This document shows, piece after piece, positions 1 through 64,000 of a DNA stretch of 64,000 bases (positions are counted from its first letter, which is position 1; each line of letters begins with the position of its first letter). The DNA is taken from NCBI GenBank assembly GCA_937872895.1, contig CALMUP010000008.1, positions 225,613 to 289,612 of the forward strand, in the 5' to 3' direction. The notes under the pieces are model-generated. The model was given only the letters and a program-made list of their open reading frames with translations, did not search any database and had not been told where the DNA came from. Source of the stretch: an uncultured Verrucomicrobiota bacterium. Lineage in GTDB: Bacteria > Verrucomicrobiota > Kiritimatiellia > CAIVKH01. Made by a program: the position numbers and the translations under genes.

Positions 1-557
1 TTCGTGCCGGTGGCCGGGCCGGTACCGCCGCCGAGCATGGTGGTGATGCCGCTGGTCAGCGCTTCGGTGATCTGCTGGGGGCAGATGAAATGGATGTGGG
101 TGTCGAGGCCGCCCGCCGTGACGATCGCGCCTTCGGCGGCGATGACTTCGGTGGACGCGCCGATGATCATCGGGTTTTTCTTGCCGGTGGCGGGATCCGC
201 GTAGGCCGACCCGATGCCGTTCTGGATGTTCGGGTTTCCGGCGTGGCCGATGCCGGCGATGCGCCCGTGTTTGATGCCGACATCGGCCTTGATGATACCG
301 AGCACCGGATCGAGGACGAGGGCGTTGGTCAGGACGAGGTCGAGGGCCTCGGCGTCGGAGGCGAGGGGCGACTGGCCCATGCCGTCGCGGATGACCTTGC
401 CGCCGCCGAATTTCACTTCATTGCCGTAGCCGCCGCCCTCGGCGATCAGGTCGCGCTCGACCTGGGCGAACAGCTCCGTGTCGGCCAGGCGCACGCGGTC
501 GCCGGTGGTGGGTCCGAACATCTCCGCGTAGGCGCGGCGGGAAAAGCGCATGCTCAT
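1..557 (-). CDS. ureC: Urease alpha subunit, N-terminal portion; the gene continues upstream of the window start. Start ATG (minus strand) at 555-557 overlaps the ureB stop.
   Basis: Reverse-complement translation from 557 reads [37 protein letters not shown]...[14 protein letters not shown], the canonical urease alpha N-terminus. It follows ureA-ureB on the same strand with a 4-bp overlap. Confidence 0.85.
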
Positions 558-871
558 GGCGTGTCCAATGCTCCGTTGACCTTGGCGTTGAAGCCGTACA
601 CCACGCGGGTGCCGGCGAGGGCGACGAGGCGTACGCTGCGGCGGTCGCCCGGTTCGAAGCGCACCGCGGTGCCGGCCGGGATGTCGAGGCGGAAGCCGCG
701 GGCGGCCGCGCGGTCGAACGACAGCGCCTCGTTGACCTCGTGGAAGTGGAAGTGGCTGCCGACCTGGATCGGACGGTCGCCGGTGTTCGCCACGGTCAGT
801 TCCACGGTGGCAAGGCCGACGTTGAGTTCGAGGTCCGGCGCGTCGGCCGGTATGAGTTCGCCTGGTTTCAT
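554..871 (-). CDS. ureB: Urease beta subunit
   Basis: 105-aa ORF with the HFHFHEVN motif and overall UreB similarity. Its stop overlaps the ureC start and its start overlaps the ureA stop. Confidence 0.9.
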
Positions 872-1170
872 CGGATGGGGTTGTGCACGGTGACGAGTTT
901 GGTGCCGTCGGGGAAGGTTGCCTCGACCTGGACTTCGTGGATCATGTCGGCCACGCCGTCCATGACGTCGGCAGCTTTGAGGATGGTCGTGCCGAAGCTC
1001 ATCAGCTCGGCCACGGTCTTGCCATCGCGCGCCCCCTCGATGATCTCGTAGGTGATGATGGCCATGGCTTCAGGGTAATTCAGCTTCAACCCGCGGGCCT
1101 GGCGGCGCCTGGCCAGGTCGGCCGCCACGACCACGGTGAACTTTTCCAACTCTCGTGGTGTCCAATGCAT
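868..1170 (-). CDS. ureA: Urease gamma subunit
   Basis: 100-aa [14 protein letters not shown]...[22 protein letters not shown], typical UreA. First gene of the ureABC order on the minus strand. Confidence 0.9.
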
Positions 1171-1375
1171 GGACAGAAACTAACGGAAAGCCAGGAACGC
1201 GCAAAATCAATTCCTGCGGTTTTTTGTTGTAATGGGATTAGTTTAACGTTGAGGGGTTTAATGAGAGAAGCCGGGTTGGGTGGTCGCAACGGTGAACGAT
1301 CGGGTCGGGCGGCGGAAATTGGTTCTGTACAAAGGCTTACGTTGGGGTAAGGTTAAAGATGACGGGGGATCGTGC

Positions 1376-2239
1376 ATGAGAACGAATCGGCAGATTTTGT
1401 TTTCGGTGATCGTGGGTTGGATCGTCGGGGTGGCGGTTCAGGCCAATGATCTGCGAACGTACCGCAACGCCACGCTGGTGGAGAGCGGAGCGAACGATGG
1501 CGACAGCTTTATCGTTCAGGCTGGCGATCAAACCCTGCACCTGCGGTTGTATTTCGTTGATTCCCCGGAAACCCACTCCTTCCGCGATTACGATGCGCGC
1601 CGCATCCAGGAGCAGGCCCGCTATTTCGGGTTGGATGATCCGCAGCGGGTTATCTGGCTGGGGCGTCAAGCCGCCGATTTCACCAAGGTCATGCTCAGTC
1701 GCCCGTTCACTGTTCATACGGCGCATGCCAAGGCCTTGGGCGGACGGAGCTCGAACCGGATCTATGGATTTGTGGTAACCTCGACGGGCCGTGATCTCGG
1801 CGAGCTGTTGGTGGAAAACGGGCTGGCCCGGTCATTTGGGGTCAAGCGGACGGATTACCGGGGCGACCCGATCGCCGAGGTTGAGGCGCGGTTGAGTGAC
1901 ATCGAGGCGGGGGCCATGCTGTCGCGTCGCGGCATCTGGCAGGAGAGCAATCCGGAAAAACTGGCCGAGTACCGTGCCCAGCAACGGGCGGAAGCGCGAG
2001 CCCTCAACCAGCTCATGTCCGCAACCACCCGGCTGCGCGCCGAACCGTTGGACATCAACCGCGCTTCGCCGTCCGAGCTGAATTCGATTCCGGGGATCGG
2101 CCCGGTCACCGCTAGCCGGATTATCAAAGCCCGCCCGTTCACATCGGTGGATGACCTGCGCACCGTGCAGGGTATCGGCGATGCGACACTCGAGAAAATC
2201 CGCCCGTTCATCCGCATCGCTTCGCCAACCAACGGGTAG
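1376..2239 (+). CDS. Secreted thermonuclease (SNase-like) family protein with a C-terminal ComEA-type helix-hairpin-helix DNA-binding domain
   Basis: Signal-peptide-like N-terminus (MRTNRQILFSVIVGWIVGVAVQA). The central region resembles the staphylococcal nuclease fold (ESGANDGDSF...LHLRLYFVDSPE). The C-terminus has a ComEA HhH motif (ASPSELNSIPGIGPVTASRIIKARPFTSVDDLRTVQGIGDATLEKI). Start chosen at an internal ATG of ORF 1280..2239. Confidence 0.7.
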   Translation: MRTNRQILFSVIVGWIVGVAVQANDLRTYRNATLVESGANDGDSFIVQAGDQTLHLRLYFVDSPETHSFRDYDARRIQEQARYFGLDDPQRVIWLGRQAADFTKVMLSRPFTVHTAHAKALGGRSSNRIYGFVVTSTGRDLGELLVENGLARSFGVKRTDYRGDPIAEVEARLSDIEAGAMLSRRGIWQESNPEKLAEYRAQQRAEARALNQLMSATTRLRAEPLDINRASPSELNSIPGIGPVTASRIIKARPFTSVDDLRTVQGIGDATLEKIRPFIRIASPTNG

Positions 2240-2349
2240 GCGAACTCCGGCCATGGATGCTGCCCGATGAATCGGGTAACGGCCCATGCGTCGTGTCCCC
2301 GTGCAACCTGCCGCTCCGCTGGTTCGGGATCGTCGATGCTGCGGTTCGG

Positions 2350-3114
2350 CTATGGCGCAAGCAGGCGTACTTCGAATAACCGGGGCCACCATTTGCCGGT
2401 CAGGTAGAAAGTCCCGCTTTGTTCATTCCAGGCGATGCCATTAAGCACTTCGGCGCGGTGCTGGCCGGTGAGAAGCGCACGAAGGCCGCGCAGGTCGAAG
2501 CTGGCGGTGACCTGGCCGTTGCGTGGATTGATTCGGACGATCCGGTCCTCAAGATAGATATTGGCGTAGATCGCCCCTCGGACCCATTCCAATTCATTCA
2601 GATTCTGGAGGGGCGTGCCGTTCTCGGTGACCGGGAGGGTGCGGGTGGTACGGAAGGTCGCGGGATCGATCCAGGTAAGGCGGCTGGTGCCATCACTTTT
2701 GATGAGGTGCGTCCCGTCGCTGGTCAGGCCCCAGCCTTCGCCGTCGTACCGGTTGGTGGCGAGCACGGTGAACGTTCCGGGATCGAGGGCATAGGCGGTT
2801 TGTTCGCGCCAGGTCAGTACCCAGAGGACATCGTCAAGGCGGGTCAGTCCTTCACCGAACACCGAAGCGGGCAGGGCGTGTTTCCGCAGCACGGTCCCGC
2901 TGGCAAGGTCCACGGCGCGGACCGTCGATTGACCGTAGAGTCCGGTGCTTTCCCAGAGGCGGCCACCTTCCGCGTGCAGGCCCTGGGTATAGGCTTCTGG
3001 ATCGTGCGGGAAGGTTGCCACCAGCTCCACCTGACCAGCAACCGGGCGCAACGAAGGCAACGAACAGCCTGTGGAGCTGGCGAGCACGAACAACAGCAAG
3101 ACGAGGCGCAACAT
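2350..3114 (-). CDS. Glutaminyl-peptide cyclotransferase (plant/bacterial-type glutamine cyclotransferase) lipoprotein
   Basis: Lipobox-like N-terminus (LLLFVLASSTGCS) and conserved glutamine cyclotransferase family stretches (YTQGLHAEGGRLWESTGLYGQS, WVRGAIYANIY). Start moved to the internal ATG (MLRLVLL). Confidence 0.7.
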   Translation of the reverse strand: MLRLVLLLFVLASSTGCSLPSLRPVAGQVELVATFPHDPEAYTQGLHAEGGRLWESTGLYGQSTVRAVDLASGTVLRKHALPASVFGEGLTRLDDVLWVLTWREQTAYALDPGTFTVLATNRYDGEGWGLTSDGTHLIKSDGTSRLTWIDPATFRTTRTLPVTENGTPLQNLNELEWVRGAIYANIYLEDRIVRINPRNGQVTASFDLRGLRALLTGQHRAEVLNGIAWNEQSGTFYLTGKWWPRLFEVRLLAP

Positions 3115-3180
3115 GCACCCATCCTGCGTGGAACAGGTGCGATGCGCAATCCCATCCTTCACGGTGACGAGTCGGCGTGA

Positions 3181-3885
3181 TCAGGAGTCGGTACCGAGTC
3201 GGCGACGACAGGAGGCGCACCCTAGCCAGGAATGTTTGTTGCGATTCCAACACCAGCCCAGGCGGGGGCGGCCATAGCTGATCCAGATGGAGGGAATGCG
3301 TTGGTCGGCGCGACGGGACCCGGGAAGTTGGAAACAATTGAAGTACCGCTTGTCGGTCAGGATATGGGGGAACTGGACGACCAGCGCCACGCCTTCGTCG
3401 ATGGTCAGGGGCGAGCGGCGTCGGGCTCGGATCATGCGGAGCGCATCTTCGGGACGGATGTCCAGGGTGTCGCGTCCGCTCTCGACCTGTTCCAGCAGGT
3501 ACAGGTCACCAGGCGGGATGGCCATCCGGTTGATCGGGTGGAAATCGGTCGGGACAACGGGATCCATGTTCACGATGCCGGATGCGCCACGAATCGTCAC
3601 AGTGGCCATGGCATCCTCCATCGGCACGGCTTGCTGTTTGACCACGACGACAAACGGGAGACGATCCGGGCGGGCTCGCACCACGAGGTCGCCGAGGCGC
3701 CTCTTGAGCGCACGTGCCTGTCGGCGGAATGAATGAATCGGAAGACTTGTGGTCCCGGTCAACCCAATGCTCTCCAGGTGGGCGATCTGTCGGTCATATT
3801 CAAGTTCCAAGGTCCGGAGCGTAGTTGTCATGATGCGGTGTTTGGTTTCATCTGGTGTGCGGTATGAAATGGACGTTGTATCCAT
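3181..3885 (-). CDS. Hypothetical protein with no recognisable domain, immediately downstream of the HerA-like ATPase gene
   Basis: Long ORF on the same strand as flanking genes. The ORF-track start at 3894 is TTG, so I prefer the ATG at 3883-3885 (MDTTSISY...). I recognise no motif. Confidence 0.45.
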   Translation of the reverse strand: MDTTSISYRTPDETKHRIMTTTLRTLELEYDRQIAHLESIGLTGTTSLPIHSFRRQARALKRRLGDLVVRARPDRLPFVVVVKQQAVPMEDAMATVTIRGASGIVNMDPVVPTDFHPINRMAIPPGDLYLLEQVESGRDTLDIRPEDALRMIRARRRSPLTIDEGVALVVQFPHILTDKRYFNCFQLPGSRRADQRIPSIWISYGRPRLGWCWNRNKHSWLGCASCRRRLGTDS

Positions 3886-4058
3886 GCGACGCAAGGTATG
3901 CGGTCAAGCCGTTGCTTGCGCCCGTAGCCGGATTGCGTTCACGCGCGTTGTTCCTGTGCGTGTAACCATGCTCGTGGGTGCGCGTATCCCATATTCGCAT
4001 AGGTTGTTCGCTTATGACAAACCCCGGCGGGGCCTACGGGTTGGGAGGTTGGGATGCA

Positions 4059-6497
4059 TTAGCCCTGTGGGAGCCAGGCAATGCCGAAGGCGGTGATGGA
4101 GATGTCGGACTTCCTCGGGCGGATCGTGGTGGTTTCGATGGTGAGCGCGGCGAGGTCGGTGGCCTGTTGCAAGGCCTGCAAGTCGTTCTGCAGTTCCTGT
4201 TCGGCGATCGCCAGTCGTTCCTTGACCGCCTCGTGGGAGTCGCTGGCCATCTCGATGTCCCGCTGTTCCTTGCTGGTGCGCCCGGCGCTCCGCATCGCGG
4301 TCCCGGCCCGGCTCATCGTGCTGGCCGACATGGCCCGGCGTCCGAGCAGCGCGCCGAGGATGGTGGTGCCGACGGAAATCGCGGTGGACATGCGTTGCTG
4401 GCCGAGCTGATCCTTTTCCTTTTCAATCCGTGCGGCTGCTTTGCGCACCTGCTCCTGGAGGCCGAGGATTTTCGTGCTGTGCTTCTTGCGGATCTTCTCC
4501 ATCTCGATGTCGCGTTTCTCGTGCGCGGCCACCTGCAGGCGCGCCTTGAAGTCACCTTCGCTTTCCCCGGGCTTGGAGGCGAATTTGAGTTCCGGACAGG
4601 TGAACAGTTCGAGCACGGTCTCCTGGTAGATGTGCGACTCGAGCATCTTGGACCACAGCTTGAAGTTCGCCGGACGGGCGATCGCGTCCGGCAAGGGATC
4701 AAACGACGCACCGGCGAGCGGCTGGCGGTCGAGCCCGTCGAGCGAACCCAACGCGACATCGGCCCCGGTCCAGGCGAACTCCTCGGCGCGCTCGATGGCC
4801 GGATGCAGGTACTGCGCGGAGATCCAGGTATCGGTCTTGGTCTTGGCATCGACGAAGTGCAGGCGGGCCTGGGCGATCACCGCCGGCCGGTACCGGTCTA
4901 TGGCCGCACCGGCCTGTTTCGGGCGCACGAAGAATTCCTCGACGCCGGGCGGCGGGGGCGGGCGAACCGCCGCGGTAGCGGCCGGTGCAGGCGCGGTGGC
5001 GACGGCGGGCGCTACGTTCTGGACAACCGGGGCGGCGGGGATCGGCGCTGCGGCCATCGCCGCGACGGCAGCTTCGACCGGGTGTGGAGCGGGGGCGGTC
5101 AGCGATTTGATCTGGCCCAGGGTCAGTGGTCCGCGCAGGAACGACATGACCCAGCGGGTCTGGAACAGGACCGGATGGGCCTGGTGGACGTTGTGGAGAA
5201 GGAACACGCGGTTGCCGAGGCCGGAGAGCAGGGTGTCCATCTCGCTGCGGGAGAACCCGGCACCGGACCCTTGCGCCGCGCTCTCGAGCCCGTCGAGCAC
5301 CCGCGCCTTGTCGCGGTCGGTCTGCAGGCGGCCGATCAGCCAGGTGCCGGTGTTGGCGAGGCCCTTGTAGTCGAGGTCCACCGGATTCTGGGTGGCGAGC
5401 ACGACGCCGAGGCCGAAGGCGCGGGCCTGTTTCAGCAGGGTCAGCATGGGCTGCTTCGAGGGAGGATTCGCGGTCGGCGGGAAGTAGCCGAAGATCTCGT
5501 CCATGTAGAGCAGGGCGCGCAGGCTGGAGGTGCCGGACTGGGTGCGCATCCAGGCGAGTACGGCATTGAGCAGGATGGTGACGAAGAACATGCGTTCGCT
5601 GTCGGCGAGGTGGGCGATCGACAGGATGGTCAGGCGCGGTTTGCCGGCCGGCGTGTAGAGCAGGCGCTGGATGTCCAGCGGTTCGCCCTGGGTCCAGACG
5701 GCGAACCCGGGGGAGGCGATCAGGTTGTTCAACGACATGGCGAGGCCGAGGCGGTCGTTGGCCGGGAAGAACGAGTCGAGGTCGAACACGCCGACCTTGG
5801 CGAACGGGGGTTTCTGGATGGCGTGGATCAGCGCGGGAATGTCGAGGTTCTGGCCGAGGCGCCAGTGGTGGTCCATGATCGAGGAGAGGAGGATGTGTTC
5901 GCGGCTGCGCAACGGATCGCCGTCGATGCCGATCAGGGCGAGCAGGCCGGAGACGGCGGACAGGATGTAGTCGCGGAAGGCCGAGGTGTCGTCGATGGTC
6001 TCCTGCGGCGGGGCATCGAACGAGCGCAGTACGGTCAGTGGGCGTCCGGCCGTACTGCCGGGAGTGTAGATGCTGACGTCGGCAGCCTGTTTCAGTCGGG
6101 CGATGCGGTCGACGGGCTGGTGCCAGTCGCCGAGGCCCTTGCGCCACGTCTCGGCGGTTTTCTCGGCGAGCTGCGGGAGGGTCATGCCTTTGCGCGCGGC
6201 GTCGGCGGCTTCGAGCCACGGTTCGAAATCGGATGGACGCAGTTCAGGGAAGGTCAGGAGCAGGTTGCCGAGGTCGCCTTTCGGATCGATGATCAGCGCC
6301 GGAATGCCATCGATGGCCGCCTCCTCGAGCAGGCTGATGCACAGGCCGGTTTTGCCGCTGCCGGTCATGCCGACGCAGACCGCGTGGGTGGTCAGGTCCT
6401 TTGCGTCGTAGAGCAGCAGGTCATCGGTCACCTGTTTCGTCGCCGCATCGTAGGCCTTGCCGAGATAAAACGATCCGAGTTTTTCAAAGTCCTGCAT
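4059..6497 (-). CDS. HerA/FtsK-like P-loop ATPase (DUF853/DUF87 helicase HerA central-domain type) with an Ala/Pro-rich linker and a large C-terminal extension
   Basis: Walker A GMTGSGKTGL, Walker B-like LLYMDEIFGYFPP, HerA/DUF853-like conserved blocks, then an APAPAATAAVRPPPPP linker and a roughly 280-aa charged/coiled C-terminal region. Start set at MQDFEKL, 16 codons into the ORF. Confidence 0.7.
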   Translation of the reverse strand: MQDFEKLGSFYLGKAYDAATKQVTDDLLLYDAKDLTTHAVCVGMTGSGKTGLCISLLEEAAIDGIPALIIDPKGDLGNLLLTFPELRPSDFEPWLEAADAARKGMTLPQLAEKTAETWRKGLGDWHQPVDRIARLKQAADVSIYTPGSTAGRPLTVLRSFDAPPQETIDDTSAFRDYILSAVSGLLALIGIDGDPLRSREHILLSSIMDHHWRLGQNLDIPALIHAIQKPPFAKVGVFDLDSFFPANDRLGLAMSLNNLIASPGFAVWTQGEPLDIQRLLYTPAGKPRLTILSIAHLADSERMFFVTILLNAVLAWMRTQSGTSSLRALLYMDEIFGYFPPTANPPSKQPMLTLLKQARAFGLGVVLATQNPVDLDYKGLANTGTWLIGRLQTDRDKARVLDGLESAAQGSGAGFSRSEMDTLLSGLGNRVFLLHNVHQAHPVLFQTRWVMSFLRGPLTLGQIKSLTAPAPHPVEAAVAAMAAAPIPAAPVVQNVAPAVATAPAPAATAAVRPPPPPGVEEFFVRPKQAGAAIDRYRPAVIAQARLHFVDAKTKTDTWISAQYLHPAIERAEEFAWTGADVALGSLDGLDRQPLAGASFDPLPDAIARPANFKLWSKMLESHIYQETVLELFTCPELKFASKPGESEGDFKARLQVAAHEKRDIEMEKIRKKHSTKILGLQEQVRKAAARIEKEKDQLGQQRMSTAISVGTTILGALLGRRAMSASTMSRAGTAMRSAGRTSKEQRDIEMASDSHEAVKERLAIAEQELQNDLQALQQATDLAALTIETTTIRPRKSDISITAFGIAWLPQG

Positions 6498-6642
6498 GGT
6501 GTGTCTCCGGGTGGAAACGTTAACCAAGCAGGGCGGGGGCGGCAATCAGGAAAGGCGGGGCGGGAAAGGGGTACCGGGATACGGGAATGGTCCCGTTCAT
6601 GATCGTCATGAGGTGACGGAGAGGGCGATGTCGTGGGCATTT

Positions 6643-6707
6643 CATAGCCGGGATAAACCCGGCTCTACTTTTCGAGGTAGAGCCGGCTTTACGCCGGCTA
6701 TGGGTGG
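6643..6707. repeat. REP-like nested palindromic element, family A: AGCCGGG-N5-CCCGGCT-CTAC, a loop, then GTAG-AGCCGG-N5-CCGGCT. A second copy lies at 63040-63098.
   Basis: Two near-identical inverted arms, each itself a hairpin. The same architecture recurs at 63040-63098 with about 85% identity. Confidence 0.5.
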
Positions 6708-6835
6708 TATGTATTCCGGGATAAGGGAAACCGGATGCGAGAACAGCCCGGTTGATGTTCGCAACAGGCCGCGGCGAGGGCGTGTTTCGGGATGGCGCAC
6801 GCGTCGGTTCATAATCCTGCCATGGGCTTTTCCGG

Positions 6836-6900
6836 CGAATATCGCCGGAACTACAGAAGAAGATGATGTATCGGAAAACCTGTAGTTCCGGCGTTATACG
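6836..6900. repeat. REP-like nested palindromic element, family B: CCGGCG-N5-CGCCGG-AACTACAG, a loop, then CTGTAGTT-CCGGCG-N5-CGCCGG. A partial copy lies at 11066-11095.
   Basis: Same arm/loop/arm architecture as family A with a different core. A half element (ctgtagttccggcgatgttcgccgg) is present inside the 10.5-11.4 kb repeat array. Confidence 0.5.
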
Positions 6901-6964
6901 CCGGAAGGAAAAGGGTCTTGCTCGGTAGTTTGTGTTTCGCGCGGTGGTGGCGTAGGGTGCGGGT

Positions 6965-7237
6965 ATGCAAGAGAAGCATGTGCGATCGTTGGGGGTGTTG
7001 GTGGCGTTGCTGTGGTTTTTTCCGACCTGGCTGATCCTGATGGCACTATACCATTACGGGTTGCGGGAGGCGGAGCGGTTCTGGGAGATCGAGATCGCGC
7101 TGTGGATCAAGAACCTCGGTTCGTTTGCGCTGCTGGCGCTCTCCATCGCCTTCGTGACGCGGCGGGTGTCGCGGTGGATGGACAAACAATTTCCGCATAG
7201 CACACCGCGTTCGGCCGACTGGCGCGATGCCGGTTGA
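6965..7237 (+). CDS. Small hypothetical membrane protein (two predicted TM helices)
   Basis: 90-aa ORF with two hydrophobic stretches (LGVLVALLWFFPTWLILMALY; LGSFALLALSIAFV). No homology recognised. Confidence 0.35.
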   Translation: MQEKHVRSLGVLVALLWFFPTWLILMALYHYGLREAERFWEIEIALWIKNLGSFALLALSIAFVTRRVSRWMDKQFPHSTPRSADWRDAG

Positions 7238-7244
7238 GCAAGGA

Positions 7245-8174
7245 TCAGGGGGCGGTGCGCAGGGAAACACCGTCCCAGGTGATGGCGCGATCGGCGGCGC
7301 GCAGGTGATCCCACGAGAATCCGGCCACGAGGTCAACGGGACGGACCGGTGCGGCGTCGCGGGTGAGGCCCGCCGCGTGGGCGATCCAGCCGCACAGTGC
7401 TTCCGCCGCGTAATGCCGACGCAGCGTGGGCACGGCAACGCTCTGGTGGAACTTGGCGAGTTTGCCGCCGGTGGTTTCGAGCAGTAGCAGGTGGTGGCGG
7501 TAGCGCGGGGTGGGGAGGTGCAGGGCTTGCTGGAGAAGCATCTGGACCGGGGCGCTGGGCGCGAGGTCGCGGCCGCGGATGAGATGCGTGACCCCGAGGC
7601 GGGCATCGTCGACCACGCAGGCGAGGTGGTAGGCGATGGCCCCGTCGCGGCGGCGTACGACCGGGTCGCCCATGTCACGGGCGGGATGCTGGGTGATGCG
7701 GAGGCCGCTGTCATCGGTGACGTCGATGGCCGTGTCGGGCATGCGTACGCGCAACGGGTCGGAGCAGGAACGCCAGCCGGTGGCGGGAAGGAGACGGGAG
7801 CGGCACTGGTTGTCGTAGGCGAAGCCGCCGTCGGGGGCGGGGCGTCCGATGGCTTTCAGGCGGGAGCGGCTGCAGGAGCAGGGGTAGAGCAGGCCGGCGG
7901 CGGCCAGGCGATCCAGCGCGGCTTCGTGGTCGGCGAGAGCGCGGTGCTGGATCTCGACCGAATCCCAGTCCAGGCCAAACCACGACAGCTCCTCGATCAT
8001 CGCTTCGGTCAGTTCGGGCCGGCAGCGTTGCGGATCGAGGTCCTCCAGGCGCAACACCACGCGACCGCCCGCTGCGCGTGCCGCGAGCCAGCACAGCAAT
8101 CCGGACAACAGCGTGCCCGGGTGGGCATGGCCGGTGGTCGAAGGGGCGAAGCGGGTGACAAGGGGGGCGGTCAT
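7245..8174 (-). CDS. gluQ: Glutamyl-Q tRNA(Asp) synthetase
   Basis: From the internal ATG the product reads [47 protein letters not shown], a class I aaRS HIGH-like motif typical of GluQRS/YadB, and is about 310 aa. The 200-aa N-terminal extension in the ORF track is a Pro/Arg-rich GC artefact. Confidence 0.8.
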
Positions 8175-8938
8175 GGGGAAGAAGATGGGGATGGCAATGA
8201 AAATGGGGATGGGAATGGGGATGGAGATGGGGGCGTGGGACGAGTTGGTGATTGGTTCAAGTGTTTCCGGAGCAGGTTCCATCCGGGCAGGAAACTGTTC
8301 ATCAGGTGGTAGAAGCGCCGGTTGTGGGAAGGTTCCAATAGGTGGACGAGTTCGTGGACGACGACATACTCGAGGCATTCCGGTGGATGTTTGGCCAGTT
8401 CGGAGTTCAGTCGGATGTGGTGCTTGCGGGTATGGCAACTGCCCCAGCGGGATGTCATCTTCTGCACATGCCAGCGGGTGGCATGGACCTTCAGAACGGG
8501 TTCCCACTTTGCGGCAAGGGCGGGTAGGGCGAGGCGGACCTGGTTCCGGTACCAGGCGTCCAGCAGGGCGGCCCGGGAGTTCGTCGTGTGCGTACCTTCG
8601 CGTACCTGCAGAACAATGGCGTCGTGCGTTACGTCGACGGATGGCGTGGCGTGCGCTTCCTCGATCCGCAGGGGAAGCGCGCGGCCCCAGGCGAAATGCC
8701 GTTCGCCGTCGGTGAATGCGGCGGCCGGCGTGAGGGTCCGGGACAAGATCCGTTCGCGGTGCCGGGCGATCCATGCGGTTTTTGATGCGGCAAACGCCCG
8801 GATATCGTCCAGCGGCATGCGTGTGGGTGCGGAAATGCCGACACGCCCATCCGGCGGATAAACCCGCAGATGGATGTTCCGGATGTTTTTACGCTGCACG
8901 GCAATGCGAACCGCATCGATTTCGATCAGACACTCCAT
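8171..8938 (-). CDS. M48/YgjP-like (DUF45, SprT/WLM-type) zinc metallopeptidase
   Basis: [11 protein letters not shown] HExxH motif in a roughly 255-aa product. Start moved to [12 protein letters not shown]. Overlaps the gluQ start by 4 bp. Confidence 0.7.
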
Positions 8939-9256
8939 GATGCGGGAAACCCTACCACGCCACCCCCGGCAACGGAATCCCGGACTCGTGTCACCCGATT
9001 CCCGGATACTGCCAACCGCGCCATCCCCGCAGCCTTCATCAACAAGCACGTCTCATATGTCAATTGTCAAGGGCTGACCCTTACTCGCTCGGACCATGGT
9101 GCTTGGTTAATTCCGAATCGTTTCCTGATCGAGCCATAGCTGTTGAGCGTGAGAGGTATTACAAGACGTATGTTGGTAGTCGTGAACTCTCGGCCCGCAT
9201 GGAATCGGGCTTGAAGGTTCAGGGCTGATCGCATACGGTTCATCCAGCCTGAATGA

Positions 9257-9330
9257 GCGGGTATAGTTCAATGGTAGAATAGAAGCTTCCCAAGCTTCGG
9301 GCGCGGGTTCGATTCCCGCTACCCGCTCCA
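9257..9330 (+). tRNA. tRNA-Gly (anticodon CCC)
   Basis: GCGGGTATAGTTCAATGGTAGAATAGAAGCTTCCCAAGCTTCGGGCGCGGGTTCGATTCCCGCTACCCGCTCCA. The 7-bp acceptor stem GCGGGTA/TACCCGC, D-loop, anticodon stem GAAGC/GCTTC with loop TTCCCAA, T-arm GCGGGTTCGATTCCCGC and encoded CCA are all present. Confidence 0.85.
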
Positions 9331-9351
9331 GTTTCCCGGAGGGTTCCCGTC

Positions 9352-10533
9352 ATGGTGTTTCGATTGCTTCCCCTTTTGCTGGTGGTGGGTTCCGTGCAGG
9401 CCGAGTCGTGGGAGCGGGTGGCGGAGGGGAACCGGGCGTTCGCGGTGTCGCTGTACCGGGAGGTGGCGGGCGAGCCGGGCAATGTGTTCTTTTCCCCCTT
9501 CAGCATCTCGACGGCACTGGCCATGACCTATGTCGGAGCCCGGGGCGAAACGGCCGCGCAGATGCAATCAACGCTGCACTTTCCCGAATCACCCGAGTAT
9601 TTGCCGGAGGTCTGGGGCATGTGGCAGTCGCGGGTGGATCAGGTGGGTCGTGAGGGCAAGGTGACGCTTTCGGTGGCGAACTCGCTGTGGCCGGACGAGC
9701 GCTATCCCTTTCTTGATACCTACATGGCGACGGTTCGGGAACGTTTCAGGTCGGAGGTGTTCCCGGTGAACTTCGCGGAGACGGAGGCGGCGCGCCAGCA
9801 GATCAATACCTGGGTCGAGGACGCGACGGAGCAGTTGATCAAGGACCTGATCCAACCGGGCGTGTTGAATGCGCTGACCCGCATGGTGCTGGTGAATGCC
9901 ATCTACTTCAAGGGAACGTGGCAAACCACCTTCGGCCCCGAAGTGACGCGGCCGCAACCGTTCCACCTCGCCGATGGCTCGGTGATCGAGGTGCCGACGA
10001 TGTACGGGAAGGTGCCGGCCCGGTATGCGGCGCTCGATGGGGTGCAGCTCCTGGACCTGCCGTACCGGGGCGACCAGGTGTCGATGCTGGTGGTCGTGCC
10101 GGATACGCAAGAGCGGATGGCGGACCTGGAACGTTCGCTGTCGGTCGCGGTCATGGATCAATGGCTGGGCGCGGTCGAACCGACCGAGGTGCGGGTGTTC
10201 CTGCCGAAATTCACGATGACCCAGCACCTCGCTTTGTCGAAGATCCTGCAGGCGCTGGGCATGGTCGTGCCGTTCGATGACAAGGCGGCGAATTTCGCCG
10301 GCATGGACGGCCATGAAAACTACCTGTACATCAGCGACGTGGTCCATCAGGCCTTCGTCGCGGTGGATGAGGCGGGCACCGAGGCGGCGGCGGCGACGGC
10401 GGTGATCATGCAGGCGCGTTCGATGCCGCGGCCGAGTCCGGAGTTCCGGGCCGACCGGCCGTTCCTGTTCTTCATCCACGAACGCGCCAGCGGTAGCATC
10501 CTGTTTGCCGGGCGGGTGATGGATCCGCGGTAG
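9352..10533 (+). CDS. Serpin (serine protease inhibitor) family protein, secreted
   Basis: Signal peptide followed by serpin-family blocks (FFSPFSISTALAMTYVGARGETAAQM; NAIYFKGTWQTTF) and a hinge/reactive-centre-like region (EAGTEAAAATAVIMQARSMP) with a C-terminal PFLFFI motif. Confidence 0.85.
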   Translation: MVFRLLPLLLVVGSVQAESWERVAEGNRAFAVSLYREVAGEPGNVFFSPFSISTALAMTYVGARGETAAQMQSTLHFPESPEYLPEVWGMWQSRVDQVGREGKVTLSVANSLWPDERYPFLDTYMATVRERFRSEVFPVNFAETEAARQQINTWVEDATEQLIKDLIQPGVLNALTRMVLVNAIYFKGTWQTTFGPEVTRPQPFHLADGSVIEVPTMYGKVPARYAALDGVQLLDLPYRGDQVSMLVVVPDTQERMADLERSLSVAVMDQWLGAVEPTEVRVFLPKFTMTQHLALSKILQALGMVVPFDDKAANFAGMDGHENYLYISDVVHQAFVAVDEAGTEAAAATAVIMQARSMPRPSPEFRADRPFLFFIHERASGSILFAGRVMDPR

Positions 10534-10539
10534 CGTCAG

Positions 10540-11480
10540 CGGAGTGAACGTTACGTGGAGGGGGAACCACGAATGGACACGAAAGAACACGAATATGGCA
10601 GGTGCGTTGGTGATGGGGCGTTGCTTTCTTTTGAGTAATGATTCAGGAGTTTAACCGCAGAGTTCGCAGAGGGCGCAGAGGGTGGATGTGATGGGGTTGA
10701 TGGAGGCTGGGGTTCTGGGGGGTGAATTTTTCGCTCTGCGTATTCTGCGCGATCTGCGGTTCATTCCTTCCGGCAGTTTAACCACGGATGGGGCAGGTGG
10801 GGTGGTGACGGGGCGTTGCTTTGCTTTGAGTATTGATTCAGAAGTTTAACCGCAGAGTTTGCAGAGGGCGCAGAGGGTGGCTGTGATGGGGTTGATGGAG
10901 GCTGGGGTTCTGGGGGGTGACTTTTTCGCTCTGCGGATTCTGCGCGATCTGCGGTTCATTCCTTCCGGCAGTTTAACCACGGATGGACACGGAGGCACGC
11001 GGATGGGAAAACGAGGATTGAACAGAAGATCGCGAAGGACACGAAGGTGGGATGAAGAGCCTTCCATCTGTAGTTCCGGCGATGTTCGCCGGAAATTGAA
11101 CATGCACGGACGAATGATATGGGAAATCGGAACCGCAGAGGGCGCAGAAACCGCAGATGGAAAAGGGGAACCGCGGATTACGCGGAGAGCGCGGATGGGA
11201 GAGAAGAAATTGAACCACCCGCTTCGCTAGAGGACACGGAGAGCACGGAGAAGAAGTATGGAAATGGGTGTAGTAGCCGCTCCGTGAGCGGCAGGGAAAC
11301 GGAACGGACCTTGAACCGCAGAGGACGCAGAGACCGCAGAGGAAAAACGAATGGGTAGGATCCGGCATCCTTGCCGGACCGCCGGATTGGGAAAGTCCAA
11401 CCGCGAATTACGCTGATGACGCGGATGGGGGAATGGTTGATGGCCAGGAACTGATTCCGCGGATGGAGCCGCAGTGCTTG
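10540..11480. repeat. Array of at least 10 degenerate 30-bp iteron-like motifs, (G)AACC followed by three RCNGA pentamers at 9-10-bp spacing and then (A)TGG, on both strands. It includes a 195-bp tandem duplication (unit 1 about 10616-10810, unit 2 about 10811-11005).
   Basis: Example instances are gaaccACGAAtggacACGAAagaacACGAAtatgg, aaccGCAGAgttcGCAGAgggcGCAGAgggtgg, gaaccGCGGAttacGCGGAgagcGCGGAtggg and gaaccGCAGAggacGCAGAgaccGCAGAggaaaaacgaatgg. The reverse-strand copy cgctctgcgtattctgcgcgatctgcggtt shows the motif is not confined to one strand. No consistent reading frame runs through the repeats. Confidence 0.6.
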
Positions 11481-11881
11481 CCCGCCAAAGGCGCGGCCCT
11501 AACCGCGCTGAGGCGGAAGCGCGCGCGGCGGGGAGGCGGGACGGAACAAGGCCGGACAACCCGGCCGAAGGAACCCAACCAGGCCCCGCCAGTACCCATT
11601 GTCGCGACCAGACCAACCCCATCCCCATTTCCATTTCCCATCTCCATTCTTCCTCTCCCTCCTCCCCGCCTTGACCCCGCCCTCCACCCGCTGGTATCGT
11701 CCGATCCAGCAAGGAGCGCAATCTGGGGGGGCATGATGAGAGCGTTAAGGAACGGAGAGATATTGGGCCGTTGCTCGACGTGTGCGGACGCAAACGAATG
11801 ATGTGTTTGCATCGATGATGGAGATGTATGGTTGCTAATGCTGAAATGATCCCCACAGCTCAATGAACAAACGATTAGCCT

Positions 11882-14278
11882 ATGATTATCTACGTCTCCA
11901 CCAAGTCCGGCTTTATTGATGACGTATCCAAGAACCGGATTGAGGATAAAATTCTCACCTTGTTCAAGCGGCAACTGAGGCAGTCTACAGGGGAAAGCGA
12001 GATTAACTCGTGGAAGAACTCGATGCAGTACATGCACAATGTTCTCGTCCACAGCAAGATTCCGGACGACGCCGGCGTCGCCATTGAATACAACATTCCT
12101 CAAACATCCAAACGGATCGACTTTATCTTGACCGGTCAGGATGGTAACCGCCGTGATACGGCGGTCATTGTGGAGCTCAAGCAGTGGCAGGAAGTCTGGC
12201 GCACAGAAAAGGATGGTATTGTCACCACCGTCCTGAATGGCCGGAAGGTAGACACAAACCATCCCTCGTTTCAGGCATGGTCGTATGCCGCCTTATTGGA
12301 GGACTTCAATGAAGCCGTGCGCACAGAGCGAATCCAGCTCTCTCCCTGCGCCTACCTGCACAACTGCAGTTCCCCCCACGAGATCAACCATCCCTTTTAT
12401 GCTGAGCATACCGGCAAGGCACCTTCGTTTCTCAAAGCGGATGTGGAAAAGCTAACGGAATTCATTGAAAATTTCGTGAAGCATGGTGACCGCGGCAAGC
12501 TGATCTATCGAATCGATCAGGGCAAAATCAAACCGTCGAAGAGCCTTGCCGATGCCCTGCTGAACATGATTCAGGGCAACAAAGAGTTTCTACTCATCGA
12601 TGACCAGAAACTGGTCTACGAAACCGCCCTTGCGCTAGCCGACAAAGCGGAGCGCCACGGTAAACAGGTGCTCCTCGTGGAAGGCGGACCTGGAACCGGA
12701 AAATCGGTAGTTGCGATTAATCTTCTGGTCGAAATCACCAAGAGGGAAAAGGTGGTCCACTATGTCACGAAAAACGCTGCACCACGACAAGTGTATCAGA
12801 GTAAACTTGCTGGTACCTTGAGCCGGACCAGAATCGAAAATATGTTCCAGGGTTCCGGAAAGTATGTTGATAAGGAGAAAAATTGTATCGATGTGCTGGT
12901 GGTTGATGAAGCCCACCGACTAAATGAAAAGTCAGGCATGTTTCAGAACCTCGGTGAAAATCAGATCAAGGAAATCATTCATGCCGCCAAGTTGAGCGTT
13001 TTTTTCATCGATGAGGATCAGCGCGTCACATGGAAAGACGCCGGGCGGAAAAGTGACATCCGCCAATGGGCGAAACGTGCGGGCGCAGCCATCACAGAGT
13101 TGGCCCTTCAGTCTCAGTTCCGTTGCAATGGTTCAAACGGATATCTGGCCTGGCTAGATCATACCCTTCAAATACGGGAGACGGCGAACAGGTCGCTCGA
13201 AGGTGTTGATTATGACTTTCGTGTTTTCGATGATCCGATCCAACTGCGGCAGGTCATCTTTGAGAAAAACCTCGAAAGCAACAAGGCGCGTATCGTGGCC
13301 GGTTATTGCTGGGACTGGATCAGCAGAGCAGACAAGCGAAAAACCGACATCAATTTCCCGGAGCATGGATTTAAGATGCGGTGGAATCTAACCGATGACG
13401 GCGGACTTTGGATTCTAAAGCCGGACTCTGTGAATGAGGTTGGTTGCATTCACACCTGCCAAGGACTTGAGCTCGACTACATCGGTGTGATTATTGGTCC
13501 TGACTTCCTGGTCCGTGATGGTCGTGTTGTTGTATCGCCTGCTAGCCGAGCCAAGACCGACCAGTCCCTGAAGGGTTACAAACAGATGGCCCGCGTAAAT
13601 CCGGATGCCGCGTTTGCCAAAGCGGCCGAGATCATCAAGAACACCTACCGAACCCTGATGACCAGAGGGCAAAAGGGTTGTTTTATCTTCTGCACCGATC
13701 CAGAAACCAATGCGTTCTTTAAGCAGATGGCATCGACGGCTATGAAGGGATGCCAGATGGCGGAACAGGTACCTTATGCCGGGATCCCATTGACAATCTT
13801 GGATGCCGCCGACGTTAGACCTTACGAGAACGCGGTCCCGGTCTATGACCTGCGTATCGCCGCAGGCATTTTCAGCGAAGAACAGCAGGCCCGTGATTGT
13901 GACTGGGTTGAATTGCCCGACCCGTTCACGGCAAAGCCCGGATACTTTGTCGCCCGGGTCGTTGGGCATTCCATGAATCGTCGAATCGCCAGCGGATCGT
14001 GGTGCCTGTTCCGCACGCCGTCTGCCGGAAGCCGAAATGGCAAGATCGTACTGGTGCAACACCGAAACATTCAGGATCAGGACCTCGGTCAATTCGCCAT
14101 CAAAACCTATTATAGCGAGAAATCCTTTGTCGGGGATGAATGGCGCCACGAGCGAATCATCCTCAAACCTGACACCACGGCATCCGGATACCACGACATA
14201 ATCCTTGAGAAGGATGAGGCCGTTGACCTTCGAATCCTTGGTGAATTTGTGGCATCTTTGGGTCAGAGGCCGGATTAA
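11882..14278 (+). CDS. Multidomain nuclease-helicase-peptidase fusion: N-terminal PD-(D/E)xK nuclease-like domain, DUF2075/Schlafen-type P-loop ATPase-helicase core, and C-terminal LexA-like S24 autopeptidase domain
   Basis: N-terminus KRIDFILTG...AVIVELKQW is a D...ExK-type motif. Walker A VLLVEGGPGTGKSVVA and Walker B/DEAH VLVVDEAHRL lie within a DUF2075-like core. The C-terminus aligns with LexA motif by motif: RIAAGIF against RVAAGEP (Ala-Gly site), ARVVGHSM against LRVSGMSM (Ser), NGKIVLVQ against NGQVVVAR, and FAIKTYYSEK against VTVKRLKKQG (Lys). GC is about 50% against about 65% in the flanks. Confidence 0.8.
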   Translation: MIIYVSTKSGFIDDVSKNRIEDKILTLFKRQLRQSTGESEINSWKNSMQYMHNVLVHSKIPDDAGVAIEYNIPQTSKRIDFILTGQDGNRRDTAVIVELKQWQEVWRTEKDGIVTTVLNGRKVDTNHPSFQAWSYAALLEDFNEAVRTERIQLSPCAYLHNCSSPHEINHPFYAEHTGKAPSFLKADVEKLTEFIENFVKHGDRGKLIYRIDQGKIKPSKSLADALLNMIQGNKEFLLIDDQKLVYETALALADKAERHGKQVLLVEGGPGTGKSVVAINLLVEITKREKVVHYVTKNAAPRQVYQSKLAGTLSRTRIENMFQGSGKYVDKEKNCIDVLVVDEAHRLNEKSGMFQNLGENQIKEIIHAAKLSVFFIDEDQRVTWKDAGRKSDIRQWAKRAGAAITELALQSQFRCNGSNGYLAWLDHTLQIRETANRSLEGVDYDFRVFDDPIQLRQVIFEKNLESNKARIVAGYCWDWISRADKRKTDINFPEHGFKMRWNLTDDGGLWILKPDSVNEVGCIHTCQGLELDYIGVIIGPDFLVRDGRVVVSPASRAKTDQSLKGYKQMARVNPDAAFAKAAEIIKNTYRTLMTRGQKGCFIFCTDPETNAFFKQMASTAMKGCQMAEQVPYAGIPLTILDAADVRPYENAVPVYDLRIAAGIFSEEQQARDCDWVELPDPFTAKPGYFVARVVGHSMNRRIASGSWCLFRTPSAGSRNGKIVLVQHRNIQDQDLGQFAIKTYYSEKSFVGDEWRHERIILKPDTTASGYHDIILEKDEAVDLRILGEFVASLGQRPD

Positions 14279-14357
14279 TCGGGATTCTGGGGAACTCCGA
14301 TGGGGGCATCCTCGTCAAAATGACGGCTGGGCGGGACTAGGGAAGAGGAGGACGGTG

Positions 14358-15671
14358 ATGCGGAAAATCCTGCTGGGTGTTTCGTCGTTGGCGGTGGTGG
14401 TGTTGGCCGTGTTGTTCCTGGTGTATCCGGCGTGGGTGGTGGGGTCCTTGGTGATTGATCCGCGGTTGCGGGCGACGGGGGAGAGCCGGTTTGTACCTGC
14501 CTGGTTTCTGGATGCTACGCCCCGGTTTACGGCATGGGCCGAGATGTACCTTTCCTCCCGTCACGCGGCATCGCTTCATCACCAGGATGTCGCCGGCACC
14601 GAATGGCCGATGTTCGGGGCGGTGTTCTACCTGGTAACCGCCGAGGAATTGCACCGACGAGGTGCGATTGATGCAACGCGAGGTCGCGTCCGGCAGGCGG
14701 TGGACCGTGCGGTGGAGATTGTGGCCTCGCCGGATACCGCCACCTGGGTGATCACCAAATGGGGTCCATCCTACCTGGAACGAGAGAATGTATTCTACCG
14801 CATGCTCCTGATCATGGGGTTTGCCGCCTACGACTCGATGACCGGGGATCAACGATATCAGGCAACGATGACGGAACAGCGGACCTCGCTGGCGCGTGAA
14901 CTGATGGCCGCACCGTTCCATGTGCTCGATGATTATCCGGGCGAATGTTATCCGAACAATGTCCTGTGGGCGGTGGCCGCGATCCAACGCGCATCCCGGC
15001 TGTCCGGTACCAACTCCGATGACCTGGTTGCCGCTATCATGACCGCCATGAATGGGCCGCTCAAGGCGCAGGAAGGAATGCCGGCGTTTCAGGTGGATGC
15101 GCGGTCCGGCGCGTTGCTCCAGGGTGCGCGGGGGTGCGGGAACTCGGGCATCCTGCCGTTCGCGGCCGAACTCGATGTGGACAAGGCGGTCAAATGGTAC
15201 CGTGCCTATGAGAAGGGATTCTGGAAGGATACCGGATGGGCGGTCGGATTCACCGAGGAACCGCACGGGACGGCACAGGACTTCATGGATGTTGATTCGG
15301 GTCCGGTGGTCTTCGGATTCGGGTCCGTCGCCTCCGCCTTCGGTATCGGCGCAGCAAAGTCGGTCGGTCGCTTTGACCATGCCGCCCCGCTCACCATGGA
15401 GGCGGTCGCGGCGGCCTGGCCGACACCGTTCGGGATGATCCTTCCCGGCGCAATGGGGTACTTGGCCGCGGATAGCTGGAGCCTCGGCGAGGTGGCACTG
15501 TTGTATACGATGACGCGCCCCGTGTTCACCGAGGAAACCGTGCCGTTTACCGGTAGGACGCCGCTCATGGTCTGGCTGTTGTTCATCGTCTATGCCGGAC
15601 TCGGCATCCTCGTCATCCGCGCACGCATCCGTTTTCTCATCGCGGCCTGCCGAAAAACGCCCGGAACCTGA
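14358..15671 (+). CDS. Hypothetical membrane-anchored protein: one N-terminal TM, a roughly 350-aa extracytoplasmic domain and two C-terminal TMs
   Basis: Start at the internal ATG (MRKILLGVSSLAVVVLAVLFLV), 80 bp after the fusion gene on the same strand. C-terminal hydrophobic helices (LMVWLLFIVYAGLGILVI). No domain recognised. Confidence 0.55.
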   Translation: MRKILLGVSSLAVVVLAVLFLVYPAWVVGSLVIDPRLRATGESRFVPAWFLDATPRFTAWAEMYLSSRHAASLHHQDVAGTEWPMFGAVFYLVTAEELHRRGAIDATRGRVRQAVDRAVEIVASPDTATWVITKWGPSYLERENVFYRMLLIMGFAAYDSMTGDQRYQATMTEQRTSLARELMAAPFHVLDDYPGECYPNNVLWAVAAIQRASRLSGTNSDDLVAAIMTAMNGPLKAQEGMPAFQVDARSGALLQGARGCGNSGILPFAAELDVDKAVKWYRAYEKGFWKDTGWAVGFTEEPHGTAQDFMDVDSGPVVFGFGSVASAFGIGAAKSVGRFDHAAPLTMEAVAAAWPTPFGMILPGAMGYLAADSWSLGEVALLYTMTRPVFTEETVPFTGRTPLMVWLLFIVYAGLGILVIRARIRFLIAACRKTPGT

Positions 15672-15777
15672 GTAGTGAGACGTGAGGGGGAATGGTTACC
15701 CGCCGAAGGCGGATCCGGCTTTGGCGGGATGGGTGATGGAGAATGGTTGATGGCTGATGGTTGATGGGGATGGGGGG

Positions 15778-15812
15778 GGCAACGCCCTGACGGGCGCACT
15801 ACGAACGGGGGG
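15778..15812. repeat. Upstream copy of a 38-bp direct repeat, GGGCAACGCCCTG(A/G)CGGGCGCACTACGAACGGGG, containing a short GCGCCC/GGGCGC palindrome
   Basis: Near-identical to 19778-19815. Together they bracket the 16103-19720 gene. Confidence 0.5.
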
Positions 15813-16102
15813 GCATCGATGACGTGTACGAGCAAACTTGCGACGAAGGGGCCGTGCGAAGCGTGGGCGATCGGTGATGGGAATGTAGGAGGGGTACAGC
15901 CGGTCGGGTGGTTTTCGTGTTTTGTTGGTTTCACCTGTAGCCGGGATCGCTGATCCCGGTTGGGGCGGATCGGTGCCGGGCAGGTCATTCCTGTTTTGGG
16001 GTGAGTCGACGGGGATATCTGTGAAGGGGGGTGTCGTCTTGACCTGTTGTCCCGGGGTCGGGTAGGGTTGCTCTGAGGTTTTTTTTAGCGAATCAAGGAG
16101 GG

Positions 16103-19100
16103 GTGATGTACGGGTGCGGTGTGATGAATCCTGGTGGTCAGTCTGTTGTGGGCTGGCGACGTGTTCCCCGGTCTGTTTGCATACTCCTGCTGGCCGTCGG
16201 GTTGACGATTCTGTCCGCTCCGGTTTCCTCCGCGCAACTAGCTCCGGGTTCCACCAATTATTTCGTGGCAGCCGGTGAGACCGGGGTGGATTATTTTCTG
16301 GTTGTTCCGAGCAACTACGTGGCGACGAATCCTCCTCCCTTGCTCATCTACTTCGATCCCGCCGGAAGTCCCGAATACGGCCTTCCTCGGCTGCAGCCCA
16401 GTTGCGGCAAGGCCGGCTGGATCCTGGTCTGTCCGCGTGTCCTCGCCAACGGCACGGTGCCGCGCGTCAAGCGGGTGGAGCGCGAGTTGATTGACGATAT
16501 CTGGCGGCGCATCCGGTATGACCGGGCACGCATGTACTTTGCCGGATTTTCCGGTGGAGCCTGGCGCGCCAACGAACTCTCTCGCCAGTATGCCAACGAG
16601 GTCGCTGGAACCCTGCTGTACGGAACCTGGATCGGGCTCTACGACGAATTCACCGTTTTTCCCAACCGGCTGGCGATTGCCCGGTCGAACGGCAACAGCG
16701 ACAGTTCGGCGATCAGCTCGGAACCGGTCGACAACACCTACTACACGCAGACGCTGGTGCGGGTGCGCAACTTCAGGTTCGCTGGCGGTCACCAGGTCGG
16801 CCCTGTCGGTACAACCGATGTGGCGATTGCCTGGTTAAACCAGGACTTCGCCTCCAACGGAATCCATTACGTCGCCGGTTCGTACGAGGTCGAAGCCTCG
16901 AACCGCATGGCGGCGGCCCAGCTGGCCTGGAGTGCGGAAAACTATACCGATGTCGCCACGAACGTGGTCAGTGTAATCAACGACTACCCGATCTCCACCT
17001 CGATCAGGACAGCCGAGCAGGTTATCGTTTCGGTGTTCAGCGATACCGCGCGACGCGCTGCGGTGGCGATAGATCCCTTGCCGACCAATGCCTGGGCGAT
17101 CTCGTGGACCTTGTTCCAGCGTTCTTTGAGTGTGTTGAGTGACTTCCCGCCGGAGGTTCCGATCAGTTATCTGGAGGCGTCCATCGTGTATGCGCCGACC
17201 AATTGGCTGGCCCTCCGGTACCTGGTCACGGAAATGAGTGACAGTCCCACGTTGTCATGGCAGGAGTTTCCGCGGCTTGAGGCGCTGGCCCAGGCTGCCT
17301 ACCAGGCGCGCCCCCAGTCGTGGCATAGCCTACATGCCCTGGCCCGTGTGTGTGCCCTGGCGGGGCATACGAGGAAGGCACGGAACTTGGCGCTGGCCTC
17401 GATGAATGCCATCACAAATGACTATAGCGGCTTTACCCTCAGCGCAGCCTCGGAGTTTTACCAGTCGCTCACCAACAGTGCATCCCAGTACCGTTCGCTG
17501 CCGCAGGCCGAGGACATGGAGTTGTTCATCCCGGATCGTTCCATCCACCACGAGCGCGGGTGGATCAATTCCTGGGGCCTGGCCAAGGCGCAGGACGGCG
17601 TGGTGCATGGGGGGTGCCAGGCGTTGGCGTTGGAGGGGGATCCCTGCGTGATCCGCTGGAACTTCCAGGAGCTCACCAACGTTACGGTTTGGACGGACTA
17701 TTACATCCGACCTTCCCTTGGTAACAGTACCATGGATCCGCCAGTGCTGCCGGACGCTGGAGCGTTGTACTATCTGGAGGAAACGGGACGGTTGCGGGTG
17801 TACGATGGGGGTTCCGGGGGCGGGTGGACGAACCTGAACCATGCTCCGTTATCGACCAGCGATTGGTCTCGAATCACCATCGCGGAAAACTATGGCGCGC
17901 AGACCTGGGCGGTTTCCATCAACGACACCGTGGTCCAGGCCAATCTTGGTTTCGCTAATAACACCAATGTGTTTACCGCCATTTATCTCCTCCATCAAGC
18001 CGCCACACCAACGTATGTCGATACGTTGTCGGTTTCGACGGTGGTTCCATCGCCGGATGCGGATCGGGATGGATTGCCCGATCCGTGGGAGGAGACCTAC
18101 GGGAACCTGTCGGCCAACGATGATCCGGATCTTGATTTCTACCTGAACCTCGAGGAGTACCGTAACCAGACCTCGCCGTTTGTCTCGAATGCACCTCCGG
18201 CATCGAAGTACCGGACCGTCAGGCTGGACCGGGTGTCGTCTTACGGGACCACCATGCCGTATTGGGATCTGGACCGGGTGAACGATCCATGCCGAAGGGG
18301 GGTGTGGCGGGGCGATGTGGTGCTGGCGGCCACCAACAAGGCAACCCTGACCCTGCGGCTATGGCAGACCAATAATTTCGTCTACTATCACGGGATAGCA
18401 AACACCAATGCGATGGCGCTTCCGGCGAACATGGCCCTGGTACAAAACGCCCAATTCAGCCTGGCTGGTCCATTGAATACCCGTTGCCGGGTCGAGTTCA
18501 ACGAGCAGGTCGGGTCGCTGGTCATCACCGATCTTGGTTTGAACGATGCCGATGGCGATGGGTTGGCTGATGAGTGGGAATTGCGTTACGCGGGTAGCAC
18601 GACCGGGGCCGATCCATGGTCGAACCAGGACAATGATGCCTATCCGCTGATCGCGGAATACTTCAACGGCTCATCACCCACCGCGTACGATCCTTATTCG
18701 CCGTACCATGTGGTCACAATGCCGGGCACCCACAACGGGTGGAGTACCACGATTGACCGCATGTCCTTGATCGGTGACCACCTGTGGCGCGGTGATTTAT
18801 ACATGTACAACGCAACCGAGCAGTTCAAATTCGCCGCGAACGCGAACTGGACGCTGAACTGGGGTGACAACAACCAGCCATCCAACCGACCCAACTTTCG
18901 CGATGTCGGCAATATCAACGGGAACAATATATTGGTTAATTCCACCTCCGGTTATGCCATCGTCTTGTTCAACGACAAGTCCCGTGCCTACTCCGTTACG
19001 GATTACCGACTGGATATGGATTCCGACGGGTTGCCCGATGCCTGGGAACTACTCTATCAAGCCCAACCGAACTGGTTCCGGGTGGGCGATAATCCGGATC

Positions 19101-19720
19101 AGGACAAGTACAGCAATGCGGATGAGTACCTTCATGGGGGCGATCCACTCGTCAGCGATGGATGGGGTTCCGAGGCGGCCGCGTTGTCCATTGCCGGGAA
19201 CCACAACAACTGGAACCCTTCACTGAATGCCATGCAACTGGTGTCCAATCATCTGTCGCAGCACGAGGTGGAGTTGCTTATGCCCACCGGCCTCCAGTAC
19301 AAGGTGGCCTTGTCCGGGACCTTGAGCGGCGCGTGGGGCGATCCGGTCCAGGGGGACCGGACGGTTCCGCTCATCGGGATGGGGCAGGCGGGCACTCCGG
19401 CATCGGTATCGATCAGCGAGCCGATGGAGGGAGTTTACCGGTTCTCCTTCCATGACCTGAGCGGGATCTATTCGGTGGAGTATGCGCCGCAGTATGTCGA
19501 TCTCCGTTCCGGTGTCCTGCTGAACCGGACCAATCTTGCCCTGTCGTGGACCAGCGTCACCAACCGACGTTACACCGTCTGGATGAGTACCAACCTGCTT
19601 GCAAGCCCGTGGCGTTTGGCCACCAACATTCCGGGGACTCCTCCTATTTCGGTTGCGATCACCACCAACCTCCTCACCAATGCAGCGTCCGTTGTCTACT
19701 TCATTGAGGTCCAGCCCTAG
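16103..19720 (+). CDS. Large secreted multidomain protein: N-terminal alpha/beta-hydrolase (esterase/PHB-depolymerase-like) domain followed by calcium-binding thrombospondin-type-3-like Asp-rich repeats
   Basis: Signal peptide (VCILLLAVGLTILSAPVSSA), a GFSGGA G-x-S-x-G nucleophile elbow, and three DADRDGLPDPWEE / DADGDGLADEWE / DMDSDGLPDAWE repeats. 1205 aa. AAGGAGG lies 5 bp before the ATG at 16106 and the GTG at 16103 is the alternative start. Confidence 0.7.
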   Translation: MMYGCGVMNPGGQSVVGWRRVPRSVCILLLAVGLTILSAPVSSAQLAPGSTNYFVAAGETGVDYFLVVPSNYVATNPPPLLIYFDPAGSPEYGLPRLQPSCGKAGWILVCPRVLANGTVPRVKRVERELIDDIWRRIRYDRARMYFAGFSGGAWRANELSRQYANEVAGTLLYGTWIGLYDEFTVFPNRLAIARSNGNSDSSAISSEPVDNTYYTQTLVRVRNFRFAGGHQVGPVGTTDVAIAWLNQDFASNGIHYVAGSYEVEASNRMAAAQLAWSAENYTDVATNVVSVINDYPISTSIRTAEQVIVSVFSDTARRAAVAIDPLPTNAWAISWTLFQRSLSVLSDFPPEVPISYLEASIVYAPTNWLALRYLVTEMSDSPTLSWQEFPRLEALAQAAYQARPQSWHSLHALARVCALAGHTRKARNLALASMNAITNDYSGFTLSAASEFYQSLTNSASQYRSLPQAEDMELFIPDRSIHHERGWINSWGLAKAQDGVVHGGCQALALEGDPCVIRWNFQELTNVTVWTDYYIRPSLGNSTMDPPVLPDAGALYYLEETGRLRVYDGGSGGGWTNLNHAPLSTSDWSRITIAENYGAQTWAVSINDTVVQANLGFANNTNVFTAIYLLHQAATPTYVDTLSVSTVVPSPDADRDGLPDPWEETYGNLSANDDPDLDFYLNLEEYRNQTSPFVSNAPPASKYRTVRLDRVSSYGTTMPYWDLDRVNDPCRRGVWRGDVVLAATNKATLTLRLWQTNNFVYYHGIANTNAMALPANMALVQNAQFSLAGPLNTRCRVEFNEQVGSLVITDLGLNDADGDGLADEWELRYAGSTTGADPWSNQDNDAYPLIAEYFNGSSPTAYDPYSPYHVVTMPGTHNGWSTTIDRMSLIGDHLWRGDLYMYNATEQFKFAANANWTLNWGDNNQPSNRPNFRDVGNINGNNILVNSTSGYAIVLFNDKSRAYSVTDYRLDMDSDGLPDAWELLYQAQPNWFRVGDNPDQDKYSNADEYLHGGDPLVSDGWGSEAAALSIAGNHNNWNPSLNAMQLVSNHLSQHEVELLMPTGLQYKVALSGTLSGAWGDPVQGDRTVPLIGMGQAGTPASVSISEPMEGVYRFSFHDLSGIYSVEYAPQYVDLRSGVLLNRTNLALSWTSVTNRRYTVWMSTNLLASPWRLATNIPGTPPISVAITTNLLTNAASVVYFIEVQP

Positions 19721-19777
19721 CGCCGCACCTTGCGTTCTTTTGGTGCCGGACCCGCCTTGGACAAAGCCGAGGGGGGT

Positions 19778-19815
19778 GGGCAACGCCCTGGCGGGCGCAC
19801 TACGAACGGGGCGGG
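19778..19815. repeat. Downstream copy of the 38-bp direct repeat GGGCAACGCCCTGGCGGGCGCACTACGAACGGGG
   Basis: Matches 15778-15812 with one substitution. Lies between the large secreted-protein gene and secA. Confidence 0.5.
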
Positions 19816-19994
19816 GGTTCGTTGGGTTGGCCAGGTGGTTGGTGTGGCTTTGGGACCCGTCGTTGATTCCTTGAACCGTTCTTGTTCGAGGCTCCTGCCG
19901 GGCCGGAGGCACGGGTCCGGGCGGGCTTGCCAAACGGGGGCGGAATCCGTACTGTTTCGGGCTTCATTCGTCATTCCTACCTAGGATGTGCATT

Positions 19995-22900
19995 ATGCAG
20001 TGGCTTTTACGTAAAATTGTCGGAACCAAGAACGACCGCGATGTGAAGCGGATGCGGCCGCTGGTCGCCCGGATCAACGAGCTTGAGGTCGGTCTCCAGT
20101 CGCTGTCGGACGAGGCCCTGAAGGCGAAGACCGGGGAGTTCCGCAAACGGCTGGCCGAGGGCCAGACCCTGGCCGACCTCGAACTGGAAGCCTTCGCGGT
20201 GGTGAAGAACGCCTGCCGCCGGTTGTGCGGGACCGTGGCCACGGTGTGCGACCACACGCTGACCTGGGAGATGGTTCCGTTCGATGTGCAGCTCATCGGC
20301 GGCCTGGCGTTGCACTACGGCAAGATCGCGGAAATGGCGACCGGTGAAGGCAAGACCCTCGTCGCCACCATGCCGGCCTACCTGAATGCCCTGACCGGCA
20401 GGGGCGTGCATGTCGTGACGGTGAACGACTACCTCGCCCGCCGCGACTCGGAATGGATGGGGCTGGTGTACAAGTTCCTCGGCCTGACCGTCGGCTGCAT
20501 CCAGAGCCAGATGGATCCCGCGACCCGGCGCGTCCAGTACGCCTGCGACATCACCTACGGCACGAACAGCGAATTCGGCTTCGACTACCTGCGCGACATG
20601 GGCATGGCCTTCCGTCCGGAGGACCAGGTGCAGCGCGGCCACACCTACGCGATCATCGACGAAATCGACAGCATCCTGATCGACGAAGCGCGCACCCCGC
20701 TGATCATCTCCGGTCCGGCCCCGTACTCGACCGCACAGTACATCGAGCTGAAACCGCTGGTCGAGCGCCTCTACCGCAAACAGCGCGAACTCTGCAACAC
20801 GCTGGTCACCCAGGCCAAGGAATTGATCGAGAAGGGGGACAACGACGAAGCGATGCGCAAGCTCTACCAGGTCCATCAGGGCATGCCCAAGCATCCGCAG
20901 ATGCAGCGCCTGCTCGAGGACGCCAGCGTGCGCCGCCTGCTCGAGAAGATCGAATCGATGATGCTGACCGAGATGCACAAGGAAGAGGGCCGCGCCCTGC
21001 GCGAGGAACTCTACTTCGTCATCGAGGAGAAGCACCACGACGCCAGCCTGACCGAGAAGGGGTGCGAGGCGTTGAGCCCGAACGATCCCGACGCCTACCT
21101 GCTCCCCGACATCGTCTCGGCCATGTCCGAGCTCGACGGCAACGCCGGGTTGACCGAGGAGCAGAAGTTCGAGAAGCGGCAGGAGATCCAGAACGCCTTC
21201 GCCAACCGCAGCGAACGCATCCACGCGGTTGACCAGCTCATCCGCGCCTACAGTCTCTACGAGCGCGACGTCCAGTACGTCGTGCAGGACAACCAGGTGG
21301 TCATCGTCGACGAGAACACCGGACGCCTGATGTCCGGACGCCGCTGGAGCGACGGCCTGCACCAGGCGGTCGAGGCCAAGGAGGGGGTCAAGATCGAGCG
21401 CGAGACCCAGACCCTCGCCACCATCACCATCCAGAACTACTTCCGCCTCTACAAGAAGCTGTCGGGCATGACCGGCACGGCCGAGACCGAGGCCGACGAG
21501 TTCCACCAGATCTACAAGCTCGACGTCATGGTCATCCCGACCAACCGTCCGGTGCGCCGCCTCGACTACAACGACTTCATCTACAAGACACAGCGCGAGA
21601 AGTACAACGCGATCATCCAGGAGATCAGCGAGTGCCACCAGCGCGGCCAGCCGGTACTGGTCGGCACGATCTCGGTCGAGGCCTCGGAGCTGGTCAGCCG
21701 CATGCTGCGCCGCCAGAACATCCCGCACAACGTGCTCAACGCGAAGAACCACCAGCGCGAGGCCGACATCGTGGCCAACGCGGGCCAGCCCGGCGCGGTG
21801 ACCATTGCCACGAACATGGCCGGCCGCGGCACCGACATCAAGCTCGGTCCGGGCGTAGTGCACATCGCCCGCGACGTGATCACTTCGGGTGCGTCGCTCG
21901 CCACGAAGATCGAGGGCAAAACGCTGCGCGACATCCTGCTCGACAAGCCGGCGGGCCTGCACGTCATCGGTTCCGAGCGCCACGAGTCGCGGCGCATCGA
22001 CCGCCAGTTGCGCGGCCGTTGCGCGCGCCAGGGCGATCCGGGTTCGTCGCGGTTCTACGTCTCGCTCGAGGACGACCTGATGCGCATCTTCGGGTCGGAC
22101 CGCATCTCGAAGCTCATGGACAAGCTGGGCATCGAGGAAGGCGAGGTCATGGAGCACAAGTGGCTGAACAAGTCCATCGAGCGCGCCCAGCGCCGGGTGG
22201 AGCAGCACAACTTCTCGATCCGCAAGCGCACGCTCGACTACGACGACGTGATGAACAAGCAGCGCGAGATCATCTACGGGTTCCGCAGCGAGATCCTGCA
22301 GGCGGAGGAGGTCAGCCCGCACCTGCTCGACATTGCCGGCGACGTGATCGCCGCCCAGGCCGAGCTGGTCCGCGAGGAGGACGAGGACAGCCTCAAGGTC
22401 TTCATCGAATGGGTCAACACCAAGTTCCCGGTGGGCCTGAAGCGCGACCACCTCAAGGACGTGGCGTTGACGCCGGACGCGTTGACCGATCACGTGCTGG
22501 GCCGGGTCAAGGAGGCGTACGGCATCAAGGTCAAGGTCGAGGACCCGGACCGCCTGAAGTCGATGGAGCGCTACATCGTCCTCAACGCGATCGACACGCA
22601 CTGGCAGGAGTACCTGCGCAGCATGGATGCGTTGCGTCAGGGTGTCGGGCTGCGCGCCTACGGCCAGCGGGATCCGCTGGTCGAGTACAAGAAGGAAGCG
22701 TACACGATGTTCTCGGACCTGATGGACAAGATCAAGGCGGACGTGTCGGACCGGATGTTCCGCGCGGCGACCTCAGTCAACGCCTTTCAGTCCTTCCTGT
22801 CGGCCTTGCCGCGCATCCAGACGCAGCACGCGTCGGTGGCGGCGCTCGGCGGCAGCACATCGGCGCAGCCGGTGGCGGGAGCGGCGGCGGGTGGCGGAGC

Positions 22901-23075
22901 GGCCCCGGCGGCTCCGGCTGCGCGTCCGCAGTCGCAGCAGGAGGCGGCGATGGAGGCCGCGTTGTCGCGCAAGGCGGCTCCGGTGCGGCGTGACATGCCC
23001 AAGGTAGGTCGCAACGATCCCTGTCCGTGCGGCAGCGGCAAGAAGTACAAGAACTGCCACGGCGCGAACGGATGA
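19995..23075 (+). CDS. secA: Preprotein translocase subunit SecA, with a C-terminal SEC-C zinc-binding motif
   Basis: [20 protein letters not shown] aligns to the SecA N-terminus. DEAD-like motor motifs are present throughout and the C-terminus is [14 protein letters not shown]. The in-frame ATG at 19986 is an alternative start. Confidence 0.95.
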
Positions 23076-24679
23076 GCATGCGCGCGACGCTCCGAGCCTG
23101 GCGTGAACGCGGGGTCGTTCCCGTGGCGGGTGCGGTAGCGTCGGGCGTGCTGACCGCGGCGGCGTTCGCCCCGCTCGAGTGGTCGGACACGGCATGGTGC
23201 GGGCTGGTGCCATTAATCCTCGCCTGCGCTTACGTGACGCCGCGGCAGGCGGTCCGACTCGGCTGGATCGCCGGGTTCACCTTCTGGTTGTGCTCCATCT
23301 TCTGGCTCACCCGTGTCACCTTCGCGGGCTGGCTCCTGTTGTCCGCCTACTGTGCGCTCTACACCGTGCCGTTGGCGGTGGTGGTCTCGTGGTGGTTCGG
23401 GCGGTTCGGCGCGGGGAGGTTTCTGCCGAACGCGGCATTCCTGCTGGGCGGCACGGCGGTGTGGACGTTCAGCGAGTATGCGCGGTTCACGTTGTTCACC
23501 GGGTTCCCGTGGAATCCGCTCGGGGTCAGCCAGGCCACCAACCTCGCCTTCATCCAGCATGCGGTGTGGGGCGGGGTGTATGCGGTCGGGGCGTTGGTCG
23601 CGGTGGCCAACATGGCCATCGCGGTCACGGTGCTGCGGTACCTGCGCGGGCATGCGCGGTTCGGGCGCACGCCGCACATCGAGTTGCTGCTGGCGATGTC
23701 GCTGATCCTCGTCGCCTTCGTCACCGGCACGCGGTTGTACCGGGCGGTGGTGGTGGTCGGCGACGAACTGCGGGTCGCGGTGGTGCAGCCGGCAATCCCG
23801 CAGGAGGAAAAGTGGTCGGTCGAGAGCGAGGAGATGATCTACACGCGGCTGCGGGACCTCACCCTGCAGGCGGTGGAGTGGACGCAGCCGGACCTGGTGG
23901 TATGGCCGGAGACGGCGTTGCCGGTCGATGTGCGGCTCAGCGAGGGGTGGTACGAGCTGGTGGACCGGCTGGCGCGGCTGGGCACGCCGATCCTGGTCGG
24001 GTCGATGGACAGCGAGACGCTGATGGACGGCCAGCCGCGTTACTACAACAGTTCCTTCCTGTTCGCGACCAACGGCATGATCGTCGGCGAGTACGACAAG
24101 AACCACCTGGTCTTGTTCGGCGAGTACGTGCCGTTGCACGAGTATGTCGACATCGTCAACGCGCTTACGCCGGTCATGGAGAGTTTTTCGCCGGGCGACA
24201 CCAATACGGTGTTCGAGCTTCCCGGGCGCGGCACGCCGTTCTCGGCGTTGATCTGTTTCGAGGACAGCCTGCCGTACCTGGCGCGCCGGTCGGTGCGCAA
24301 CGGGGCGCGGCTGTTGATCAACCAGACCAACGACGCGTGGTTTGACCCGTCGGCGGCCTCGCGCCAGCACCAGTTGCTCGCGGTCTTCCGCGCGGTGGAG
24401 AACCGGGTGCCGATGGTGCGATCGGCCAACACGGGGTATTCGTGCCACATCGAGGCGACGGGGCGGATCCGCGAGACGCTGGTCAGCGAAGGCGGGCGTC
24501 ATGACGGGGCGGGTTTCCTGCTGGTGCCGGTGGTGGTGCCGCCGGCGGCGATGCCGCTCACCTGGTACACGCGGCACGGGGATGTCTTCGCGTGGGTGTG
24601 CGGGGTGGTGGCGCTGCCGTTCCTGGTCCCGGCGTTCGCCGCGGTGCGGCGGCGCAGGCGAGATGAGGTGGGGGCGTGA
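23072..24679 (+). CDS. lnt: Apolipoprotein N-acyltransferase
   Basis: N-terminal polytopic membrane region plus a C-terminal nitrilase-like CN hydrolase domain (VVWPETALP...ALICFE). The ATG overlaps the secA TGA (ATGA). Confidence 0.85.
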
Positions 24680-25599
24680 GTGCGGTGCGAACGACGACCC
24701 TGCATTTGGTCGTGGTCGTGGCGGCGTTGCTTGTCATATTGCTGGTACCGTTTTCGGCAGGTGTGCAGGATCGGGTATGGCGGGCATGGTTCGATGCGGC
24801 GCATCTTCCCGCATTCGCCTTGTTGACGGTGGTGGCGCTGGCGGAGATCACCCGGGCGCGGTTGCCGCGGACGCCGGTATCCCTTGGATTGATCGCAGCG
24901 GTTCCGCTGATCGAATGGTTGCAGGGATTTTCAGGACGTGATCCATCGTGGTCGGATGCATTGTGGGGGTGGGGTGGTATCGCGGTCGGGTGGGTCGTCG
25001 TTCTGGCCATCCATGCGAACGGGAAACGGCGTCTGGCGCTGGCACTGGCGGCAACCTCGATCATAGTGATCAGCCTGATGCGTCCGGTATCGGTCTGGCG
25101 TGACCACGTGGTGCTGCGGGCGGCGTATCCGGTGCTGGTTGGATTCGACACGCGCTGGGTGGAAAGCCGCTGGCACATCCAAGGCTTGGTGGTGGTCGAG
25201 GAGGACGGTGGTTGGTGGGCGCAGGTTACCGGGGAGGATGCATACCCGGGCTTGTTCCTGGTCGATCTGCCGCATGACTGGCGCGGGGTTGCGGCGGTGG
25301 TGTTGGATGTCACGTATGAAGGCACGGCGGATTCGCCGGTGTTGTGGTGGAGGATGGACGACCTGCCGGGGAATCCGCCTTATGCCGAACGGTTCCAGCG
25401 TGCGATGGCACTCACGGGCGGGCGGCAGGTGATGCGCATCGAACGCGCGTCGTTCGAACTGGCGGGCAACGGGCGGGCGATGGCGTTGGAACGCATCCTC
25501 GCGGCGGGTTTGTTCCTGACCGGCGCGAGGCCGGGGGACCGGTTGTGGGTGCACCGCATCGAAGTCATTCCAGGGGTTGTAGCGCCGATTTCGCCGTGA
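24676..25599 (+). CDS. Hypothetical polytopic membrane protein, possibly VanZ-like, with a C-terminal soluble domain
   Basis: GTG start overlapping the lnt stop. Five predicted TM helices in the first 130 aa. No confident family assignment. Confidence 0.5.
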   Translation: MSAVRTTTLHLVVVVAALLVILLVPFSAGVQDRVWRAWFDAAHLPAFALLTVVALAEITRARLPRTPVSLGLIAAVPLIEWLQGFSGRDPSWSDALWGWGGIAVGWVVVLAIHANGKRRLALALAATSIIVISLMRPVSVWRDHVVLRAAYPVLVGFDTRWVESRWHIQGLVVVEEDGGWWAQVTGEDAYPGLFLVDLPHDWRGVAAVVLDVTYEGTADSPVLWWRMDDLPGNPPYAERFQRAMALTGGRQVMRIERASFELAGNGRAMALERILAAGLFLTGARPGDRLWVHRIEVIPGVVAPISP

Positions 25600-25786
25600 T
25601 GTCCGCGCGGCATCGTGTGGCATGCTCGCGGCTCAGCAGGCGCTTCGCCCTCCCGTTTGGTCTTCCACTAGTAGTGAGGGAGTGCAACACCCGCACGGGG
25701 TGTTGGATGATGGATAAAGGGTTGTATTCCCTTCGTGGTCGGTTATCTTTCGTCACCCCCAGTACGGGGTGTTTCAGGAGCAGTGT

Positions 25787-26903
25787 ATGATGGACGATAT
25801 CTACAAGCGGATAGCCGAACTCAAAGCCGGGTTGATCGAACTCCGGGGGTATCTTTGACGTCGATGCCAAACGCCTGAAACTGGAGGAGCTGGAGGCGCG
25901 TTCGGCCGCGCCGGATTTCTGGGATGATCCCAACCGTGCGCGCACGGTGATCGCCGAGACCAACGGGATCAAGTCGGTCATCGAGCCGAGCGACACCATC
26001 GGTGCGGCGCTCGACGATCTCGACGTAATGCTCGAGCTGGCCGAGGCCGAGACGGAGCATGCCCAGGCCAAGGCGGCCGAGGGCGAGTGCCGGCGGATGC
26101 TCGAGAAGATCGAGGCCGACTACCGCAAATACGAACTGCAGTCCTTGCTGTCCGACCGGCTCGACGCCAACAACGCCTACCTCAGCATCAACGCGGGGGC
26201 CGGTGGAACCGAGTCGTGCGACTGGGCGCAGATGCTGGTGCGCATGTATTCGCGTTATTGCGAGCGTGCGGGGTATGACGTCGCGGTGATGGACATGCAG
26301 CGGGGCGACGAGGCGGGCATCAAGAGTGCGACCTTGCAGATCAGCGGTCCCTACGCCTACGGCTACCTGAAGGGCGAGCGCGGAGTGCACCGGCTGGTGC
26401 GGATCAGTCCCTTCGACTCGAACAAGCGGCGGCATACGTCGTTCACTGCGTGCGATGTGGTGGCGGAGATCGACGACTCGATCGAGATCTCCATCGAGGA
26501 GAAGGACCTGCGGGTCGACACCTTCCGGTCCAGCGGTGCGGGTGGCCAGCACGTCAACAAGACCGATTCGGCGATCCGCATTGTGCATATGCCCACCGGG
26601 GTCGTGGTCTCGTGCCAGGCCGAGCGGTCGCAGCATGCCAACCGCGACAAGGCAATGAAGATGCTGATGGCGCGGTTGTACGAGCTCGAGCGGGACAAGC
26701 AGAACAAGGAGATGGAGAAGTTCTATGGCGACAAGGGCGAGATTGCCTGGGGCAGCCAGATCCGCTCCTACGTGCTGCAGCCGTACCAGATGGTCAAGGA
26801 TCACCGGACGGAGGCGGAGACGGGCAACGTCGATGCGGTGCTCGACGGCGACTTGACGTTGTTCATCGAGGCGTACCTCAAGATGAAGAAGTCCAAGCGA
26901 TGA
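25787..26903 (+). CDS. prfB: Peptide chain release factor 2, requiring a programmed +1 ribosomal frameshift at CTT TGA C (about 25853-25859)
   Basis: Frame 0 reads MMDDIYKRIAELKAGLIELRGYL and stops at TGA inside GGGGGTATCTTTGAC, the classic SD-like GGGGG + CUU UGA C RF2 autoregulatory site. The +1 frame continues DVDAKRLKLEELEARSAAPDFWDD...SPFDSNKRRHTSF...GAGGQHVN to 26903. Confidence 0.9.
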
Positions 26904-27691
26904 ACAAGTTGCAGGAGATCGTGGCGAACAAGCGCAGCGAGGTTGCGGCCTGGAAGGCGGTGCGGCCGCTGGCCGGGCTCAAGGCGCTGGCGGCGGCGCG
27001 CGGGGCTGGGCCTGATTTCGCGGCGGCGCTGGTATCGCGGCCGGTCGGCTTGATCGCCGAGGTCAAGCGGCGTTCGCCGTCGGTCGGTCTGATCCGCGAT
27101 CCATTTGATCCACCGGCGATTGCCCGGGCCTACGAGGCGGGCGGGGCGCAGGCCTTGTCGGTGTTGATGGACGAGGTGTATTTCGGTGGCGGCGAGGGGG
27201 ATTTCCGGGCGGTGCGGGATGCGGTCGCGTTGCCGTTGCTCTACAAGGAATTCGTGGTGGATGCATGGCAGGTGTGGCATGCCGCGTCGCTCGGCGCGTC
27301 GGCGGTGCTGTTGATCGTCGCGGCGCTGGATGAAGCGGTGCTCGCCGGGTTGATGGATGAGGCGCGGGCGGCGGGGTTGGCGGTGCTGATGGAAGTGCAT
27401 GACGCGGACGAGGCGGCGGTCGCGGTGCGGCTGGAGGCGGGGATCATCGGGATCAACAACCGCAACCTCAAGACCTTCGTTACCGACCTTGCCACGACGG
27501 CCGAGGTGATCCGGGGGATTCCTGACGACCGGGTGGTGGTCAGCGAGAGCGGCATCCGTGATGCCGGCGATGTGCAGCGGGTGCGTGCGCTCGGGGTGGA
27601 TGCGATCCTGGTGGGCGAGCATTTGCTGCGGAAGGATGACCTGGCGGGAGCGGTGCGAGCGATGATGGAGCCGGTATGGATGTCTTCATAA
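26900..27691 (+). CDS. trpC: Indole-3-glycerol phosphate synthase
   Basis: MNKLQEIVANKRSEVAAWKA...GLIAEVKRRSPSVG...INNRNLKTF, typical TrpC. The ATG overlaps the prfB stop. Confidence 0.9.
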   Translation: MNKLQEIVANKRSEVAAWKAVRPLAGLKALAAARGAGPDFAAALVSRPVGLIAEVKRRSPSVGLIRDPFDPPAIARAYEAGGAQALSVLMDEVYFGGGEGDFRAVRDAVALPLLYKEFVVDAWQVWHAASLGASAVLLIVAALDEAVLAGLMDEARAAGLAVLMEVHDADEAAVAVRLEAGIIGINNRNLKTFVTDLATTAEVIRGIPDDRVVVSESGIRDAGDVQRVRALGVDAILVGEHLLRKDDLAGAVRAMMEPVWMSS

Positions 27692-28290
27692 AGATTTGCG
27701 GGATTGCCCATCCGCACGACCTCGAGGCGGTGTCGGCCTTGCGGCCGGACGCGGTCGGCTTCGTCCTGTGGCCGAAGTCGCCGCGGTGTGTCCGGCCGGA
27801 GGACCTGGTGCGCTGGTTGCCGGCGTCGGGAACCAAGGCGCTCAAGGTCGGGGTCTTTGTCGAACCGGAGCCGGTGGCGACGATCGATCTGGTGCGGCGG
27901 GCCGGGCTGGATGCGGTGCAGGTGCACGGGGCGGTTTCGCTCGAGCCGTACCGGGTTGCCGGGATTCCGGTGTGGCGGGCGGTGTATGCCGATCGGATGG
28001 GACCGGATGACATGAGCGGACGCGTTGACGCTCTGGTGGCGGACACCTATAGTAAAGAGCTTCCGGGGGGAACCGGAAAGGTCGGGAATTGGGAAGCGGT
28101 GCGGGCGTTGGTGCAGGCCAGCACGATCCCGGTGGTTCTGGCGGGCGGGTTGCATCCGGGCAATGTGCGCAGCGCCTTGCGGGCGGTCAATCCGTGGGGT
28201 GTGGATGTCAGCAGTGGCGTAGAGGCGGCCCCGGGCCGGAAGAACATCGATCGGGTAAGGGATTTCATACAGCAATGTCGAAACACGTAA
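27676..28290 (+). CDS. trpF: Phosphoribosylanthranilate isomerase
   Basis: [19 protein letters not shown]...VQVHGAVS...[12 protein letters not shown], typical TrpF. Confidence 0.85.
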
Positions 28291-29483
28291 CACAGCCGGA
28301 CAAACACGGGCATTTCGGTCCGTATGGCGGGATGTATGTCCCGGAAACCCTGATGGCGCCGCTCACCGAGCTGGCCGACCAGTATGCCAAGGCGCGCCGC
28401 GATGCGTCGTTCCGCAAGGAGCTGGCCTATTACCTGCGCCAGTTCGTCGGGCGTCCGACGCCGTTGTACCATGCGGCGCGGTTGTCGAAGGAGCTCGGGT
28501 TCACGTGTTACCTCAAGCGCGAGGACCTGTGCCACACCGGGGCGCACAAGATCAACAACTCGCTCGGGCAGGTTTTGCTGGCGCGGCGGATGGGCAAGAA
28601 GCGCATCATTGCCGAGACCGGGGCGGGGCAGCACGGGGTGGCCACGGCGACGGTGTCGGCGATGTTCGGGCTCGAGTGCGTCATCTACATGGGCAAGGTG
28701 GACATGGAGCGGCAGGCGCTCAACGTGTCGCGCATGCGGCGGCTCGGGGCCACGGTGGTCGCGGTCACGGCCGGGCAGCAGACCTTGAAGGAAGCGATCA
28801 GCGAGGCGATGCGCGACTGGGTCGGCAACGTGGCCTCCACGCACTACATCATCGGCTCGGCGCTGGGGGCGCATCCCTATCCGATGATGGTGCGGGATTT
28901 CCAGAGTGTCATCGGGCGCGAGGCGAGGGCGCAGGTGCTCAAGGCGGCGGGGCGGTTGCCGAACTGGCTGATCGCGTGTGTCGGCGGCGGCAGCAACGCC
29001 ATCGGGTTGTTCCATCCGTTCCTCAAGGACGCCAAGGTCCGCATGATCGGGGTCGAGGCGGGCGGGGAGGGGATCCGGGCGGGCAAGCATGCCGCGCGGT
29101 TCGCGCAGGGCAAGCTCGGCATCCTGCAGGGCACGAAGACCTTTGTGCTGCAGGATCAGCATGGCCAGATCATGCTCACGCATTCGGTCAGCGCGGGATT
29201 GGATTACGCGGCGGTCGGGCCGGAGCACAGCCAGTTGCGCGACCTCGGTCGGGTGGAATACGGGTATGCGACGGATGTGCAGGCGATGGAGGGCGTCAAC
29301 GCGTTGTGCCGGCTGGAGGGGATCCTGCCGGCGCTGGAGACGGCGCATTCGGTCGGGTATCTGTTGCATCACCGCGACCGGTTCAGGAAGAAGGACCTGG
29401 TCATCATCAATTTGTCGGGCCGCGGTGACAAGGATGTTCAGCAGATGGAAGCGTGGGATGCGGAGCGTGGGGGCGCCCGATGA
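28275..29483 (+). CDS. trpB: Tryptophan synthase beta chain
   Basis: [27 protein letters not shown]...HTGAHKINN...GGGSNAIG, canonical TrpB. Start chosen at an internal ATG of the ORF 28089..29483. Overlaps the trpF end by 16 bp. Confidence 0.9.
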
Positions 29484-30364
29484 CGGTGCGTAGCATGACC
29501 GGGTTCGGTCGCGGGCATGCCCAGGCGGATGGACTGCGGGTGGATGTCGAGATCAGCTCGGTCAACCGCAAGCAGCTCGACGTGCTGGTCACGATGCCAC
29601 GGCCGCTCCAGTCGCTCGAGCCGGTGGTGGTCGAGGCGGTGTCCGCTTCGTTGTCGCGCGGGCGGATCCAGGTGGTGGTCACGGTCAAGGCGCTCGCCTC
29701 GCGCGGGGCATCGCCGGTGCAGATCAACACGGCGCTGGCGCGGTCGTGCGTCGCCGAGTTGCGCAAGCTGGCACGGCAGTTGGATCTCGCTCCGGAGATC
29801 AGCATCGGCGAACTGGTGCGGTTGCCGGGGATCATCGACGTGCGTGAGGCCGGGCATGATCCGGAGTCGGTGCAGCCGGTGCTGGTCAAGGCGGTGACCA
29901 AGGCGATCGCGGCGCTCGATGCGATGCGGCAGCGGGAGGGGCGGGCGATGCTTGCCGACCTCAACGGCCGGCTCGCGGGGCTGGAGGGCGCGGTCGGGGT
30001 CATCGCGAAGCGTGCACCGGAGCTGGCGGTGCGGTTCCGCGAGGCGCTGCGGGCGCGGATCCTGGCGGCGGCCACGGGACTTGAGATCGCCGAGGAGCGG
30101 ATCGAGAAGGAGGTCATCCTCTACGCCGACCGGAGCGACATTGCCGAGGAGCTGACCCGGTTGCGCAGTCATTTCGGGCAGGCGCGCGACCTGCTCAAGC
30201 GCCGGGAGCCGGCGGGGCGGGCGCTCGACTTCCTCGCCCAGGAAATTTTCCGCGAGATCAACACCATCGGTTCGAAGGCCGGTGATCCGGTGGTGTCCTC
30301 CCAGGTTGTCACCTTCAAGGCGGAGCTCGAGCGGTTCCGCGAACAAGTGCAGAACATCGAATGA
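29480..30364 (+). CDS. yicC: YicC/YloC family stress-induced protein (DUF1732)
   Basis: [12 protein letters not shown]...[18 protein letters not shown]...[12 protein letters not shown], the YicC signature. The ATG overlaps the trpB stop. Confidence 0.8.
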
Positions 30365-30972
30365 TACACCCGGAACCACGCCCGTTGTTGATTGTCATTT
30401 CCGCGCCGTCCGGCACGGGAAAAACCACCTTGTGCGACCGGCTCATCTCCGAGTTCCGCACGATGAAGTACTCGGTCTCCTGTACCACGCGGCAGCCGCG
30501 TGACGGCGAGATCGACGGGGTCGATTACCATTTCCTCAGCGACGAGGTCTTCCAGCAGAAGGTCAGCCAGGGGGCGTTCCTCGAATACGCACAGGTGCAT
30601 GATCACATGTACGGAACGCTCAAGGATGTGGTGGTCGACAACCTCAAGGCGGGCATTGATGTGCTGATGGATATCGATGTGCAGGGTGCATTGCAGATCC
30701 GCAATGCGATCATGGATGCACCGGACAGTGATCCGCTGCGCCGCGCCTACATCGATGTATTCATCGCGCCACCGTCGATCGAGGTATTGCATGCGCGGCT
30801 AAAGGGACGCGGCAAGGATTCCGACGAGGTGATCGAGCGTCGCATGCAACAGGTCGAGAAGGAACTCGCATGCTGGCGCGACTACCAATACTTCATCATC
30901 AATGATCGACTCGATGCAACCTACGATACGTTGCGTTCCATCATCATCGCCGAACATCACCGCTTCGCGTGA
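30361..30972 (+). CDS. gmk: Guanylate kinase
   Basis: LLIVISAPSGTGKTTL P-loop and GMP-binding motifs (SCTTRQPRDGEIDGVDYHF). Overlaps the yicC stop. Confidence 0.9.
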   Translation: MIHPEPRPLLIVISAPSGTGKTTLCDRLISEFRTMKYSVSCTTRQPRDGEIDGVDYHFLSDEVFQQKVSQGAFLEYAQVHDHMYGTLKDVVVDNLKAGIDVLMDIDVQGALQIRNAIMDAPDSDPLRRAYIDVFIAPPSIEVLHARLKGRGKDSDEVIERRMQQVEKELACWRDYQYFIINDRLDATYDTLRSIIIAEHHRFA

Positions 30973-31368
30973 TCGAGAGGACGAATCACATGTCAAAAAA
31001 ATTTTTCATTTTTTTGCATGTCAATGATTGACGTGTCAGCAAAACATTTTTATTGTGTCATCAAGAAATGAAAGTTGCGTGAATGAAGAACGTGCATCAC
31101 ATCTTGCTTTCGATTTGAGTCACTGAACACGCACACCATGTCATCTTACCATCCATCGTTTGGCTTCAACCGCGAAACAATCCACGCAGACGAGTGTGAC
31201 CGGCTCGACAACCGCGCGATCTTGATGAGTGTCCACTCCAACCCGACGACCGAACGTTCCTCCGAGGCTTTGCACGATCTCGTGCGCTAGCGGATCAAGT
31301 TCACCCGAACGGGTACCCCTGTAGGAAACGAAACGAGAACACCAACGATAGAAGGGAGGGAAAAAGAC

Positions 31369-31458
31369 ATGGCCAAGAAGAAAGCAGCCGCCAAGAAGGC
31401 GCCGGCTAAGAAGAAAGCCCCGGCTAAGAAGAAAGCCGCCGCTAAAGCCAAGAAGTAA
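31369..31458 (+). CDS. 29-aa Lys/Ala-rich small basic peptide (MAKKKAAAKKAPAKKKAPAKKKAAAKAKK), histone H1-like tail composition
   Basis: Strong SD GAAGGGAGGG 8 bp upstream of the ATG, followed by a clear hairpin terminator. Sits behind a sharply AT-rich region. Too short for the ORF track. Confidence 0.45.
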   Translation: MAKKKAAAKKAPAKKKAPAKKKAAAKAKK

Positions 31459-31499
31459 GCCGTATTCCCGTACGGTTGACGTTCCCTCGTGGAGCGTCC

Positions 31500-31555
31500 A
31501 ATAAATGACGGTCAGAGACGCCCAACGTCGATGACCGTCATTTGTTATTTATACC
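31500..31555 (+). terminator. Rho-independent terminator-like hairpin (AAATGACGGTCA, loop, TGACCGTCATTT, then T-rich tail)
   Basis: A 12-bp perfect inverted repeat followed by gttatttat, directly downstream of the KA-peptide ORF. Confidence 0.5.
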
Positions 31556-31677
31556 CATAAACCAGGCTGTTGGGCACCGGCAACCACTTTTCCGGACAAC
31601 TTGACAGCACCACGAAATATGGGCTAAAGGGTAGTCATGGCGCCTACATATGGTAGCAGGATCGGAGGGCAGGCCGG

Positions 31678-32133
31678 ATGAGATGTCCCAAATGTGCCCA
31701 CCTGGATGACAAGGTGATCGACAGCCGTTCGGTCCGCAACGGCGATGTCATCCGGCGCCGCCGGGTTTGCCTGCAATGCGGGTTCCGTTTTACCACCTAC
31801 GAGGAGGTCATCAAGACCAGCTTGCGGGTGATCAAGCGCGACGGGCGGCACGAGGAGTTGGACCGGCGCAAGTTGATGAACGGGATTGAGCGGGCGTGCG
31901 AGAAGCGGCCGATCAGTGCGCAACAGATCGAGTCGATCGTGGATACGATTCTGGCCGAGTTGGAGAGCGAGTTTGAGCGCGAGGTGTCGAGCACGGTGAT
32001 TGGCCAGAAGGTGATGGATCAACTGGAGGAGCTCGACGAGGTTGCGTATGTCCGGTTCGCTTCGGTGTATCGTCGGTTCCGCGACGTGAACCAGTTTCTC
32101 AGTGAAGTCGAAGGGTTGATTGGTCGGGAGTAG
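31678..32133 (+). CDS. nrdR: Transcriptional repressor NrdR
   Basis: MRCPKCAHLDDKVIDSRSVRNGDVIRRRRVCLQCGFRFTTYEEV is the NrdR zinc ribbon, and an ATP-cone follows. Confidence 0.9.
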   Translation: MRCPKCAHLDDKVIDSRSVRNGDVIRRRRVCLQCGFRFTTYEEVIKTSLRVIKRDGRHEELDRRKLMNGIERACEKRPISAQQIESIVDTILAELESEFEREVSSTVIGQKVMDQLEELDEVAYVRFASVYRRFRDVNQFLSEVEGLIGRE

Positions 32134-32797
32134 CGCGATGCTATGGCTCGACGATGTTCCGGAAACATGTTCGCGGCACGCCGCGTTGCTTTCCTTTGCC
32201 GAATCGCGTGGCATTGATCCGTCGTTGGCGAGCGATGTGGTGGCCGGGGTGCTGGAGTATTGCCGGTCGCGCCATGGTTCAGATCGGGTGAGTCTTCCCT
32301 ATCTCCGTTTCCTGGTGGCGCGCGCGGCGGCGTCGAGTGGAGGTGTCGCGGGTCGCGAGGCAAGCGGGACTTCGTCTGCATTGACCGAGGCGGAGCGTCA
32401 ACTGACCGGAGCGCTTCAGGCATCGGCCGATCCATCCGCACTCTACGATCTATTCCGCACCGGGGTGCTGATGCCGGTGGCCAGCAACATCGCGGCGTCG
32501 GGATGGGCGCTGCACCTTGATCTCAGGATTCCGGTGGTAACGGCGGCGAGCGATCATGTCCTGGCTTGGTCGAAGGTGGCGGACACCTTGTCGCTGCGGG
32601 TGGCGGAATGGCGGGCTGGCCACCCGGGGATTGACTTGGTCCGGGTCACGCCGGGCGGCCCGTGGTTGACCGGACTGGACGAGGTTCGGCTCTGCCTGGT
32701 GGAGCGGATGGAGCGGGCAGCCGAGCGGGCCGGGCAGGTGCGCCCAATGGTGCTGTGGGTTCCGACGGTGCCGGCCAAGGCGGCGCGTGCGCGTTAA
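32120..32797 (+). CDS. Hypothetical protein
   Basis: 225-aa ORF overlapping the nrdR end. No motif recognised. Coding status is plausible but unproven. Confidence 0.4.
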   Translation: MVGSSAMLWLDDVPETCSRHAALLSFAESRGIDPSLASDVVAGVLEYCRSRHGSDRVSLPYLRFLVARAAASSGGVAGREASGTSSALTEAERQLTGALQASADPSALYDLFRTGVLMPVASNIAASGWALHLDLRIPVVTAASDHVLAWSKVADTLSLRVAEWRAGHPGIDLVRVTPGGPWLTGLDEVRLCLVERMERAAERAGQVRPMVLWVPTVPAKAARAR

Positions 32798-32895
32798 AAC
32801 GGATATTGACAAGGAACGGTCGCATTGGCACAGTGCGCACCTTTGCAAACCGAGGGGCGGTCCACGGACCGGTCCGAGAGCAGGAGAACAGAACC

Positions 32896-33051
32896 ATGAG
32901 CATGCATTCCAGTTTCAAGTCGTCGTCGAAAATCGCGGTCAAGCGCAATGTCCTCAAGCGGTACGAGCGCATCAACCTGATGCTCAAGCGCGGCACGTGG
33001 AAGTCGGGTGACCGGGCCTTGGGTATTCCCAAGACCAAGCAGGACGCCTGA
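32896..33051 (+). CDS. Small basic protein (51 aa; MSMHSSFKSSSKIAVKRNVLKRYERINLMLKRGTWKSGDRALGIPKTKQDA)
   Basis: An internal ATG of ORF 32662..33051 with GGAG upstream. Lys/Arg-rich. Followed by a textbook terminator. Resembles the small basic protein family seen in PVC-group bacteria, assigned from memory only. Confidence 0.5.
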   Translation: MSMHSSFKSSSKIAVKRNVLKRYERINLMLKRGTWKSGDRALGIPKTKQDA

Positions 33052-33074
33052 TCTTCCGCCTACGCGGAGCACGA

Positions 33075-33109
33075 AAAACCCCGTCCGGATCCGGACGGGG
33101 TTTTTTGTT
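33075..33109 (+). terminator. Rho-independent terminator (AAAACCCCGTCCGGATCCGGACGGGGTTTTTTGTT)
   Basis: Perfect GC-rich stem followed by a T6 run. Confidence 0.65.
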
Positions 33110-33167
33110 GCCCGCATCCGGCGTCGGGCGCGGAGCGGGGATGGGATGGGAGGGGCGGGCGGGCGGG

Positions 33168-33596
33168 TCAGATGCGCTTGTCGATGAAATGTTCGGTGAT
33201 GTAGCCGCAGGCGCGTTCGAGGTTCGGGAGGATTTTGGTGCAGAAGCGGACCATCCACGGGCTGCAGTCCTGGAAGGTGAAGGGGGAGAAGGCGACAACG
33301 AACTTCTTCAGCTCGTGCGAGGCGTAGAAGACTTCCATCGAGGTGCCGATGGAGTTCTTGCTGTAGTTCACGAGGATAATGTCGGCGTCGCGGATATCCT
33401 GCAGGTCGAACTCGACGATCTCGTTCGCACTGTCCACTTCGCGGTCCTTGAAATTGCGGCGCATCGGGTCGAGCAGGACGAAATGTTGCTTCAGCAGTTC
33501 GGTGGCCTTTTCGCGCCAGGCCCGGGCTTCACCTTCGTGTTCGTCCATGATGGGACCGCACAGGTAGATCTTCTTCTTTGTGTTCGGGGTGGTCAT
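33168..33596 (-). CDS. Nucleoside 2-deoxyribosyltransferase-like family protein
   Basis: KKIYLCGPIMDEHEGEARAWREKA...ADIILVNYSK...GTSMEVFYA pattern of the NDT/Rossmann-like hydrolase fold. Start moved to MTTPNTKKK. Confidence 0.6.
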   Translation of the reverse strand: MTTPNTKKKIYLCGPIMDEHEGEARAWREKATELLKQHFVLLDPMRRNFKDREVDSANEIVEFDLQDIRDADIILVNYSKNSIGTSMEVFYASHELKKFVVAFSPFTFQDCSPWMVRFCTKILPNLERACGYITEHFIDKRI

Positions 33597-33813
33597 AGGT
33601 ATGTTCCGCTGGTTCATTGGTTCATTTTCGTGCCGGGGTCCACAAGTACCTGTTTCATCCGCGGCTGTTCAAGCCTTATCCATGCCGGAACCGGGGTTGG
33701 GCGTCCGGCGCAGCGGTGGCGGTGTGGTGACGGGGTTCAGCCTGTGCTTGCGCTTGGTGGAAAATCCGTTACAAGAGTTGGGTTTACGTGATTACCAAGA
33801 ATGATATGCGAGG

Positions 33814-35538
33814 TTGAACGTGCGCTGGAGCAAACAATTTATTCCCACCTTGCGGGAGGTTCCGCAGGAAGCCGAGATCCCGAGCCATCAGTTGATGCTG
33901 CGCGCGGGGCTGATCCGCAAGTTGAGCGGCGGGTTGTACACCTTCCTCCCGCTGGGGGTGCGGGCATTGCGCAAGGTCGAGCGGATCGTGCGCGAGGAGA
34001 TGGATCGGGCGGGGGCGCTGGAGATTTTGATGCCGGCCTTGCAGCCGCAGGAGATCTGGGAGGAGTCGGGGCGGTTCGAGGTGCTCAAGCATGTGATGTT
34101 CCGGATGAAGGACCGGCAGGACCGGCCGATGGTGCTCGGGCCGACACACGAGGAGGTCGTGACCGGTCTGGCCGTCAATGAGATCAATTCCTACCGCCAG
34201 TTGCCGCGCAACTTCTACCAGATCCAGACGAAGTTCCGTGACGAGATCCGTCCGCGGTTCGGCCTGATGCGCGCGAAGGAGTTCATCATGAAGGACGCCT
34301 ACAGCTTCGACATCGGCTGGGACGAGGCCGATGTCAGCTACAAGGCGATGTACGAGGCGTATGTGCGGATCTTCCAGCGGTGCGGGCTGCGGGTGAAGGT
34401 GGTCGAGGCCGACACCGGGGCGATGGGCGGCAAGTCGTCGCACGAGTTCATGGTGCTGGCCGACGCGGGCGAGGACGGACTGGTCGAGTGCGACACCTGT
34501 TCCTACGCGGCCAACCTCGAGCAGGCGGTGGGCCGGGTGGTGCGGGTGCTGCAGTTCGGCGATGCGGCGGCGGTGCCGACGCCGGTGGCCACGCCGAACC
34601 GGCGCACCATCGAGGAGGTTTCCTCGTTGCTGAAGGTGCCGGCCGCGCAGTTCATCAAGACATTGATCTACGCCAGCGGCGACCAGGTCACGGCGGTGCT
34701 GGTGCCGGGTGACCGCGAGGTCAACGAGATCAAGTTGCGCAAGCTGATCGGCGCGGGTGCGGAACTGGCCACGCCCGAGGTCATCCGCCAGGTCACCGGG
34801 GCGCCGGTGGGATTTGCCGGGCCGATCGGCCTCACGATTCCGGTTATTGCCGATCTCGGCCTCAAGGATGCGTACGGGATGATTACCGGCGGCAACCAGG
34901 CGGATGTGCACCTCAAAGGCGTGAACATGATGCGCGATGTACCGCAGGCTCGGTACGAGGATGTGGTCAACGCCAAGGGGGGCGATGGCTGCCCGAGGTG
35001 CGGCGGCACGCTCAAGGAGGCGCGCGGTATCGAGGTCGGCCATGTGTTCAAACTTGGCACGAAGTACAGCGAGAAGCTGGGGGCAACGTTCCTGGATGCG
35101 CAGGGCGGGAAGCAGACGATGGTGATGGGATGCTACGGCATCGGGGTCACGCGCACGCTCCAGTCGGTGATTGAACAGAGTCACGATGCGCAGGGAATCA
35201 TCTGGCCGGTGTCGATTGCGCCGTACCAGGTGGCGGTCATGGCGATCAACGCAGGGCATGCCCCGAGTGTCGAAGTCGTGGAAAAGCTGGTTGAAGGGTT
35301 GTCGGCCGTCGGGGTGGATGTTGTGTACGACGACCGCGACGAGCGGCCGGGCGTAAAGTTCAAGGATGCGGATCTGGTCGGTATTCCGGTCCGGGTCTGT
35401 GTGGGAGAGCGGTCACTGGCCAAGGGTGAGGTGGAGATCAAGGTCCGGAAAACCGGGGAGGTTTCGTTTGCTCCGGTGGACCAGGCCATCACGCGGGTTG
35501 TGGAATTGATCCGGCAGCTGGACACGCCGCCGGTTTGA
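33814..35538 (+). CDS. proS: Proline--tRNA ligase (bacterial type with editing INS domain)
   Basis: (M)NVRWSKQFIPTLREVPQEAEIPSHQLMLRAGLIRKL aligns to the ProRS N-terminus, and class II motifs are present throughout. Start is TTG at 33814 or GTG at 33820. Confidence 0.95.
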   Translation: MNVRWSKQFIPTLREVPQEAEIPSHQLMLRAGLIRKLSGGLYTFLPLGVRALRKVERIVREEMDRAGALEILMPALQPQEIWEESGRFEVLKHVMFRMKDRQDRPMVLGPTHEEVVTGLAVNEINSYRQLPRNFYQIQTKFRDEIRPRFGLMRAKEFIMKDAYSFDIGWDEADVSYKAMYEAYVRIFQRCGLRVKVVEADTGAMGGKSSHEFMVLADAGEDGLVECDTCSYAANLEQAVGRVVRVLQFGDAAAVPTPVATPNRRTIEEVSSLLKVPAAQFIKTLIYASGDQVTAVLVPGDREVNEIKLRKLIGAGAELATPEVIRQVTGAPVGFAGPIGLTIPVIADLGLKDAYGMITGGNQADVHLKGVNMMRDVPQARYEDVVNAKGGDGCPRCGGTLKEARGIEVGHVFKLGTKYSEKLGATFLDAQGGKQTMVMGCYGIGVTRTLQSVIEQSHDAQGIIWPVSIAPYQVAVMAINAGHAPSVEVVEKLVEGLSAVGVDVVYDDRDERPGVKFKDADLVGIPVRVCVGERSLAKGEVEIKVRKTGEVSFAPVDQAITRVVELIRQLDTPPV

Positions 35539-35548
35539 GGAGGCTACC

Positions 35549-35809
35549 ATGCCGAGGACATACGACGTCAAGGGAACGCGGGAATACCTGTATTGGTCGG
35601 TTGGATTGGGATTGCTGACGATCTGGGCGATCCGGGACGGTTGGGCCGGGTATTGGGCTTCGATCGGATTGGAAACCTTCGTCAGCAATATTATCCGGAA
35701 ATACCCGGACTACCCAAACGAAAGCTTCTACATGTTTAACCGGATCCTAACATTCGTCGCCGGGATCGCATCGCTCGTGTGCGGTGTCATCCACCGGATT
35801 GTCAGGTAA
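35549..35809 (+). CDS. Small hypothetical membrane protein
   Basis: 86-aa ORF 10 bp after proS with two hydrophobic segments. Confidence 0.4.
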   Translation: MPRTYDVKGTREYLYWSVGLGLLTIWAIRDGWAGYWASIGLETFVSNIIRKYPDYPNESFYMFNRILTFVAGIASLVCGVIHRIVR

Positions 35810-35953
35810 GGCTGTACCTTATTTTTTCCTAAACTTCCGACCACTCGGTCTTGACCCGGATTCTGATTCGTATAGTATTGCTAGCAGGTAAGTTAAACAC
35901 CGGGCACGCGGCGCAGGGCGAATGATCAGCACAAGGAAATGGGGGAAGGCACC

Positions 35954-36280
35954 ATGACAAAGCGGGATCTTGTAGTTCGAATATCCGAAGAGACCGGACT
36001 GATTCAGCAGGACGTGTACACGATTATCCAGAAGACGCTGGATTATATTGTGGAAGGACTGACGAAGGGCGAGACGATCGAGTTTCGCAACTTCGGCGTT
36101 TTTGAAGTGCGCACGCGCAAGCAGCGCATCGGGCGCAACCCGAACAAGCCTGTACAGGTGGTGACGATTCCCGAGCGCAAGGTCGTGAAATTCAAGCCGG
36201 GCAAGATCATGAAGCAGTTGATCACCGATCGTCCGGCCGCGCCGGGTGAGGTGGCTGCTCCGTCGTCGAGCGACGACTGA
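35954..36280 (+). CDS. HU/IHF family DNA-binding protein
   Basis: MTKRDLVVRISEETGL...FRNFGVFEVRTRKQRIGRNPNKPVQVVTIPERKVVKFKPGK is the HU/IHF arm motif. GGGGGAAGG SD upstream. Confidence 0.85.
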   Translation: MTKRDLVVRISEETGLIQQDVYTIIQKTLDYIVEGLTKGETIEFRNFGVFEVRTRKQRIGRNPNKPVQVVTIPERKVVKFKPGKIMKQLITDRPAAPGEVAAPSSSDD

Positions 36281-36284
36281 CCGC

Positions 36285-37553
36285 ATGGCTTCTGACGAGT
36301 TCCAACCGATTCAGGGTATGTCCGATGTGGCATACCCTGAAATTGTTTTATGGCAGCGTCTCGAGGAGACCGCGCGCCGCATCCTTTCCCTCTACGGATT
36401 TTCCGAGGTCCGCACGCCGGTGGTGGAGAAGCGGGTGGTGTTCGACCGTTCGCTGGGCGACACGACGGACATCGTGCAGAAGGAAATGTACCAGTTCGAG
36501 GATGCCGGTGGACGTCCGCTGGTGTTGCGGCCTGAGGGAACGGCGGGTATCACGCGGTTTATTGCCGGACTTGGCCAGGAGGGCCACGGGGCGCGGGTGT
36601 ATTACGTCGGACCGATGTTCCGTCGCGAGCGGCCGCAGGCCGGGCGCAAGCGCCAGTTCCACCAGTTCGGGGCCGAGTCGATCGGTGCGCCGAATCCTCA
36701 TGCCGATGCGGAGATCATCGCGATGCAGGTGCATCTGCTGCGCGCGTGGGGATTGAAGGACTTCCGGGTGCGCATCAACACGCGGGGCACGGCGGAAGAC
36801 CGGCAGGCGGTGCAGGCGGGCTTGCGGCAGCGGCTTGAGGCAGTCGCGAGCCGGTTGTGCGAGGATTGCCAGCGGCGGCTCACCACGAACGTGCTGCGGG
36901 TGCTGGACTGCAAGAATCCGGGTTGCCGGGCGGTGGTGGCGGAGCTTCCGCCGATGACGTCGTTCATGGCGGATTCATCGCGCGCCTACCTCGAGGATGT
37001 GGTGCGGGTGATCCGTCACCTGGAGCTCGAAGTGCAGGTGGATCCGACCTTGGTTCGTGGGCTCGATTATTACCAGCACACGGTGTGGGAGATCGCGCAT
37101 CACGGGCTCGGCGCGCAGGATGCGATCGGCGCGGGCGGGCGGTACGCCATCACGATGGGCAACCGGGTGATTGACGGGGTTGGTTTCGCGATGGGGCTCG
37201 AACGCATCATCATGGCGCTCACCGCGGAGCAGGGGGCGTTCGTGCCGCCGGCGGTTCCACTGGTCTGGATGGTCAGCGCCGATGCGGCGCTGCTGGATGT
37301 GCACCTGCAACTGGTACAGGCGTTGCGGTTGCGCGGGATCGTGTGCGGGATCGACCTTGATCGCCGAAGCGTGAAGGCGCAAATGAAGGCGGCGGGCAAA
37401 GCCGGGGCGCGCTGGGTAATCCTGCACGGCGCGGCCGAGCAGGAGAATGGCACATTCCAGTTGAAGGACATGGAGAGCGGCAAGCAGGACGAGGTGTCCA
37501 TGCCCGAGCTGCTTGAACGGCTGAATCCGGCCGTGTTGCACGCGCTGGGTTGA
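36285..37553 (+). CDS. hisS: Histidine--tRNA ligase
   Basis: MASDEFQPIQGMSDVAYPEIVLWQRLEETARR...LRPEGTAGITR...GGGRYA, canonical HisRS. Confidence 0.95.
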   Translation: MASDEFQPIQGMSDVAYPEIVLWQRLEETARRILSLYGFSEVRTPVVEKRVVFDRSLGDTTDIVQKEMYQFEDAGGRPLVLRPEGTAGITRFIAGLGQEGHGARVYYVGPMFRRERPQAGRKRQFHQFGAESIGAPNPHADAEIIAMQVHLLRAWGLKDFRVRINTRGTAEDRQAVQAGLRQRLEAVASRLCEDCQRRLTTNVLRVLDCKNPGCRAVVAELPPMTSFMADSSRAYLEDVVRVIRHLELEVQVDPTLVRGLDYYQHTVWEIAHHGLGAQDAIGAGGRYAITMGNRVIDGVGFAMGLERIIMALTAEQGAFVPPAVPLVWMVSADAALLDVHLQLVQALRLRGIVCGIDLDRRSVKAQMKAAGKAGARWVILHGAAEQENGTFQLKDMESGKQDEVSMPELLERLNPAVLHALG

Positions 37554-37564
37554 GGAGCCTCGCC

Positions 37565-38863
37565 ATGCACCCGGGCCTGATGGATGTGGCGCGCGGTTTG
37601 TTCGGCATGGTGGCGTTGATCGCGATCGCCTGGGTATTCAGCGTAAACCGGAAGCGCATCCACTGGCGGTTGGTCGTTTCCGGAACGCTGTTGCAAGTGG
37701 TCATCGCCTGGCTGGTCATCAAGGTTCCGGCGGTGCGCGCAGGTTTTGAGCAGGTTTCCCGTTTCTTCATCGAACTGATGGCGTTCTCGCGGGCCGGGGC
37801 GGAGTTCCTGTTCGGCGGTTTGATGAACCCCGACACGATGGGGTTCATTTTCGCCTTCCAGGTGCTGCCCACGATTGTGTTCTTCTCGGCGCTCACCTCC
37901 GCCCTGTACTACCTCAACATCCTGCAGTGGGTGGTCTATGCCTTCGCATGGATCATGCACCGGACGATGCGGTTGTCGGGCGCGGAAAGCCTGGCGGCGG
38001 CGGCGAACATCTTTGTGGGCCAGACCGAAGCGCCGCTGGTGGTGAAACCCTACCTGGAGCGGATGACGCGTTCGGAGATGTTGTCGTTAATGACCGGAGG
38101 CATGGCGACGATCGCGGGCGCAGTGCTCGTGGCGTACATCGGCATCCTGGGCGGCGGGGATCCGGAACAGATGCAGTACTTCGCGACGCACCTGCTCATC
38201 GCCTCGATCATCTCGGCCCCGGCGGCCTTGATGACGGCCAAGATCATGCTGCCCGAGACGGAGGAGGTGGACCGCAACCTCGATGTGCCGCGGCATTCGA
38301 TGGGCGGAAACCTGCTCGACGCGATCGCCACGGGGACGTCGCAGGGGATCAAGCTGGCGGTCAATGTCGCGGCGATGCTGCTGGTGTTCACGGCGATGAT
38401 CGCACTGGTGAACTACCTGATGGGTGACCTTCTGGGCGAGGCCAGCGGGCTCAACGCGCGCATCGCGGCATGGAGCGGGGGGCGGTACGACACGTTGTCG
38501 CTGCAGGTCGTGCTCGGCCTGTTGTTCGCGCCGGTGGCGTGGCTTATTGGCGTTCCGGGCGGTGATCTGTTGACGGTCGGGCAGTTGCTGGGCGAGAAGA
38601 CGATCCTCAACGAGTTTTATGCGTATGTCACCTTCGGCCAGCTCAAGGAGGCGGGGGTGATCGTCTCGCCGAAAAGCATCCTGATCACCACCTATGCCTT
38701 GTGCGGATTCGCCAACGTCGCCTCGATCGGGATCCAGCTTGGCGGCATCAGCGCGCTGGCCCCGGGGCAGCGGATGACGCTGGCGCAACTCGGCGTCAAG
38801 GCGCTCATCGCCGGGACGATCGCCTCGCTGCTCACGGCGTGCGTGGCGGGGATGCTGGTGTAA
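37565..38863 (+). CDS. nupC: NupC/CNT family concentrative nucleoside transporter
   Basis: Polytopic membrane protein with CNT family blocks (FAFQVLPTIVFFSALTSALYYLNILQWVV; GFANVASIGIQLGGISALAP). Start at the ATG 8 bp after a GAGGAG SD; the ORF-track start at 37550 is TTG. Confidence 0.85.
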   Translation: MHPGLMDVARGLFGMVALIAIAWVFSVNRKRIHWRLVVSGTLLQVVIAWLVIKVPAVRAGFEQVSRFFIELMAFSRAGAEFLFGGLMNPDTMGFIFAFQVLPTIVFFSALTSALYYLNILQWVVYAFAWIMHRTMRLSGAESLAAAANIFVGQTEAPLVVKPYLERMTRSEMLSLMTGGMATIAGAVLVAYIGILGGGDPEQMQYFATHLLIASIISAPAALMTAKIMLPETEEVDRNLDVPRHSMGGNLLDAIATGTSQGIKLAVNVAAMLLVFTAMIALVNYLMGDLLGEASGLNARIAAWSGGRYDTLSLQVVLGLLFAPVAWLIGVPGGDLLTVGQLLGEKTILNEFYAYVTFGQLKEAGVIVSPKSILITTYALCGFANVASIGIQLGGISALAPGQRMTLAQLGVKALIAGTIASLLTACVAGMLV

Positions 38864-38933
38864 TTCGGTGTAGGTCTTTCGTGTGCCTGCAATGCAGCAT
38901 TCCACCCGCTACGCGGGGCGTTGTGGTCAGTGA

Positions 38934-39311
38934 TCAACGAATGATGTGAACTGGAATCGGTAAAGCGAGGCTCGCCCATTGGCGGTCAGCCGACATTGCG
39001 GGTAGGCCGCGGGCCATGGCGAGGGCCAGGCATGCCCGGTCACCCAGCGACAAGCCCAGCGCATCGGTTTGACGGCGCAAGGTCGCGGTCATGACGGCAT
39101 CGTCGATGTCGAAGGCAACAATCTCCAAACCTGACGCGCAAATGCGGCGACTGATCACGAGCGGGTCGTGTCCATCGCGGGTAAAACGGCCAAGCACTTC
39201 GGACAGATTCACCGATGACATACAGCCGGTGCCGATCTCCGGTGCGACCTGTTCATGGCCGGTCTCCCGAAAAAGAAACGCCAGCAACGCGGATGCATCA
39301 AGAACCATCAT
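38934..39311 (-). CDS. vapC: Type II toxin-antitoxin system VapC-family toxin (PIN domain)
   Basis: MMVLDASALLAFL...DRACLALAMARGLPAMSADRQW shows the PIN-domain acidic residues. Overlaps the upstream antitoxin gene by 4 bp. Confidence 0.8.
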   Translation of the reverse strand: MMVLDASALLAFLFRETGHEQVAPEIGTGCMSSVNLSEVLGRFTRDGHDPLVISRRICASGLEIVAFDIDDAVMTATLRRQTDALGLSLGDRACLALAMARGLPAMSADRQWASLALPIPVHIIR

Positions 39312-39559
39312 TCCGCGGCGGCCTCCCTGCGACGTTCGGCAATCAAACCATCAACCACCTGGTGGGGTGGCTTGCCCTGGTACAGCGCATCGACCCATTC
39401 CTGAAGTTCACGGGCGCCCTGTTTGCGGGATGGAGAGGCCATGGCTTGTTGCAGGATCTGGCGTGCCTCGCGCTCCATGCTCTGTCCGTGTTTCGCCGCC
39501 CGGATGCGCAATTGCCGATGCACTGAATCAGGGATGTTTCGAAGGTTTAGTGTTGCCAT
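39308..39559 (-). CDS. vapB: Antitoxin, ribbon-helix-helix type (FitA/VapB-like)
   Basis: MATLNLRNIPDSVHRQLRIRAAKHGQSMEREARQILQQAM is an RHH antitoxin signature. Start moved to the internal ATG. Confidence 0.7.
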   Translation of the reverse strand: MATLNLRNIPDSVHRQLRIRAAKHGQSMEREARQILQQAMASPSRKQGARELQEWVDALYQGKPPHQVVDGLIAERRREAAAE

Positions 39560-39665
39560 GGAGAATGCTCCTGCAATGCCTACAATGTAGGCAATGGTAG
39601 CGTTGTTGTCAACGGTCATGATCCATGAGCGGCGTTGCTTTTCGAGCTAGGTGCGCGATGAACGT

Positions 39666-40511
39666 TCAGTCCGGGCGGTCGACTTTGAGGGAGATGTCGA
39701 GGGCTTGGACGGAGTGGGTGAGGGCGCCGACGGAGATGTGGGTGACGCCGGTTTCGGCGATGGCGCGCACGGTGCCGAGGGTGACGTTGCCGGAGGCTTC
39801 GACGGGGCAGCGTCCGGCGATCAGGGCGACGGCGTCGCGCATCCGGTCGAGCGGCATGTTGTCGAGCATGATGATGTCGGCGCCGGCGGCGAGGGCTTCG
39901 CGGACTTCCGCGAGGGTTTCCGTTTCCACCTCGATGCGCAGGCCGGGGCAGCGGGTGCGCAGGCGCTGGACGGCGGCGGTGATGCCGCCGGCGAGGCGCA
40001 GGTGGTTGTCCTTGATCATGGCGAGGTCGCTGAGGGTCATGCGGTGGTTGCGGGCGCCGCCGGTCCGCACCGCGTACTTGTCGAGGGCGCGCAGGCCGGG
40101 GGCGGTCTTGCGGGTGTCGAGGATGGTGACGGGCAGGCCGCGTACGGCGTCCACGTAGTGCGCGGCGGCGGTGGCGATGCCGGAGCAGCGCTGGAGGATA
40201 TTCAGGGCGACGCGTTCGCCGGTGAGCAGGGTGCGGATGCGGCCGGTGAGCCGGGCGATGACCTGGCCGGGGGTGACACGGTCGCCGTCAGCCGCGCGTG
40301 GTTCCACGCGGAAATCCGGATCGATGGTGGCGAAGACGGCGGTGAAGACGGGGAGTCCGGCGATGACGCCGGGGGCTTTCGCCAGGAGGGTGGCCGAGCC
40401 GCGATCTTCCGCGTCGAACAGGTGCTGGGTGGTCACGTCGCCGCCGGGTGTGTCCTCGGCGAGAGCAGTGCGGATCAGGTCGGAGTAATCGGACGGCTTC
40501 AGGGGCTCCAT
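39666..40511 (-). CDS. nadC: Nicotinate-nucleotide pyrophosphorylase (quinolinate phosphoribosyltransferase)
   Basis: From the internal ATG MEPLKPSDYSDLIRTALAEDTPGGDVTT...GADIIMLDNM, canonical NadC. The upstream part of the ORF-track frame is antisense GC noise. Confidence 0.9.
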   Translation of the reverse strand: MEPLKPSDYSDLIRTALAEDTPGGDVTTQHLFDAEDRGSATLLAKAPGVIAGLPVFTAVFATIDPDFRVEPRAADGDRVTPGQVIARLTGRIRTLLTGERVALNILQRCSGIATAAAHYVDAVRGLPVTILDTRKTAPGLRALDKYAVRTGGARNHRMTLSDLAMIKDNHLRLAGGITAAVQRLRTRCPGLRIEVETETLAEVREALAAGADIIMLDNMPLDRMRDAVALIAGRCPVEASGNVTLGTVRAIAETGVTHISVGALTHSVQALDISLKVDRPD

Positions 40512-42097
40512 GAGACGATCCTCGGTTCGGTGCCGCGTTTCAGGGTGATATGGCCCTCGAAGCGTGGATCCTCGTTCGGGAAGTCCTCGCGGATGTGGGC
40601 GCCGCGCGATTCCTCGCGGAGCAGGGCGCCGCGGGTGGTGAGTTCGCAGACGCGCAGCATCTTGCGGAACGATCGACCGCCCCAGCAGTTCATCAGGTCG
40701 CGGTGTTCCTCGCGCAGGCCGCGCAGTTCGGCGAGGGCGCTCTCCAGGCCCTGGCGGGTGCGGATGATGCCGACGCGGTCGGTCATCAGGGTCGAGACCT
40801 GTTCGCGGAGATGCTTCAGCAGCAGCGGATCGACCGGCTTCAGGTCGCGGCGCGGCAGGTCGTTCAGCAGGCGTTCGGGCGGGGGAACCTCCTCGGTAAT
40901 GGTCAGCGCGCCGTCGATCGCGCGTTTTCCGAACACCAGGCATTCGAGCAGGGAATTGCTGGCGAGGCGGTTTGCGCCGTGCACGCCGGTACAGGCGGAT
41001 TCACCGCAGGCGAACAGGCCCCAGATGCTGGTGCCGGCCATGCGGCCGGTCACCACGCCGCCGATCTGGTAGTGGGCCGCGGGGGCGACGGGGATCGGAT
41101 CGACGGCGATGTCCACGCCGTGGGGCAGGCAGGCCTGGTAGACGTTGGCAAAGCGGGTGCGCACGGCATCGTGGTCGAGGTGTTTCATCGACAGGTACAC
41201 ATGGTCCACGCCCTGCCGTTTCATCTCCTTGAAGATCGCGCTGGAGACGACATCGCGCGGGGCGAGATCGCCCTGCGGGTGGTAGTCCTGCACGAAGGCG
41301 CGGCCGGTGGCATCGATCAGGCGACCGCCTTCACCGCGCAGCGCCTCGCTGATCAGGAAGGTTTCGTCCGAGGCGGTGTAGAGGGCGGTGGGGTGGAACT
41401 GGACGAACTCCATGTCACAGACTTCCGCGCCGGCCTGGTAGGCGAGGGCGATGCCGTCGCCGGAGGAGGTGGGCGGGTTGGTGGTGCGGCGGAAGTTGCC
41501 GGCCGCGCCGCCGGTGGCGAGGATGGTCGCGCGGGCGGAGAAGCAGACGGGGTAGAGTTGTTCGCGTTCGAAGGCGAGCAGGCCGACGCAGCGGTTTTCC
41601 TGGATGACGAGTTCGGCGACGGTGGTGTGTTCGAAGATCTCGATCCGCTCGTGGTGCAGCACGCGGTCGAGCAGGAACTGGACCACGGCGCGGCCGGTGG
41701 CATTGCCCTGGGCATGCAGGATGCGCCGGTGGCTGTGGCCGCCTTCGAGGCCGAGGTGCAGGCCGCGGCTGCCTTCATCGAACTGCATGCCCATGGCGAT
41801 CAGGTCGCGGACGCGTTGCACGCCTTCGCCGACAAGGATTTCCACGGCGGCCTTGCGGCAGAGTCCGCGGCCGGCGGTGATGGTGTCGTCGAGGTGGAAG
41901 TAGGCGGAGTCATCCTGATCGATCGCGGCGGCGATGCCACCCTGGGCCCAGTAGGAACTGCTTTGCTGGAGCGAGGATTTCGAGAGCAGGGCGACGCGGC
42001 CGTGGCGGGCGGCGCAGAACGCGGCATAGAGACCGGCCAGGCCGGACCCGATGATCAGGAAGTCGAAGTGGCGGTGCGATGGGGTGGGTTGGCTCAT
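40499..42097 (-). CDS. nadB: L-aspartate oxidase
   Basis: MSQPTPSHRHFDFLIIGSGLAGLY FAD-binding Rossmann motif and NadB blocks. 13-bp overlap with nadC. Confidence 0.9.
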   Translation of the reverse strand: MSQPTPSHRHFDFLIIGSGLAGLYAAFCAARHGRVALLSKSSLQQSSSYWAQGGIAAAIDQDDSAYFHLDDTITAGRGLCRKAAVEILVGEGVQRVRDLIAMGMQFDEGSRGLHLGLEGGHSHRRILHAQGNATGRAVVQFLLDRVLHHERIEIFEHTTVAELVIQENRCVGLLAFEREQLYPVCFSARATILATGGAAGNFRRTTNPPTSSGDGIALAYQAGAEVCDMEFVQFHPTALYTASDETFLISEALRGEGGRLIDATGRAFVQDYHPQGDLAPRDVVSSAIFKEMKRQGVDHVYLSMKHLDHDAVRTRFANVYQACLPHGVDIAVDPIPVAPAAHYQIGGVVTGRMAGTSIWGLFACGESACTGVHGANRLASNSLLECLVFGKRAIDGALTITEEVPPPERLLNDLPRRDLKPVDPLLLKHLREQVSTLMTDRVGIIRTRQGLESALAELRGLREEHRDLMNCWGGRSFRKMLRVCELTTRGALLREESRGAHIREDFPNEDPRFEGHITLKRGTEPRIVSWSP

Positions 42098-42170
42098 ACC
42101 GGTGCGGCGTCGTTGTCCAGGCATTGGACATGCGTCGCGGCGCGGTTTCCAGAGGTTGGACAGATCACGG

Positions 42171-42686
42171 TCATGGACGCGCCCGCACGGCATCGACGAG
42201 GGCCTTGGCGAACACCGCGAGGTCGGCGGGGGTGCGGGAACTGATCAGGTTGCCGTCAACGACCAGCGGTTCGTTTAGCCAGGTCGCGCCGGCATTGACC
42301 ATGTCGTCACGGATGCCGATGGTGCTGGTGGCGCGGCGTCCCTTGAGGATGCCGGCGGAGATGAGGATCCATCCGGCGTGGCAGATGAAGGCGATGGGCT
42401 TGCCGGCGTCGTGGAATTCGCGGACAAGGCGGAGCACGTTCGCGTCGCGGCGGAGCTTGTCGGGCGCGAAACCGCCGGGGACGAGCAGGGCGTCGTATTC
42501 CTCGGACTCGACATCGGCGATGTCGATGGTGGCGGCACAGGGATACCCGTGTTTGCCCTTGTAGGTCTTGTTCGCCTCCGGGCCGGCGACGGGAACGGTC
42601 CAGCCTTCCTCTTCCAGGCGGATTTTAGGATACCACAGTTCGAGGTCTTCGTAGATGTCGTCAACCAGGGCGAGGATCTTTTTCAC
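42171..42686 (-). CDS. DJ-1/PfpI family protein (type 1 glutamine amidotransferase-like)
   Basis: MKKILALVDDIYEDLELWYP...AFICHAGWIL with the nucleophile Cys motif. Confidence 0.85.
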   Translation of the reverse strand: MKKILALVDDIYEDLELWYPKIRLEEEGWTVPVAGPEANKTYKGKHGYPCAATIDIADVESEEYDALLVPGGFAPDKLRRDANVLRLVREFHDAGKPIAFICHAGWILISAGILKGRRATSTIGIRDDMVNAGATWLNEPLVVDGNLISSRTPADLAVFAKALVDAVRARP

Positions 42687-42786
42687 GCGGCGTTCTCCAC
42701 AGTGCGGTTATCCTACGCCAACCGGCGGGGGTGCGCAAGCGGGGGTTCGGGTTGGCAGGCGGGGCGGGGCGGCGTATCGTAGCGCC

Positions 42787-43584
42787 ATGCCAGAGTTACC
42801 AGAAGTCGAGACGGCGCGCCGTGCGGTGGACGTGGCGGCGCGGGGAAAGAGGATCCGGTCGGTTTTTGTGGCCGACGACTGCATCGTGTTCGAGGGTGTT
42901 CCCGCGCAGGTGTTCGTGACGGCATTGGAGGGGCGGCGGATTACCGGATCGGACCGGTGGGGCAAGCACTACTGGCTCGAGCTCGACCGGCGGCCGTGGC
43001 TGGTCTTCCATTTCGGAATGACCGGTTGGACGCCTGTGTATGCCAGCAAGGAGGAGCGGCCGAAGTTCCTCAAGCTCGAGTTGGCGCTGGAGGATGGTAC
43101 ACGGATCGGCTACCGGGATCCGCGTCGCATCGGCCGGGTGCGGTTGCGGCATGACCCACGGGCGGAGCCGCCGATCGGCGAGCTCGGATTTGATCCGTTG
43201 CATGCGTTGCCGGCGGTGAAGGTGTTCCGGGAGGAATTCGCGCGACGCAAGGCGCCGATCAAGGCCGTCTTGCTGGATCAATCCTTCAGCGCGGGGGTAG
43301 GCAATTGGATCGCCGACGAGGTGCTGTACCAGGCGAAGGTCGATCCGCGGCGGAGGGCGGACCGCTTGACCGCGGAAGAGACCGGACGCATTCGCGCCAG
43401 GCTGAAGGCGATCATCGGGTTCGCGATCAAGGTCGGATCCGACGATGCCCGGTTTCCGCGCGGTTGGCTGTTTCACTACCGTTGGGGCAAGACCCGCGGG
43501 GCGGTGGATGGGCAGGGCCGGGCGATACGGTTCGGTGCGGTGGGTGGCCGGACGACGGCGTGGGTGCCGGACGTGCAGCGGTAA
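42787..43584 (+). CDS. mutM: Fpg/Nei family DNA glycosylase (MutM-like) apparently lacking the canonical C-terminal CxxC-CxxC zinc finger
   Basis: MPELPEVETARR N-terminal Pro-Glu catalytic dyad and an H2TH region. The C-terminus ends ...GRTTAWVPDVQR with no Cys cluster. Confidence 0.85.
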   Translation: MPELPEVETARRAVDVAARGKRIRSVFVADDCIVFEGVPAQVFVTALEGRRITGSDRWGKHYWLELDRRPWLVFHFGMTGWTPVYASKEERPKFLKLELALEDGTRIGYRDPRRIGRVRLRHDPRAEPPIGELGFDPLHALPAVKVFREEFARRKAPIKAVLLDQSFSAGVGNWIADEVLYQAKVDPRRRADRLTAEETGRIRARLKAIIGFAIKVGSDDARFPRGWLFHYRWGKTRGAVDGQGRAIRFGAVGGRTTAWVPDVQR

Positions 43585-43621
43585 AAGGCGGAGGAGCCGG
43601 TCGGCTCCTCCGCGGTACGGG

Positions 43622-44134
43622 TCATGCGGCTTTTACCGGGATGCGGCGCGTCGACGGACGGGCGTCGGGTCGCTTCGCGAGGTGCACGCGGAGCACACCG
43701 CGTTTGAATGTGGCCTCCACGCGATCGCGGTCGATGCCTTCGGGCAGGGGAATGGACCGGTAGAACGAACCGAAGGTCCGTTCGACGCGGTGAACATTCC
43801 CGTTTTTCGCCGTGCGCTCCTCCCGTCGTTCACCCTTCAGGGTCAAGGTGTGGTCGTCGAGCACAACCTCCACATCCTTCTCCTCGAGGCCGGGGAGATC
43901 GGCGGTCACGGTCACGGCATCGTCCGACTCGACGACGTCGATCGACGGGAGCCGGCTCCATGCGGCGCGGGCCGGATGGAGCAGGCTGCCAGACCAGGCT
44001 TCATCGAACGGACGGAACAGCTCGTGGACCAGGTCCGCCATGCTCCGGCTGAGGTGGTAGGTGGGATCGTCGTGCGGCTTCAACACCTCAACCTCATGTT
44101 TCTTCCTTTTCCATGGGATCAGGTTCTTGACCAT
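43622..44134 (-). CDS. Hsp20/alpha-crystallin family small heat shock protein (1 of 3 in tandem)
   Basis: Alpha-crystallin domain (VTADLPGLEEKDVEVVLDDHTLTLKGERRE...GVLRVHL). Confidence 0.85.
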   Translation of the reverse strand: MVKNLIPWKRKKHEVEVLKPHDDPTYHLSRSMADLVHELFRPFDEAWSGSLLHPARAAWSRLPSIDVVESDDAVTVTADLPGLEEKDVEVVLDDHTLTLKGERREERTAKNGNVHRVERTFGSFYRSIPLPEGIDRDRVEATFKRGVLRVHLAKRPDARPSTRRIPVKAA

Positions 44135-44155
44135 GACGGCTCTCCCGTTGACGGG

Positions 44156-44539
44156 TCAGGTTGCAGTGGATACGGCGATCTTCCGCGGCCGGGCCTTTTC
44201 CGATTTGGCCAGGGTCACGGTGAGGACGCCGTGCTTCATCACGGCCTTGATCGAATCGGCATCAAGGTCCGAGGTGAGTGAGAACACGCGGCGGTATTCC
44301 ACCGGTGCGAACTCGCGGTAGCGCAGTTCGTAGCCCGCCGGTTCGGTCGCTTCGACCTTGCCGCTGATCGTCAGCGTCTGCTGCTCGACGGTCAGGTCCA
44401 CGGACTTGTCGCTGACGCCGGGCATGTCGGCTACGATGACCACTTCGTGGTCGCGTTCGTAGAGGTTCACGGCCGGAAGCACGACCGGCAGGTCCGCCTG
44501 CGCGGGTTGCCGGTTGGTTTGGGTGGCGATGTCATTCAT
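44156..44539 (-). CDS. Hsp20/alpha-crystallin family small heat shock protein (2 of 3)
   Basis: VVIVADMPGVSDKSVDLTVEQQTLTISGK...GVLTVTLAK. Confidence 0.85.
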   Translation of the reverse strand: MNDIATQTNRQPAQADLPVVLPAVNLYERDHEVVIVADMPGVSDKSVDLTVEQQTLTISGKVEATEPAGYELRYREFAPVEYRRVFSLTSDLDADSIKAVMKHGVLTVTLAKSEKARPRKIAVSTAT

Positions 44540-44557
44540 GGTTGTTTCCTTTCGTGG

Positions 44558-45028
44558 TTAGTTCGCCTGGATGGCGATGCGTTTGCTCTTGGACGATTCG
44601 CGGCGCGGGAATTTCACCCGCAGCACGCCGTGTTCGTAACGGGCGTTCACCTGGTCCGGCTCCACCGCGTAGGGCAGTTGAACGGTGCGGCTGAACGAGC
44701 CAAAGGCCCGCTCCTGGCGGTGCGCCGTATCCTGCTCGGCGGTGTAGGGATCCTTGCGGGTGCCGGTGATGGTCACGATGTCGTCGGCGACGGTCAGTTC
44801 GAAGTCGTTCTGATCGACGCCCGGCATCTCCATCTCCAGGTAGGCCTCGTTCTCGTTGCTCCAGAAATTCATGGACGGATAATCCGTACCGCGCCCATGA
44901 ACATCCCGGAACACCCGGTTCACGTGCCGCTCGAGCTGACGCAGCTCGGCAAAGGGGTCAAACCCCCAATCCCATCGATTCCACATAGGTCTGATCATGA
45001 CGTTCTCTCCTTTCATTGGTTGTTCCAT
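44558..45028 (-). CDS. Hsp20/alpha-crystallin family small heat shock protein (3 of 3)
   Basis: YLEMEMPGVDQNDFELTVADDIVTITGTRK...GVLRVKFPRR. Confidence 0.8.
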   Translation of the reverse strand: MEQPMKGENVMIRPMWNRWDWGFDPFAELRQLERHVNRVFRDVHGRGTDYPSMNFWSNENEAYLEMEMPGVDQNDFELTVADDIVTITGTRKDPYTAEQDTAHRQERAFGSFSRTVQLPYAVEPDQVNARYEHGVLRVKFPRRESSKSKRIAIQAN

Positions 45029-45232
45029 GTTCCATCATAGGTAAAGCATTAGGCATGCCAATCGGGGGTATATTTCGTAAACATTTGCATATCAAAAACA
45101 AATGAATGTGTTGCGATGCCTTGAGTGTGGCATAATGGCTCAATGGTATCGCGGCGATGTGTCATGGAGGGTAATATTGGCACGGTTTCTCTGCCATTGA
45201 ACCATATGGCTCATCCTGCTAGCCTGTTCGCC

Positions 45233-46126
45233 ATGGAACGCATTCTGGTCATGGTGAATCCGAACGCGGGTTTTGGTTTGTCTTTATCGGGTTTGGCCGA
45301 GGCGGTGGAGGAGGCGTGGCGTGACCGTGATGCGGTGATTTCCTACCAGATCAGCCGGGATGTCGCGGACGGGCACCGCAAGGCGCGTCAGGCGGTGGTT
45401 GACGGGGTGGATGTGGTATTGGTGGCGGGTGGCGACGGGATGATCAACACGGTGGGGAGTGAGTTGATCGGTTCAAAGGTGGCCTTGGGGGTCTTGCCGG
45501 CGGGCAGTGGCAATGGGTTTGCGCGGCATTTCGGCATTCCGCTGAATCCCGAGAAAGCGGCGGCGGCTCTGGTTGGGGCGCGGCGGGCGAAGATTGATGT
45601 CGGATTTGCCAACCGGCGGTCCTTTTTCATCACCTGCAGTATGGCTGCGGACGCCACGCTGGTGCGGACCTTTGAGCGGATGCCCATGCGGGGAATTCTT
45701 CCCTACGTATTCGCGGCGGCGTATGAATTTTTTGATTACCGGCCTTCTCCATTCCGTATTGTCCTGGATGGCGGAGCTGTCGAGGTGGTCGAGGATCCCC
45801 TGGTATTCACCGTGGCCAACCTGACGCAGTATGGCGGGGGGGCGCGGATTGCCCCGACGGCGCACGAAAATGATGGCATTCTGGAATTGGTGGTGATTGC
45901 CAAGTCAGATGCCGCAGCAGCCATGGCTGGCATCGGGCGTCTATTTGACGGCACGATCAACCGGTTGCCGGGAGTGATGACCCGCCGGTTTAAGCGGCTC
46001 GAGGTACAACGGCAGGGGCCAGCCCCGATGCAGGTGGATGGTGAACTGGTTCAAACCGAAGCCTCCGTGGTTGTCGAGGTACATCCGGAAGCGTTGACCG
46101 TATTGATTCCGGAAGGGGTACGTTAA
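45233..46126 (+). CDS. Diacylglycerol kinase catalytic-domain family lipid kinase (YegS/DagK-like)
   Basis: MERILVMVNPNAGFG...VLVAGGDGMINTV...GVLPAGSGNGFAR are the DAGK_cat motifs. Confidence 0.8.
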   Translation: MERILVMVNPNAGFGLSLSGLAEAVEEAWRDRDAVISYQISRDVADGHRKARQAVVDGVDVVLVAGGDGMINTVGSELIGSKVALGVLPAGSGNGFARHFGIPLNPEKAAAALVGARRAKIDVGFANRRSFFITCSMAADATLVRTFERMPMRGILPYVFAAAYEFFDYRPSPFRIVLDGGAVEVVEDPLVFTVANLTQYGGGARIAPTAHENDGILELVVIAKSDAAAAMAGIGRLFDGTINRLPGVMTRRFKRLEVQRQGPAPMQVDGELVQTEASVVVEVHPEALTVLIPEGVR

Positions 46127-46195
46127 ACCTTTGCTTGGTTTTTCCCCGATCTTCTGCTAGTATCTTTTGCAGTCGGAAGGAAACATCTCCTCGTT

Positions 46196-46468
46196 ATGAA
46201 TAATCCCAGCACGAAGCCGGTCAAGGATTGCAAGGGCTGCGCCCTGAACCTTAAAACCCACTGCGCGATTTTCCATCACCCCGTCCTCAAGTGGAAAGGC
46301 CGCAATTGCGAAGGCTACAACAACGAGATGTACATCCGGCATTACGAGAACACCTTGAAGTTGGAAGGGGCTCGTGCCCGCAAGGAGGACCGGGTCAGCA
46401 AGGCCAAGGTCAGCCGTACCATTGGTCATGCTGACGGCGTCAAGCGGCGCGCTGGTCGCATGGCTTGA
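46196..46468 (+). CDS. Small hypothetical Cys-containing protein (possible zinc ribbon)
   Basis: 90-aa ORF with CKGC...C...C spacing and GGAAGG upstream. No family recognised. Confidence 0.35.
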   Translation: MNNPSTKPVKDCKGCALNLKTHCAIFHHPVLKWKGRNCEGYNNEMYIRHYENTLKLEGARARKEDRVSKAKVSRTIGHADGVKRRAGRMA

Positions 46469-46552
46469 TTGGATTCAACTGCCGTGTATGACGGTCTGCT
46501 TTTCCGATTCACCCCAAACCCGACTGAACCCGTAACCAACGTGCGTTGACGT

Positions 46553-47296
46553 ATGACGCTTTTCCTCGGTTATGACATGGAGCCCGGCCTGATCCCTCTC
46601 GTCGTGGGTGTCGTGAGTACACCGGAAGGTTTGGAGCGGGCAGCGGCAGCCGATTCATGGCCCTGCGACGTGGTGGAAATTCGCCTCGACCTGATCGGGG
46701 AGGAGTCCTGTGACTGGACCGTGGCTGCATTACGTATGACCAAGGCAGGCTTGGGTACATTGCTAACCGTGCGGCACGTTTCCGAGGGAGGTCGTTGGAC
46801 CGGTGATGAGCAATCCCGGCTGGACTGTTATCTTCAAGGCATCCCGCTGGTTACCGGCGTCGATGTGGAACTGGGCGCGGAAATCCTTGCCGACGTAGTC
46901 AGCTCGGCTCGCGACCGGGCGACCGTCATCGGTTCCCATCACAATTTCCGGGCCATGCCTGACGTTGCCTCCCTGTGTGCGACGGTTCGATCCGGGCGCA
47001 GCGCGGGGGTCGATGTGGTTAAGATCGCCGCCTTTGCATCGGACGAGATTGATCTGCGGCACATGACAGGCGCCCTGAAAAAATGTTCCGATAGTGCGGT
47101 GTGCATGTTGGCCATGGGGCCGCAGGGGCCGGCTTCACGCATCAGTTTGCCGCTGGCGGGTTCCTGCCTGACCTATGGCTACCTCGACAAGCCGAATGCG
47201 CCGGGCCAGCCCAGCGCGGGAACTATCCGTGATGCGTTGATGGCGCAGCACGACGAGTACCGAGTGTTTGCCGAGATCCGCGGTGAACCGCCTTGA
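46553..47296 (+). CDS. aroD: 3-dehydroquinate dehydratase, type I
   Basis: VEIRLDL, HHNF, VKIA and MGPQGPASRISLPLAGS blocks of type I DHQase. Confidence 0.8.
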   Translation: MTLFLGYDMEPGLIPLVVGVVSTPEGLERAAAADSWPCDVVEIRLDLIGEESCDWTVAALRMTKAGLGTLLTVRHVSEGGRWTGDEQSRLDCYLQGIPLVTGVDVELGAEILADVVSSARDRATVIGSHHNFRAMPDVASLCATVRSGRSAGVDVVKIAAFASDEIDLRHMTGALKKCSDSAVCMLAMGPQGPASRISLPLAGSCLTYGYLDKPNAPGQPSAGTIRDALMAQHDEYRVFAEIRGEPP

Positions 47297-47309
47297 ACGG
47301 GAAGTGGTG

Positions 47310-48182
47310 TTACGGCGATAGCATGCCGTGCCGGAAATTGACCTGGATGCTCACCGGGTATTCCCGCAGGCCGGTAAACAGGACCTGGTAGCTTTCCCCC
47401 GGCATTACGGAAATCGGGGAGGTCATGGAACCGAGCCACAGGACATCGCCGGCCTTGAGCTGCCCGCCGCGCGATTTCACCTCGTCGCGGATCCAGCGCA
47501 CCGATTCAATCGGATTACCCATGATGGACGCCGCTTCGCCGGAGGCGATCACCTGGCCTTGCTTGTCCATGATCGACGCGCGGACCATGGGAAGCCGGTT
47601 TAGCAGATCGGGATCGCTCCCATCGACGATCAACGGATCGCCTACCACGGCGTACCGCGCTCCGGCATTGATCGCGGTCAGCCACAACGGCTTGACCTCG
47701 GCGCCTTCGACGAAAAACAGGTCGGCTACCTCGATCATAGGGTGGATGCCTTCGAGTGCAGCCAACAATTGCTCCGGCGTGTCCGCATCGTTGATGGAGG
47801 GATCGCGGACCAGGACCATCAAGTCGGCTTCAAGCACCGGGCGCGTGGCGAATCCATCGTCGAGGAATGTCCGGTCCCGCAGCAGCATCGACTGCATGAC
47901 CACCCCGAGAACCGGGCGATCTGCGCGGAATCGCTGCTGCAGCGTTTCCGACGTCAACGCGGCTTTGTAGCCGGCACGCGGCCCCCAGGCATTGGTGAGA
48001 CCGGCGACGACGGCATCCTGGAACTGGTAGGCGGATGCGAGATCCTGCACCGGGATGGCGCGGGTGATCGGCCAGCGCAATAGCATGTGATCGGCCACCT
48101 CGGCGGGTTGCAGCGAGAACTCCATCTGGGCCGAAGCGGTTGCGGCCAGGCCCATCACCAGGGCGACGAAGGCAGGTCGCAC
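47310..48182 (-). CDS. Secreted hydratase/decarboxylase-family protein (2-keto-4-pentenoate hydratase MhpD/HpaH-like fold)
   Basis: Signal peptide, then a fumarylacetoacetate-hydrolase-like C-terminal block (AGDVLWLGSMTSPISVMPGESYQVLFTGL). The family call is tentative. Confidence 0.55.
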   Translation of the reverse strand: MRPAFVALVMGLAATASAQMEFSLQPAEVADHMLLRWPITRAIPVQDLASAYQFQDAVVAGLTNAWGPRAGYKAALTSETLQQRFRADRPVLGVVMQSMLLRDRTFLDDGFATRPVLEADLMVLVRDPSINDADTPEQLLAALEGIHPMIEVADLFFVEGAEVKPLWLTAINAGARYAVVGDPLIVDGSDPDLLNRLPMVRASIMDKQGQVIASGEAASIMGNPIESVRWIRDEVKSRGGQLKAGDVLWLGSMTSPISVMPGESYQVLFTGLREYPVSIQVNFRHGMLSP

Positions 48183-48185
48183 GGC

Positions 48186-48578
48186 TCAACCCTGTCCAAT
48201 CTGCTTGTTGTCGGACTCGTCCTTGACGCTGTAGCCGGACTCCTGCCGCTGGTGGTTCACCTTGTTCTTCTGCGTGTAGAGGCGATGGACATCGTCGGCG
48301 CTCATGCCGAGGATCTGCGCGAGGGAGATCAGGAAGTGGAAAAGATCGATCACTTCCACGCGGGCATTCTGTTTGTCGAAGGTCTGGTATTTCGCCCACC
48401 ACTTCCACGGCACGCTGTCGGTCAGCTCGGCCAGTTCCTGCGACATGGCGCGGCAGTAGTTGAGGATCCACTGTGCTTGTTCCTTTTCATCCATCGCGCT
48501 GAAATCGGCCACGCCGATGCGCTTGTTGAGCTCTTCCTGCATCTGGAACATTTCAGCGAGTTTATCCTGGGTGGTCAT
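48186..48578 (-). CDS. All-alpha NTP pyrophosphohydrolase (dimeric dUTPase/MazG-like) family protein
   Basis: 130-aa acidic helical protein with an EELNKR...QWILNYCRAMSQELAELTDSVPWKWW pattern resembling the dimeric dUTPase family. Confidence 0.5.
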   Translation of the reverse strand: MTTQDKLAEMFQMQEELNKRIGVADFSAMDEKEQAQWILNYCRAMSQELAELTDSVPWKWWAKYQTFDKQNARVEVIDLFHFLISLAQILGMSADDVHRLYTQKNKVNHQRQESGYSVKDESDNKQIGQG

Positions 48579-48601
48579 GGTCTGGATCTCCGTTTTGAAT
48601 A

Positions 48602-49738
48602 TCAGCCATTTCGGCGGTGAAGTGCCTGGCCGATGCGTTGGCCAATATCGCGGTAGGTTTTCTGGGTCAATACATCCTGGCCGCAGTATCCGTACGGAAT
48701 GTGCAGGCGGAGGGCAGGGACATTGAATTCGTCGCGCATCACCGCAGCAAACGAACCGGCCGGATCATGTCGTCCCGGATCGGTTTCGGTGCGTTTGAAG
48801 TCAGCGGCCGCGAATGCTGGTGTCAGCTCCGTTTTGAACGTGTTACTCCACTTGGTTTCCTCGGCGGCGGTCGGGCTTGAGGCTTCACCGACGATGGCAT
48901 AGACGCCGTCGCGCTCCGCTGCACCGGTGGCGCGGAGGTCGAGGGCAAGAACCGGGCGACACCGTTGCCGCCAACGCTGGATGTCCAGCCGCAGAACTCG
49001 GGTTTCGTGGCGGCCGGCCGGATGTCGCCACGCGCGGTCCATATCGAGTGGAAAGCCACCGCGACCATCATGCCCCCACTGCACGCCATCCGGGTCAACA
49101 AACGGCACGACCCAGATGACGTAGCCACCCCGTCGGGCCTGGCTCCAGTAGCGCATCAGGCCGTCGAGCACCCAGGAGGCTGGTGTTTCTCCGGCATGTT
49201 GCCGGGCAAGAATCACCACTCCCGGATGATTGGATCCGGAAGTACCCAGGGTATTGGCCGCGCGCAGGATCGGGTGACCACTCTGACTGACGCCGATCGG
49301 CGCGACCTGCCAGTAGTCGCGGGTCCGTTCCTCGAGGTTCTTCCACTCGGCGAGTCCGTATGGAAAACAGAACGCGACTTCGGTGAACGGGGCCGGGTGG
49401 GGCAGGGTCCAGGACAAGTGGCGGCGACCATCAGCGGTGCGGGTCTCCTCGCCTTGTTTAAGCCTCGACCAGGTCGGGCCGGGACCCATGCTCACCGGCA
49501 CGCAGGCCGGGGCATCCGTCATCCCGGTCACGGTTTCCACGTGCTCCCAGATCAGGCGGATTTTCTGGTGCTTCGCCGGATCCGGTTGGGACTCCTCGAT
49601 GCGCAGATAAAACCAGAGCGCCTCCGTACCGCCGCACGGATCGGCGGAAAAGCGAACTTCCGGCGTATCGCCGTCGCTGGAAATCTTCACGGCGCAGGCA
49701 TTGCCGCCGGGAAACGAACTCACAACCTTCAAAGCCAT
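48602..49738 (-). CDS. M14 family zinc carboxypeptidase-like protein
   Basis: HAGETPASW (HxxE zinc ligands) within a carboxypeptidase-like fold. Start moved to the ATG (MALKVV), since the track start is TTG. Confidence 0.65.
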   Translation of the reverse strand: MALKVVSSFPGGNACAVKISSDGDTPEVRFSADPCGGTEALWFYLRIEESQPDPAKHQKIRLIWEHVETVTGMTDAPACVPVSMGPGPTWSRLKQGEETRTADGRRHLSWTLPHPAPFTEVAFCFPYGLAEWKNLEERTRDYWQVAPIGVSQSGHPILRAANTLGTSGSNHPGVVILARQHAGETPASWVLDGLMRYWSQARRGGYVIWVVPFVDPDGVQWGHDGRGGFPLDMDRAWRHPAGRHETRVLRLDIQRWRQRCRPVLALDLRATGAAERDGVYAIVGEASSPTAAEETKWSNTFKTELTPAFAAADFKRTETDPGRHDPAGSFAAVMRDEFNVPALRLHIPYGYCGQDVLTQKTYRDIGQRIGQALHRRNG

Positions 49739-50216
49739 AGATGCCAACCATATACAAAGACCAACGAGCCACAAGACATTTAACGAGTACGCGGGATGCC
49801 TTGCTATCAGGGATCCAGGGATTAAAGCAAAACTAGTCTTTTCCTGATTTGAAATGAAAAGAATGATGAGATAGTTGCATCATGAAGAGCGCACAAGAAG
49901 CCGATCCATACCGGGCCTATATCCGGTCGCTTGAGAAGGACAATACGGCATGGCGGGTCTTGAAGGGAGTAGCCCTGGTCCTGATGCTAGTGGTTGTAGC
50001 CATTGCCTGGCGCGAGCGACAAGGCGGCACGTTCTCCCGCGCCTCCTCATCGCCCGGTTCCATGACGTCCAACCTTGAGTTACTCCGCAAGTAAGGCAGC
50101 CTTCACGCCGTAAATGCAGGTTGCTAACCTGCTGCTCCTTCCGTTATATGTTTGAACTTGCGCGCGTTGCGTGAAGCATTCCGGTGGGTGCTGGCGGGCG
50201 TATTTTCGGATGGACT

Positions 50217-51272
50217 ATGGCAAGCGTACAGAGCGGAACAGTGACGGAAAACACCCGGGTGGTTGAACTGAAGCGGTTGGTGACCCCGGCTCACATCAAA
50301 GCGGATATCCCAGTGGAGCCGGCCGTTTTTGACCACGTACGCCGCGGTCGCGAGACCATATCCCGCATCGTGCACGGCCAGGATCCCCGGTTCATGGCCA
50401 TCGTTGGACCTTGTTCCATCCATGATCCCGAAGGCGCCTTGGACTATGCGCGCCGCCTGGTGGCGTTGCGCGATCAGCTTTCGCCCTCCCTGTTCATCGT
50501 CATGCGGGTCTATTTCGAGAAGCCACGCACCACGGTGGGCTGGAAGGGCTTGATCAACGATCCGCATCTCGACGATTCGTGCGATCTGGAAGCCGGCTTG
50601 CACAAAGCCCGGCGGTTGCTGGTGGAAATCAACCGGCTGGGACTTCCAGCCGCCACGGAGTTCCTCGATCCGATCATGCCGCAGTACATCGCCGACCTGG
50701 TGAGCTGGGCCGCTATCGGGGCGCGCACCACCGAGTCGCAGACCCACCGCGAAATGGCAAGCGGGTTGTCGATGCCGGTCGGATTCAAGAACGGTACCGA
50801 CGGGCGGATCCAGACGGCGATCGATGCCTTGCAGGCGGCGAGCCGTTCACATAGTTTTCTCGGCATCGATCCGCAGGGTTGCACCAGCGTGGTCAAAACT
50901 TCCGGCAATCCGGATTGCCACCTTGTCCTGCGAGGCGGACTCCAGGGACCCAATTACCAAGCCGCCCAGATTGGTGAAGCGATCGCCCTGTCCACCAAGG
51001 CCGGTGTGAATGCCTCGTTGGTGGTCGATTGCAGCCATGCCAACTCGCTGAAGAACCCGTCCCGCCAGGTCGATGTATGGAAGGATGTTGTTCAACAACG
51101 GGTCAGCGGAGGCAGCAGCATCATCGGCGCGATGATTGAAAGTTACCTCAAGGCGGGCAGCCAACCGCTTCATGATCCAAAACAACTCGCGTACGGCGTA
51201 TCCATAACCGATGCCTGCCTCTCGTGGGAAGATACCGAGTCGCTGTTGAAAGGTTTTCCTGATCTCGCATGA
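50217..51272 (+). CDS. aroG: 3-deoxy-7-phosphoheptulonate (DAHP) synthase, class I
   Basis: [22 protein letters not shown]...[15 protein letters not shown]...[14 protein letters not shown], canonical AroG/F/H. Confidence 0.9.
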
Positions 51273-52177
51273 ACGACGTCATCGCCACGGCCGCCGCGCT
51301 CCAGCGCAACGATCCGTGCCCGTGCGGTAGCGGGCTCAAATACAAGAAGTGTTGTATGGACAAGCAGGGCACTGACAAGGATTTTGCCGCCGTCTATTAC
51401 CGCCGGCACGGCATCCGCCTGAAGACCGCTGCGGATGTCGAGGGGATCCGCCGTTCCGGCCGCCTGGTACTTGAATTGCTGGAGATCGCGTCCGGCCTGG
51501 TCAAGCCTGGTGCGGTAACCGGTGACATTGATCGGATCCTGGCCGAGCACACCCGCCAGCGCGGGGCCATCAGTGCCCCGATGGGGTACCGGGGGTACCC
51601 GAAGAACACCTGCATCTCCATTAACGAAGTGATCTGCCACGGTATTCCTGGCGAACGCATCCTTCTGGAGGGTGACATCGTGAATGTGGATGTCACGACG
51701 ATCCTCGACGGCTTTTATGCCGATGCCAGCAAGACCTTCGCGGTGGGGCAGGTTGCTCCCGAGGCGGCGCGCCTGATCCAGGTCACCCGCGAATGCCTGC
51801 GGCGGGGCATGAAGGCGGTGAAGCCCGGCAACACCCTCGGCGACATCGGCCATGCCATCCAATCCTATGCCGAAGGGGAGAAGTGTTCAGTTGTGCGTGA
51901 TTTCGTGGGGCACGGCATTGGATTCGATTTCCACGAACCGCCCCAGATCATGCACACCGGAAGGCGCGGGCATGGCCTGACCCTTGTTCCGGGCATGGTA
52001 TTCACCATCGAGCCGATGATCAATCTCGGCCGGGCCGACTCACGGGTGTTGCGCGATGGATGGACCGCCGTAACCGCCGATGGATCCCTCAGCGCCCAGT
52101 TCGAACAGACACTGCTGGTCACACCCGATGGTTGTGAGAGCCTGACGCCCTACGAACCCGACTATTTCCTGACGTGA
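51269..52177 (+). CDS. map: Methionine aminopeptidase, type I, with an N-terminal SEC-C-type zinc-binding motif
   Basis: N-terminal [16 protein letters not shown], then the MetAP pita-bread fold ([13 protein letters not shown]...DFVGHGIG...VFTIEPM). The ATG overlaps the aroG stop. Confidence 0.9.
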
Positions 52178-52206
52178 ACCACCACCGCGAGCACCAGAGG
52201 ACACCC

Positions 52207-52698
52207 ATGAAACACCGCATCATCCTGATCACCGTATTGCTTGTTGCCGCGACCGCCATCCGCGCCGATGAAGAGGGATCAGAACGGAAGGAATTGGCCG
52301 TGACCGTTCTTGACGCCATGAACTTCTGCGACATGATCGACCAGACCCTCGACCAGATGAAAGAGGCACAACAGAAAAACCTGAGCATGCGCGGTATGAC
52401 CAGCTCCAGCGTTGATCTCGATCGGACCTTCACGATCATTCGCGAAAACATGCCTTGCGATGACATGAAACAGGAAATGGCCGCCATTTATGCGCAAGTG
52501 TTCACGACGACGGAACTGCGGGGTATCCGGGATTTCTTCACATCGGAAGTCGGTCAAACCTTCAACAGCAAGCAGCCGGAGTTGATGCGCCGCAGTATGG
52601 AAGTCAGCATGAAGCGGGTCAATGCAGCCATGATGAAGGCGATGGAGGAAATGCGTCGCGAACGCTCTGGAACGGGTTCCGGTAGCGGCACCCCCTGA
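52207..52698 (+). CDS. Periplasmic DUF2059-like protein
   Basis: Signal peptide (MKHRIILITVLLVAATAIRA) followed by a helical, Met-rich domain. The family call is tentative. Confidence 0.5.
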   Translation: MKHRIILITVLLVAATAIRADEEGSERKELAVTVLDAMNFCDMIDQTLDQMKEAQQKNLSMRGMTSSSVDLDRTFTIIRENMPCDDMKQEMAAIYAQVFTTTELRGIRDFFTSEVGQTFNSKQPELMRRSMEVSMKRVNAAMMKAMEEMRRERSGTGSGSGTP

Positions 52699-52710
52699 GT
52701 GTTTACGCAC

Positions 52711-53091
52711 TCATGTCTTGGCTACGCAATCGCGGCAGCGTCCGTACAGGAAAATTTCGTGGGTCTCCACCTTGAACCCATCCGGGGCCAATGCACTCAG
52801 TGAACCCGGACAGCCTTCCATCTCGTAGGCCTTGTGGCAGGTTCGGCAGATGAAATGATGGTGGTGCGTCTTGCCGGCCATCTCGTAGCGGTCAGGTTCG
52901 CCGGGAACCGGAACGGGCAACAACAAGCCACTCTCCACAAACGATTTGATGTTCCGGTAAACCGTGGCGATGCCCAGGTCAGGAATGCGCTGCTTGGTCA
53001 GATCAAGCACCTCGTTCGGTGTCAGTGGTCCGGCGGACTCACGGAACGTTTCCAGAATACTCTCTCGCTGCCTTGTCTTTCGTTCGATCAT
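52711..53091 (-). CDS. zur: Fur family transcriptional regulator (probably the zinc uptake regulator Zur, given its neighbours)
   Basis: MIERKTRQRESILETFRESAGPLTPNEV...HHHHFICRTCHKAYEME...GRCRDC are Fur-family DNA-binding and metal-site motifs. Divergent from a COG0523/L33/L31B cluster. Confidence 0.85.
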   Translation of the reverse strand: MIERKTRQRESILETFRESAGPLTPNEVLDLTKQRIPDLGIATVYRNIKSFVESGLLLPVPVPGEPDRYEMAGKTHHHHFICRTCHKAYEMEGCPGSLSALAPDGFKVETHEIFLYGRCRDCVAKT

Positions 53092-53124
53092 GAAATGCCC
53101 TTGACAATAAACGATAATGATATA

Positions 53125-53155
53125 TCAATAGCGATCGTTCATTCTTGTTGATGCG
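53125..53155. promoter_or_regulatory. Candidate Fur/Zur box in the zur-COG0523 divergent intergenic region (ACGATAATGATATATCAATAGCGATCGT, containing the perfect palindrome TGATATATCA)
   Basis: AT-rich dyad resembling GATAATGATAATCATTATC in an otherwise GC-rich genome, placed between the regulator and its likely regulon. Confidence 0.4.
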
Positions 53156-53214
53156 TATTATCAAAAGATTACTGAGGAAAGTCGATGGTGATTTTCCCGA
53201 AGGAGCAAGGTTTC

Positions 53215-54438
53215 ATGGCAGCGCAACAAGCGGTTCCCGTTACGGTATTATCCGGTTTTCTCGGAGCAGGGAAAACCACGTTGTTGAATCACGTCCTGTC
53301 CAATCGTCAGGGCCGCCGCGTGGCGGTAATCGTGAACGACATGAGCGAGGTGAATGTGGATGCCCGTCTGGTCCGTGACGGGGCCGCCGCGCTGAGCCGC
53401 GTTGACGAGAAGGTCGTGGAGATGACCAACGGGTGCATCTGCTGCACCTTGCGTGAGGACCTGCTGCGCGAAGTGACGCGCCTGGCGGGAGAGGGCCGGT
53501 TCGATACCATCCTGATCGAATCTACCGGGATCGCCGAGCCGATGCCGGTGGCCGAGACCTTCTCTTTTGCCGATGAACAGGGACGTCGCCTGCACGACGT
53601 GGCCCGCCTCGATACCCTGGTCACGGTTGTGGATGCCAGCTCGTTCCCGGTGGATCTGCTGACCCAGGAAACCTTGAACGATCGCAACCTGGGCATGGAT
53701 GAACAGGATGACCGGCCGATCTCGATGTTGCTGATGGATCAGGTGGAATTTGCAAACGTGCTGGTCCTGAACAAGGCCGATCTGGTCAGCGAGGAGGAAC
53801 TTGCCCAGGTCGAGCGTTTCCTTGCCCGGGTGAATCCGGATGCCCGGGTGGTGCGCAGCGTGCGTGGTCAGGTGGATTTGTCCCTGGTGTTCGATACCGG
53901 CCTGTTCGACCTCGACAAGGCGATGGGTTCGCCGCTATGGGAGCCGGAGCCGCGGTTTGAGCGTCAACCGGAAACCGAGGAATACGGCATCCGCTCGTTT
54001 GTGTACCGCGCCCGCCGACCGTTCCATCCGCAACGTTTCATGCAATTCCTGCAGGATCGCGGATTTCGCAACGTGCTTCGCTCCAAGGGAGTGATCTGGC
54101 TGGCCAGCCGCGGCGAGATGGCCGGGGTCTGGCAGATGGCCGGCAACAACTGCCAGCTCGATCCGGGTGGCCTCTGGTATGCCGTGCTGCCGAAATCCGA
54201 GTGGCCGGAGGAGCCGGAGGATCTCCAGCGGCTGATGGATTCATGGCAGGAGGGTGTCGGTGACCGGCGGCAGGAGCTGGTGGTCATCGGCATCGGCATC
54301 GATGTCGAGGCGATCACGGCCGGACTGAATGCCTGCCTCTTGTCCGATGCGGAAATGCGGGCCGGCGATGCCGTATGGGCGAAATACCAGGATCCCTTTC
54401 CGGCCTGGCCCATGATCGAATCGATTCGAGGAGCCTGA
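53215..54438 (+). CDS. COG0523 family GTPase (CobW/YeiR/ZigA-type zinc metallochaperone)
   Basis: [23 protein letters not shown]-loop, [12 protein letters not shown] CxCC metal motif and a C-terminal CobW_C domain. Start at the ATG after AAGGAGC. Confidence 0.85.
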
Positions 54439-54440
54439 CC

Positions 54441-54596
54441 ATGCGTGAACAAGTGAAACTGACCTCCACTGCGGGAACCGGACATTTCTACGTGACCACC
54501 CGCAACAAGAAACTCGGAACCGGCAAGCTGGAGTTCCGCAAATACGATCCGGTGGTGCGCAAGCACGTGGTGTACAAGGAAGGCAAGCTGAACTAG
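54441..54596 (+). CDS. rpmG: 50S ribosomal protein L33, Cys-less (zinc-independent C-minus paralog)
   Basis: [51 protein letters not shown] is L33 without the CxxC pairs. The ATG is 3 bp after the COG0523 stop. Confidence 0.85.
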
Positions 54597-54659
54597 GTTC
54601 CGGCTTGCGCGCTTGCCCGTTGGATCACCCGTGCTACACTGGCTGCGGAGAAATTCGTC

Positions 54660-54890
54660 ATGCCCGTGTATGTTTACGAAACCATCGATGACGGTCCGCG
54701 CACCGTGTTCGAGCGGTACCAGAGTATCCGCGAGGACGCCTTTACCCGCGATCCGGAGACCGGTCGCCCGGTGCGCCGGGTGATTTCAGGCGGGATCGAG
54801 ATGCCACGCGGCAAGGCCGACCCGGTGCGCACGCCGTCCGTCCGCCATTCCGACTCCTGCACCTGCTGCAATCCGCGGCCGCGCGCCTGA
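54660..54890 (+). CDS. Small hypothetical protein whose N-terminus resembles FmdB-family zinc-ribbon proteins but lacks the first CxxC pair
   Basis: MPVYVYETIDDGPRTVFERYQSI against the FmdB consensus MPxYxYxCxxCG. Lies inside the putative Zur cluster. Tentative. Confidence 0.4.
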   Translation: MPVYVYETIDDGPRTVFERYQSIREDAFTRDPETGRPVRRVISGGIEMPRGKADPVRTPSVRHSDSCTCCNPRPRA

Positions 54891-54970
54891 TGCATTCCCG
54901 GATTTACCTGCAAAAAAAAGCGCGGAGGGAAACCCTCCGCGCTTGAACCGTCGTGATGGACGGAAATCGG

Positions 54971-55210
54971 TTACTTCTTGTAACGCTTGTTGAACTTGTC
55001 GATGCGGCCCGCGGTGTCGAGCATCATCTTCTGGCCGGTATAGGCCGGATGCGAGGCACCCGAGGTCGAGCAGTGAACAATGTGGTATTCGATTCCGTTG
55101 ATCGTTTCCTTCTCTTTCGAAGAGAGGGTCGAACGGGTCAACAGGCGACTGCCGGTCGGGGCGTCGATGAAACACACAGGATTCAGTTTGGGATGGATAT
55201 CGGCTTTCAT
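54971..55210 (-). CDS. rpmE2: 50S ribosomal protein L31 type B (zinc-independent paralog)
   Basis: MKADIHPKLNPVCFIDAPTG...HPAYTGQ...RIDKFNKRYKK is L31 without the CxxC zinc ribbon. Convergent with the Zur cluster. Confidence 0.85.
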   Translation of the reverse strand: MKADIHPKLNPVCFIDAPTGSRLLTRSTLSSKEKETINGIEYHIVHCSTSGASHPAYTGQKMMLDTAGRIDKFNKRYKK

Positions 55211-55366
55211 CTTGATCTCCGGCGCACGTGATTGGGCGTACGCTCTTGGTTAAGGGCGGGTAACCTACCATGATCCGTTTCCATGTAAAGAAAAAATACC
55301 AACGTGGCGGATCGTCGTAACCGGGCGGTCACCGGGTGCGAAATATAAGGAAAAGGAGATTGTTGT

Positions 55367-55762
55367 ATGCACCCATCCATCCGTATTGTTTCGCGGTTCC
55401 TGCGCCTGGCTGTGGCGGTCATCCTGCTGCAAACCCTGTTCTTCAAGTTCACCGGGGCGCCCGAGTCGGTGCACATTTTTGAAACCCTTGGCCTGGAGCC
55501 GTATGGGCGGATCGGATCGGGGGTGGCCGAGTTGATCGCCGCCGTCTTGCTGCTTTGGCCGGGGCGGGTGGTCTGGGGTGCCGGTTTGGCCCTGGTGGTG
55601 ATCACCGGGGCGATCGGCTCCCACCTCACCGGACTTGGAATTGAGGTGCAGGGGGATGGCGGGTTGTTGTTCGGGTTGGCGGTCTTCGTGTGGCTTGCTT
55701 CGGCGGTACTTCTCGTATTGCACCGGGCGGAACTTCCGTTTATACCACGACGCAACCCATGA
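55367..55762 (+). CDS. DoxX family membrane protein
   Basis: Four hydrophobic helices in 131 aa with DoxX-like spacing. Confidence 0.65.
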
Positions 55763-56553
55763 AGGTTTACCTCGAACTGCTCCGGCATATCCTCGACCAC
55801 GGCGTGACCAAGACCGACCGGACCGGGGTGGGAACGCGCAGCGTGTTCGGATACCAGATGCGGTTCGACCTTGCGGCCGGTTTCCCGGCGGTGACCACGA
55901 AGAAACTTCACTTCCGCTCGATCATCCACGAATTGCTGTGGTTCCTGAAGGGCGAGACGAACATCCGCTACCTGAAGGAGAACGGGGTAACGATCTGGGA
56001 TGAATGGGCCGATGCCGAGGGCAATCTGGGACCGGTCTATGGGGCGCAATGGCGTTCCTGGCCGGCGGCCGATGGTCGGACCATCGACCAGATCAGCCAG
56101 GTCGTGGACCAGATCCGCCGCCAGCCGGATTCGCGCCGACTGATCGTTAATGCCTGGAACGTCGGCGAACTCGACAGGATGGCCCTGGCCCCGTGCCATT
56201 GCCTGTTCCAGTTTTACGTGGCCGAGGGCCGCCTGTCGTGCCAGTTGTACCAACGCAGCGCCGATGTCTTCCTCGGGGTGCCGTTCAATATCGCGTCCTA
56301 TGCCCTTCTGACCATGATGGTCGCGCAGGTAACCGGGTTAAAGCCTGGCTCGTTCATCCACACCCTTGGCGATGCGCACCTCTACCTGAACCACATCGAG
56401 CACGCGGAGCTGCAGTTGACCCGCACGCCGTATCCGCTGCCGACCATGCGCTTGAATCCGGCGGTTTCCGACCTGTTCGCCTACCGCTACGAGGATTTCA
56501 CCCTCGAACACTACCAATCCCACCCGGCGATCAAGGCGCCGATCGCGGTTTGA
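55759..56553 (+). CDS. thyA: Thymidylate synthase
   Basis: [38 protein letters not shown]...[12 protein letters not shown], canonical ThyA. Confidence 0.95.
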
Positions 56554-56555
56554 CC

Positions 56556-57062
56556 ATGCTGGTATCGCTGATTGTCGCGCTGGACCGCAACGGCTTGATC
56601 GGCCGCGCGGACAGCTTGCCTTGGCGGCTGCCTGCCGACCTGGCTTATTTCAAGCGCATGACGATGGGCAAGCCGGTGGTCATGGGCCGCCGCACCTGTG
56701 ATTCGCTGCCCAAGGCGTTGCCGGGCCGTCGCAACCTCGTGTTCTCGCGCAATCCATCCTTCGCCCGGGAAGGGTTTGAAACCATTACCGACACCGCGTC
56801 CTTGTTCCGGTTGGTCGACGGGGCCGAGGAACTCGTGGTGATCGGCGGGGCGGAGCTCTACCGTCTGTTGCTGCCGCTGACCCGGCGCGCCTATGTCACG
56901 GTGGTCGAGGGGACGTTCACCGGCGACACCTGGTTTCCCGAATGGCCATTGCGTGGCTGGCGCGAGATCTCGGCTGAGGACCGGCCGCCGGATGCGGCGA
57001 ATCCGCAGGCGATGCGGTTCTCCGTGTGGGAAAGACTGGAAAAAAAACCGGTCGCGGGGTAA
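56556..57062 (+). CDS. folA: Dihydrofolate reductase
   Basis: MLVSLIVALDRNGLIGRADSLPWRLPADLAYFKRMTMGKPVVMGRRT, canonical DHFR, starting 3 bp after the thyA stop. Confidence 0.9.
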   Translation: MLVSLIVALDRNGLIGRADSLPWRLPADLAYFKRMTMGKPVVMGRRTCDSLPKALPGRRNLVFSRNPSFAREGFETITDTASLFRLVDGAEELVVIGGAELYRLLLPLTRRAYVTVVEGTFTGDTWFPEWPLRGWREISAEDRPPDAANPQAMRFSVWERLEKKPVAG

Positions 57063-57119
57063 ACATTCACACTCGGGCAAGTAACCGATTCACGCACGGC
57101 AACGTGCAAGGAGATACAC

Positions 57120-57446
57120 ATGAAGCATTGGACCATGATGGTGGCCCTGGTGGCCGCGTTGGTAGTGGCCGGTCAGGCCTATGCGGGCAGTTCCTGCTGC
57201 CCGATGAGTGCCAAGAAGAAATCGTCGGAGTCGTCCTGCCAGAAGTACCTGTCAGGCATTGAGTTGTCCGATGAGCAGAAGGAAAAGATCACGGCAATTG
57301 AGGACGCCTGCAAAGCCAAGGGCAGTACGCCGGAAGCCTGCGAGGACTCGATGGCCAAGATCCGCGACGTCCTGAACGATGACCAGCGCGCTGCGTTTGA
57401 CGCCGCCGCCGGCAAGTCGAGCAAGAAGGAAGGTTGCGGTTCCTGA
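57120..57446 (+). CDS. Secreted small protein with LTxxQ-like motifs (possible Spy/CpxP-family periplasmic chaperone)
   Basis: Signal peptide, then LSDEQKEKI and DDQRAAFD motifs and multiple Cys. Family tentative. Confidence 0.45.
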   Translation: MKHWTMMVALVAALVVAGQAYAGSSCCPMSAKKKSSESSCQKYLSGIELSDEQKEKITAIEDACKAKGSTPEACEDSMAKIRDVLNDDQRAAFDAAAGKSSKKEGCGS

Positions 57447-57468
57447 TCAGGATCCCGATCGTCCGCAG

Positions 57469-57502
57469 TAAAGCGTCCTCCCCCGGGAGGGCGCTTTTTT
57501 GT
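57469..57502 (+). terminator. Rho-independent terminator (AAAGCGTCCTCCCCCGGGAGGGCGCTTTTTTGT)
   Basis: GC-rich perfect stem followed by a T6 run, after the 57120-57446 ORF. Confidence 0.6.
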
Positions 57503-57521
57503 GCCCTCGTGCGGGGTAAGG

Positions 57522-57857
57522 TCAGCGTGGTGTACGGGCGGAGATCCCGGTACGCACGTTGAGCGGGGTGGGGTCATCCACGAATTTGAATACCGTCTCA
57601 CCCGGCTTGGCCAGGCCCAGTTCCTCGCGGGCGATTTTCTCCACGAAACGCCGATCGTTCAGCAGCCGCTCCTGCTTCATGCGGAGGTGGCGCAAGGCCT
57701 CCTCCTCGAGGCGGATTTCCTCCTCGATCTGACGCTGCTTATCGCTCATGTCGTTTACCTGCTTGAACTGGGGATAGAACCAGATGCCGAGCCAGAAAAG
57801 TGCGACGCCGATGACCAGCGCAAACGATAGCCGATAAATGAGAGCCCAAACTGACAT
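57522..57857 (-). CDS. ftsB: Cell division protein FtsB/DivIC (septum formation initiator family)
   Basis: From the internal ATG, one TM (LIYRLSFALVIGVALFWLGIWF) then a coiled coil (QRQIEEEIRLEEEALRHLRMKQERLLND...IAREELGLAKPGE). Located immediately downstream of eno, as in many bacteria. Confidence 0.75.
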   Translation of the reverse strand: MSVWALIYRLSFALVIGVALFWLGIWFYPQFKQVNDMSDKQRQIEEEIRLEEEALRHLRMKQERLLNDRRFVEKIAREELGLAKPGETVFKFVDDPTPLNVRTGISARTPR

Positions 57858-57930
57858 GCCGCCACGGTAAACAAAACGGCGGGGAATGGCAAAACCAAAC
57901 CCCGCCGTCGATGTTCGTCCAGGTTGCGGA

Positions 57931-59277
<1,347 letters not shown>

Positions 59278-59328
59278 TCACGAGGCTTTCCGATGGTGGT
59301 GTCCCGTGCGGCATGGTACAAGGGCCCC

Positions 59329-59949
59329 ATGCAACGACGCACCCGCATCGCTCTCTTCGGCGGCAGTTTCAATCCGGTCCATACCGGCCATCTGGTCATG
59401 GCTCAGGACGCGGCACGGGCCTTTTCCCTCGACCGGGTGGTGTTCGTGCCGGCCTTCCTGCCGCCGCACAAGCTGACCCAGACCATGGTGACGGCGGAGC
59501 AGCGGCTCGACATGGTGCGGCTGGCCCTGCCGCAGCAGCCCGGCTGGGAGGTGTCGGATGTCGAGATCCGGCGCGGGGGCGTCTCCTACACGATCGACAC
59601 CGTGCGCCATTTCCTCTCGGTGTATCCCGAGGCCGACCTGTATTTCATCATTGGCGGCGATACCTTGCCCGAGCTGCACACCTGGAAGGACATCGGCGCG
59701 CTGCTCGACCTTTGCCGGTTCATCACCATGGTGCGGCCCGGGTTTGATCCGGCCACGTTGCGGACCATGAACCTGCGCCTGCCCGTACCGCAGGTCGAGG
59801 CGTTGATCGACCGGGTCACCGTGGGCCATGTCATCGGCATCTCCTCGACCGACATTCGCATGCATGTTGCGAAAAACGAGCCCATCCGTTATCTTGTGCC
59901 CGACGCGGTGGAACGGTACATCCGCGAGAACCAACTCTACAGGAAATAG
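59329..59949 (+). CDS. nadD: Nicotinate-nucleotide adenylyltransferase
   Basis: MQRRTRIALFGGSFNPVHTGHL is the (H/T)xGH nucleotidyltransferase motif. Confidence 0.85.
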   Translation: MQRRTRIALFGGSFNPVHTGHLVMAQDAARAFSLDRVVFVPAFLPPHKLTQTMVTAEQRLDMVRLALPQQPGWEVSDVEIRRGGVSYTIDTVRHFLSVYPEADLYFIIGGDTLPELHTWKDIGALLDLCRFITMVRPGFDPATLRTMNLRLPVPQVEALIDRVTVGHVIGISSTDIRMHVAKNEPIRYLVPDAVERYIRENQLYRK

Positions 59950-59996
59950 GGGACGTCACCATCGACACGATTCAAACCATCAGACAGGCGCGGGCG

Positions 59997-60296
59997 GTGC
60001 TGGATGCCAAGAAGGGCGAGAACATCATCGCCCTCGATGTGCGCAAGCTCTCCGCGGTGACCGATTACCATGTCCTCTGCACCGGCAGCAACAGCCGCCA
60101 CCTCAAGGCGCTGGTCGACGATTGCGAGAATGTCCTCGGCGGCAGCGGGGCGAAGGCCTACCGCCGTTCCGGCACCCCGGAAAGCGGCTGGATCATCCTC
60201 GACTACGTTCATTTCGTCATCCACGTCTTCACCGAGCAGGCGCGCGAGCACTATGCCCTGGAAACCCTGTGGAAGGACGCCCCGCGGCTGAAGTAG
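59997..60296 (+). CDS. rsfS: Ribosomal silencing factor RsfS (Iojap family)
   Basis: LDAKKGENIIALDVRKLSAVTDYHVLCTGSNSRHLKALVDDC...VHFVIHVF. GTG start. In-frame upstream TIDTIQTIRQARAV also looks RsfS-like with no canonical start codon, so the true start is uncertain. Confidence 0.8.
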   Translation: MLDAKKGENIIALDVRKLSAVTDYHVLCTGSNSRHLKALVDDCENVLGGSGAKAYRRSGTPESGWIILDYVHFVIHVFTEQAREHYALETLWKDAPRLK

Positions 60297-60308
60297 GCCG
60301 GGAGCCCT

Positions 60309-61844
60309 GTGCCCATGAACGACACGCCCACGCCCGGGTACCGCATCCAGCAGCCGCTGACCATCACCATCCTCGGCGCCTCCGGCGACCTGACCCTGCG
60401 CAAGCTGATGCCCGCGCTCTACGCGATGCACCACCACGGGTTCATGCCGGACGATTTCGCGATCGTCGGTTTCGCCCGCCGCGACTACACCGAGGAGCAG
60501 TTCCGCGAGCTGATGCTCGACGCCCTGCGCACCTACAGCCGGGTCCCGGTGGTCTCGCCGGGCGTGCAGGACTTCATCCGGCGCCTGTACTACCACAAGG
60601 GCGACATCGAGGGGGTTGACTCGTACCGCGACCTGGCCGCCCGCATGGACCGCGACGGGATGCCGAAGAACCGCCTGTTCTACTTCTCGATCAAGCCGGA
60701 GTTGTTCGAGACGGCGCTGGTGCACCTGACCGACGCCGCGCTGATCTCGTCGCCGGAGGATCCGCACTGGACCCGCGTGGTCATCGAGAAGCCGTTCGGC
60801 CACGACCTGGCCAGCGCGACCGCGCTGAACCATGCGGTCCGCAAGCACCTCGACGAGTCGCAGATCTACCGCATCGACCATTACCTCGGCAAGGAGACCG
60901 TCCAGAACATCCTGTCGTTCCGCTTCGCGAACGTGATCTTCGAGCCGCTGTTCAACAGCAGCCTCGTGGACAACATCCAGATCACCGCCGGCGAGACGGT
61001 CGGCATGGAGAGCGGGCGGGGCGCCTACTACGACGAGACCGGGGCGATCCGCGACATGGTGCAGAACCACCTGTTGCAGTTGCTGTGCGTGATCGCGATG
61101 GAGCCGCCGGCCAGCCTGACCGCCGACGCGATCCGCAACGAGAAGGTGAAGGTCCTGAAATCGGTACGGCTGATCCCGCCCGAGGATGTGCGCCGCCATG
61201 TCGTGCGCGCCCAGTACACCGCGGGTGCGATCGGCGAGAAGGCCGCGAAAGGCTACCTCGAGGAGGACCGGATCGCGCCCGCATCGAAAACCGAGACCTA
61301 TGTCGCGCTGCGGCTGTTCATCGAGAACTGGCGCTGGGCCGGCGTGCCGGTGTACCTGCGCACCGGGAAGCGCCTGCCCAAGCGCACGACCGAGGTCGTG
61401 GTCAACTTCAAGGTCCCGCCGCTGCAGCTCTTCCAGACCGTCGAGTGTTCCGGCGATGTGTGCGACCTGACCCGCGCCAAGCCGAACCAGCTTATCTTCC
61501 GCATCCAGCCGGACGAGGGCATCGACATCCGGTTCTCGGCCAAGCGCCCCGTCCTGCAGGTGCAGGTCGAAAACGTGGCCATGAACTTCGATTACGCCAA
61601 GACCTGGAAAACCGACCTGCCCGAGGCCTACGAGCGGCTGCTGCTCGACGTGCTGCGCGGCGACTCCACCCTGTTCACCCGCTCGGACGAGGTCGAGGCG
61701 GCCTGGCGCATCATCGATCCGGTTCTCGCGGCCTGGTCGGAAAACGCCGACATCCCGGTCCATACCTATCCCGCCGGAAGCTGGGGCCCGGCGCGCGCCG
61801 ATGTCCTGCTCAACGAGTCGGGGCACAAGTGGCGGAATCCCTGA
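60309..61844 (+). CDS. zwf: Glucose-6-phosphate 1-dehydrogenase
   Basis: ILGASGDLTLRKLMPALY, RIDHYLGKE and other G6PD blocks. Confidence 0.95.
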   Translation: MPMNDTPTPGYRIQQPLTITILGASGDLTLRKLMPALYAMHHHGFMPDDFAIVGFARRDYTEEQFRELMLDALRTYSRVPVVSPGVQDFIRRLYYHKGDIEGVDSYRDLAARMDRDGMPKNRLFYFSIKPELFETALVHLTDAALISSPEDPHWTRVVIEKPFGHDLASATALNHAVRKHLDESQIYRIDHYLGKETVQNILSFRFANVIFEPLFNSSLVDNIQITAGETVGMESGRGAYYDETGAIRDMVQNHLLQLLCVIAMEPPASLTADAIRNEKVKVLKSVRLIPPEDVRRHVVRAQYTAGAIGEKAAKGYLEEDRIAPASKTETYVALRLFIENWRWAGVPVYLRTGKRLPKRTTEVVVNFKVPPLQLFQTVECSGDVCDLTRAKPNQLIFRIQPDEGIDIRFSAKRPVLQVQVENVAMNFDYAKTWKTDLPEAYERLLLDVLRGDSTLFTRSDEVEAAWRIIDPVLAAWSENADIPVHTYPAGSWGPARADVLLNESGHKWRNP

Positions 61845-61865
61845 TCCGCGGGGACGCGGCTCAGG

Positions 61866-61978
61866 AATTGGGTGTCAGGTGTCGGGTGTCAGGTGTCGGG
61901 TGTCGGAAAGCGCGTGCATGGAGCGCATCGAGGAATCATTCTTCCCCGAAACCCGAACACCGAAACCCGACACCCAGT
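61866..61978. terminator. Long bidirectional hairpin between the convergent zwf and rubredoxin genes, built from GGTGTC(A/G) heptamer repeats on one arm and their complement (CCGAAACCCGAACACC...) on the other
   Basis: gggtgtcaggtgtcgggtgtcaggtgtcgggtgtcgg, about 45 nt of spacer, then ccgaaacccgaacaccgaaacccgacaccc, forming an extended imperfect stem. Confidence 0.5.
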
Positions 61979-61983
61979 TCGCG

Positions 61984-62172
61984 CTACAAGACCTCGAACG
62001 CCTTTTTCAGGGCCTGGCAGAGCGGGCACATCCAGGTATCGGGCAGGGCACTGAAGGGGGTGCCGGGCGGGATGCCGCCTTCGGGGTCGCCCATCACCGG
62101 GTCGTAGACATACCCGCAGCAGGTACAGACCCATTCATCGAGGACCGGGGTCGATTCGTCGGAAGTTGTCAT
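61984..62172 (-). CDS. Rubredoxin
   Basis: [25 protein letters not shown]...WMCPLC has the two CxxC iron-binding knuckles. Confidence 0.85.
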
Positions 62173-62234
62173 GACGCTGCCAGTGTAATACAACCGTGTG
62201 GTGGGTCAAGACGGCCCCGGGAGGAGATCCGGTC

Positions 62235-63035
62235 ATGGGCAAGAAGAATGCGCAGATCATCAGCGGGTTGGGGGAGGGCGATGTCGCCCCGTACGTGTTC
62301 ATGCCCGGTGATCCGGGGCGGGTGCCGAAGATTTCCGCGAAGTGGGACTCCTTCACCGAGGTGATCCGCGTGCGCGAATATGTCGTGCATGTCGGCGAGA
62401 AGGACGGGGTGCCGATGACCGCGGCCTCGACCGGCATCGGCGCGCCCTCGACGGCCATCATCATGGAGGAGCTGGCCAATATCGGCGCACACACCTTCAT
62501 CCGGGTCGGCAACAGCGGGGCCATCGCCGACCAGGTCCAACTGGGCGACTACGTGATCTCAACCGGTGCGGTGCGCGACGAGGGAACCTCGAAAAGCTAC
62601 GTCGCCCCCGAATACCCGGCGGTCGCGCACTACGAGGTGGTCAATGCGCTGGTTGCCTCGGCCAAGGCCCGGAAGGCCACCTTCCACACCGGCATTGTGG
62701 TGTCGGTCGATGGCTTCTACTCCCGCAACAAGGTGTACGGACCCGACGGGCAGTCGCTGCTCAGCATGGCCCATGGCGGGTACGAACAGGGCTGGATGAA
62801 CCAGTATGCGCGCGACTGGAAACGCGCCCGCGTGCTCAACGTCGAAATGGAGTCCGGCACGATCTTCACCCTCGCCAACCTGTTCGGCCTGCGCGCCGGG
62901 ACGATCTGCACCGTGTCCGACCGGACCCCGTGGTCGTCGCCCGGCCAGGACGCCCTGTCGCTCGACCAGAACATCAACGGCTGCATCGACATCGCCATCG
63001 ACGCGGTGGTGCGGCTGGCCAAGGGCGGGTCGTGA
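62235..63035 (+). CDS. udp: Uridine/purine nucleoside phosphorylase family protein (PNP/UDP family 1, Udp-like)
   Basis: FMPGDPGRVPKI...STGIGAPSTAIIMEELANIG...NVEMESGTIFTLANLFGLRAG aligns to Udp/DeoD family motifs. Start at the ATG 8 bp after a GAGGAG SD. Confidence 0.8.
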   Translation: MGKKNAQIISGLGEGDVAPYVFMPGDPGRVPKISAKWDSFTEVIRVREYVVHVGEKDGVPMTAASTGIGAPSTAIIMEELANIGAHTFIRVGNSGAIADQVQLGDYVISTGAVRDEGTSKSYVAPEYPAVAHYEVVNALVASAKARKATFHTGIVVSVDGFYSRNKVYGPDGQSLLSMAHGGYEQGWMNQYARDWKRARVLNVEMESGTIFTLANLFGLRAGTICTVSDRTPWSSPGQDALSLDQNINGCIDIAIDAVVRLAKGGS

Positions 63036-63039
63036 CAAC

Positions 63040-63098
63040 ACAGCCGGGGTAAACCCGGCTCTACAGTAGATTGGTAGAGCCGGCTTTATGCCGGCTAT
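63040..63098. repeat. REP-like nested palindromic element, family A copy (CAGCCGGGGTAAACCCGGCTCTAC, loop, GTAGAGCCGGCTTTATGCCGGCTAT)
   Basis: Second copy of the 6643-6707 element, located between the udp-like gene and the thr-type attenuator. Confidence 0.5.
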
Positions 63099-63167
63099 CC
63101 AGACGCACAACGCCCAAAATTCCGGCTTGTCCTTGTCGCGAAAACGGTTATCTTTACGCACTTTGAC

Positions 63168-63215
63168 ATGAAAACCACTACTGTCATCGCCATTACGACG
63201 ACCTCCTGTGCGTGA
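63168..63215 (+). CDS. thrL: Thr/Ile-rich leader peptide (MKTTTVIAITTTSCA) of a threonine-type transcription attenuator
   Basis: A 15-codon ORF with 6 Thr and 3 Ile/Val codons. It sits directly before alternative GAGGGG/CCCCTC/GAGGGG+T7 hairpins and the hom gene. Confidence 0.55.
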   Translation: MKTTTVIAITTTSCA

Positions 63216-63275
63216 GGGGTGACGGCGCATGCTGTTGGCAAACCCCTCCCTGGTGAGGGGTTTTTTTGTAACGTG
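63214..63275 (+). terminator. Attenuator terminator/antiterminator region: GAGGGG (overlapping the leader stop) can pair with CCCCTC, competing with the CCCCTCCCTGGTGAGGGG+TTTTTTT terminator
   Basis: Three-segment 1:2 versus 2:3 pairing geometry typical of amino-acid operon attenuators, immediately upstream of hom. Confidence 0.55.
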
Positions 63276-63289
63276 AAACAGGGAAACGT

Positions 63290-64000
63290 ATGAAAGAAAT
63301 TGGCTTGGGATTGTTGGGCTTCGGCACCGTCGGGGCCGGGGTGGTTGAAGGGTTGCAGCGCAACGGCGACCTGATCGCCAGCCGTGCCGGCGTGAAGCTG
63401 GTACTGCGCAAGATCGCCGACCTGGACCTGGAGCTCGACCGCGGGGTCACCGTCGACCGTTCGGTGCTGACCACCGACGCGCTGTCGGTCATCCGCGACC
63501 CGAACGTGCACATCATCATCGAGTTGATCGGCGGCGTGGGCATCGCCCGTGAGCTGGTCACCGAGGCGCTGAGGATGGGCAAGCCGGTGGTCACCGCGAA
63601 CAAGAAGCTGCTGGCCGAGTACGGCTCGAGCCTGTTCGCCCTGGCCGACCAGAACAAGGTCGATCTCCGTTTCGAGGCGAGCGTGGCCGGGGGCATCCCG
63701 ATCATCCAGGCCCTGCGCGACGGCCTGATCGCCAACCACATCCCGAACCTGTACGGCATTCTCAACGGCACCTGCAACTACATCCTGACCCGGATGGAGC
63801 AGGAAGGGTTGCCGTTCGACCAGGTGCTGAAGGCGGCGCAGGACGCGGGCTTCGCCGAGGCGGAACCGAGCCTCGACATCGACGGCCACGACACCGCGCA
63901 CAAGGCGGCCCTGCTGGCCTCGCTGGCCTACGGCTTCCCGGTCCCGCTGTCCTCGATGTACGTCGAGGGCATCCGAGGCATCGCCCGCGAGGACATCGCG
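63290..64000 (+). CDS. hom: Homoserine dehydrogenase (N-terminal part; the gene continues past the window end)
   Basis: MKEIGLGLLGFGTVGAGVVEGL NAD-binding motif and TANKKLLAEYG...VAGGIPII blocks. No stop before the window end. Confidence 0.9.
   Translation, partial: MKEIGLGLLGFGTVGAGVVEGLQRNGDLIASRAGVKLVLRKIADLDLELDRGVTVDRSVLTTDALSVIRDPNVHIIIELIGGVGIARELVTEALRMGKPVVTANKKLLAEYGSSLFALADQNKVDLRFEASVAGGIPIIQALRDGLIANHIPNLYGILNGTCNYILTRMEQEGLPFDQVLKAAQDAGFAEAEPSLDIDGHDTAHKAALLASLAYGFPVPLSSMYVEGIRGIAREDIA

Follow-up and report, generated by a model that had tools for sequence, protein, structure and literature searches.

The interval from about 10.55 to 19.9 kb of the analyzed 64,000-nucleotide stretch (the window) is probably a junction at which two gene blocks of a Kiritimatiellia chromosome meet, each conserved independently of the other, and not a single element inserted at a tRNA gene. 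The left block consists of HerA-like ATPase, GluQRS, YgjP, tRNA-Gly(CCC) and serpin genes, and the right block starts with secA and lnt (Table 1). Conservation of gene order ends at ~10545 on one side and at ~19925 on the other, and the junction in between is filled with lineage-specific genes, among which only a nuclease-helicase gene looks horizontally acquired. The tRNA–serpin pair is conserved, an att repeat and an integrase are absent, the compositional anomaly is confined to a single gene, and a conspecific structural variant breaks at ~15.7 kb. These observations suggest a model in which the two blocks would have been joined by rearrangement, probably with the help of intergenic repeats, and the junction would have been filled piecemeal: by clade-typical palindromic REP/MITE-like repeats, by one horizontally acquired Nhi-like nuclease-helicase-S24 gene retaining the ~51% GC of a lower-GC donor, and by two genes of native composition that encode lineage-restricted envelope or secreted proteins, one an Ldi-like (alpha/alpha)6 membrane protein, the other a secreted protein of 1204 aa. 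The helicase gene may have arrived alone, or its MazG-like partner may have been lost.

Table 1. Features at and around the junction (window positions, in nucleotides)
Feature	Position	Strand	Evidence
Conserved upstream block	4059..8938	(-)	gene calls, Pfam; same order in L088, L090, L091, L092
HerA-like DUF87 ATPase	4059-6497	-	gene call, Pfam
90-aa ORF	6965-7237	+	gene call
GluQRS-type glutamyl-Q tRNA(Asp) synthetase	7245-8174	-	NCBIfam GluQRS
YgjP/SprT-like hydrolase	8171-8938	-	gene call, Pfam
tRNA-Gly(CCC)	9257-9330	+	ARAGORN; Rfam 71 bits
Secreted serpin	9352-10533	+	Pfam PF00079, E 1.1e-116, profile positions 2-370 of 370
REP/MITE-like palindromic repeats, AACCGCAGAG..CGCAGAG type	about 10560-11450		repeat and motif searches
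Nhi-like gene, 798 aa	11882-14278	+	Pfam, invariant motifs, PADLOC partial matches
Membrane-anchored (alpha/alpha)6-barrel protein, 437 aa, uncharacterised family	14358-15671	+	AlphaFold, Foldseek
Strain-level breakpoint	15672..15748		L114 comparison
42-nt direct repeat, left copy	15772-15813	+	repeat search
Secreted multidomain protein, 1204 aa	16106-19720	+	translation; sub-threshold domain matches
42-nt direct repeat, right copy	19773-19814	+	172 nt upstream of secA ATG
Conserved secA block start	19925..23075	+	promoter-like element, Pfam secA, then lnt
Promoter-like element TTGCCA-N17-TACTGT	19927-19955	+	conserved in L001-L004
secA	19986/19995-23075	+	Pfam

All features listed in the initial annotation were recovered at or close to the positions given there. 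The initial annotation had placed a switch from housekeeping to accessory gene content at the tRNA gene. The tRNA-Gly(CCC) lies where it had been predicted, is the sole Rfam match over the block and is identical, letter for letter, in the relative L088. As depicted in Table 1, the predicted serpin was likewise recovered, with a full-length serpin domain, and it starts 21 nt past the tRNA. Immediately 3' of tRNA-Gly(CCC), L088/L089 and L090 have orthologous serpins of 53% and 47% identity, respectively, in the same orientation as in the window and with a gap of ~17-20 nt. Since it keeps that position in these two relatives, the serpin is a conserved downstream partner of the tRNA and not island cargo, and the proposed switch is contradicted by a shared gene order that runs past both genes to ~10545. 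The GluQRS proteins of L088/L089 and L090 are 70-71% identical to that of the window, and similarity halts directly past the serpin; in L088/L089 the pair is followed by genes for a DUF2203 protein, an aspartyl/lysyl-type tRNA synthetase and an ABC transporter. In metagenomes, serpin relatives comprise one conspecific contig (L093) and sequences of at most 47% identity that are not accompanied by the tRNA. The gene order past the serpin is common to none of the relatives examined, and the part of the window left of the HerA gene (<4.06 kb) is likewise unshared with these same relatives, indicating that loss of gene order is not peculiar to the block. The comparison genomes are fragmentary metagenome-assembled genomes with ~70-87% protein identity, and any order of events read from them is provisional.

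On the right-hand side, the block is followed by secA, in agreement with the initial annotation. A SecA scan of 185,579 species genomes yielded 80 Kiritimatiellia loci that were kept for comparison; secA–lnt is conserved in most of them, and in several the shared order extends to ~33.6 kb. Upstream of secA, similarity to L001-L004 stops at ~19925, at the promoter-like element. None of the 80 loci shares an upstream gene with the window, and the relatives have little in common there even with one another. In addition, tRNA-Gly(CCC) was found within up to 10 kb upstream of secA in none of the 39 loci, out of these 80, that were scanned for tRNAs, nor did any of them display the empty site that had been anticipated, in which tRNA-Gly would be followed directly by secA. 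The empty-site comparison proposed in the initial annotation can thus give no positive result. The tRNA-Gly and secA belong to separate conserved blocks (HerA–GluQRS–tRNA–serpin and secA–lnt onwards).

The gene order shared with relatives stops at a repeat array. It holds a tandem duplication of a 195-nt unit (10588-10977), the two copies being 93% identical, carries nine copies of its motif versus 0.19 expected by chance, and has inverted arms that form a long hairpin (folding z -4.6). The conspecific contig L093 agrees with the window in the order serpin–repeats–helicase and has a single copy of the 195-nt unit versus two in the window. L084 also has pairs of the motif, and so does L010, where they lie between secA and lnt. 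The earlier description of the array as iteron-like holds as far as the repeats themselves are concerned, but their iteron nature was rejected, as other genomes have the motif pairs in their intergenic DNA too and a replication gene is lacking. The array rather resembles REP/BIME or MITE-like repeats in being made of short inverted-arm units with stable hairpins, dispersed in the intergenic DNA of related genomes and variable in copy number between strains. It differs from these in that its sequence family is clade-specific and no RAYT-type transposase was seen.

The two proteins encoded between the helicase gene and secA are of different kinds. The 437-aa product, previously listed as an unknown membrane protein, has no match in Pfam or NCBIfam and belongs to a family of 925 representative clusters at E <= 1e-3 (best 58-63% identity). 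It can now be modelled (pLDDT 94.8) as an (alpha/alpha)6 barrel with a transmembrane helix at either end, the predicted core of which superposes on that of linalool dehydratase-isomerase (Ldi; Foldseek E about 5e-9, TM 0.55-0.68). With ~19% identity and terminal transmembrane helices that set it apart from Ldi, the predicted likeness is one of fold only. The second protein, secreted as proposed but of 1204 rather than 1205 aa, carries a signal peptide, a GFSGG esterase-like motif, three TSP3-like repeats and X25/CBM-like modules; the esterase and TSP3 labels given to it earlier rest solely on sub-threshold matches. It is lineage-restricted, its only five homologues being a conspecific one (99% identity) and four of 35-40% identity, in unrelated contexts. 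The direct repeat reported to bracket its gene is real, yet measures 42 and not 38 nt. The copies are identical at 39 of 42 positions, show no significant secondary structure and have no further copies within the window, none being expected by chance; in L001-L004 the DNA upstream of secA lacks a conserved counterpart of the right copy.

A second conspecific contig, L114, is 99% identical to the window over 15774-20447, and its left 2.3 kb are unrelated to the window. It carries, left of the breakpoint and on the opposite strand, a Ser/Thr kinase-WD40 gene (Pfam) in place of the 437-aa gene and holds the left 42-nt copy with a diverged left half. Because an exact 27-mer is common to window position 15749 and L114 position 2163, the break was placed to the left of 15749. 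As a single short-read contig, L114 could in principle be chimeric at low-complexity repeats. The exact stretch in common, at 27 nt, falls short of the 31-mer probably used in the Logan assemblies, which argues against such a chimera. Since this conspecific contig has the kinase gene left of ~15.7 kb, the tRNA-Gly-to-secA block is not one unit.

The initial annotation had raised the possibility that 9.3-19.8 kb as a whole is an old, decayed island, once integrated at the tRNA-Gly(CCC) 3' end and now devoid of its integrase. Integration at tRNA genes is well known, and the locus resembles tRNA-integrated islands (P4-like, ICE-type) in lying beside a tRNA, in its unshared gene content past the serpin and in its one gene of clearly foreign composition; moreover, the surroundings of the tRNA vary among relatives. 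The variable 8-kb insert of L090 and the extra gene of L091, however, both sit on the 5' side of the tRNA, and the gene abutting its 3' end is conserved. An integrase was indeed lacking, as had been noted: no integrase or recombinase Pfam domain was detected in any gene called between lnt and a point 10 kb upstream of the tRNA, nor was a remnant found in the intergenic ORFs examined. The repeat of the tRNA 3' end expected at the distal boundary was not found either, as, even with up to 3 mismatches allowed, the 25-nt 3' end occurs only once, and the longest exact match to a 63-nt 3' probe is 10 nt versus a mean of 12.3 nt for random 63-mers of the window. The compositional heterogeneity attributed to the block also shrinks to the helicase gene (GC z -3.1, GC3 z -2.0), the sole outlier; the serpin (GC 0.642, GC3 0.85, typical of the window), 437-aa and 1204-aa genes lie within +/-1.1 sd of the window in GC, GC3 and codon usage. 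Tetranucleotide deviation across the 1204-aa gene does not exceed that across secA, and this signature is therefore non-discriminating. Together with the lack of any relative in which tRNA-Gly and secA are, or ancestrally were, neighbours, and with three of the four genes being native in composition, these results make integration of the whole block at the tRNA highly improbable. An ancient island with fully decayed integrase and att sites, whose genes have drifted to host composition, may formally account for the 437-aa and 1204-aa genes. In a lineage with poorly conserved gene order, a tRNA beside unshared genes is insufficient to call an island, and in this case the gene next to the tRNA is ancestral.

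Two more limited insertions within the junction were also weighed. An islet at ~10.55-15.7 kb (repeats, Nhi-like helicase and Ldi-like gene), behaving as a strain-variable hot spot of recombination at intergenic repeats, would have its left edge where shared gene order ends and the copy-number-variable array lies, and its right edge (15672-15748) coincides exactly with the L114 break. It would include the helicase gene, foreign in composition and defence-gene-like, and inverted ATGG/CCAT-rich clusters (11619-11647 and 15729-15773), the only two in the window outside coding sequence, flank the helicase and Ldi-like genes. These low-complexity clusters are short, however, the Ldi-like gene is native in composition, and the comparison involves one alternative contig, in which no serpin was seen left of the kinase gene; rearrangement fits it equally well, presence or absence of an islet not being demonstrated, and we regard such an islet as unlikely. 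Alternatively, the 1204-aa gene could be a separate 4.0-kb insertion before secA, the 42-nt repeats representing a duplicated junction and a divergent Ser/Thr kinase gene the ancestral neighbour. The 42-nt repeat brackets exactly this gene, its right copy lies outside the conserved secA leader of relatives, the minus-strand kinase gene of L114 lies directly left of the cassette, and at least 12 more distant relatives have an opposite-strand kinase-domain match 0.7-1.2 kb upstream of secA (a Ser/Thr kinase of roughly 390 aa in L038 and L043, the two that were checked). Homologues of the 1204-aa protein occur in unrelated contexts, one of them adjoining a serine recombinase and an IS110 transposase. 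However, an empty site was not observed, the homologues in L110 and L112 lack repeats at their flanks, and no recombinase is located nearby; the kinases are 27-30% identical, differ in length and domains and may not be orthologues, and the composition of the 1204-aa gene is within the variance of the window. An insertion of this kind appears slightly less likely still. Under the junction model, preferred here, what remains is routine, that is, a chromosomal junction and one horizontally acquired defence-like gene.

The initial annotation is supported in viewing the stretch as a mosaic, and the simplest account of this helicase gene is that it was acquired horizontally and separately. With a GC content of 0.516 and a GC3 of 0.61, the lowest of the 45 window genes, it lies 10 GC points under its flanks (0.61-0.63; window, 0.62), whereas homologues match the GC of their own hosts. 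Thousands of full-length homologues at ~60% identity occur in unrelated phyla, and the closest (80% amino-acid and 73% nucleotide identity) resides on a contig of 53% GC. At the nucleotide level, similarity to that contig does not extend past the gene, apart from short repeat-motif matches. Owing to the deviant GC, the ~60% identity across phyla and the 53% GC contig of the nearest homologue, the gene was probably acquired horizontally as a single gene. A phage origin was considered and rejected: IMG/VR holds no close relatives, and its three distant matches (27-35% identity) cover the first ~615 residues only, that is, not the S24 part.

The 798-aa product is an SLFN-g3/DUF2075 helicase (PF09848, E 2.1e-106, Pfam) with a Peptidase_S24 domain (PF00717, 30.5 bits; cut-off 23.3). 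The GGPGTGKS and DEAH motifs of the DUF2075 SF1 helicase core are invariant in 24 homologues, as is an N-terminal D80...E98-x-K100 motif located on predicted beta strands; no Pfam nuclease model matches, and this motif supports the label of a putative PD-(D/E)xK-type nuclease. At the C-terminal end, A660-A661-G662, S697 and K741 are invariant in the same 24 homologues, with spacings of 35 (G662 to S697) and 44 (S697 to K741). In E. coli LexA (A84-G85, S119, K156) the corresponding spacings are 34 and 37. Judged from these residues, the domain carries a LexA/UmuD-type Ser-Lys dyad and an Ala-Gly cleavage-site signature, and self-cleavage is predicted. A fold search with the whole-protein AlphaFold model returned RecD2, SLFN11 and Dda; with a pLDDT of 66 this model is too poor for domain-level matches, and the nuclease and S24 folds were not confirmed structurally. 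No solved structure was found by sequence search. The partial PADLOC matches are to the PDC-S41, AbiO and Nhi models, and similarity to the Nhi models is limited to the helicase core (E about 1e-13). Our literature search returned no paper linking DUF2075 with MazG or naming PDC-S41 and no description of the family; two papers mention both DUF2075 and 'S24', possibly in fusion.

Nhi of S. epidermidis (SERP2475; Bari et al., bioRxiv 10.1101/776245) and the 'Nhi-like' proteins (Millman et al., bioRxiv 10.1101/2022.05.11.491447) are single-protein anti-phage nuclease-helicases. Akin to these, the window protein has a DUF2075 SF1 helicase preceded by a putative N-terminal PD-(D/E)xK-type motif. 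Unlike Nhi, it adds a C-terminal LexA-like S24 domain with the conserved AAG/Ser/Lys signature, and its family, known here from sequence, usually adjoins a MazG-like gene. Such a gene neighbours the homologues in four of five independent contexts (27-80% identity to the window protein) and is missing from the window. The thread of wider interest is this helicase family alone, in which a Schlafen/Nhi-type nuclease-helicase carries a LexA-like self-cleavage module and recurrently has a MazG-like gene as its partner. We tentatively suggest, as a possibility still well short of probable, that it represents a widespread unstudied Nhi-like plus S24 family, normally paired with a MazG-like nucleotide pyrophosphohydrolase in an uncharacterised two-gene defence or DNA-damage module, of which the window copy would be an orphan. 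In such a module, RecA filaments or ssDNA would stimulate self-cleavage, by which the nuclease-helicase would be released or activated.

The stretch between tRNA-Gly(CCC) and secA is best read as a junction between two conserved blocks, which would have been filled by repeats specific to the clade, a single Nhi-like gene gained by horizontal transfer, and two native envelope or secreted proteins restricted to the lineage; at ~15.7 kb there is probably at least one structural variant within the species. The observations in the initial annotation are largely right, whereas its reading of the stretch as an island anchored at the tRNA is not supported. Its feature inventory proved essentially correct, since gene calls, tRNA calls and a repeat search recovered each of the listed genes, the array and the bracketing repeat. 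The junction in itself is an ordinary finding, and the helicase-S24/MazG-like family is the sole lead deserving separate follow-up.

Features of the tRNA-Gly(CCC)-secA stretch and its left flank (window positions), with composition z scores, and MazG-like genes beside helicase homologues (positions on the respective contigs)
Feature	Position	Strand	Basis or remark	GC z	GC3 z
HerA-like DUF87 ATPase	4059-6497	-	gene call, Pfam		
90-aa ORF	6965-7237	+	gene call		
GluQRS-type synthetase	7245-8174	-			
YgjP/SprT-like hydrolase	8171-8938	-			
tRNA-Gly(CCC)	9257-9330	+	ARAGORN, Rfam; single tRNA placed		
Serpin	9352-10533	+	Pfam E 1.1e-116	+0.3	+0.7
Repeat array, 0.9 kb	between serpin and helicase				
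798-aa DUF2075/SLFN-type helicase with Peptidase_S24 domain	11882-14278	+		-3.1	-2.0
437-aa protein	14358-15671	+		-0.2	-0.4
1204-aa protein	16106-19720	+		-1.1	-0.6
secA, then lnt	after 1204-aa gene	+			
42-nt direct repeat	15772-15813 and 19773-19814		39/42 identical		
MazG-like (PF12643)	L084 9630-9986				
MazG-like (PF12643)	L085 7513-8004		context L085-87		
MazG-like (PF12643)	L116 3649-3954				
MazG-like (PF12643)	L118 5774-6070				

To reach the tRNA side of the junction in relatives we used GluQRS homologues, which yielded four informative contigs (L088/L089, L090, L091 and L092). L088/L089 (GluQRS 71% identical) carries HerA, a small ORF, GluQRS, tRNA-Gly(CCC) and serpin in this order, with a tRNA identical in sequence to that of the window and a tRNA-to-serpin-start gap of ~17 nt, as compared to 21 nt in the window; the genes past the serpin, for DUF2203, an aspartyl/lysyl-type tRNA synthetase and an ABC transporter, are all missing from the window. 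In L090 (70%), an 8-kb insert (reverse-complemented ~11700-19750) with glycosyltransferase, PIG-L and transporter genes separates HerA-GluQRS-YgjP from tRNA-Gly(CCC)-serpin, so that the variable segment lies 5' of the tRNA; tRNA and serpin are ~20 nt apart. L091 (83%) has an extra 242-aa gene (364-1092) between YgjP and the tRNA, at which the contig stops, and no integrase was found in the L090 and L091 inserts between YgjP and tRNA-Gly. Neither tRNA nor serpin lay within reach in L092 (68%). The tRNA-Gly(CCC)-serpin pair is thus an old and conserved one, and conserved gene order with relatives stops at ~10545, at the start of the repeat array. Since gene order left of HerA (below 4.06 kb) is not shared with these relatives either, its loss is lineage-wide and does not single out the block.

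Signatures of integration at the tRNA were likewise absent. We found no second copy of the 25-nt tRNA 3' end with up to 3 mismatches, and a 63-nt probe comprising the tRNA 3' half and its flank gave a longest exact match of 10 nt, below the mean of 12.3 nt for random 63-mers of the window; the proposed direct repeat of the tRNA-Gly 3' end is therefore missing. The absence of an integrase noted previously was borne out: no integrase, recombinase or transposase domain was detected among the genes called from 10 kb before the tRNA through lnt, nor in spurious-looking intergenic ORFs. Together with the conservation of the serpin 3' of the tRNA in relatives, these results speak against a tRNA-anchored island.

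On the opposite side, a SecA scan with one genome per species returned 80 Kiritimatiellia loci (61-87% identity), most of which keep secA-lnt, and in several the order runs on to window ~33.6 kb. Upstream of secA no match to the window was observed, including in the four closest loci (L001-L004, 83-87%), and these upstream regions differ among the relatives themselves too: L003 carries PurU, a ClpX-like ATPase and a hydrolase-VTT fusion, and L002 a giant fn3/beta-helix protein and an MBOAT. An empty site in which tRNA-Gly leads directly to secA had been suggested as a check, and none was encountered, tRNA-Gly(CCC) being absent upstream of secA from all 39 loci in which tRNAs were sought (upstream DNA up to 10 kb). 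Nucleotide similarity upstream of secA is confined to a promoter-like TTGCCA-N17-TACTGT (19927-19955), kept in the four closest relatives, and stops at ~19925. Among more distant Kiritimatiellia, no fewer than 12 loci show an opposite-strand kinase-domain match 0.7-1.2 kb upstream of secA, which in the two loci checked (L038, 8715-9905; L043, 8649-9821) corresponds to a ~390-aa Ser/Thr kinase, suggesting that a divergent Ser/Thr kinase may be the ancestral secA neighbour.

Two contigs of the same species bear on the integrity of the stretch. L093, from another sample and 98.9% identical, is collinear with window 6568-12793, confirming the serpin-repeats-helicase order, and it holds one copy (~4020-4215) of a 195-nt unit present twice in the window (10588-10977), a copy-number change which indicates that the array is unstable. 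L114 matches window 15774-20447 at 99.0% identity, a segment made up of the 1204-aa gene with the intergenic DNA before it and the start of secA. The leftmost 2.3 kb of L114 has no relation to the window; where the window has the 437-aa gene, this part encodes an opposite-strand 650-aa Ser/Thr kinase-WD40 protein with host-like GC3 (0.85). By sequence identity (27-30%), the kinases near secA in distant relatives may be non-orthologous to this one. As an exact 27-mer is shared at window 15749, the break falls after the 437-aa gene has ended (15671) and no further right than 15748, within a low-complexity GATGG/GGAATGG tract that immediately precedes the 42-nt repeat. Such a contig could be either an assembly chimera or a strain-level rearrangement. 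The Logan assemblies presumably use 31-mers, and because the shared stretch is shorter than this, we favour a real structural variant, that is a rearrangement polymorphism, over a chimeric contig. Whichever way L114 is read, the tRNA-to-secA stretch is not one unit. The window contains only two ATGG/CCAT-dense noncoding clusters (11619-11647 and 15729-15773), which are mutually inverted and flank the helicase and the 437-aa, Ldi-like gene.

Compositional heterogeneity had been ascribed to the block; it holds for the low-GC helicase gene, but not for the remainder, as the serpin, 437-aa and 1204-aa genes are ordinary. In 2-kb windows the sole departure in GC spans 10.5-15 kb (z ~ -3), and the helicase gene (GC 0.516, GC3 0.61) is the lowest among 45 genes. 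A dip of the tetranucleotide profile over the 1204-aa gene (z -2.2) is uninformative on foreign origin, because secA shows one at least as deep (z -3.0). Heterogeneity is accordingly a property of one gene and not of the block.

Full-length homologues of the helicase number in the thousands at ~60% identity, those with a name belonging to Polynucleobacter, Thiodiazotropha, Nitrospirota, Anaerolineae and another Kiritimatiellota. The best match (80% amino-acid and 73% nucleotide identity) lies on a 53% GC contig, with nucleotide similarity limited to the gene itself and, outside it, to short repeat-motif matches. There, and likewise in a contig of 50% GC, the homologue has the GC of its host, whereas the window copy lies 10 points under its flanks, which is good evidence for a probable, fairly recent horizontal acquisition of a single gene. 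PADLOC returned partial matches to PDC-S41, AbiO and Nhi, and the architecture is comparable with that of Nhi (10.1101/776245) and Nhi-like proteins (10.1101/2022.05.11.491447), the S24 domain being an addition in the window protein. An alignment of 24 homologues revealed invariant D80, E98 and K100, Walker A and Walker B, and A660-A661-G662, S697 and K741. The latter fall in the S24 region (residues 660-798, window 13859-14278) and correspond to the LexA cleavage site and Ser-Lys dyad, with a LexA-like spacing, suggesting that the S24 domain may act as a self-cleaving switch on the nuclease-helicase. A MazG-like gene adjoins the homologue in four of five independent contexts (27-80% identity) and is absent from the window; our literature search returned no paper linking a DUF2075 helicase with a MazG-like gene.

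Among the other proteins, the 437-aa protein received no family assignment; its confident model (pLDDT 94.8) predicts an (alpha/alpha)6 barrel with one terminal transmembrane helix at either end, and a fold closest to linalool dehydratase-isomerase. Homologues of the 1204-aa protein number only five, of which one is conspecific and the others share 35-40% identity with it. Their contexts are unrelated, one having a serine recombinase and an IS110 transposase as neighbours and another mfd. The 42-nt repeat around its gene, with no third copy elsewhere in the window, may be the scar of an insertion, a shared regulatory element or else a dispersed repeat of rare occurrence.

The repeat array consists of palindromic units with strong folding (z -4.6), and the 195-nt unit carries a 28-nt inverted pair. 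In L010 the DNA between secA and lnt (4870-4966) holds inverted motif pairs of a similar kind, as does the helicase-homologue contig L084 (12559-12597); with the same motif pairs in other genomes, the iteron reading was rejected, and the units are dispersed REP/MITE-like elements. Mutually inverted copies of a 29-nt sequence that contains a hairpin, TTCCGGCGATGTTCGCCGGAA, lie in the HerA/90-aa intergenic region (6829-6857) and inside the array (11067-11095).

The HerA-like ATPase and 90-aa ORF (4059-7237) adjoin GluQRS in all four relatives examined, and despite weak PADLOC HerA/mad8 matches they look like a core gene pair and not a defence island. At the left end of the window, beside urease genes, Rfam 5_ureB_sRNA matches 62-393 with 86 bits, above the gathering score.

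Follow-up and report, generated by a model that had tools for sequence, protein, structure and literature searches.

What kind of element is represented by the short repeats crowded between a serpin gene and a low-GC nuclease-helicase gene in this Kiritimatiellia contig? The initial annotation described an AACC anchor followed by three phased pentamers in at least 10 copies, and interpreted them as iterons, centromere-like parS/parC sites or an operator with several sites, possibly the relic origin or partition site of an integrated element. We analyzed the array within the whole 64-kb stretch of DNA (hereafter, the window), and compared it with copies of the motif in other genomes.

Composition of the repeat array

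The pattern AACC + RCNRA N4-5 RCNRA N4-5 RCNRA matched 10 times in the 64-kb window, always within positions 10565–11425, whereas block shuffles of the window gave a mean of 0.005 matches. The dense array annotated at this site is thus real, and consists of 10 clear and about 4 decayed copies; by direct reading, decayed or partial copies were located at 10780, 11020 and 11213, and the – strand carries a remnant of one unit at 11063. The motif was not found elsewhere in the window or in the 9.4 kb past it (~73 kb in all). The three pentamers are identical in 8 of the 10 matches; with the duplicated pair left out, 6 of 8 copies are homogeneous, which none of 200 000 pentamer permutations equaled, in agreement with the within-copy identity reported earlier. 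The reported spacing of 9–10 bp was also confirmed and depends on the core type: copies with GCAGA or GCGGA cores have 9 nt, those with ACGAA or ACGGA cores 10 nt. The core, previously written as RCNGA, is RCRRA here, the window pentamers varying nearly solely by purine transitions, and RCNRA in the family, position 3 being free in other genomes. A coding repeat was rejected because the 10-nt spacing breaks the reading frame and the open reading frames over the array are short and spurious, and the earlier view of a non-coding, DNA-level feature holds. The array is likewise not a CRISPR, since the modules are not alike and start at irregular intervals of roughly 40–130 nt.

The array comprises 9–10 solo forward modules and two inverted doublets. 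It begins with copy 1 (10565–10593, + strand), a solo forward module and pattern match with AACC and three ACGAA cores at 10-nt spacing. The reported tandem duplication of about 195 bp was recovered by TRF at 10597–10986 (period 195, 2.0 copies, 94% matches), with one forward and one reverse module in each unit. In unit 1, the forward arm is copy 2 (10653–10680, +; AACC and three GCAGA cores at 9-nt spacing; E = 3.2e-7 with the nhmmer arm profile described below), and the reverse arm, 53 nt away, is copy 3 (10734–10761, –; three GCAGA cores; nhmmer match); the cores of these two copies pair and their spacers do not. A truncated forward copy (10780–10792, +; AACC ACGGA TGG...) is cut at the duplication junction, and its complete counterpart is copy 7. 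Copies 5 (10848–10875, +; nhmmer E = 3.5e-6) and 6 (10929–10956, –) are the unit 2 duplicates of copies 2 and 3, so that the inverted doublets span 10653–10761 and 10848–10956 and form small, non-coding terminal inverted repeats (TIRs), as in a MITE.

Downstream lie copy 7 (10975–11003, +; AACC with ACGGA, ACGGA and GCGGA at 10-nt spacing; pattern and nhmmer matches), the decayed copy 8 (11020–11047, +; GAAC with ACAGA, GCGAA and ACGAA; loose pattern and nhmmer) and the one-unit reverse remnant (11063–11075, –; reverse complement AACTACAGATGGA). These are followed by copy 9 (11131–11157, +; AACC and three GCAGA cores) and copy 10 (11169–11195, +; AACC and three GCGGA cores, the middle one being GTGGA in strain L205), both pattern and nhmmer matches, and by copy 11 (11213–11250, +; AACC, an aberrant first unit and two ACGGA cores), which was identified by direct reading and nhmmer. 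The last modules are copy 12 (11314–11340, +; AACC and three GCAGA cores; pattern match, nhmmer E = 2.5e-6) and the decayed copy 13 (11399–11425, +; GCGAA, GCTGA and GCGGA; pattern match). Copies 9 and 12 are ~91% identical over 35 nt, indicating that they are local paralogues. All of the 9–10 solo modules share the + orientation; the earlier statement that copies occur on both strands therefore applies to the two – strand copies of the 195-bp units, and the rest are on the + strand save for the remnant at 11063.

The GC content of the array is 0.55–0.57, with no AT-rich stretch, and the array sits exactly at the border between DNA of GC 0.63–0.68 on one side and a gene of GC 0.45–0.55 on the other. 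Genes called in the neighborhood encode urease, a HerA-like protein, a tRNA-synthetase-like protein, YgjP, serpin, an SLFN-type helicase and SecA. A tRNA gene lies near the array.

The motif in other genomes and the GxxExxY cassette

The exact motif AACCGCAGA N4-5 GCAGA N4-5 GCAGA was found in at least 120 stretches of genome contigs, where our own estimate of the chance expectation over the whole collection is ~17, and in 62 stretches of viral contigs. Among the matches listed, the hosts were cyanobacteria, Verrucomicrobia, Planctomycetes, Acidobacteria, Chloroflexi, Bacteroides, γ proteobacteria and Methanoperedens/Methanosarcinales. The same 8-kb loci contained 51 further copies with other cores. 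Across the family, the arm consists of an [A/C]ACC anchor and 2–4 (mode 3) units of 9–10 nt with an RCNRAK core, the numbers of arms with 2, 3, 4 and 5 cores being 39, 293, 23 and 2, respectively. The copies adjoin unrelated genes in unrelated bacterial and archaeal genomes and viral contigs. In an all-against-all BLAST of the neighbors, the recurring families were solely ABC-transporter genes, which reflect host context, and GxxExxY; a single gene family linked to most copies was accordingly rejected.

The one gene consistently linked to the motif encodes a PD-(D/E)XK nuclease of ~125 aa (Pfam PF13366, NCBIfam TIGR04256 'GxxExxY'). Together they form a single-gene cassette of ~0.45–0.5 kb, in which a forward arm lies just before the start codon and an inverted arm just after the stop codon. 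All six GxxExxY genes in the motif-selected loci showed this arrangement, the forward arm being at the ATG and the inverted one past the stop, and the one in the viral loci was placed between a forward and a reverse copy. For 78 GxxExxY genes picked by protein alone, without regard to repeats, a triple repeat was present within 110 nt in 74 cases (39 on both sides, 17 upstream only and 18 downstream only), compared with 45 of 974 control windows. Once the 3′ arm was reverse-complemented, the 5′ arm could be aligned with it in 71 of 84 cassettes. Moreover, BLAST flagged GxxExxY in 27 of the 53 forward–reverse intervals of 200–1300 nt; in two further intervals (L067 and L104), the longest ORF reported by the script was on the opposite strand, and no other recurrent cargo was found in the 53.

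The cores of one element (about three per arm) resemble each other more than the cores of other elements: the mean core distance was 0.89 when the two arms of an element were compared and 0.92 inside a single arm, compared with 1.41 between elements. Identity between the two arms was 86% in the cores and 57% in the spacers. Arms face outward in a sub-group (L139, L147 and L160), and inverted similarity runs outward past the ACC in L194, L173 and L154, so that the ACC is not fixed as the true end. A mirror order of heterogeneous cores was also considered and proved inconsistent (L124 mirrored, L136 opposite).

The GxxExxY product is a Cas4/RecB-like PD-(D/E)XK nuclease, with invariant D69, E79 and K81 and an AF2 model of pLDDT 94. 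The start codon of its gene lies either directly next to or within the 5′ arm, and a GAGG-like core precedes it by 8–11 nt. Gene models are often 140–155 aa long, compared with about 125 aa, and translated arm repeats probably account for the N-terminal extensions of many of them. The GxxExxY/PDDEXK_3 family is very large (8000 of 8000 scored candidates were significant, and 583 of the 600 matched metagenome stretches listed were GxxExxY relatives), and its genes are commonly multi-copy. There is essentially no literature on it; nothing on its function was found among the papers searched, and the literature search returned no published description of the association with repeats, the motif strings yielding primers only.

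A profile made solely from 52 arms of the protein-selected GxxExxY genes (nhmmer) gave 9 matches in the window, all at 10650–11343 (best E = 3.2e-7), and none elsewhere in the 64 kb. The window copies also fit the anatomy of the family, with an ACC anchor, phased cores, one or two T-rich positions ahead of the anchor and a tail that is rich in purines and poor in C. The closing (A)TGG of the initial motif is present here as part of the purine/G-rich tail and is not conserved in the motif of other genomes. We conclude, with a probability of roughly 0.7, that the array represents gene-less copies, clustered at one place, of a repeat family whose complete form is the TIRs of the single-gene GxxExxY nuclease cassette.

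Gene-less copies, turnover and possible mobility

Gene-less copies predominate in the other loci, where they account for >95% of all copies. There were 86 inverted doublets, i.e. adjacent forward–reverse pairs, most of them 7–200 nt apart, and gene-less doublets (often nested) and solos far outnumbered cassettes. Nested +A +B –B –A patterns, in which the inner and outer pairs have different cores, were common. No GxxExxY homologue was detected by tblastn in the window or in the 9.4 kb beyond; the window copies are thus gene-less derivatives, and a nuclease acting on them in trans may be absent from this genome. Such gene-less doublets and solos resemble REP/REPIN or MITE relics.

The array is kept, with small changes, in strains that are 97–99% identical. 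The 195-bp duplication is absent from the close strain L205, which has a single unit, and the copy 2 site in L205 and L204 has two cores, that is, one 9-bp unit fewer than in the window. Copy 11, a solo in the window, is followed in L204 by its own diverged inverted partner. In the family, spacers 1 and 2 are identical in 20% of copies, compared with an expected 4.6%. Unit number and local copy number therefore shift between close strains through 9-bp slippage and 195-bp duplication. The core mutations in L205 include the otherwise invariant C of one core, and the non-coding stretch that includes the array is 97.5% identical between strains, compared with 98.9% for the largely coding upstream DNA. 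P0003 and P0004, which are related to the serpin locus more remotely, were not syntenic.

By analogy with transposon ends that have several subterminal sites, the phased cores are putative sites at which the element's own nuclease would bind as an oligomer. Binding could allow the nuclease to cut the cassette, which would then be moved or copied, and to act likewise in trans on gene-less derivatives. Fresh copies might prefer to land within or next to older ones, so that nested clusters and arrays would arise, and such an array would continue to change by slippage and duplication. The multi-site DNA-binding function proposed in the initial annotation is plausible at the level of oligomer sites in each module; an operator for the neighboring gene fails, as the motif lies beside unrelated genes elsewhere. 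A point against mobilization by the nuclease is that, to our knowledge, no PD-(D/E)XK protein of GxxExxY size acts alone as a transposase.

An all-against-all comparison of 262 loci revealed no pair of filled and empty sites with clean boundaries and no target-site duplication, which is why the mobility of the element stays inferred; the flanks of elements were inverted, not direct. Two empty-site candidates were dismissed, L263 as a false positive and L224/L241 as a messy indel. The common orientation of the window solos is not predicted by random insertion and counts against a mobile cassette, as do the outward-facing arms of the sub-group and the inverted similarity beyond the ACC noted above. 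The same applies to the distribution of copies in the visible ~73 kb: a generic, scattered REP family had been named as the outcome that would refute the initial reading, and the motif is indeed widespread across genomes, but within this stretch its copies are clustered rather than dispersed.

Related systems and alternative explanations

REP/REPIN sequences are short extragenic repeats that occur as solos and inverted doublets and flank, in inverted orientation, a single small RAYT transposase gene presumed to act on them (Bertels & Rainey 2011, PMC3116915; PMC3337134). RAYT genes are typically single-copy. The present family similarly includes solos, short-spacer inverted doublets, inverted repeats flanking one small gene and a majority of gene-less copies. 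However, the sole recurrent flanked gene (PF13366/TIGR04256) encodes a PD-(D/E)XK nuclease rather than a Y1 (IS200/IS605-type) transposase, and is commonly multi-copy, in contrast to RAYTs. In addition, the module consists of three direct repeats with no palindrome and no GTAG head, and, unlike lineage-specific REPs, the arm family occurs in many phyla, archaea and viral contigs. MITEs and their parent IS (e.g. the Correia elements of Neisseria) share the TIRs around a short interior, the gene-less derivatives and the intergenic and nested positions, but here no target-site duplication was seen, no transposase was recognized, and the arms are phased direct repeats of 9–10 bp.

Mu (L1–L3/R1–R3), Tn7 (TnsB sites) and IS21 (multiple terminal repeats) have sites of ~20 bp, DDE transposases and elements of several kb. 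Their ends, with several direct site copies each and mutually inverted, would be the best analogue for three phased cores per arm, although the present units measure 9–10 bp and belong to a 0.5-kb element that carries a single nuclease gene. Ralph and McClelland are said to have described, in 1993, 23S rRNA intervening sequences with a small four-helix-bundle ('S23p') ORF, whose repeats reportedly form an RNase III stem. A small uncharacterized ORF between inverted repeats inside a housekeeping transcription unit is common to both cases, but the protein family differs and no RNA-pairing signal was found for the GxxExxY arms.

We further considered the possibility that the arms act at the RNA level, which we regard as unlikely. 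Interrupted hairpins in transcripts would stabilize or process mRNA, as REP or Correia elements can, or as RNase III stems do around 23S rRNA intervening sequences, and the purine-rich forward arm would in addition supply a Shine–Dalgarno-like GAGG/GGAG and sometimes a start codon. The predicted fold of the doublet at 10640–10775 is an extended hairpin with interruptions (–52 kcal/mol, z = –2.4). Cassettes and doublets occupy short spacers within housekeeping operons and are thus probably co-transcribed, and the position of the GxxExxY start relative to the 5′ arm, as well as some solos ending 6–9 nt upstream of the starts of unrelated genes, are in line with this idea. However, transition mismatches between the arms, scored on the sense strand, were of G-U-compatible and A-C types in 161 and 155 cases, respectively, and thus showed no G-U excess (P = 0.78; 16 vs 14 in the cores), the spacers between cores showed no co-variation, and core matching was no better in the pairing register than outside it (0.93 vs 1.01). 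Solo orientation relative to flanking genes in other genomes was weakly biased (29 vs 17, P = 0.10). The solo part of the array folded like shuffled sequences (z = –0.64) and Rfam gave nothing below E = 1.9 (region at E ≤ 10; window at gathering thresholds), so that the structured RNA weighed in the initial annotation was not observed. Two other RNA readings were rejected: a CsrA/Rsm-type GGA sponge RNA, suggested by ACGGAUGG units, because most cores (GCAGA, ACGAA and ACAGA) lack GGA, and type III toxin–antitoxin (ToxI-like) repeats, because units of this size fall well below the length of such repeats and the gene has an inverted arm behind it.

Domestication by the host is less probable still. 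REP elements of enterobacteria have secondary host uses, and comparable sites could be kept here for a nucleoid protein, gyrase or a terminator/insulator function, the array insulating serpin from a horizontally acquired low-GC nuclease-helicase gene; its place exactly at the compositional border and its retention in close strains accord with this. Nevertheless, no host factor common to bacteria, archaea and viruses would read one 30-nt module, and the core mutations in the close strain and the greater divergence of the non-coding stretch speak against such maintenance.

Iterons measure 17–22 bp, are near-identical within an origin and lie beside rep and an AT-rich region, and par sites lie beside parAB. 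The array shares with them clustered direct repeats roughly one helical turn apart in one non-coding, intergenic cluster that adjoins a gene of foreign composition and has a tRNA gene close by, as expected for the iterons, centromere or operator of an integrated replicon or neighboring gene. We nevertheless consider this origin very improbable. The units are 9–10 bp, and the core differences between copies would not be tolerated by one sequence-specific initiator or centromere-binding protein. No Rep, ParA, ParB, parM/parR or integrase was among the genes called from ~19 kb upstream to ~11 kb downstream, and an AT-rich region for unwinding is lacking. The motif also occurs in at least 120 stretches of unrelated genomes beside unrelated genes, and elsewhere the module consistently flanks a nuclease gene. 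Neither iterons, nor parS/parC, nor a relic origin can therefore be upheld; the initial suggestion of a relic of an integrated element came close in spirit, and its identification as an origin or partition site did not survive. We give the least credence to the idea that the array arose only on the spot, by slippage and duplication of a simple sequence, and has no relation to the copies of other genomes. Local duplication is active (the 195-bp duplication, the 9-bp unit indel between strains and the paralogous copies 9 and 12), but the profile from unrelated-metagenome arms finds the window copies, with E down to 3e-7, and nothing else there, and the AACC anchor, core pattern, spacing and unit number are all as in the family.

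The array is most likely selfish-DNA debris with no role in replication, partition or the regulation of neighboring genes, a reading based on the lack of a nuclease gene within about 73 kb, and its annotation label should be dispersed-repeat debris rather than origin, centromere or operator. The finding accounts for short intergenic repeats in cyanobacteria, the PVC group, Acidobacteria, Chloroflexi, some archaea and viral contigs, and the near-constant triple-repeat arms provide the GxxExxY family with a candidate DNA substrate and a testable role. As a more tentative proposal, GxxExxY cassettes might be undescribed, pan-prokaryotic, minimal autonomous mobile elements, in which the nuclease recognizes three phased 9–10-bp repeats per end and mobilizes the element together with a far larger population of gene-less doublets and solos, new copies inserting preferentially within or next to older ones. 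If so, arrays such as this one in Kiritimatiellia would be accumulated landing pads.

Anatomy of the array and its surroundings

The repeat array lies between a serpin gene (9352-10533, + strand) and a gene encoding a 798-aa protein (11882-14278, + strand). We searched the window for modules, in which an AACC anchor precedes three pentamer cores (AACC + RCNRA N4-5 RCNRA N4-5 RCNRA), and obtained 10 matches in 64 kb, every one within 10565-11425, compared with a mean of 0.005 matches in block shuffles of the window; the motif is present as described in the initial annotation. Eight of the 10 matches carried the same pentamer three times, and elsewhere in the window a pentamer of any sequence seldom recurred three times 8-11 nt apart, the few such cases being unrelated to the array. 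Reading of the sequence added three copies that are decayed or partial (10780, 11020 and 11213) and, at 11063, a remnant of one unit, and the cluster of 11 modules is the largest among those seen. The cores within a copy were homogeneous in 6 of 8 non-duplicated copies, which was significant (reached in 0 of 200,000 permutations). TRF recovered the previously noted tandem duplication at 10597-10986 (period 195, 94% matches). Copies had been reported on both strands, and two reverse copies do exist, but these are the only ones on the - strand and are confined to the 195-bp units. Purines strongly predominate on the + strand throughout the array (GC skew 0.2-0.4, AT skew up to 0.49).

G/T-rich GATGG or ATGGGG tracts recur in this genome (8173-8232, 10683-10715, 11425-11450 and 15726-15776). 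They occupy intergenic DNA, the loops of the 195-bp units and the 3' terminus of the YgjP-like gene, and they explain why the motif had been described as ending in TGG. Besides the modules, a second family of small hairpins, TTCCGGCG-N5-CGCCGGAA, was found at 6830-6850, 6886-6906 and 11074-11094 (three perfect-stem copies versus 0.16 expected, one of them within the array).

The genes called from ~19 kb upstream to ~11 kb downstream of the array comprise urease genes, a HerA-like ATPase, a tRNA-synthetase-like gene, YgjP, tRNA-Gly, the serpin, the SLFN-type helicase/S24 peptidase, two unknowns, SecA and Lnt. The 798-aa gene, in which an SLFN-group-3 helicase is fused to an S24 peptidase domain, is of foreign composition (GC 0.45-0.55 versus 0.63-0.68 nearby), resembles defense nuclease-helicases (PADLOC matches to PDC-S41, AbiO and Nhi) and is probably a horizontally acquired defense gene. 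A promoter-like site lies upstream of it at 11671-11700. The tRNA-Gly(CCC) gene (9257-9330) ends ~20 nt upstream of the serpin start codon (9352). Adjoining the urease cluster, an Rfam match to 5_ureB_sRNA (62-393, 86 bits) probably reflects conserved ureB coding sequence and not a separate sRNA gene, and a toxin-antitoxin-like DUF6364/PIN_3 gene pair lies within that cluster beyond the window start, between ureF and a cobW/ureG-like gene (L274 13325-13974).

Association of the modules with GxxExxY genes

The pattern AACCGCAGA N4-5 GCAGA N4-5 GCAGA was found in at least 120 stretches of a species-representative genome collection, against ~17 expected by chance for the whole collection by our own estimate, in a scan that used one core type (GCAGA). 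The hosts among the matches listed included Microcoleus and other cyanobacteria, Verrucomicrobia, Planctomycetes, Kiritimatiellia, Acidobacteria, Chloroflexi, Gemmatimonadota, Bacteroides and gamma- and beta-proteobacteria, the archaeal Methanoperedens and Methanosarcinales, and several cultured isolates. IMG/VR viral contigs contained the same pattern in 62 stretches. A further 51 copies, built on other cores (ACAGA, ACGGA, GCGAA, ACGAA, ACAAA), lay in the fetched 8-kb loci, and the total reached 325 copies with two mismatches allowed. The sequences compared were mostly MAGs or metagenome contigs. Conservation was confined to a span from ~4 nt 5' of AACC (T-rich) to ~15 nt past the last core (C-poor, purine-rich), so the module is compact.

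An all-against-all comparison of neighboring ORFs revealed no gene family adjoining most copies. In six loci (L040, L067, L077, L104, L106 and L113), however, an ORF of ~125 aa is exactly bracketed by a forward module ending at or just before the ATG and an inverted module shortly after the stop codon. This ORF belongs to Pfam PF13366 (PDDEXK_3, E = 4e-41) and NCBIfam TIGR04256 ('GxxExxY'). These were the only GxxExxY genes in the motif-selected loci, and the viral loci contained a single one (L232), between a forward and a reverse copy. To remove selection bias, we selected loci by the protein alone and kept 80; among the matches listed, 583 of 600 metagenome stretches encoded relatives. By eye, nearly all protein-selected loci exhibited [A/C]ACC with three units 5' of the ATG and the reverse complement 3' of the stop codon. 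Under a strict criterion, a triple repeat was found within 110 nt of the gene for 74 of 78 evaluable GxxExxY genes (39 on both sides, 17 upstream only and 18 downstream only), compared with 45 of 974 control windows, and in 71 of 84 cassettes the 5' arm could be aligned to the reverse-complemented 3' arm. The bracket around GxxExxY genes was near-universal. Over all loci, 53 forward-reverse intervals measured 200-1300 nt; BLAST identified GxxExxY in 27 of these, and two further cases were the L067 and L104 intervals, where the longest ORF taken by our script, whose ORF calls are crude, was on the opposite strand. Among the 53, no other cargo recurred.

A profile HMM built solely from 52 protein-selected arms gave nine matches in the window, all at 10650-11343 (best E = 3.2e-7) and none elsewhere. 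Together with the bracket data, these matches place the window copies in the GxxExxY-arm family. Neither a further motif copy nor a GxxExxY homologue occurs in the rest of the window or in the 9.4 kb beyond its start.

In the protein alignment, D69, E79 and K81 (the PD-(D/E)XK triad) and the GxxExxY stretch are invariant. No PDB relative was found by sequence, and a confident AlphaFold2 model (pLDDT 94, pTM 0.87) predicts a minimal RecB/Cas4-like DNA nuclease fold, consistent with a protein acting on DNA.

Element-specific cores and turnover of the modules

Cores vary between elements (GCAGAG, ACAGAG, ACGGAG, GCGGAG, GCCGAG, ACGAAG, GCAAAG, ACCAAG and even GGTGAG-like), and the kind of core is common to both arms of one element. 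The mean core distance was 0.89 between the arms of an element and 0.92 within an arm, compared with 1.41 between elements, and identity between arms was 86% in cores versus 57% in spacers; the cores are thus element-specific. Runs of 2, 3, 4 and 5 cores numbered 39, 293, 23 and 2. Gene-less forms predominate, as doublets (86 neighboring pairs of a forward and a reverse copy, most of them separated by 7-200 nt), nests and many solos. Nesting in the order +A +B -B -A, with cores that differ between the inner and the outer pair, is common (for example, eight modules on a Methanoperedens contig), and same-orientation solo arrays with different cores also occur in L067, L043, L221 and L223. Cassettes occupy short intergenic gaps within housekeeping operons (MacB-type ABC transporter, trp, sdh, carB, methylmalonyl-CoA mutase). 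In a sub-group (L139, L147, L160 and probably L180) that lies immediately 5' of the gene for the B12-binding small subunit of methylmalonyl-CoA mutase, the arms face outward, the reverse arm preceding and the forward arm following the gene. Since GxxExxY genes often start within the 5' arm or directly at its edge, the extra N-terminal residues of many database models (P0123-P0240; 140-155 aa versus ~125) are probably translated 5' arm; stop-to-stop cassette ORFs (L040, L067, L113) include the arm-derived peptides TAEDAESAEE, TQMNTDEE and PQRTQRSQ.

Close strains revealed turnover directly. One (L205), with flanks 98-99% identical to the window, has the same array with a single 195-bp unit and two cores, versus three in the window, in copy 2 (10653-10680). 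Substitutions between the two affected spacers and cores alike, including an otherwise invariant C in one core of copy 10 (11169-11195), and identity was 97.5% for 10783-12000 (array into downstream gene start) versus 98.9% for largely coding DNA upstream. In L205 and one other close strain (L204), copy 2 has exactly one 9-bp unit fewer, and spacers 1 and 2 were equal in 20% of copies versus 4.6% expected. Concerted evolution by unit turnover is thus directly visible, and slippage and local duplication are ongoing. The latter strain (L204; JGI 3300006417; 94-97% identical) matches the array as far as copy 11 (L204 1990-2100 versus window 11203-11250), after which come a diverged inverted partner, an M29 peptidase and a mraZ-rsmH-ftsI cluster, none of which is in the window; either the locus was rearranged at a repeat copy or the assembly is chimeric. 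In orthologous hairpin doublets of two Microcoleus strains (L023 577-640 and L118 3976-4040), the short loop between the arms is in opposite orientation (tgaatcaca versus tgtgattca), which suggests flipping by recombination between arms.

Origin of the array

The main rival is an RNA-level role of the modules, as hairpins or ribosome-binding signals, which may still apply to doublets inside operons. Pairing of the arms in the sense transcript should favor G-U over A-C transition mismatches; no such excess was found between arms (161 versus 155 overall, P = 0.78; 16 versus 14 in cores), nor was spacer co-variation or register-specific core matching (0.93 in the pairing register versus 1.01 out of it). 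An interrupted hairpin was formed only by the forward/reverse doublet (z = -2.4), the solo part of the array folded no better than shuffles (z = -0.64), and Rfam gave no match to the motif at gathering thresholds or E ≤ 10. The orientation of solos relative to co-directional flanking ORFs exhibited a weak bias (29 versus 17, P = 0.10, with crude ORF calls). The RNA-level role was thus supported by none of the tests run, and given the negative pairing tests, the likeness of cores within an element is better explained at the DNA level, where it would follow from either a shared recognizing factor or concerted evolution. The initial annotation had proposed iterons, a partition site, a relic origin or an operator; such a reading is unlikely, as there is no Rep, Par or integrase gene among the called genes from ~19 kb upstream to ~11 kb downstream, no AT-rich stretch at the array (GC 0.55-0.57), and the motif is widespread. 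No link between the 798-aa gene and the motif was found, and a domesticated host function of the modules is likewise unlikely.

The three phased cores of each arm may be sites where the element's nuclease binds as an oligomer, in analogy to Mu, Tn7 and IS21, whose ends hold multiple sites. Both the cassette and the gene-less forms derived from it may be mobile now or have been so formerly, as in RAYT/REPIN and IS/MITE pairs, and the nests and arrays suggest that insertion would favor existing copies. The family resembles REPIN-RAYT (PMC3116915, PMC3337134) and MITE-IS pairs in kind, although it differs from them in its enzyme, its direct-repeat arms and its breadth across prokaryotes and viral contigs. 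No Rfam family exists for the motif, and no description of the arms or of GxxExxY/PDDEXK_3/PF13366/TIGR04256 function was found in the non-subscription literature searched; database curators may already have noticed the repeats. In the window, all solos share one orientation and cluster tightly within an otherwise copy-free 73 kb. Random insertion does not account for this co-orientation and clustering, which suggest that the array grew locally, by duplication and turnover of units, or that insertions were targeted to sites adjoining copies already present. Most probably, the array is selfish-DNA debris that serves no function.

Follow-up and report, generated by a model that had tools for sequence, protein, structure and literature searches.

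The window analysed here is a stretch of 64,000 nucleotides from an uncultured Verrucomicrobiota bacterium of the Kiritimatiellia. It carries an open reading frame (ORF) whose product combines a predicted nuclease domain, a DUF2075 helicase and a LexA-like S24 tail in one polypeptide (Table 1). The ORF was recovered at the position and on the strand given by the initial annotation, and all the motifs quoted there were found in the translation, including KRIDFILTG (residues 77-85) and AVIVELKQW (94-102) in the N-terminal part, GGPGTGKS (268-275) and VLVVDEAHRL (338-347) in the helicase, and RIAAGIF (658-664), GHSM (695-698), NGKIVLV (719-725) and FAIKTY (738-743) in the tail. The predicted protein is 100% identical to a 'DUF2075 domain-containing protein' of the Kiritimatiellia MAG GCA_035324595.1. 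NCBIfam holds no family for the 798-aa protein, and nothing matched when the whole protein was searched directly by sequence against the PDB.

Table 1. Features of the nuclease-helicase locus (positions are those of the window).
Feature	Position (nt)	Strand	Remarks
tRNA-Gly(CCC)	9257-9330		
Repeat-rich spacer	about 10,560-11,470		
Upstream spacer, GC falling	11700-11881	+	Position of the MazG-like gene in relatives; none here
ORF	11882-14278	+	ATG start, complete, 798 aa, 90.4 kDa; order nuclease / DUF2075 helicase / S24 tail
Restriction-endonuclease-fold (PD-(D/E)xK) domain	11882-12481	+	About residues 1-200
Putative catalytic D80	12119-12121	+	
Putative catalytic E98	12173-12175	+	
Putative catalytic K100	12179-12181	+	
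DUF2075 / Schlafen-group-3 SF1B helicase core	12662-13699	+	Residues 261-606, Pfam PF09848
Walker A GGPGTGKS	12683-12706	+	
DEAH	12905-12916	+	
Variable helicase-tail linker	13700-13810	+	Residues 607-643
LexA/UmuD-type Peptidase_S24 tail	13811-14275	+	Residues 644-798, Pfam PF00717
Predicted scissile bond A661-G662	13862-13867	+	
Predicted nucleophile S697	13970-13972	+	
Predicted general base K741	14102-14104	+	

The three domains proposed by the initial annotation (nuclease fold, PF09848 helicase and PF00717 tail) were all recognised; each is intact, catalytic residues included, and strong purifying selection acts on them. In its N-terminal domain the protein has a restriction-endonuclease-like fold, in which the D...(D/E)-x-K motif is spread over two adjacent core strands, one (79-86) carrying D80 and the other (92-100) E98-L-K100. 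These three residues were invariant in 86/86 sequences. A Pfam search of the segment gave no match; neither Pfam nor NCBIfam has a model that matches residues 1-133, and no named nuclease sequence family could be assigned. The nuclease proposal is upheld otherwise, by the fold and the motif, and the domain is predicted to be an active PD-(D/E)xK nuclease. The helicase core matched the complete PF09848 profile (SLFN-g3_helicase/DUF2075; residues 261-606, profile positions 1-354 of 354, E=2e-106). It bears TCQGLE and YRTLMTRG motifs downstream of DEAH, its Walker A and DEAH motifs are invariant among the orthologues, and its Foldseek matches were SLFN11, RecD2, Dna2, Dda and Upf1.

The C-terminal tail scored above the PF00717 gathering cut-off of 23.3 bits, both within the whole protein (residues 653-747, 30.5 bits) and alone (34.8 bits, E=1.5e-8). 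In an hhalign alignment of the tail profile with E. coli LexA, RIAAG was paired with RVAAG (bond A84-G85), S697 with S119 and K741 with K156, so that the LexA register, the intact Ala-Gly site and the Ser/Lys dyad noted previously were all confirmed. The Ala-Gly site is retained within the tail itself, and among the tail-bearing orthologues the Ser is invariant in 75 and the Lys in 74, while the scissile site reads A-A-G in 66 and A-C-G in 8. As in LexA, UmuD and lambda cI, which likewise match the S24 family, the Ala-Gly precedes the Ser by about 35 residues; the Cys-Gly site of the eight orthologues is that of UmuD. Cleavage is predicted to yield products of 74.8 kDa (ending in ...DLRIAA) and 15.6 kDa. 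The new C-terminus would be (I/V/F/A/L/M)-A-A in 66/74 family members, an -xAA end as in LexA, and -AAC in eight orthologues. What lies N-terminal to the site is a 661-aa nuclease-helicase, whereas it is a DNA-binding domain in repressors of the LexA type and a 24-residue arm in UmuD. The linker between helicase and tail varies in length and sequence (indels at alignment columns 618-650, low pLDDT at 623-629). In the AlphaFold model the cleavage loop (661-668) and the inter-domain arrangement are of low confidence (pTM 0.47).

The foreign base composition claimed earlier was borne out by measurement, the GC content being 51.6% in the gene and 62.7% in the rest of the window. The low-GC segment (about 11,800-14,300) is essentially the ORF alone. 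The GC content also deviates from the flanks in 44/75 related loci, and since it does so both here and there, horizontal acquisition is supported, as had been suggested. A tRNA-Gly gene is indeed present nearby; the tRNA-adjacent island was rejected, as no integrase was found in the window and a serpin gene of native GC content lies between the tRNA and the ORF. The repeat-rich spacer contains a tandem duplication of 195 bp, together with a triple-CGCAGA motif of 35 nt that occurs in either orientation. An iteron function found no support: the spacer had no match in Rfam and no gene for replication lies close by, and the repeats are treated as unrelated to the ORF. A scan for promoters and terminators returned sites no more numerous than in shuffled sequence, among them one weak sigma-70-like site (11671-11700) that is not above chance.

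Besides the serpin, the neighbours of the gene in the window encode a membrane protein, a large secreted protein and SecA. No recognisable defence island or mobile element was found around it, and a weak HerA/mad8-like match 5.4 kb upstream is the only defence-type signal near the gene. No MazG-like partner, such as accompanies most relatives (see below), or remnant of one was detected near the gene at E<=10, the sole MazG-like match in the window being weak and distant (48237-48461, E=0.03). Because the window has neither a defence island nor the partner gene, its copy may be an orphan that is decaying or has changed in function.

At least 595 species genomes contain a relative of the protein, which corresponds to about 0.3% of species or more; the distribution is patchy, and identity is 50-80% across unrelated phyla. 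The best 120 metagenomic matches were all full-length, at 58-80% identity, and sources of the best matches included Kiritimatiellia, Polynucleobacter, Thiodiazotropha, Nitrospirota and Anaerolineae. Copies also occur on plasmids and in one phage record, and some are pseudogenised. Not every family member has the tail: 10/86 orthologues, falling into two separate clades, lack it and end at about residue 620-640. A DCTPP1-like MazG gene adjoins the nuclease-helicase in 65/82 assessable related loci (about 80%), lying directly upstream and often overlapping its start by 4 bp, and it is kept beside 8/10 of the tail-less orthologues. This partner has no PADLOC model and no NCBIfam family. HNH_2 was considered as a third conserved component and rejected as a core partner, as it was present at only about 9 loci.

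Among the 150 immediate neighbours of the relatives, the top families were RhuM, AbiEi, HNH_2, NERD, Mrr, nSTAND3, PIN and Fic, and no conserved housekeeping or repair partner was found. One locus adjoins ZacABC and also contains NERD, HNH and a methyltransferase-HNH-S24 protein; others contain toxin-antitoxin modules, a caspase or RhuM. By raw tally across the related loci, defence and toxin-antitoxin genes recur near the relatives. The defence character suggested by the initial annotation, as opposed to a housekeeping one, is thus retained for the family, whose neighbours are variable and rich in such genes; the association with a defence island holds for the relatives and fails for the window copy.

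The closest characterised likeness is to Nhi of S. epidermidis (SERP2475; bioRxiv 10.1101/776245) and to Nhi-like (Millman et al. 2022; 10.1101/2022.05.11.491447), which are single-protein anti-phage nuclease-helicases. In both, one polypeptide likewise comprises an N-terminal PD-(D/E)xK-type nuclease and, behind it, a DUF2075 SF1B helicase, and both are likewise patchy, horizontally transferred and often near defence genes. However, no full-length match to the PADLOC model of the Nhi family was found; only residues 233-416 match the Nhi and AbiO models (E about 1e-13; for Nhi, residues 234-416 at E=7e-13), covering about one third of the model. The C-terminus of Nhi is poorly conserved and glyoxalase-like (10.1101/776245), whereas the family described here has an S24 tail instead. 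Nhi also has no reported MazG-like partner, and this family usually has one. An anti-phage role would therefore be drawn from the common architecture and the neighbourhoods, by analogy with Nhi and Nhi-like, and not from close sequence membership.

The best PADLOC match was PDC-S41 (E=8e-20), which aligns with residues 21-309, that is, the nuclease and the start of the helicase. Its model of roughly 657 positions has the length of a tail-less protein; it is a computational candidate only, matched in part and with no S24 tail known. Human SLFN11, the best Foldseek match (E=2e-11, 12% identity), resembles the protein through its DUF2075-type helicase, but its nuclease is a Schlafen/AlbA-type RNase rather than a PD-(D/E)xK enzyme and it has no S24 domain. 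SLFN11 acts in a DNA-damage context. The statement of the initial annotation that the architecture is undescribed stands for the literature searched, in which we found no published account of a nuclease-DUF2075-S24 protein, of MazG with DUF2075, of S24-tailed defence or of S24-linked restriction alleviation. S24 or LexA is not mentioned in the BREX and Dnd comparative-genomics papers or in the bacterial Schlafen paper.

Many ATP-dependent enzymes of restriction and defence end in a tail of the same subfamily, as recognised by sequence profile. At least 1282 clusters were matched by the tail profile at E<=1e-10. The Pfam partners in 68 long matches were DUF2075 (14), Type_ISP_C (9), ResIII (9), DUF3427 (6), Eco57I (4), Type I HsdR (C-terminal 3, N-terminal 2, EcoEI_R_C 1), SWI2_SNF2 (3) and HATPase_c_3 (2), and further XhoI, LlaJI, MmeI, McrBC, PLD and HNH. 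In 64/68 of them, x-A-A/C-G precedes G-x-S-M by 25-70 residues. The tail subfamily caps Type I, Type ISP, MmeI-like, DUF3427, SF2-helicase, GHKL and GIY-YIG-DUF2075 enzymes. It forms an S24 subfamily of its own, apart from LexA: restriction-enzyme tails score 145-250 bits with the profile and PDB LexA chains about 17 bits, and a search of PDB sequences gave weak LexA matches (E about 0.04).

The reading that we prefer, tentatively and as somewhat short of probable, is a joint one. The gene would be a solitary, horizontally acquired member of an Nhi-type family of defence enzymes that is widespread and uncharacterised, and its tail would be a built-in autoimmunity brake, giving restriction alleviation in cis via a RecA*-triggered off-switch. 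In such a mechanism the nuclease-helicase would act on foreign DNA and the tail would not be required for this. Damage to self DNA, including damage by the enzyme after transfer to a new host, would produce RecA-ssDNA filaments that stimulate the cut at A661-G662. The cut would remove the dimerising S24 domain and leave the 661-aa nuclease-helicase, whose -IAA end would be an ssrA/LexA-like C-terminal degron. This fragment would then be degraded by ClpXP-type proteases, or would be inactive through lost dimerisation. Self-cleavage, RecA dependence and the degron are all predicted here, and the -xAA end is not independent evidence of a degron, since it is also the S24 substrate consensus. LexA-like autocleavage is known to expose C-degrons for ClpXP (PMC7101444). 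In EcoKI, ClpXP degrades HsdR during restriction alleviation through an unidentified degron (PMC4231737), and the proposed logic is the same, a helicase-nuclease subunit being proteolysed when self DNA is at risk. The likeness would be one of analogy and not of homology: the signal in EcoKI is prolonged translocation and there is no self-cleaving domain, whereas here sensor and cleavage module would be in-built.

The initial annotation had proposed the opposite direction, in which cleavage would release or activate the nuclease-helicase. A brake fits better, since the tail is also borne by Type I HsdR, Type ISP, MmeI-like, XhoI, LlaJI and McrBC-type enzymes and since tail-less orthologues occur naturally. 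Classical restriction-modification enzymes require no trigger to attack unmodified DNA that enters the cell, and they are proteolytically shut off once unmodified self DNA arises. Such enzymes need no infection trigger; they need damage-induced alleviation, and their sharing of the tail therefore favours an off-switch.

An on-switch is unlikely, in our judgement, but is the most serious of the alternatives. The S24 domain would auto-inhibit the enzyme, for example as an inactive dimer, and RecA* from phage replication or damage would lead to cleavage and free an active nuclease-helicase; phage DNA would be destroyed or the cell killed (abortive infection), and, with the -IAA fragment later degraded, activation would come as a pulse. 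The conversion of UmuD to UmuD', in which S24 cleavage activates, is a precedent, and the invariant intact site and dyad are consistent with it. The flexible linker and the low-confidence inter-domain arrangement of the model would allow auto-inhibition. Other nuclease-helicase defences point the same way: Hachiman and AbpAB are reported to respond to DNA damage or phage SSB, with damage sensing documented as an activating signal, and escape from Nhi occurs via SSB. Against this, the tail is also found on Type I, Type ISP, MmeI-like and Type II enzymes that must act before RecA* exists, and the tail-less orthologues of the two clades, mostly with their MazG partner, argue against a core that, once deprived of the tail, is inactive or deadly.

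A RecA-independent tail seems a little less likely again. It could be mainly a dimerisation module, or could be cleaved constitutively as in IrvR, giving a short half-life and a level that tracks synthesis with no damage sensing. Translocating restriction enzymes often work as dimers or depend on collision, which agrees with the first version. LexA and lambda cI dimerise via their S24 domains, and the LexA-like IrvR autocleaves constitutively without RecA, its fragment being cleared by ClpXP (PMC7101444). The A-A/C-G site, the Ser and the Lys are nevertheless strictly invariant across phyla and very different host enzymes; this implies that cleavage itself is selected and makes dimerisation alone improbable. 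Finally, a Dna2/AddAB-like repair or replication-restart enzyme, which RecA filaments would recruit or regulate in the SOS response, would suit the structural likeness to Dna2 and RecD2, the SOS-type regulatory domain and the ordinary genes adjoining in the window, but is very improbable given the patchy occurrence at 50-80% identity across unrelated phyla, the foreign composition, the variable, defence- and toxin-antitoxin-rich neighbours with no conserved repair genes, the plasmid, phage-record and pseudogenised copies, and a tail common to restriction enzymes.

It has long been asked how defence nucleases spare the host that encodes them; the problem is sharpest after DNA damage, in recombination or on transfer to a naive genome. 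The Type I answer is ClpXP-dependent restriction alleviation, to which an in-built LexA-type tail would be a simple modular alternative. The tail occurs on at least 10 enzyme architectures in hundreds of species. A broader proposal, put forward with slightly more reserve than the off-switch itself, sees in the S24 tail a portable self-destruct module that senses RecA*, has been fused repeatedly to ATP-dependent restriction and defence nucleases and gives restriction alleviation in cis. Once self DNA is harmed, by the enzyme or by any other insult, the nuclease would sever its tail, expose an ssrA-like end and be destroyed. If true, this would be a general, undescribed way for horizontally transferred defence systems to become established and to avoid autoimmunity. 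With a self-cleaving nuclease tail, the LexA/UmuD paradigm of repressors and polymerase subunits would also take in effector enzymes; were the tail an on-switch instead, the protein would act as a new abortive-infection effector gated by RecA*. The conserved DCTPP1-like partner is a second unexplained component of this widespread candidate defence system.

Phages that generate ssDNA could exploit a RecA*-triggered shut-off, which is a counterpoint to the off-switch. The hosts named for the self-destruct module include a methyltransferase-HNH protein and GIY-YIG- or PD-(D/E)xK-DUF2075 helicases.

The reading frame of the nuclease-helicase gene is uninterrupted, and its 798-aa product is 100% identical to a 'DUF2075 domain-containing protein' of the Kiritimatiellia MAG GCA_035324595.1 (DAOLBK010000001.1). 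Every sequence motif quoted in the initial annotation was found in place in the translation. The AlphaFold model of the full-length protein (pLDDT 73) matched the SF1B-type helicases SLFN11, RecD2, Dna2, Dda and Upf1, and adjacent predicted strands carry D80 and E98-x-K100, like canonical restriction endonucleases. The tail is a genuine S24 domain. When its profile was aligned to E. coli LexA, RIAAG was paired with RVAAG (scissile A84-G85), S697 with S119 and K741 with K156, which upholds the LexA register initially proposed. Model confidence is low in the cleavage-site loop (residues 661-668), which is compatible with, but no proof of, a mobile region like that around the LexA cleavage site.

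Features of the window, of related loci in other genomes (L-numbers) and of protein-database matches (P-numbers)
Feature	Location	Strand	Description
Nuclease-helicase ORF	window 11882-14278	+	798 aa
SLFN-g3_helicase/DUF2075	residues 261-606		complete profile, Pfam E=2e-106
Peptidase_S24	residues 653-747		Pfam 30.5 bits (curated threshold 23.3)
tRNA-Gly(CCC)	upstream of the nuclease-helicase gene
Serpin gene	window 9352-10533	+	PF00079 E=1e-116; full-length bacterial serpin, native GC; signal-peptide-like N-terminus; directly after tRNA-Gly(CCC)
Gene-free spacer	between serpin gene and ORF		1.35 kb, repeat-bearing
Tandem duplication	window 10588-10977		195 bp, copies 93% identical
35-nt motif	window 10560-11470	both	three CGCAGA(G/T)-like heptads; at least 6 copies
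Membrane protein, large secreted protein, SecA	downstream of the nuclease-helicase gene
DUF5701 protein	window 3181-3831	-
DUF87/HerA-like ATPase	window 4059-6497	-	811 aa; weak PADLOC mad8/HerA matches (E=7e-14 to 1e-5)
Weak similarity to the MazG-like partner	window 48237-48461	-	tblastn E=0.03
MazG-like partner, examples	L006:9645-10004; L009:9633-10004; L091:7630-7986; L093:3657-3986
Methyltransferase-HNH_4 protein	L006:6279-8567	+	Kiritimatiellota bacterium B12222, CP120722.1
Tail-less nuclease-helicase and MazG pair	L093:3657-5863		PP438423.1 (Microcystis phage Mwe-JY31), record of 22 kb
Enzymes capped by the tail subfamily	among P0121-P0270		e.g. P0196, P0201, P0205, P0209, P0141, P0253, P0228, P0264

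Thousands of relatives were found in the protein database; the 120 best ones, which come from unrelated phyla, all extend over the full length (792-823 aa) and share 58-80% identity. With one genome scanned per species, at least 595 species proved to have a relative. In an alignment of 86 sequences, the window protein plus 85 species representatives, no variation was seen at D80, E98, K100 or the Gly and Lys of Walker A; DEAH was kept in 85, the exception being the truncated L011, in which the region is missing. Among the 74-75 tail-bearing sequences Ser697 and Lys741 are invariant, and the cleavage site reads A-A-G (66) or A-C-G, the UmuD-type bond (8). At the level of sequence, the predicted nuclease, helicase and self-cleavage apparatus are intact and under strong purifying selection. 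In ten orthologues the protein ends at about residue 620-640 and an S24 domain is lacking, so the core can exist without the tail. A neighbour-joining tree built on the core (BLOSUM distances) places them in two separate clades within the tailed forms, which indicates that the tail was gained or lost more than once. Premature stops were seen in L011 (Kiritimatiellae MAG SLCI01000127.1, 334 aa) and L025 (Vreelandella malpeensis, 572 aa), with S24-coding sequence still detectable downstream; of the MazG gene, L011 keeps no more than a 29-aa remnant. Each is probably either a decaying copy or the product of an assembly error.

The tail also occurs on other enzymes. In L006, 2 kb from the orthologue, a 762-aa methyltransferase-HNH_4 protein ends in an S24 tail (LPLVGDLAAG ... 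GDSM ... IKYL) that keeps the catalytic Lys; its orthologues in L022 and L079 are tail-less. This protein also gave a weak PADLOC 'mad2' match. A tail-only profile searched against 1.84 billion representative proteins matched 2064 clusters at E<=1e-3, 1282 at E<=1e-10 and 306 at E<=1e-30, in proteins of about 100 to 1490 aa, nearly always at the C-terminus. Some short metagenomic matches are probably gene fragments, and in P0267, P0243 and P0221 the S24 domain is internal or N-terminal. According to Pfam, only 14 of the 68 matches of at least 300 aa contain DUF2075. The others include Type_ISP_C (9), ResIII (9), DUF3427 (6), Eco57I-type methylase (4), SWI2/SNF2 (3), N6_Mtase (3) and HATPase_c_3 (2), the Type I HsdR domains T1RH-like_C (3), HSDR_N (2) and EcoEI_R_C (1), and XhoI, LlaJI, MmeI, McrBC, PLD and HNH once each. 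Detailed scans of ten proteins confirmed an MmeI-like enzyme of 1490 aa, three Type ISP-like enzymes, and ResIII-Helicase_C-DUF3427, SF2 helicase, GHKL ATPase and GIY-YIG-DUF2075 proteins. The S24 tail was detectable by Pfam in seven of the ten; the SF2 helicase (P0190) and the GHKL ATPase (P0228) had no Pfam S24 match, although the tail profile matched and the site motifs were kept. The x-A-A/C-G motif, 25-70 residues ahead of G-x-S-M, was kept in 64/68 long matches. Since the tails of restriction and defence enzymes scored 145-250 bits against the profile and PDB LexA chains only about 17, they constitute a distinct S24 subfamily, a specialised appendage of such enzymes. Judged by these comparisons, the tail is optional in the family and recurrent on restriction enzymes.

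A MazG-like gene (PF12643) of about 115 aa directly adjoins the nuclease-helicase gene in 65 of the 82 assessable loci. It lies upstream in 59, in several of which (e.g. L006, L007, L009) it overlaps the nuclease-helicase start by 4 bp, and downstream in the Halomonas group. The partner accompanies tailed and tail-less forms alike, the phage record included, and is present beside P0002, a relative 80% identical to the focal protein. Neither partner nor remnant was found near the focal gene in the window, which makes this copy an orphan. The weak similarity far from the gene (table) may come from a housekeeping gene of the MazG family that is unrelated to the partner. Neither PADLOC nor NCBIfam has a model for the partner, and a literature search returned nothing tying it to DUF2075. 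Among solved structures, those of mammalian dCTP pyrophosphatase 1 come closest to it (RS21-C6; PDB 2a3q/6sqw; E=8e-24). DCTPP1 prefers 5-modified dCTP. In the Nhi-like system, a distant relative of the family, phages that lose a DNA methylase escape (10.1101/2022.08.27.505566). Because of this preference and this escape, the partner might conceivably be linked to DNA with modified cytosine or to the sanitation of nucleotides, which is pure speculation.

Other neighbours are not conserved: 150 immediate neighbours, with ORFs called by a simple longest-ORF rule, yielded 136 Pfam families. The commonest are RhuM, AbiEi, HNH_2, NERD, C5-methylase, Mrr, nSTAND3, PIN and Fic; individual loci contain HigBA, VapBC, HepT/MNT, a complete ZacABC system, or E1/E2 genes together with a caspase-like protease. 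This variable pattern is that of accessory defence or toxin-antitoxin islands and not of a housekeeping operon; the enrichment is qualitative.

All functions, including the effect of tail cleavage, are what we infer. Our tentatively preferred reading is that the tail is a built-in autoimmunity brake, a damage-dependent off-switch. Damage to self DNA would generate RecA* (the activated RecA-ssDNA filament), which would stimulate tail self-cleavage; after a cut at A661|G662 the remaining nuclease-helicase would be of 74.8 kDa and end in -IAA, and the dimerising domain would be lost, the nuclease degraded, or both. This reading is favoured by that predicted end together with a known need and a known route. 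For EcoKI, unmodified self sites appear when DNA is repaired or recombines, or when a naive host acquires the enzyme, and in the resulting restriction alleviation ClpXP removes HsdR, the degron for which was never found (PMC4231737). In LexA-like proteins, autocleavage bares C-terminal degrons that deliver the N-terminal fragment to ClpXP (PMC7101444). The predicted new C-terminus is [I/V/F/A/L/M]-A-A in 66 of 74 family members; as -xAA is also the S24 peptidase substrate consensus, it is not independent support for a degron. The initial proposal that self-cleavage activates the nuclease-helicase seems unlikely, and the comparative data, with the tail subfamily on classical restriction enzymes, point the opposite way: Type I, ISP, IIL and II enzymes must hit unmodified DNA at entry, ahead of any RecA filament, so an on-switch that depends on RecA* would run counter to their function. 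Turnover or dimerisation independent of RecA, in the manner of IrvR, is less probable still, and a repair role for the nuclease-helicase is very improbable.

Every part of the protein is of a known kind, and Nhi and Nhi-like proteins share its nuclease-DUF2075 architecture. In the literature within reach, which left out subscription-only papers, the nuclease-DUF2075-S24 combination, its MazG partner and the S24-tail subfamily on restriction enzymes are undescribed, in agreement with the earlier remark that no characterised system of exactly this architecture is known. The general implication, testable and of specialist interest, is that restriction and defence nucleases may be under SOS-responsive control encoded in cis.

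Gene and flank GC differ by at least 3 points in 53 of 75 loci, the gene being lower in 44 of these, and tail-less relatives were found on bacterial plasmids, archaeal plasmids and one record deposited as a Microcystis phage. Together these indicate frequent horizontal transfer in the family. Plasmid matches H5-H7 come from Methanosphaera and Halalkalicoccus, the archaeal-plasmid tail-less homologues being about 49% identical. In the window, the low-GC segment (about 11,800-14,300) hardly extends beyond the ORF. An integrase, a replication gene, a recognised defence neighbour and an Rfam element were all looked for around the gene without success; horizontal acquisition, as initially suggested, is thus supported by composition and family distribution but not by a recognisable mobile element. 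The spacer repeats have no Rfam match and are enriched in AACCGCAGAG-like words (13 observed vs 4 expected). The DUF87/HerA-like ATPase gene lies 5.4 kb upstream of the nuclease-helicase gene, beside that of the DUF5701 protein, and possibly encodes a separate defence-type ATPase.

Follow-up and report, generated by a model that had tools for sequence, protein, structure and literature searches.

The window analysed here, a stretch of DNA of 64,000 nucleotides, contains the genes yicC (29453-30364) and gmk (30361-30972), followed by a 705-nt gap and then by nrdR (31678-32133). The MAG GCA_035324595.1 and several metagenome contigs carry this locus too, and with it an identical NrdR protein. 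The host is an uncultured Kiritimatiellia (PVC) bacterium, and the species-representative genomes in which relatives of this NrdR were found are nearly all labelled as Kiritimatiellia, Verrucomicrobiota or PVC MAGs. We propose that positions 30988-31556 of the gap constitute a self-contained transcription unit, which we regard as the best explanation of the region overall, with a probability of roughly 0.6. The features of this unit, in the order of their position, are the following.

30988-31027, plus strand: A/T-rich, UP-element-like tract, 78% A+T over the 40 nt before the -35 box, which it adjoins directly
31028-31033, plus strand: putative -35 hexamer TTGACG, from the promoter scan and the alignment of relatives
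31051-31056, plus strand: putative -10 hexamer TATTGT, 17 nt from the -35 hexamer, from the promoter scan and conservation
31063-31368, plus strand: putative 5′ leader, about 306 nt long, with poor sequence conservation in its middle
31135-31168, plus strand: pyrimidine-rich 5′ arm of a predicted helix (anti-SD/anti-AUG; inverted repeats I2 and I3), from the MFE and centroid structures
31138-31290, plus strand: 50-aa leader ORF, listed as a gene by some pipelines, with its start codon in the 5′ arm and without a Shine-Dalgarno sequence (SD)
31336-31373, plus strand: A/C- and purine-rich 3′ arm of the predicted helix, spanning the SD and the start codon
31354-31360, plus strand: SD GGGAGGG, 8 nt ahead of the ATG at 31369, with GGGAGGG, AGGAGGG or GGGGGG in the corresponding position of essentially all family members
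31369-31458, plus strand: micro-gene with the product MAKKKAAAKKAPAKKKAPAKKKAAAKAKK (29 aa, net charge about +14, about 3 kDa), conserved upstream of nrdR
31458-31477 and 31478-31498, plus strand: two 3′-UTR hairpins right after the stop codon, found at equivalent positions in relatives with their stem sequences changed
31500-31556, plus strand: intrinsic terminator, with a 15-bp outer stem and a small inner hairpin, then UUUGUUAUUUAU, from fold, motif and covariation

The 29-codon ORF is the only K/A ORF in the 64-kb window. An earlier, sequence-only reading of this DNA had described it as possibly unannotated, which is true of the NCBI copy of the same locus, where no gene is given, but not of the ENA, JGI and Logan calls, which report the 29-aa product without a family.

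The AT-rich island and its promoter signals

The starting point of the sequence-only reading was a drop to about 35% GC at 31000-31130. We measure 0.34 for this segment, which is the 130-nt island of lowest GC content in the 64 kb (0.05th percentile); the background of about 65% GC assumed for the genome was somewhat too high, the window having a GC content of 0.62. The island is accounted for by a sigma-70-type promoter together with an upstream A/T tract. Indeed, the promoter scan returned TTGACG-17-TATTGT as the sole sigma-70-like, consensus-like site in the region, and the -35 element, the 17-nt spacer, the -10 element and the upstream A/T tract are all conserved in relatives, so that the earlier suggestion of a promoter in the island holds up well. 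In an alignment of 18 relatives, TTGAC and TAT..T are nearly invariant and the upstream A/T tract persists, in the midst of flanking sequence that diverges fast. A pattern search recovered TTGAC(G/T)-17-TA...T in 24 of the 34 family loci, with a spacer of 17 nt in all matches and A/T-rich sequence upstream, the tracts of the relatives lying at the same position as that of the window. The pattern TTGACN-17-TATNNT occurs twice in the 64-kb window, and only the copy at 31028 has AT-rich sequence upstream. Hexamers, 17-nt spacing, conservation and A/T tract are thus those expected of a sigma-70-type promoter with an UP-like element. We infer that the tract works as an UP element, and transcription is predicted to start near 31063.

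The same island had been credited with an operator, made of TGTCA/TGACA repeats and a palindrome. All these elements are present in the window: CATGTCA at 30989 and 31017, TGACGTGTCA at 31029, TGTGTCATC at 31054 and the palindrome TCAATGATTGA at 31021. The TGTCA motif is found 4 times in the 146 nt of the island, compared with 41 times on the plus strand of the whole 64 kb. Both CATGTCA copies lie in the A/T tract (30988-31027), as does the left half of an imperfect palindrome of 19 bp, CATGTCAAT-G-ATTGACGTG, which overlaps the -35 box. The alignment of relatives shows, however, that conservation of the repeats and the palindrome ends with the closest clade: the nearest relative keeps only the two upstream copies of TGTCA, two having been lost, and the more distant members keep none. 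An operator is therefore unsupported beyond the closest clade, and we rejected the idea that repeats and palindrome form a conserved one. Read on the opposite strand, TGTCAA becomes TTGACA; a divergent minus-strand promoter formed by the inverted TTGACA copies was likewise considered and rejected, as no acceptable -10 box accompanies them.

The micro-ORF and its 3′ region

Downstream of the island, the sequence-only reading had singled out an SD-led 90-bp ORF made of K, A and P codons, and exactly this is found at 31369-31458, behind the GGGAGGG SD. The 29-aa product consists of 14 K, 12 A, 2 P and 1 M and contains the repeats AKKKAP and AKKAPAKKK. A scan of 85 related loci for small K/A/P-rich ORFs detected one of 17-96 aa, K/A-rich and located 110-330 nt upstream of nrdR, in 39 of them; with two special cases included, L039, where the K/A ORF is interrupted by Ns, and L072, where it comes directly after gmk and 1.9 kb from nrdR, the count is about 40 of 85. 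The family peptides begin with MAKKK, MAAKKK or MPAKKK and end with KKKK or AKK, and their ORFs follow a GGGAGGG, AGGAGGG or GGGGGG SD at the correct spacing.

The substitutions within the ORF bear the signature of protein-level selection. Between the window and its closest relatives, all 4 substitutions in the ORF are synonymous. In four pairwise alignments at the nucleotide level, the substitutions at codon positions 1/2/3 number 0/0/9, 0/0/10, 0/0/9 and 0/0/7, and the indels are multiples of three. Over ten phylogenetically separate pairs, the corresponding figures are 18/18/86, that is, the third position takes 86 of the 122 substitutions (binomial p=6e-17), and the codon differences comprise 70 synonymous versus 24 nonsynonymous ones. 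All length differences among the family members are in frame and involve gain and loss of repeats. The check that had been suggested for this ORF, namely, that relatives should keep the reading frame while the nucleotides change, thus has a positive outcome. Given purifying selection at the amino acid level, conservation of the frame and the spacing of the SD, the 29-aa ORF is, with a high degree of confidence, a real and independent protein-coding micro-gene.

The hairpin terminator that had been noticed beyond the ORF is also present, as the third of three hairpins after the stop codon (31500-31546), with a U-rich tail behind it. The 3′ UTR is far more stably folded than its shuffled versions (z = -8.6). 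Each family member has one or two hairpins past the stop codon and, after them, a long hairpin with a U-tract. At the base of this long stem lies the motif AATGRCGR...YCGYCATT, which occurs once per locus, 42-61 nt past the K/A stop codon, and nowhere else in the 668 kb of loci. An RNAalifold consensus of 24 sequences has a 14-bp terminator stem with compensatory changes at 8 of the 14 pairs; stem-loop, U-tract and covariation identify an intrinsic (Rho-independent) terminator. We also considered the motif as a genome-wide repeat or an element resembling an uptake sequence and rejected this possibility, given that each locus has a single copy, placed exclusively downstream of the K/A ORF, and that the motif is no general repeat in the window.

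Downstream of the terminator, nrdR has a conserved TTGAC promoter of its own, along with NrdR-box-like palindromes, and these signals are found also in loci without the K/A ORF. Because nrdR has its own promoter past the terminator, we take the K/A unit to be autonomous and not a leader of nrdR. This arrangement bears directly on another explanation of the ORF, that it is a regulatory leader peptide, with ribosome progress over its Lys and Ala codons setting the formation of the terminator and, hence, the transcription of nrdR. Such a role would be in keeping with the conserved position of the ORF, which precedes nrdR by about 220 nt and shares its strand, and with a terminator located between the two. 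However, apart from the independent promoter of nrdR, the terminator begins 42-61 nt past the stop codon, from which one or two independent hairpins separate it, no pairing was seen that could serve as an alternative antiterminator, the length of the ORF varies from 17 to 96 aa, and the unit of L072 is 1.9 kb away from nrdR. Furthermore, units of the same layout adjoin unrelated genes in other lineages. The features of a leader-peptide attenuator are accordingly missing, and we consider this explanation very improbable.

These units in other environmental lineages came to light in a metagenome scan for DNA encoding MAKKKAAKK, which yielded at least 120 stretches. Among the 122 matches listed, there are 82 complete K-rich ORFs of at most 70 aa, representing 60 distinct peptides; an SD-like motif accompanies 75 of these 82 ORFs and a terminator-like hairpin lies within 160 nt of 45. 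Another 20 of the matches listed are ORFs of more than 100 aa, in which the motif forms the N-terminal end of a larger protein. Several lineage groups among the matches listed share the layout of the window, with a TTGAC box, an SD, a micro-ORF, a conserved hairpin and a terminator. The gene contexts among the matches listed include yicC-gmk-x-coaBC-(K/A ORF)-IMPase and AbiEi-like-(two tandem K-rich micro-ORFs)-recG, as well as a unit convergent with an nrdR homologue and one upstream of a recA-like gene. The terminator motif of the Kiritimatiellia was found in none of the matches listed. The sequences are of low complexity, and the look-alike units may have arisen either by common ancestry or by convergence.

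The leader and its predicted long-range helix

The predicted leader is 240-350 nt long in most relatives and 108-121 nt in two loci, and its middle part evolves fast. Folding of 31060-31560 gave z = -3.55. In the window, about 31136-31167 is complementary to 31337-31372, and the two segments pair in both the MFE and the centroid structures. A colinear arrangement is seen in 13 loci from three subclades, where the segment around the AUG, -36 to +8, pairs with a pyrimidine-rich arm at +57 to +113, with duplex energies of -19.5 to -34.4 kcal/mol. RNAalifold recovered the helix from six full leaders, the changes within it being only conserved or one-sided. When the arms were swapped among loci, pairing with the own partner (-26.4 kcal/mol) was stronger than with the partners from other loci (-24.3 kcal/mol; permutation p=0.014). 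In ensembles of the full transcripts, partners located over 100 nt upstream account for more than half of the SD-AUG pairing in 16 of the 24 transcripts; for the window, the share is 61%. The duplex energy of the arms shows no excess over dinucleotide shuffles (mean z = -0.64), and the unpaired probability of the SD region, 0.39, falls inside the range of ordinary genes of the window, 0.23-0.53. Taken at the level of predicted structures, sequestration of the SD by the leader helix is moderately supported, and control of translation by this helix would have a slightly less than even chance. The long-range helix is not universal in the family, as seen from the two leaders of 108-121 nt.

The 50-aa ORF within the leader was assessed in the same manner as the K/A ORF. 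Its substitutions are spread flatly over the codon positions (8/10/10, 6/12/8 and 18/21/19), on account of which we rejected 31138-31290 as a second gene; it probably does not encode a conserved protein. Twelve relatives nevertheless have an open frame of 42-61 aa in a comparable position, and its persistence may stem from the pyrimidine-rich composition of the segment.

The structure of the transcript raises the question of whether the RNA itself could be the product. The sequence-only reading had mentioned a small RNA as its alternative, and one can conceive of a functional non-coding or dual-function structured RNA in which the ORF is incidental, considering that the leader and the 3′ UTR are both strongly structured, with the z scores given above, and that the terminator stem is conserved in sequence. 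However, the pattern of third-position substitutions contradicts a region that is only a small RNA and, jointly with the synonymous changes and the in-frame indels, indicates selection on the peptide; the strong SD and its correct spacing are both conserved, and the leader sequence is poorly conserved. Nor does Rfam provide a match: in E-value mode, 30700-31900 gave chance-level hits only (E 0.8-6; 8-20 bits versus 40-90), and at the gathering threshold, a search of the whole window found no riboswitch, sRNA, thermometer or other family in the region. An incidental ORF is hardly credible against this background, although an additional RNA-level function beside coding may exist.

Under the favoured reading, that of a self-contained unit expressing the peptide, the sigma-70-type promoter and the A/T tract would drive synthesis of a transcript of about 490 nt from near 31063, which would comprise, in this order, a structured leader, some 300 nt in length, a very strong SD, the translated 29-codon ORF, two hairpins and the intrinsic terminator. 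The pyrimidine-rich segment some 75-105 nt into the leader would pair with the SD and the AUG, so that translation would be gated post-transcriptionally, the gated product being a potentially harmful polycation. Going by the strength of its signals, the unit would be highly expressed.

The peptide, its candidate targets and known systems

The product would be a 3-kDa Lys/Ala/Pro peptide with a net charge of about +14, resembling a stand-alone fragment of the C-terminal tail of histone H1. Searches against Pfam, NCBIfam and PDB gave no match for the 29-aa peptide; Pfam and NCBIfam were searched also with four relatives, of which the short ones likewise matched nothing. Specifically, at E<=10 the peptide matches neither HC2 of Pfam (PF07382) nor Hc2 of NCBIfam (NF038052), on which the 96-aa relative scores 27.3 bits (threshold 40) and 18.2 bits (threshold 135), respectively; it also fails to match NF038053 of NCBIfam (hist_H1_lk_Burk, the Burkholderia type), for which the best relative reaches 26 bits (threshold 80). 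These sub-threshold scores of the 67- and 96-aa relatives on HC2, hist_H1_lk_Burk and Hc2 are compositional. Five family peptides looked up as exact sequences are absent from a collection of 15 billion sequences. A homologue search with the 42-aa relative from L012 as the query brought up only proteins of 65-74 aa, which we rejected as members of the same family because they have an extra non-repeat N-terminal domain ahead of AKKAPAKKV repeats. The literature on K/A micro-peptides was searched, including for the string MAKKKAAKK, and nothing was found.

By composition, the peptide belongs with the bacterial histone H1-like or K-A-P repeat polycations, a functional kind and not a homology family. 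It lacks both a signal peptide and a hydrophobic segment that would allow export, contains no Arg or aromatic residues, and is presumably disordered. Its composition makes it a likely polyanion-binding polycation, which would attach to cellular polyanions electrostatically and without sequence specificity; the length range of 17-96 aa in the family fits such unspecific binding and does not point to a target. The first candidate is the DNA of the nucleoid, where the peptide would neutralise charge and promote compaction, as do H1 tails, chlamydial Hc2 and ScvA of Coxiella. We name DNA or the nucleoid as the main target only tentatively.

Alternatively, the peptide could be associated mainly with RNA or the ribosome, either as a lineage-specific tiny basic ribosomal or ribosome-bound peptide or as an RNA-binding polycation that modulates translation. 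Tiny ribosomal proteins of comparable size exist, namely, bS22 and bL37 of mycobacteria. The strong promoter, the strong SD and the stabilising 3′ structure are signals typical of very highly expressed small genes, and the mRNA of the unit is unusually structured, so that autoregulatory binding is conceivable. Moreover, the C-terminal KPAA region of PhaF, on its own, binds specific mRNAs and activates their translation (PMC12818456). However, variation between 17 and 96 aa by gain and loss of repeats is unlike ribosomal proteins with a fixed site, the peptide is devoid of Arg and aromatic residues, no ribosomal-protein or PDB match emerged from the Pfam, NCBIfam and PDB searches, and the neighbours are gmk and nrdR rather than a ribosomal operon. 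On balance, we view an RNA or ribosome target as unlikely. Yet another option is a polyanion other than nucleic acids, such as polyphosphate granules or anionic envelope polymers. AlgP, a K/P/A-repeat protein which localises to polyP granules and spaces them, offers a precedent (PMC9239181; also discussed in PMC11894788), but the conserved neighbourhood contains no genes of polyP metabolism and the peptide lacks the means of export noted above, which renders this option quite improbable.

Gene callers, family databases and tryptic proteomics all have limits that peptides this short and of such low complexity do not reach, so that bacterial genomes could hide an entire class of abundant polycations. 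As judged from the patterns of substitution and the alignments, one such ORF is under protein-level selection and is equipped with dedicated, conserved expression signals. The K/A micro-gene is stand-alone, conserved, largely missed by annotation and without family assignment, and may be one example of a broader unannotated class. In its widest form, the proposal would be that SD-led Lys/Ala(/Pro/Val/Thr) micro-ORFs of 11 to about 100 aa form a widespread, annotation-missed class of polycations ('micro-H1') in several lineages, with their own promoter, 3′ hairpin and terminator, some in tandem, recurring beside genes for DNA and nucleotide metabolism such as gmk, nrdR, recG, recA-like genes and coaBC, and that, in PVC bacteria such as this one, such peptides are a missing factor for charge neutralisation and compaction of the nucleoid, their translation held in check by a long-range SD-sequestering leader. 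We consider this generalisation speculative and, as a whole, rather doubtful. Should binding to the nucleoid or to RNA prove true, the peptides would rank with the smallest known proteins dedicated to nucleic-acid binding, and bacterial chromatin and RNA biology would gain a new element.

Comparison with known systems supplies partial parallels at several levels. In the type I toxin mRNAs hok and tisB, a tiny ORF follows a long structured leader, and the RBS is paired with a distant upstream segment. The likeness to the unit described here is confined to this mRNA architecture, with its tiny ORF, long leader and predicted distant pairing of the RBS. By contrast, the peptide of the window is hydrophilic, with no hydrophobic residues other than Met1 and Ala, and would not be a membrane toxin; no antisense promoter was found and no antisense RNA or processing site was identified.

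With respect to size, a counterpart is ScvA, a peptide of about 30 aa that is rich in Arg and Gln. ScvA and Hq1 of Coxiella burnetii are small basic DNA-binding proteins (PMC4766238) and set a precedent for a very basic bacterial peptide acting on DNA. ScvA differs in composition, has no sequence similarity to the peptide of the window and comes from another phylum; it is, furthermore, developmentally regulated and belongs to the condensed small-cell variant.

The chlamydial histone-like proteins present parallels within the PVC superphylum. Hc2 (HctB) is a Lys/Ala-rich protein of 165-237 aa, the length of which varies with repeat number between strains and species (PMC2848022). Low-complexity Lys/Ala-rich repeats and variable length are shared with the K/A family, and the longer relatives weakly match the HC2 models. 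However, Hc2 contains Arg and other residues, whereas the peptide of the window has 29 aa of K/A/P only, and homology is not demonstrable. Translation of Hc1 is repressed post-transcriptionally (PMC3469542), a check that parallels the predicted SD-sequestering leader; the difference is that the repressor of Hc1 is an sRNA acting in trans, while the unit of the window is predicted to form a long-range helix in cis.

Finally, the KPAA repeats of AlgP and PhaF from Pseudomonas, which are disordered, and the C-terminal tail of eukaryotic H1 have in common with the peptide the K/A/P composition and short repeats in variable number, and K/A/P-repeat regions bind DNA, RNA or polyP granules through their lysines (PMC12818456, PMC9239181). 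In these proteins, the repeats are tails, attached to a phasin domain, the AlgP N-terminus or the winged helix of H1, whereas the peptide of the window is the repeat alone; neither is KPAA its repeat unit. A linker histone H1 in the strict sense is not at hand, as 29 aa of K/A/P leave no room for a winged-helix domain and Pfam gives no match. By analogy, then, the 29-aa peptide, while no demonstrable member of the known families, would work like a free H1-type tail.

Lysine/alanine micro-ORFs and their neighbours

Small Lys/Ala-rich (K/A) ORFs of 11-50 aa preceded by a Shine-Dalgarno (SD) sequence, such as the 29-aa gene of the window, are common in metagenomes. A single scan of contigs L086-L205, selected for DNA encoding MAKKKAAKK, yielded at least 60 distinct SD-led K/A peptides among the matches listed, including the following:

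L141:2079-2129, minus strand, SD-led K/A micro-ORF
L119:6834-6872, minus strand, SD-led K/A micro-ORF
L140:3193-3339, minus strand, SD-led K/A micro-ORF

The layout of promoter, SD, ORF, hairpin and terminator is repeated in several lineages of these contigs; in one, recG is preceded by a tandem pair of K-rich micro-ORFs with a conserved hairpin, GGTGGGGGGTGGCGGCCTCCCACC, on their 3′ side. The MAKKKAAKK... stretch also forms the N-terminal tail of some ordinary proteins encoded by large ORFs in the same set, e.g., a plus-strand ORF at L164:10096; in one such protein, MAKKKAAKKAKKGG is followed by GroES-like sequence.

Genes of DNA and nucleotide metabolism repeatedly adjoin K/A micro-ORFs, namely, gmk and nrdR in the window (29453-32133) and, among contigs L107, L121, L141, L145 and L178, yicC-gmk-coaBC, recG, a recA-like gene and an nrdR homologue. 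These recurring neighbours could reflect ancient synteny of the gmk-rpoZ-coaBC/recG neighbourhood or else coincidence; in the window, no rpoZ separates gmk from nrdR.

Promoter palindrome and start of the leader

31017-31035: 19-bp imperfect palindrome CATGTCAAT-G-ATTGACGTG, overlapping the -35 box of the 29-aa gene

This palindrome is kept in the closest clade only, and its half-site TCRATGRTTGAC recurs more widely. The TGTCAA copies at the same promoter are the reverse complement of TTGACA. The next-lowest GC islands of the window lie at 53032-53243 (0.36) and 44966-45198 (0.38); the former, which holds TTGACAATAAACGATAATGATATATCAATAG, could be another promoter/operator region.

In one subclade of related loci (L008, L009, L010, L015, L016 and L017), the predicted leader of the K/A gene opens with an ORF of 18-20 aa (+11 to +75), conserved in length (MMTAKRQIRV..., MVSAKKQFIV..., MVSTQQKIFD...), the end of which is the beginning of the next open frame. 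Counterparts in the window clade are shorter (MKNVHHILLSI).

Other features of the window

62-393, plus strand: Rfam match to 5_ureB_sRNA (86 bits)
9257-9330, plus strand: tRNA-Gly(CCC), the sole tRNA
32896-33051, plus strand: 51-aa ORF MSMHSSFKSSSKIAVKRNVLKRYERINLMLKRGTWKSGDRALGIPKTKQDA, matching NCBIfam TIGR04137 (81.7 bits)

TIGR04137 is the 'small basic protein' family (Chlam_Ver_rRNA); the ORF is a second small basic protein gene, two genes downstream. In Helicobacter, members of the 5_ureB_sRNA family lie antisense to ureB; the match at 62-393 therefore probably reflects the coding sequence of a urease beta subunit and not an sRNA.

The nrdR promoter and upstream repeats

31602-31660: putative nrdR promoter (TTGACA at 31602) and two NrdR-box-like palindromes

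The palindromes, CCACGAAATATGGG and CCTACATATGGTAG, overlap the putative promoter, which suggests nrdR autoregulation, given that relatives carry clearer boxes of this kind in the same place, e.g., CCCCAATATATGGGG in locus L037 and CTACTATATGTTGCGTGGTAG in L027. Upstream of nrdR, L027 also contains 3 direct repeats of ~128 nt (3440-3800), each holding the inverted repeat GGTCATTG.GGACAATGACC and CCCGCGGGCGGAAACGCCCGGG; each unit resembles a small repetitive palindromic element.
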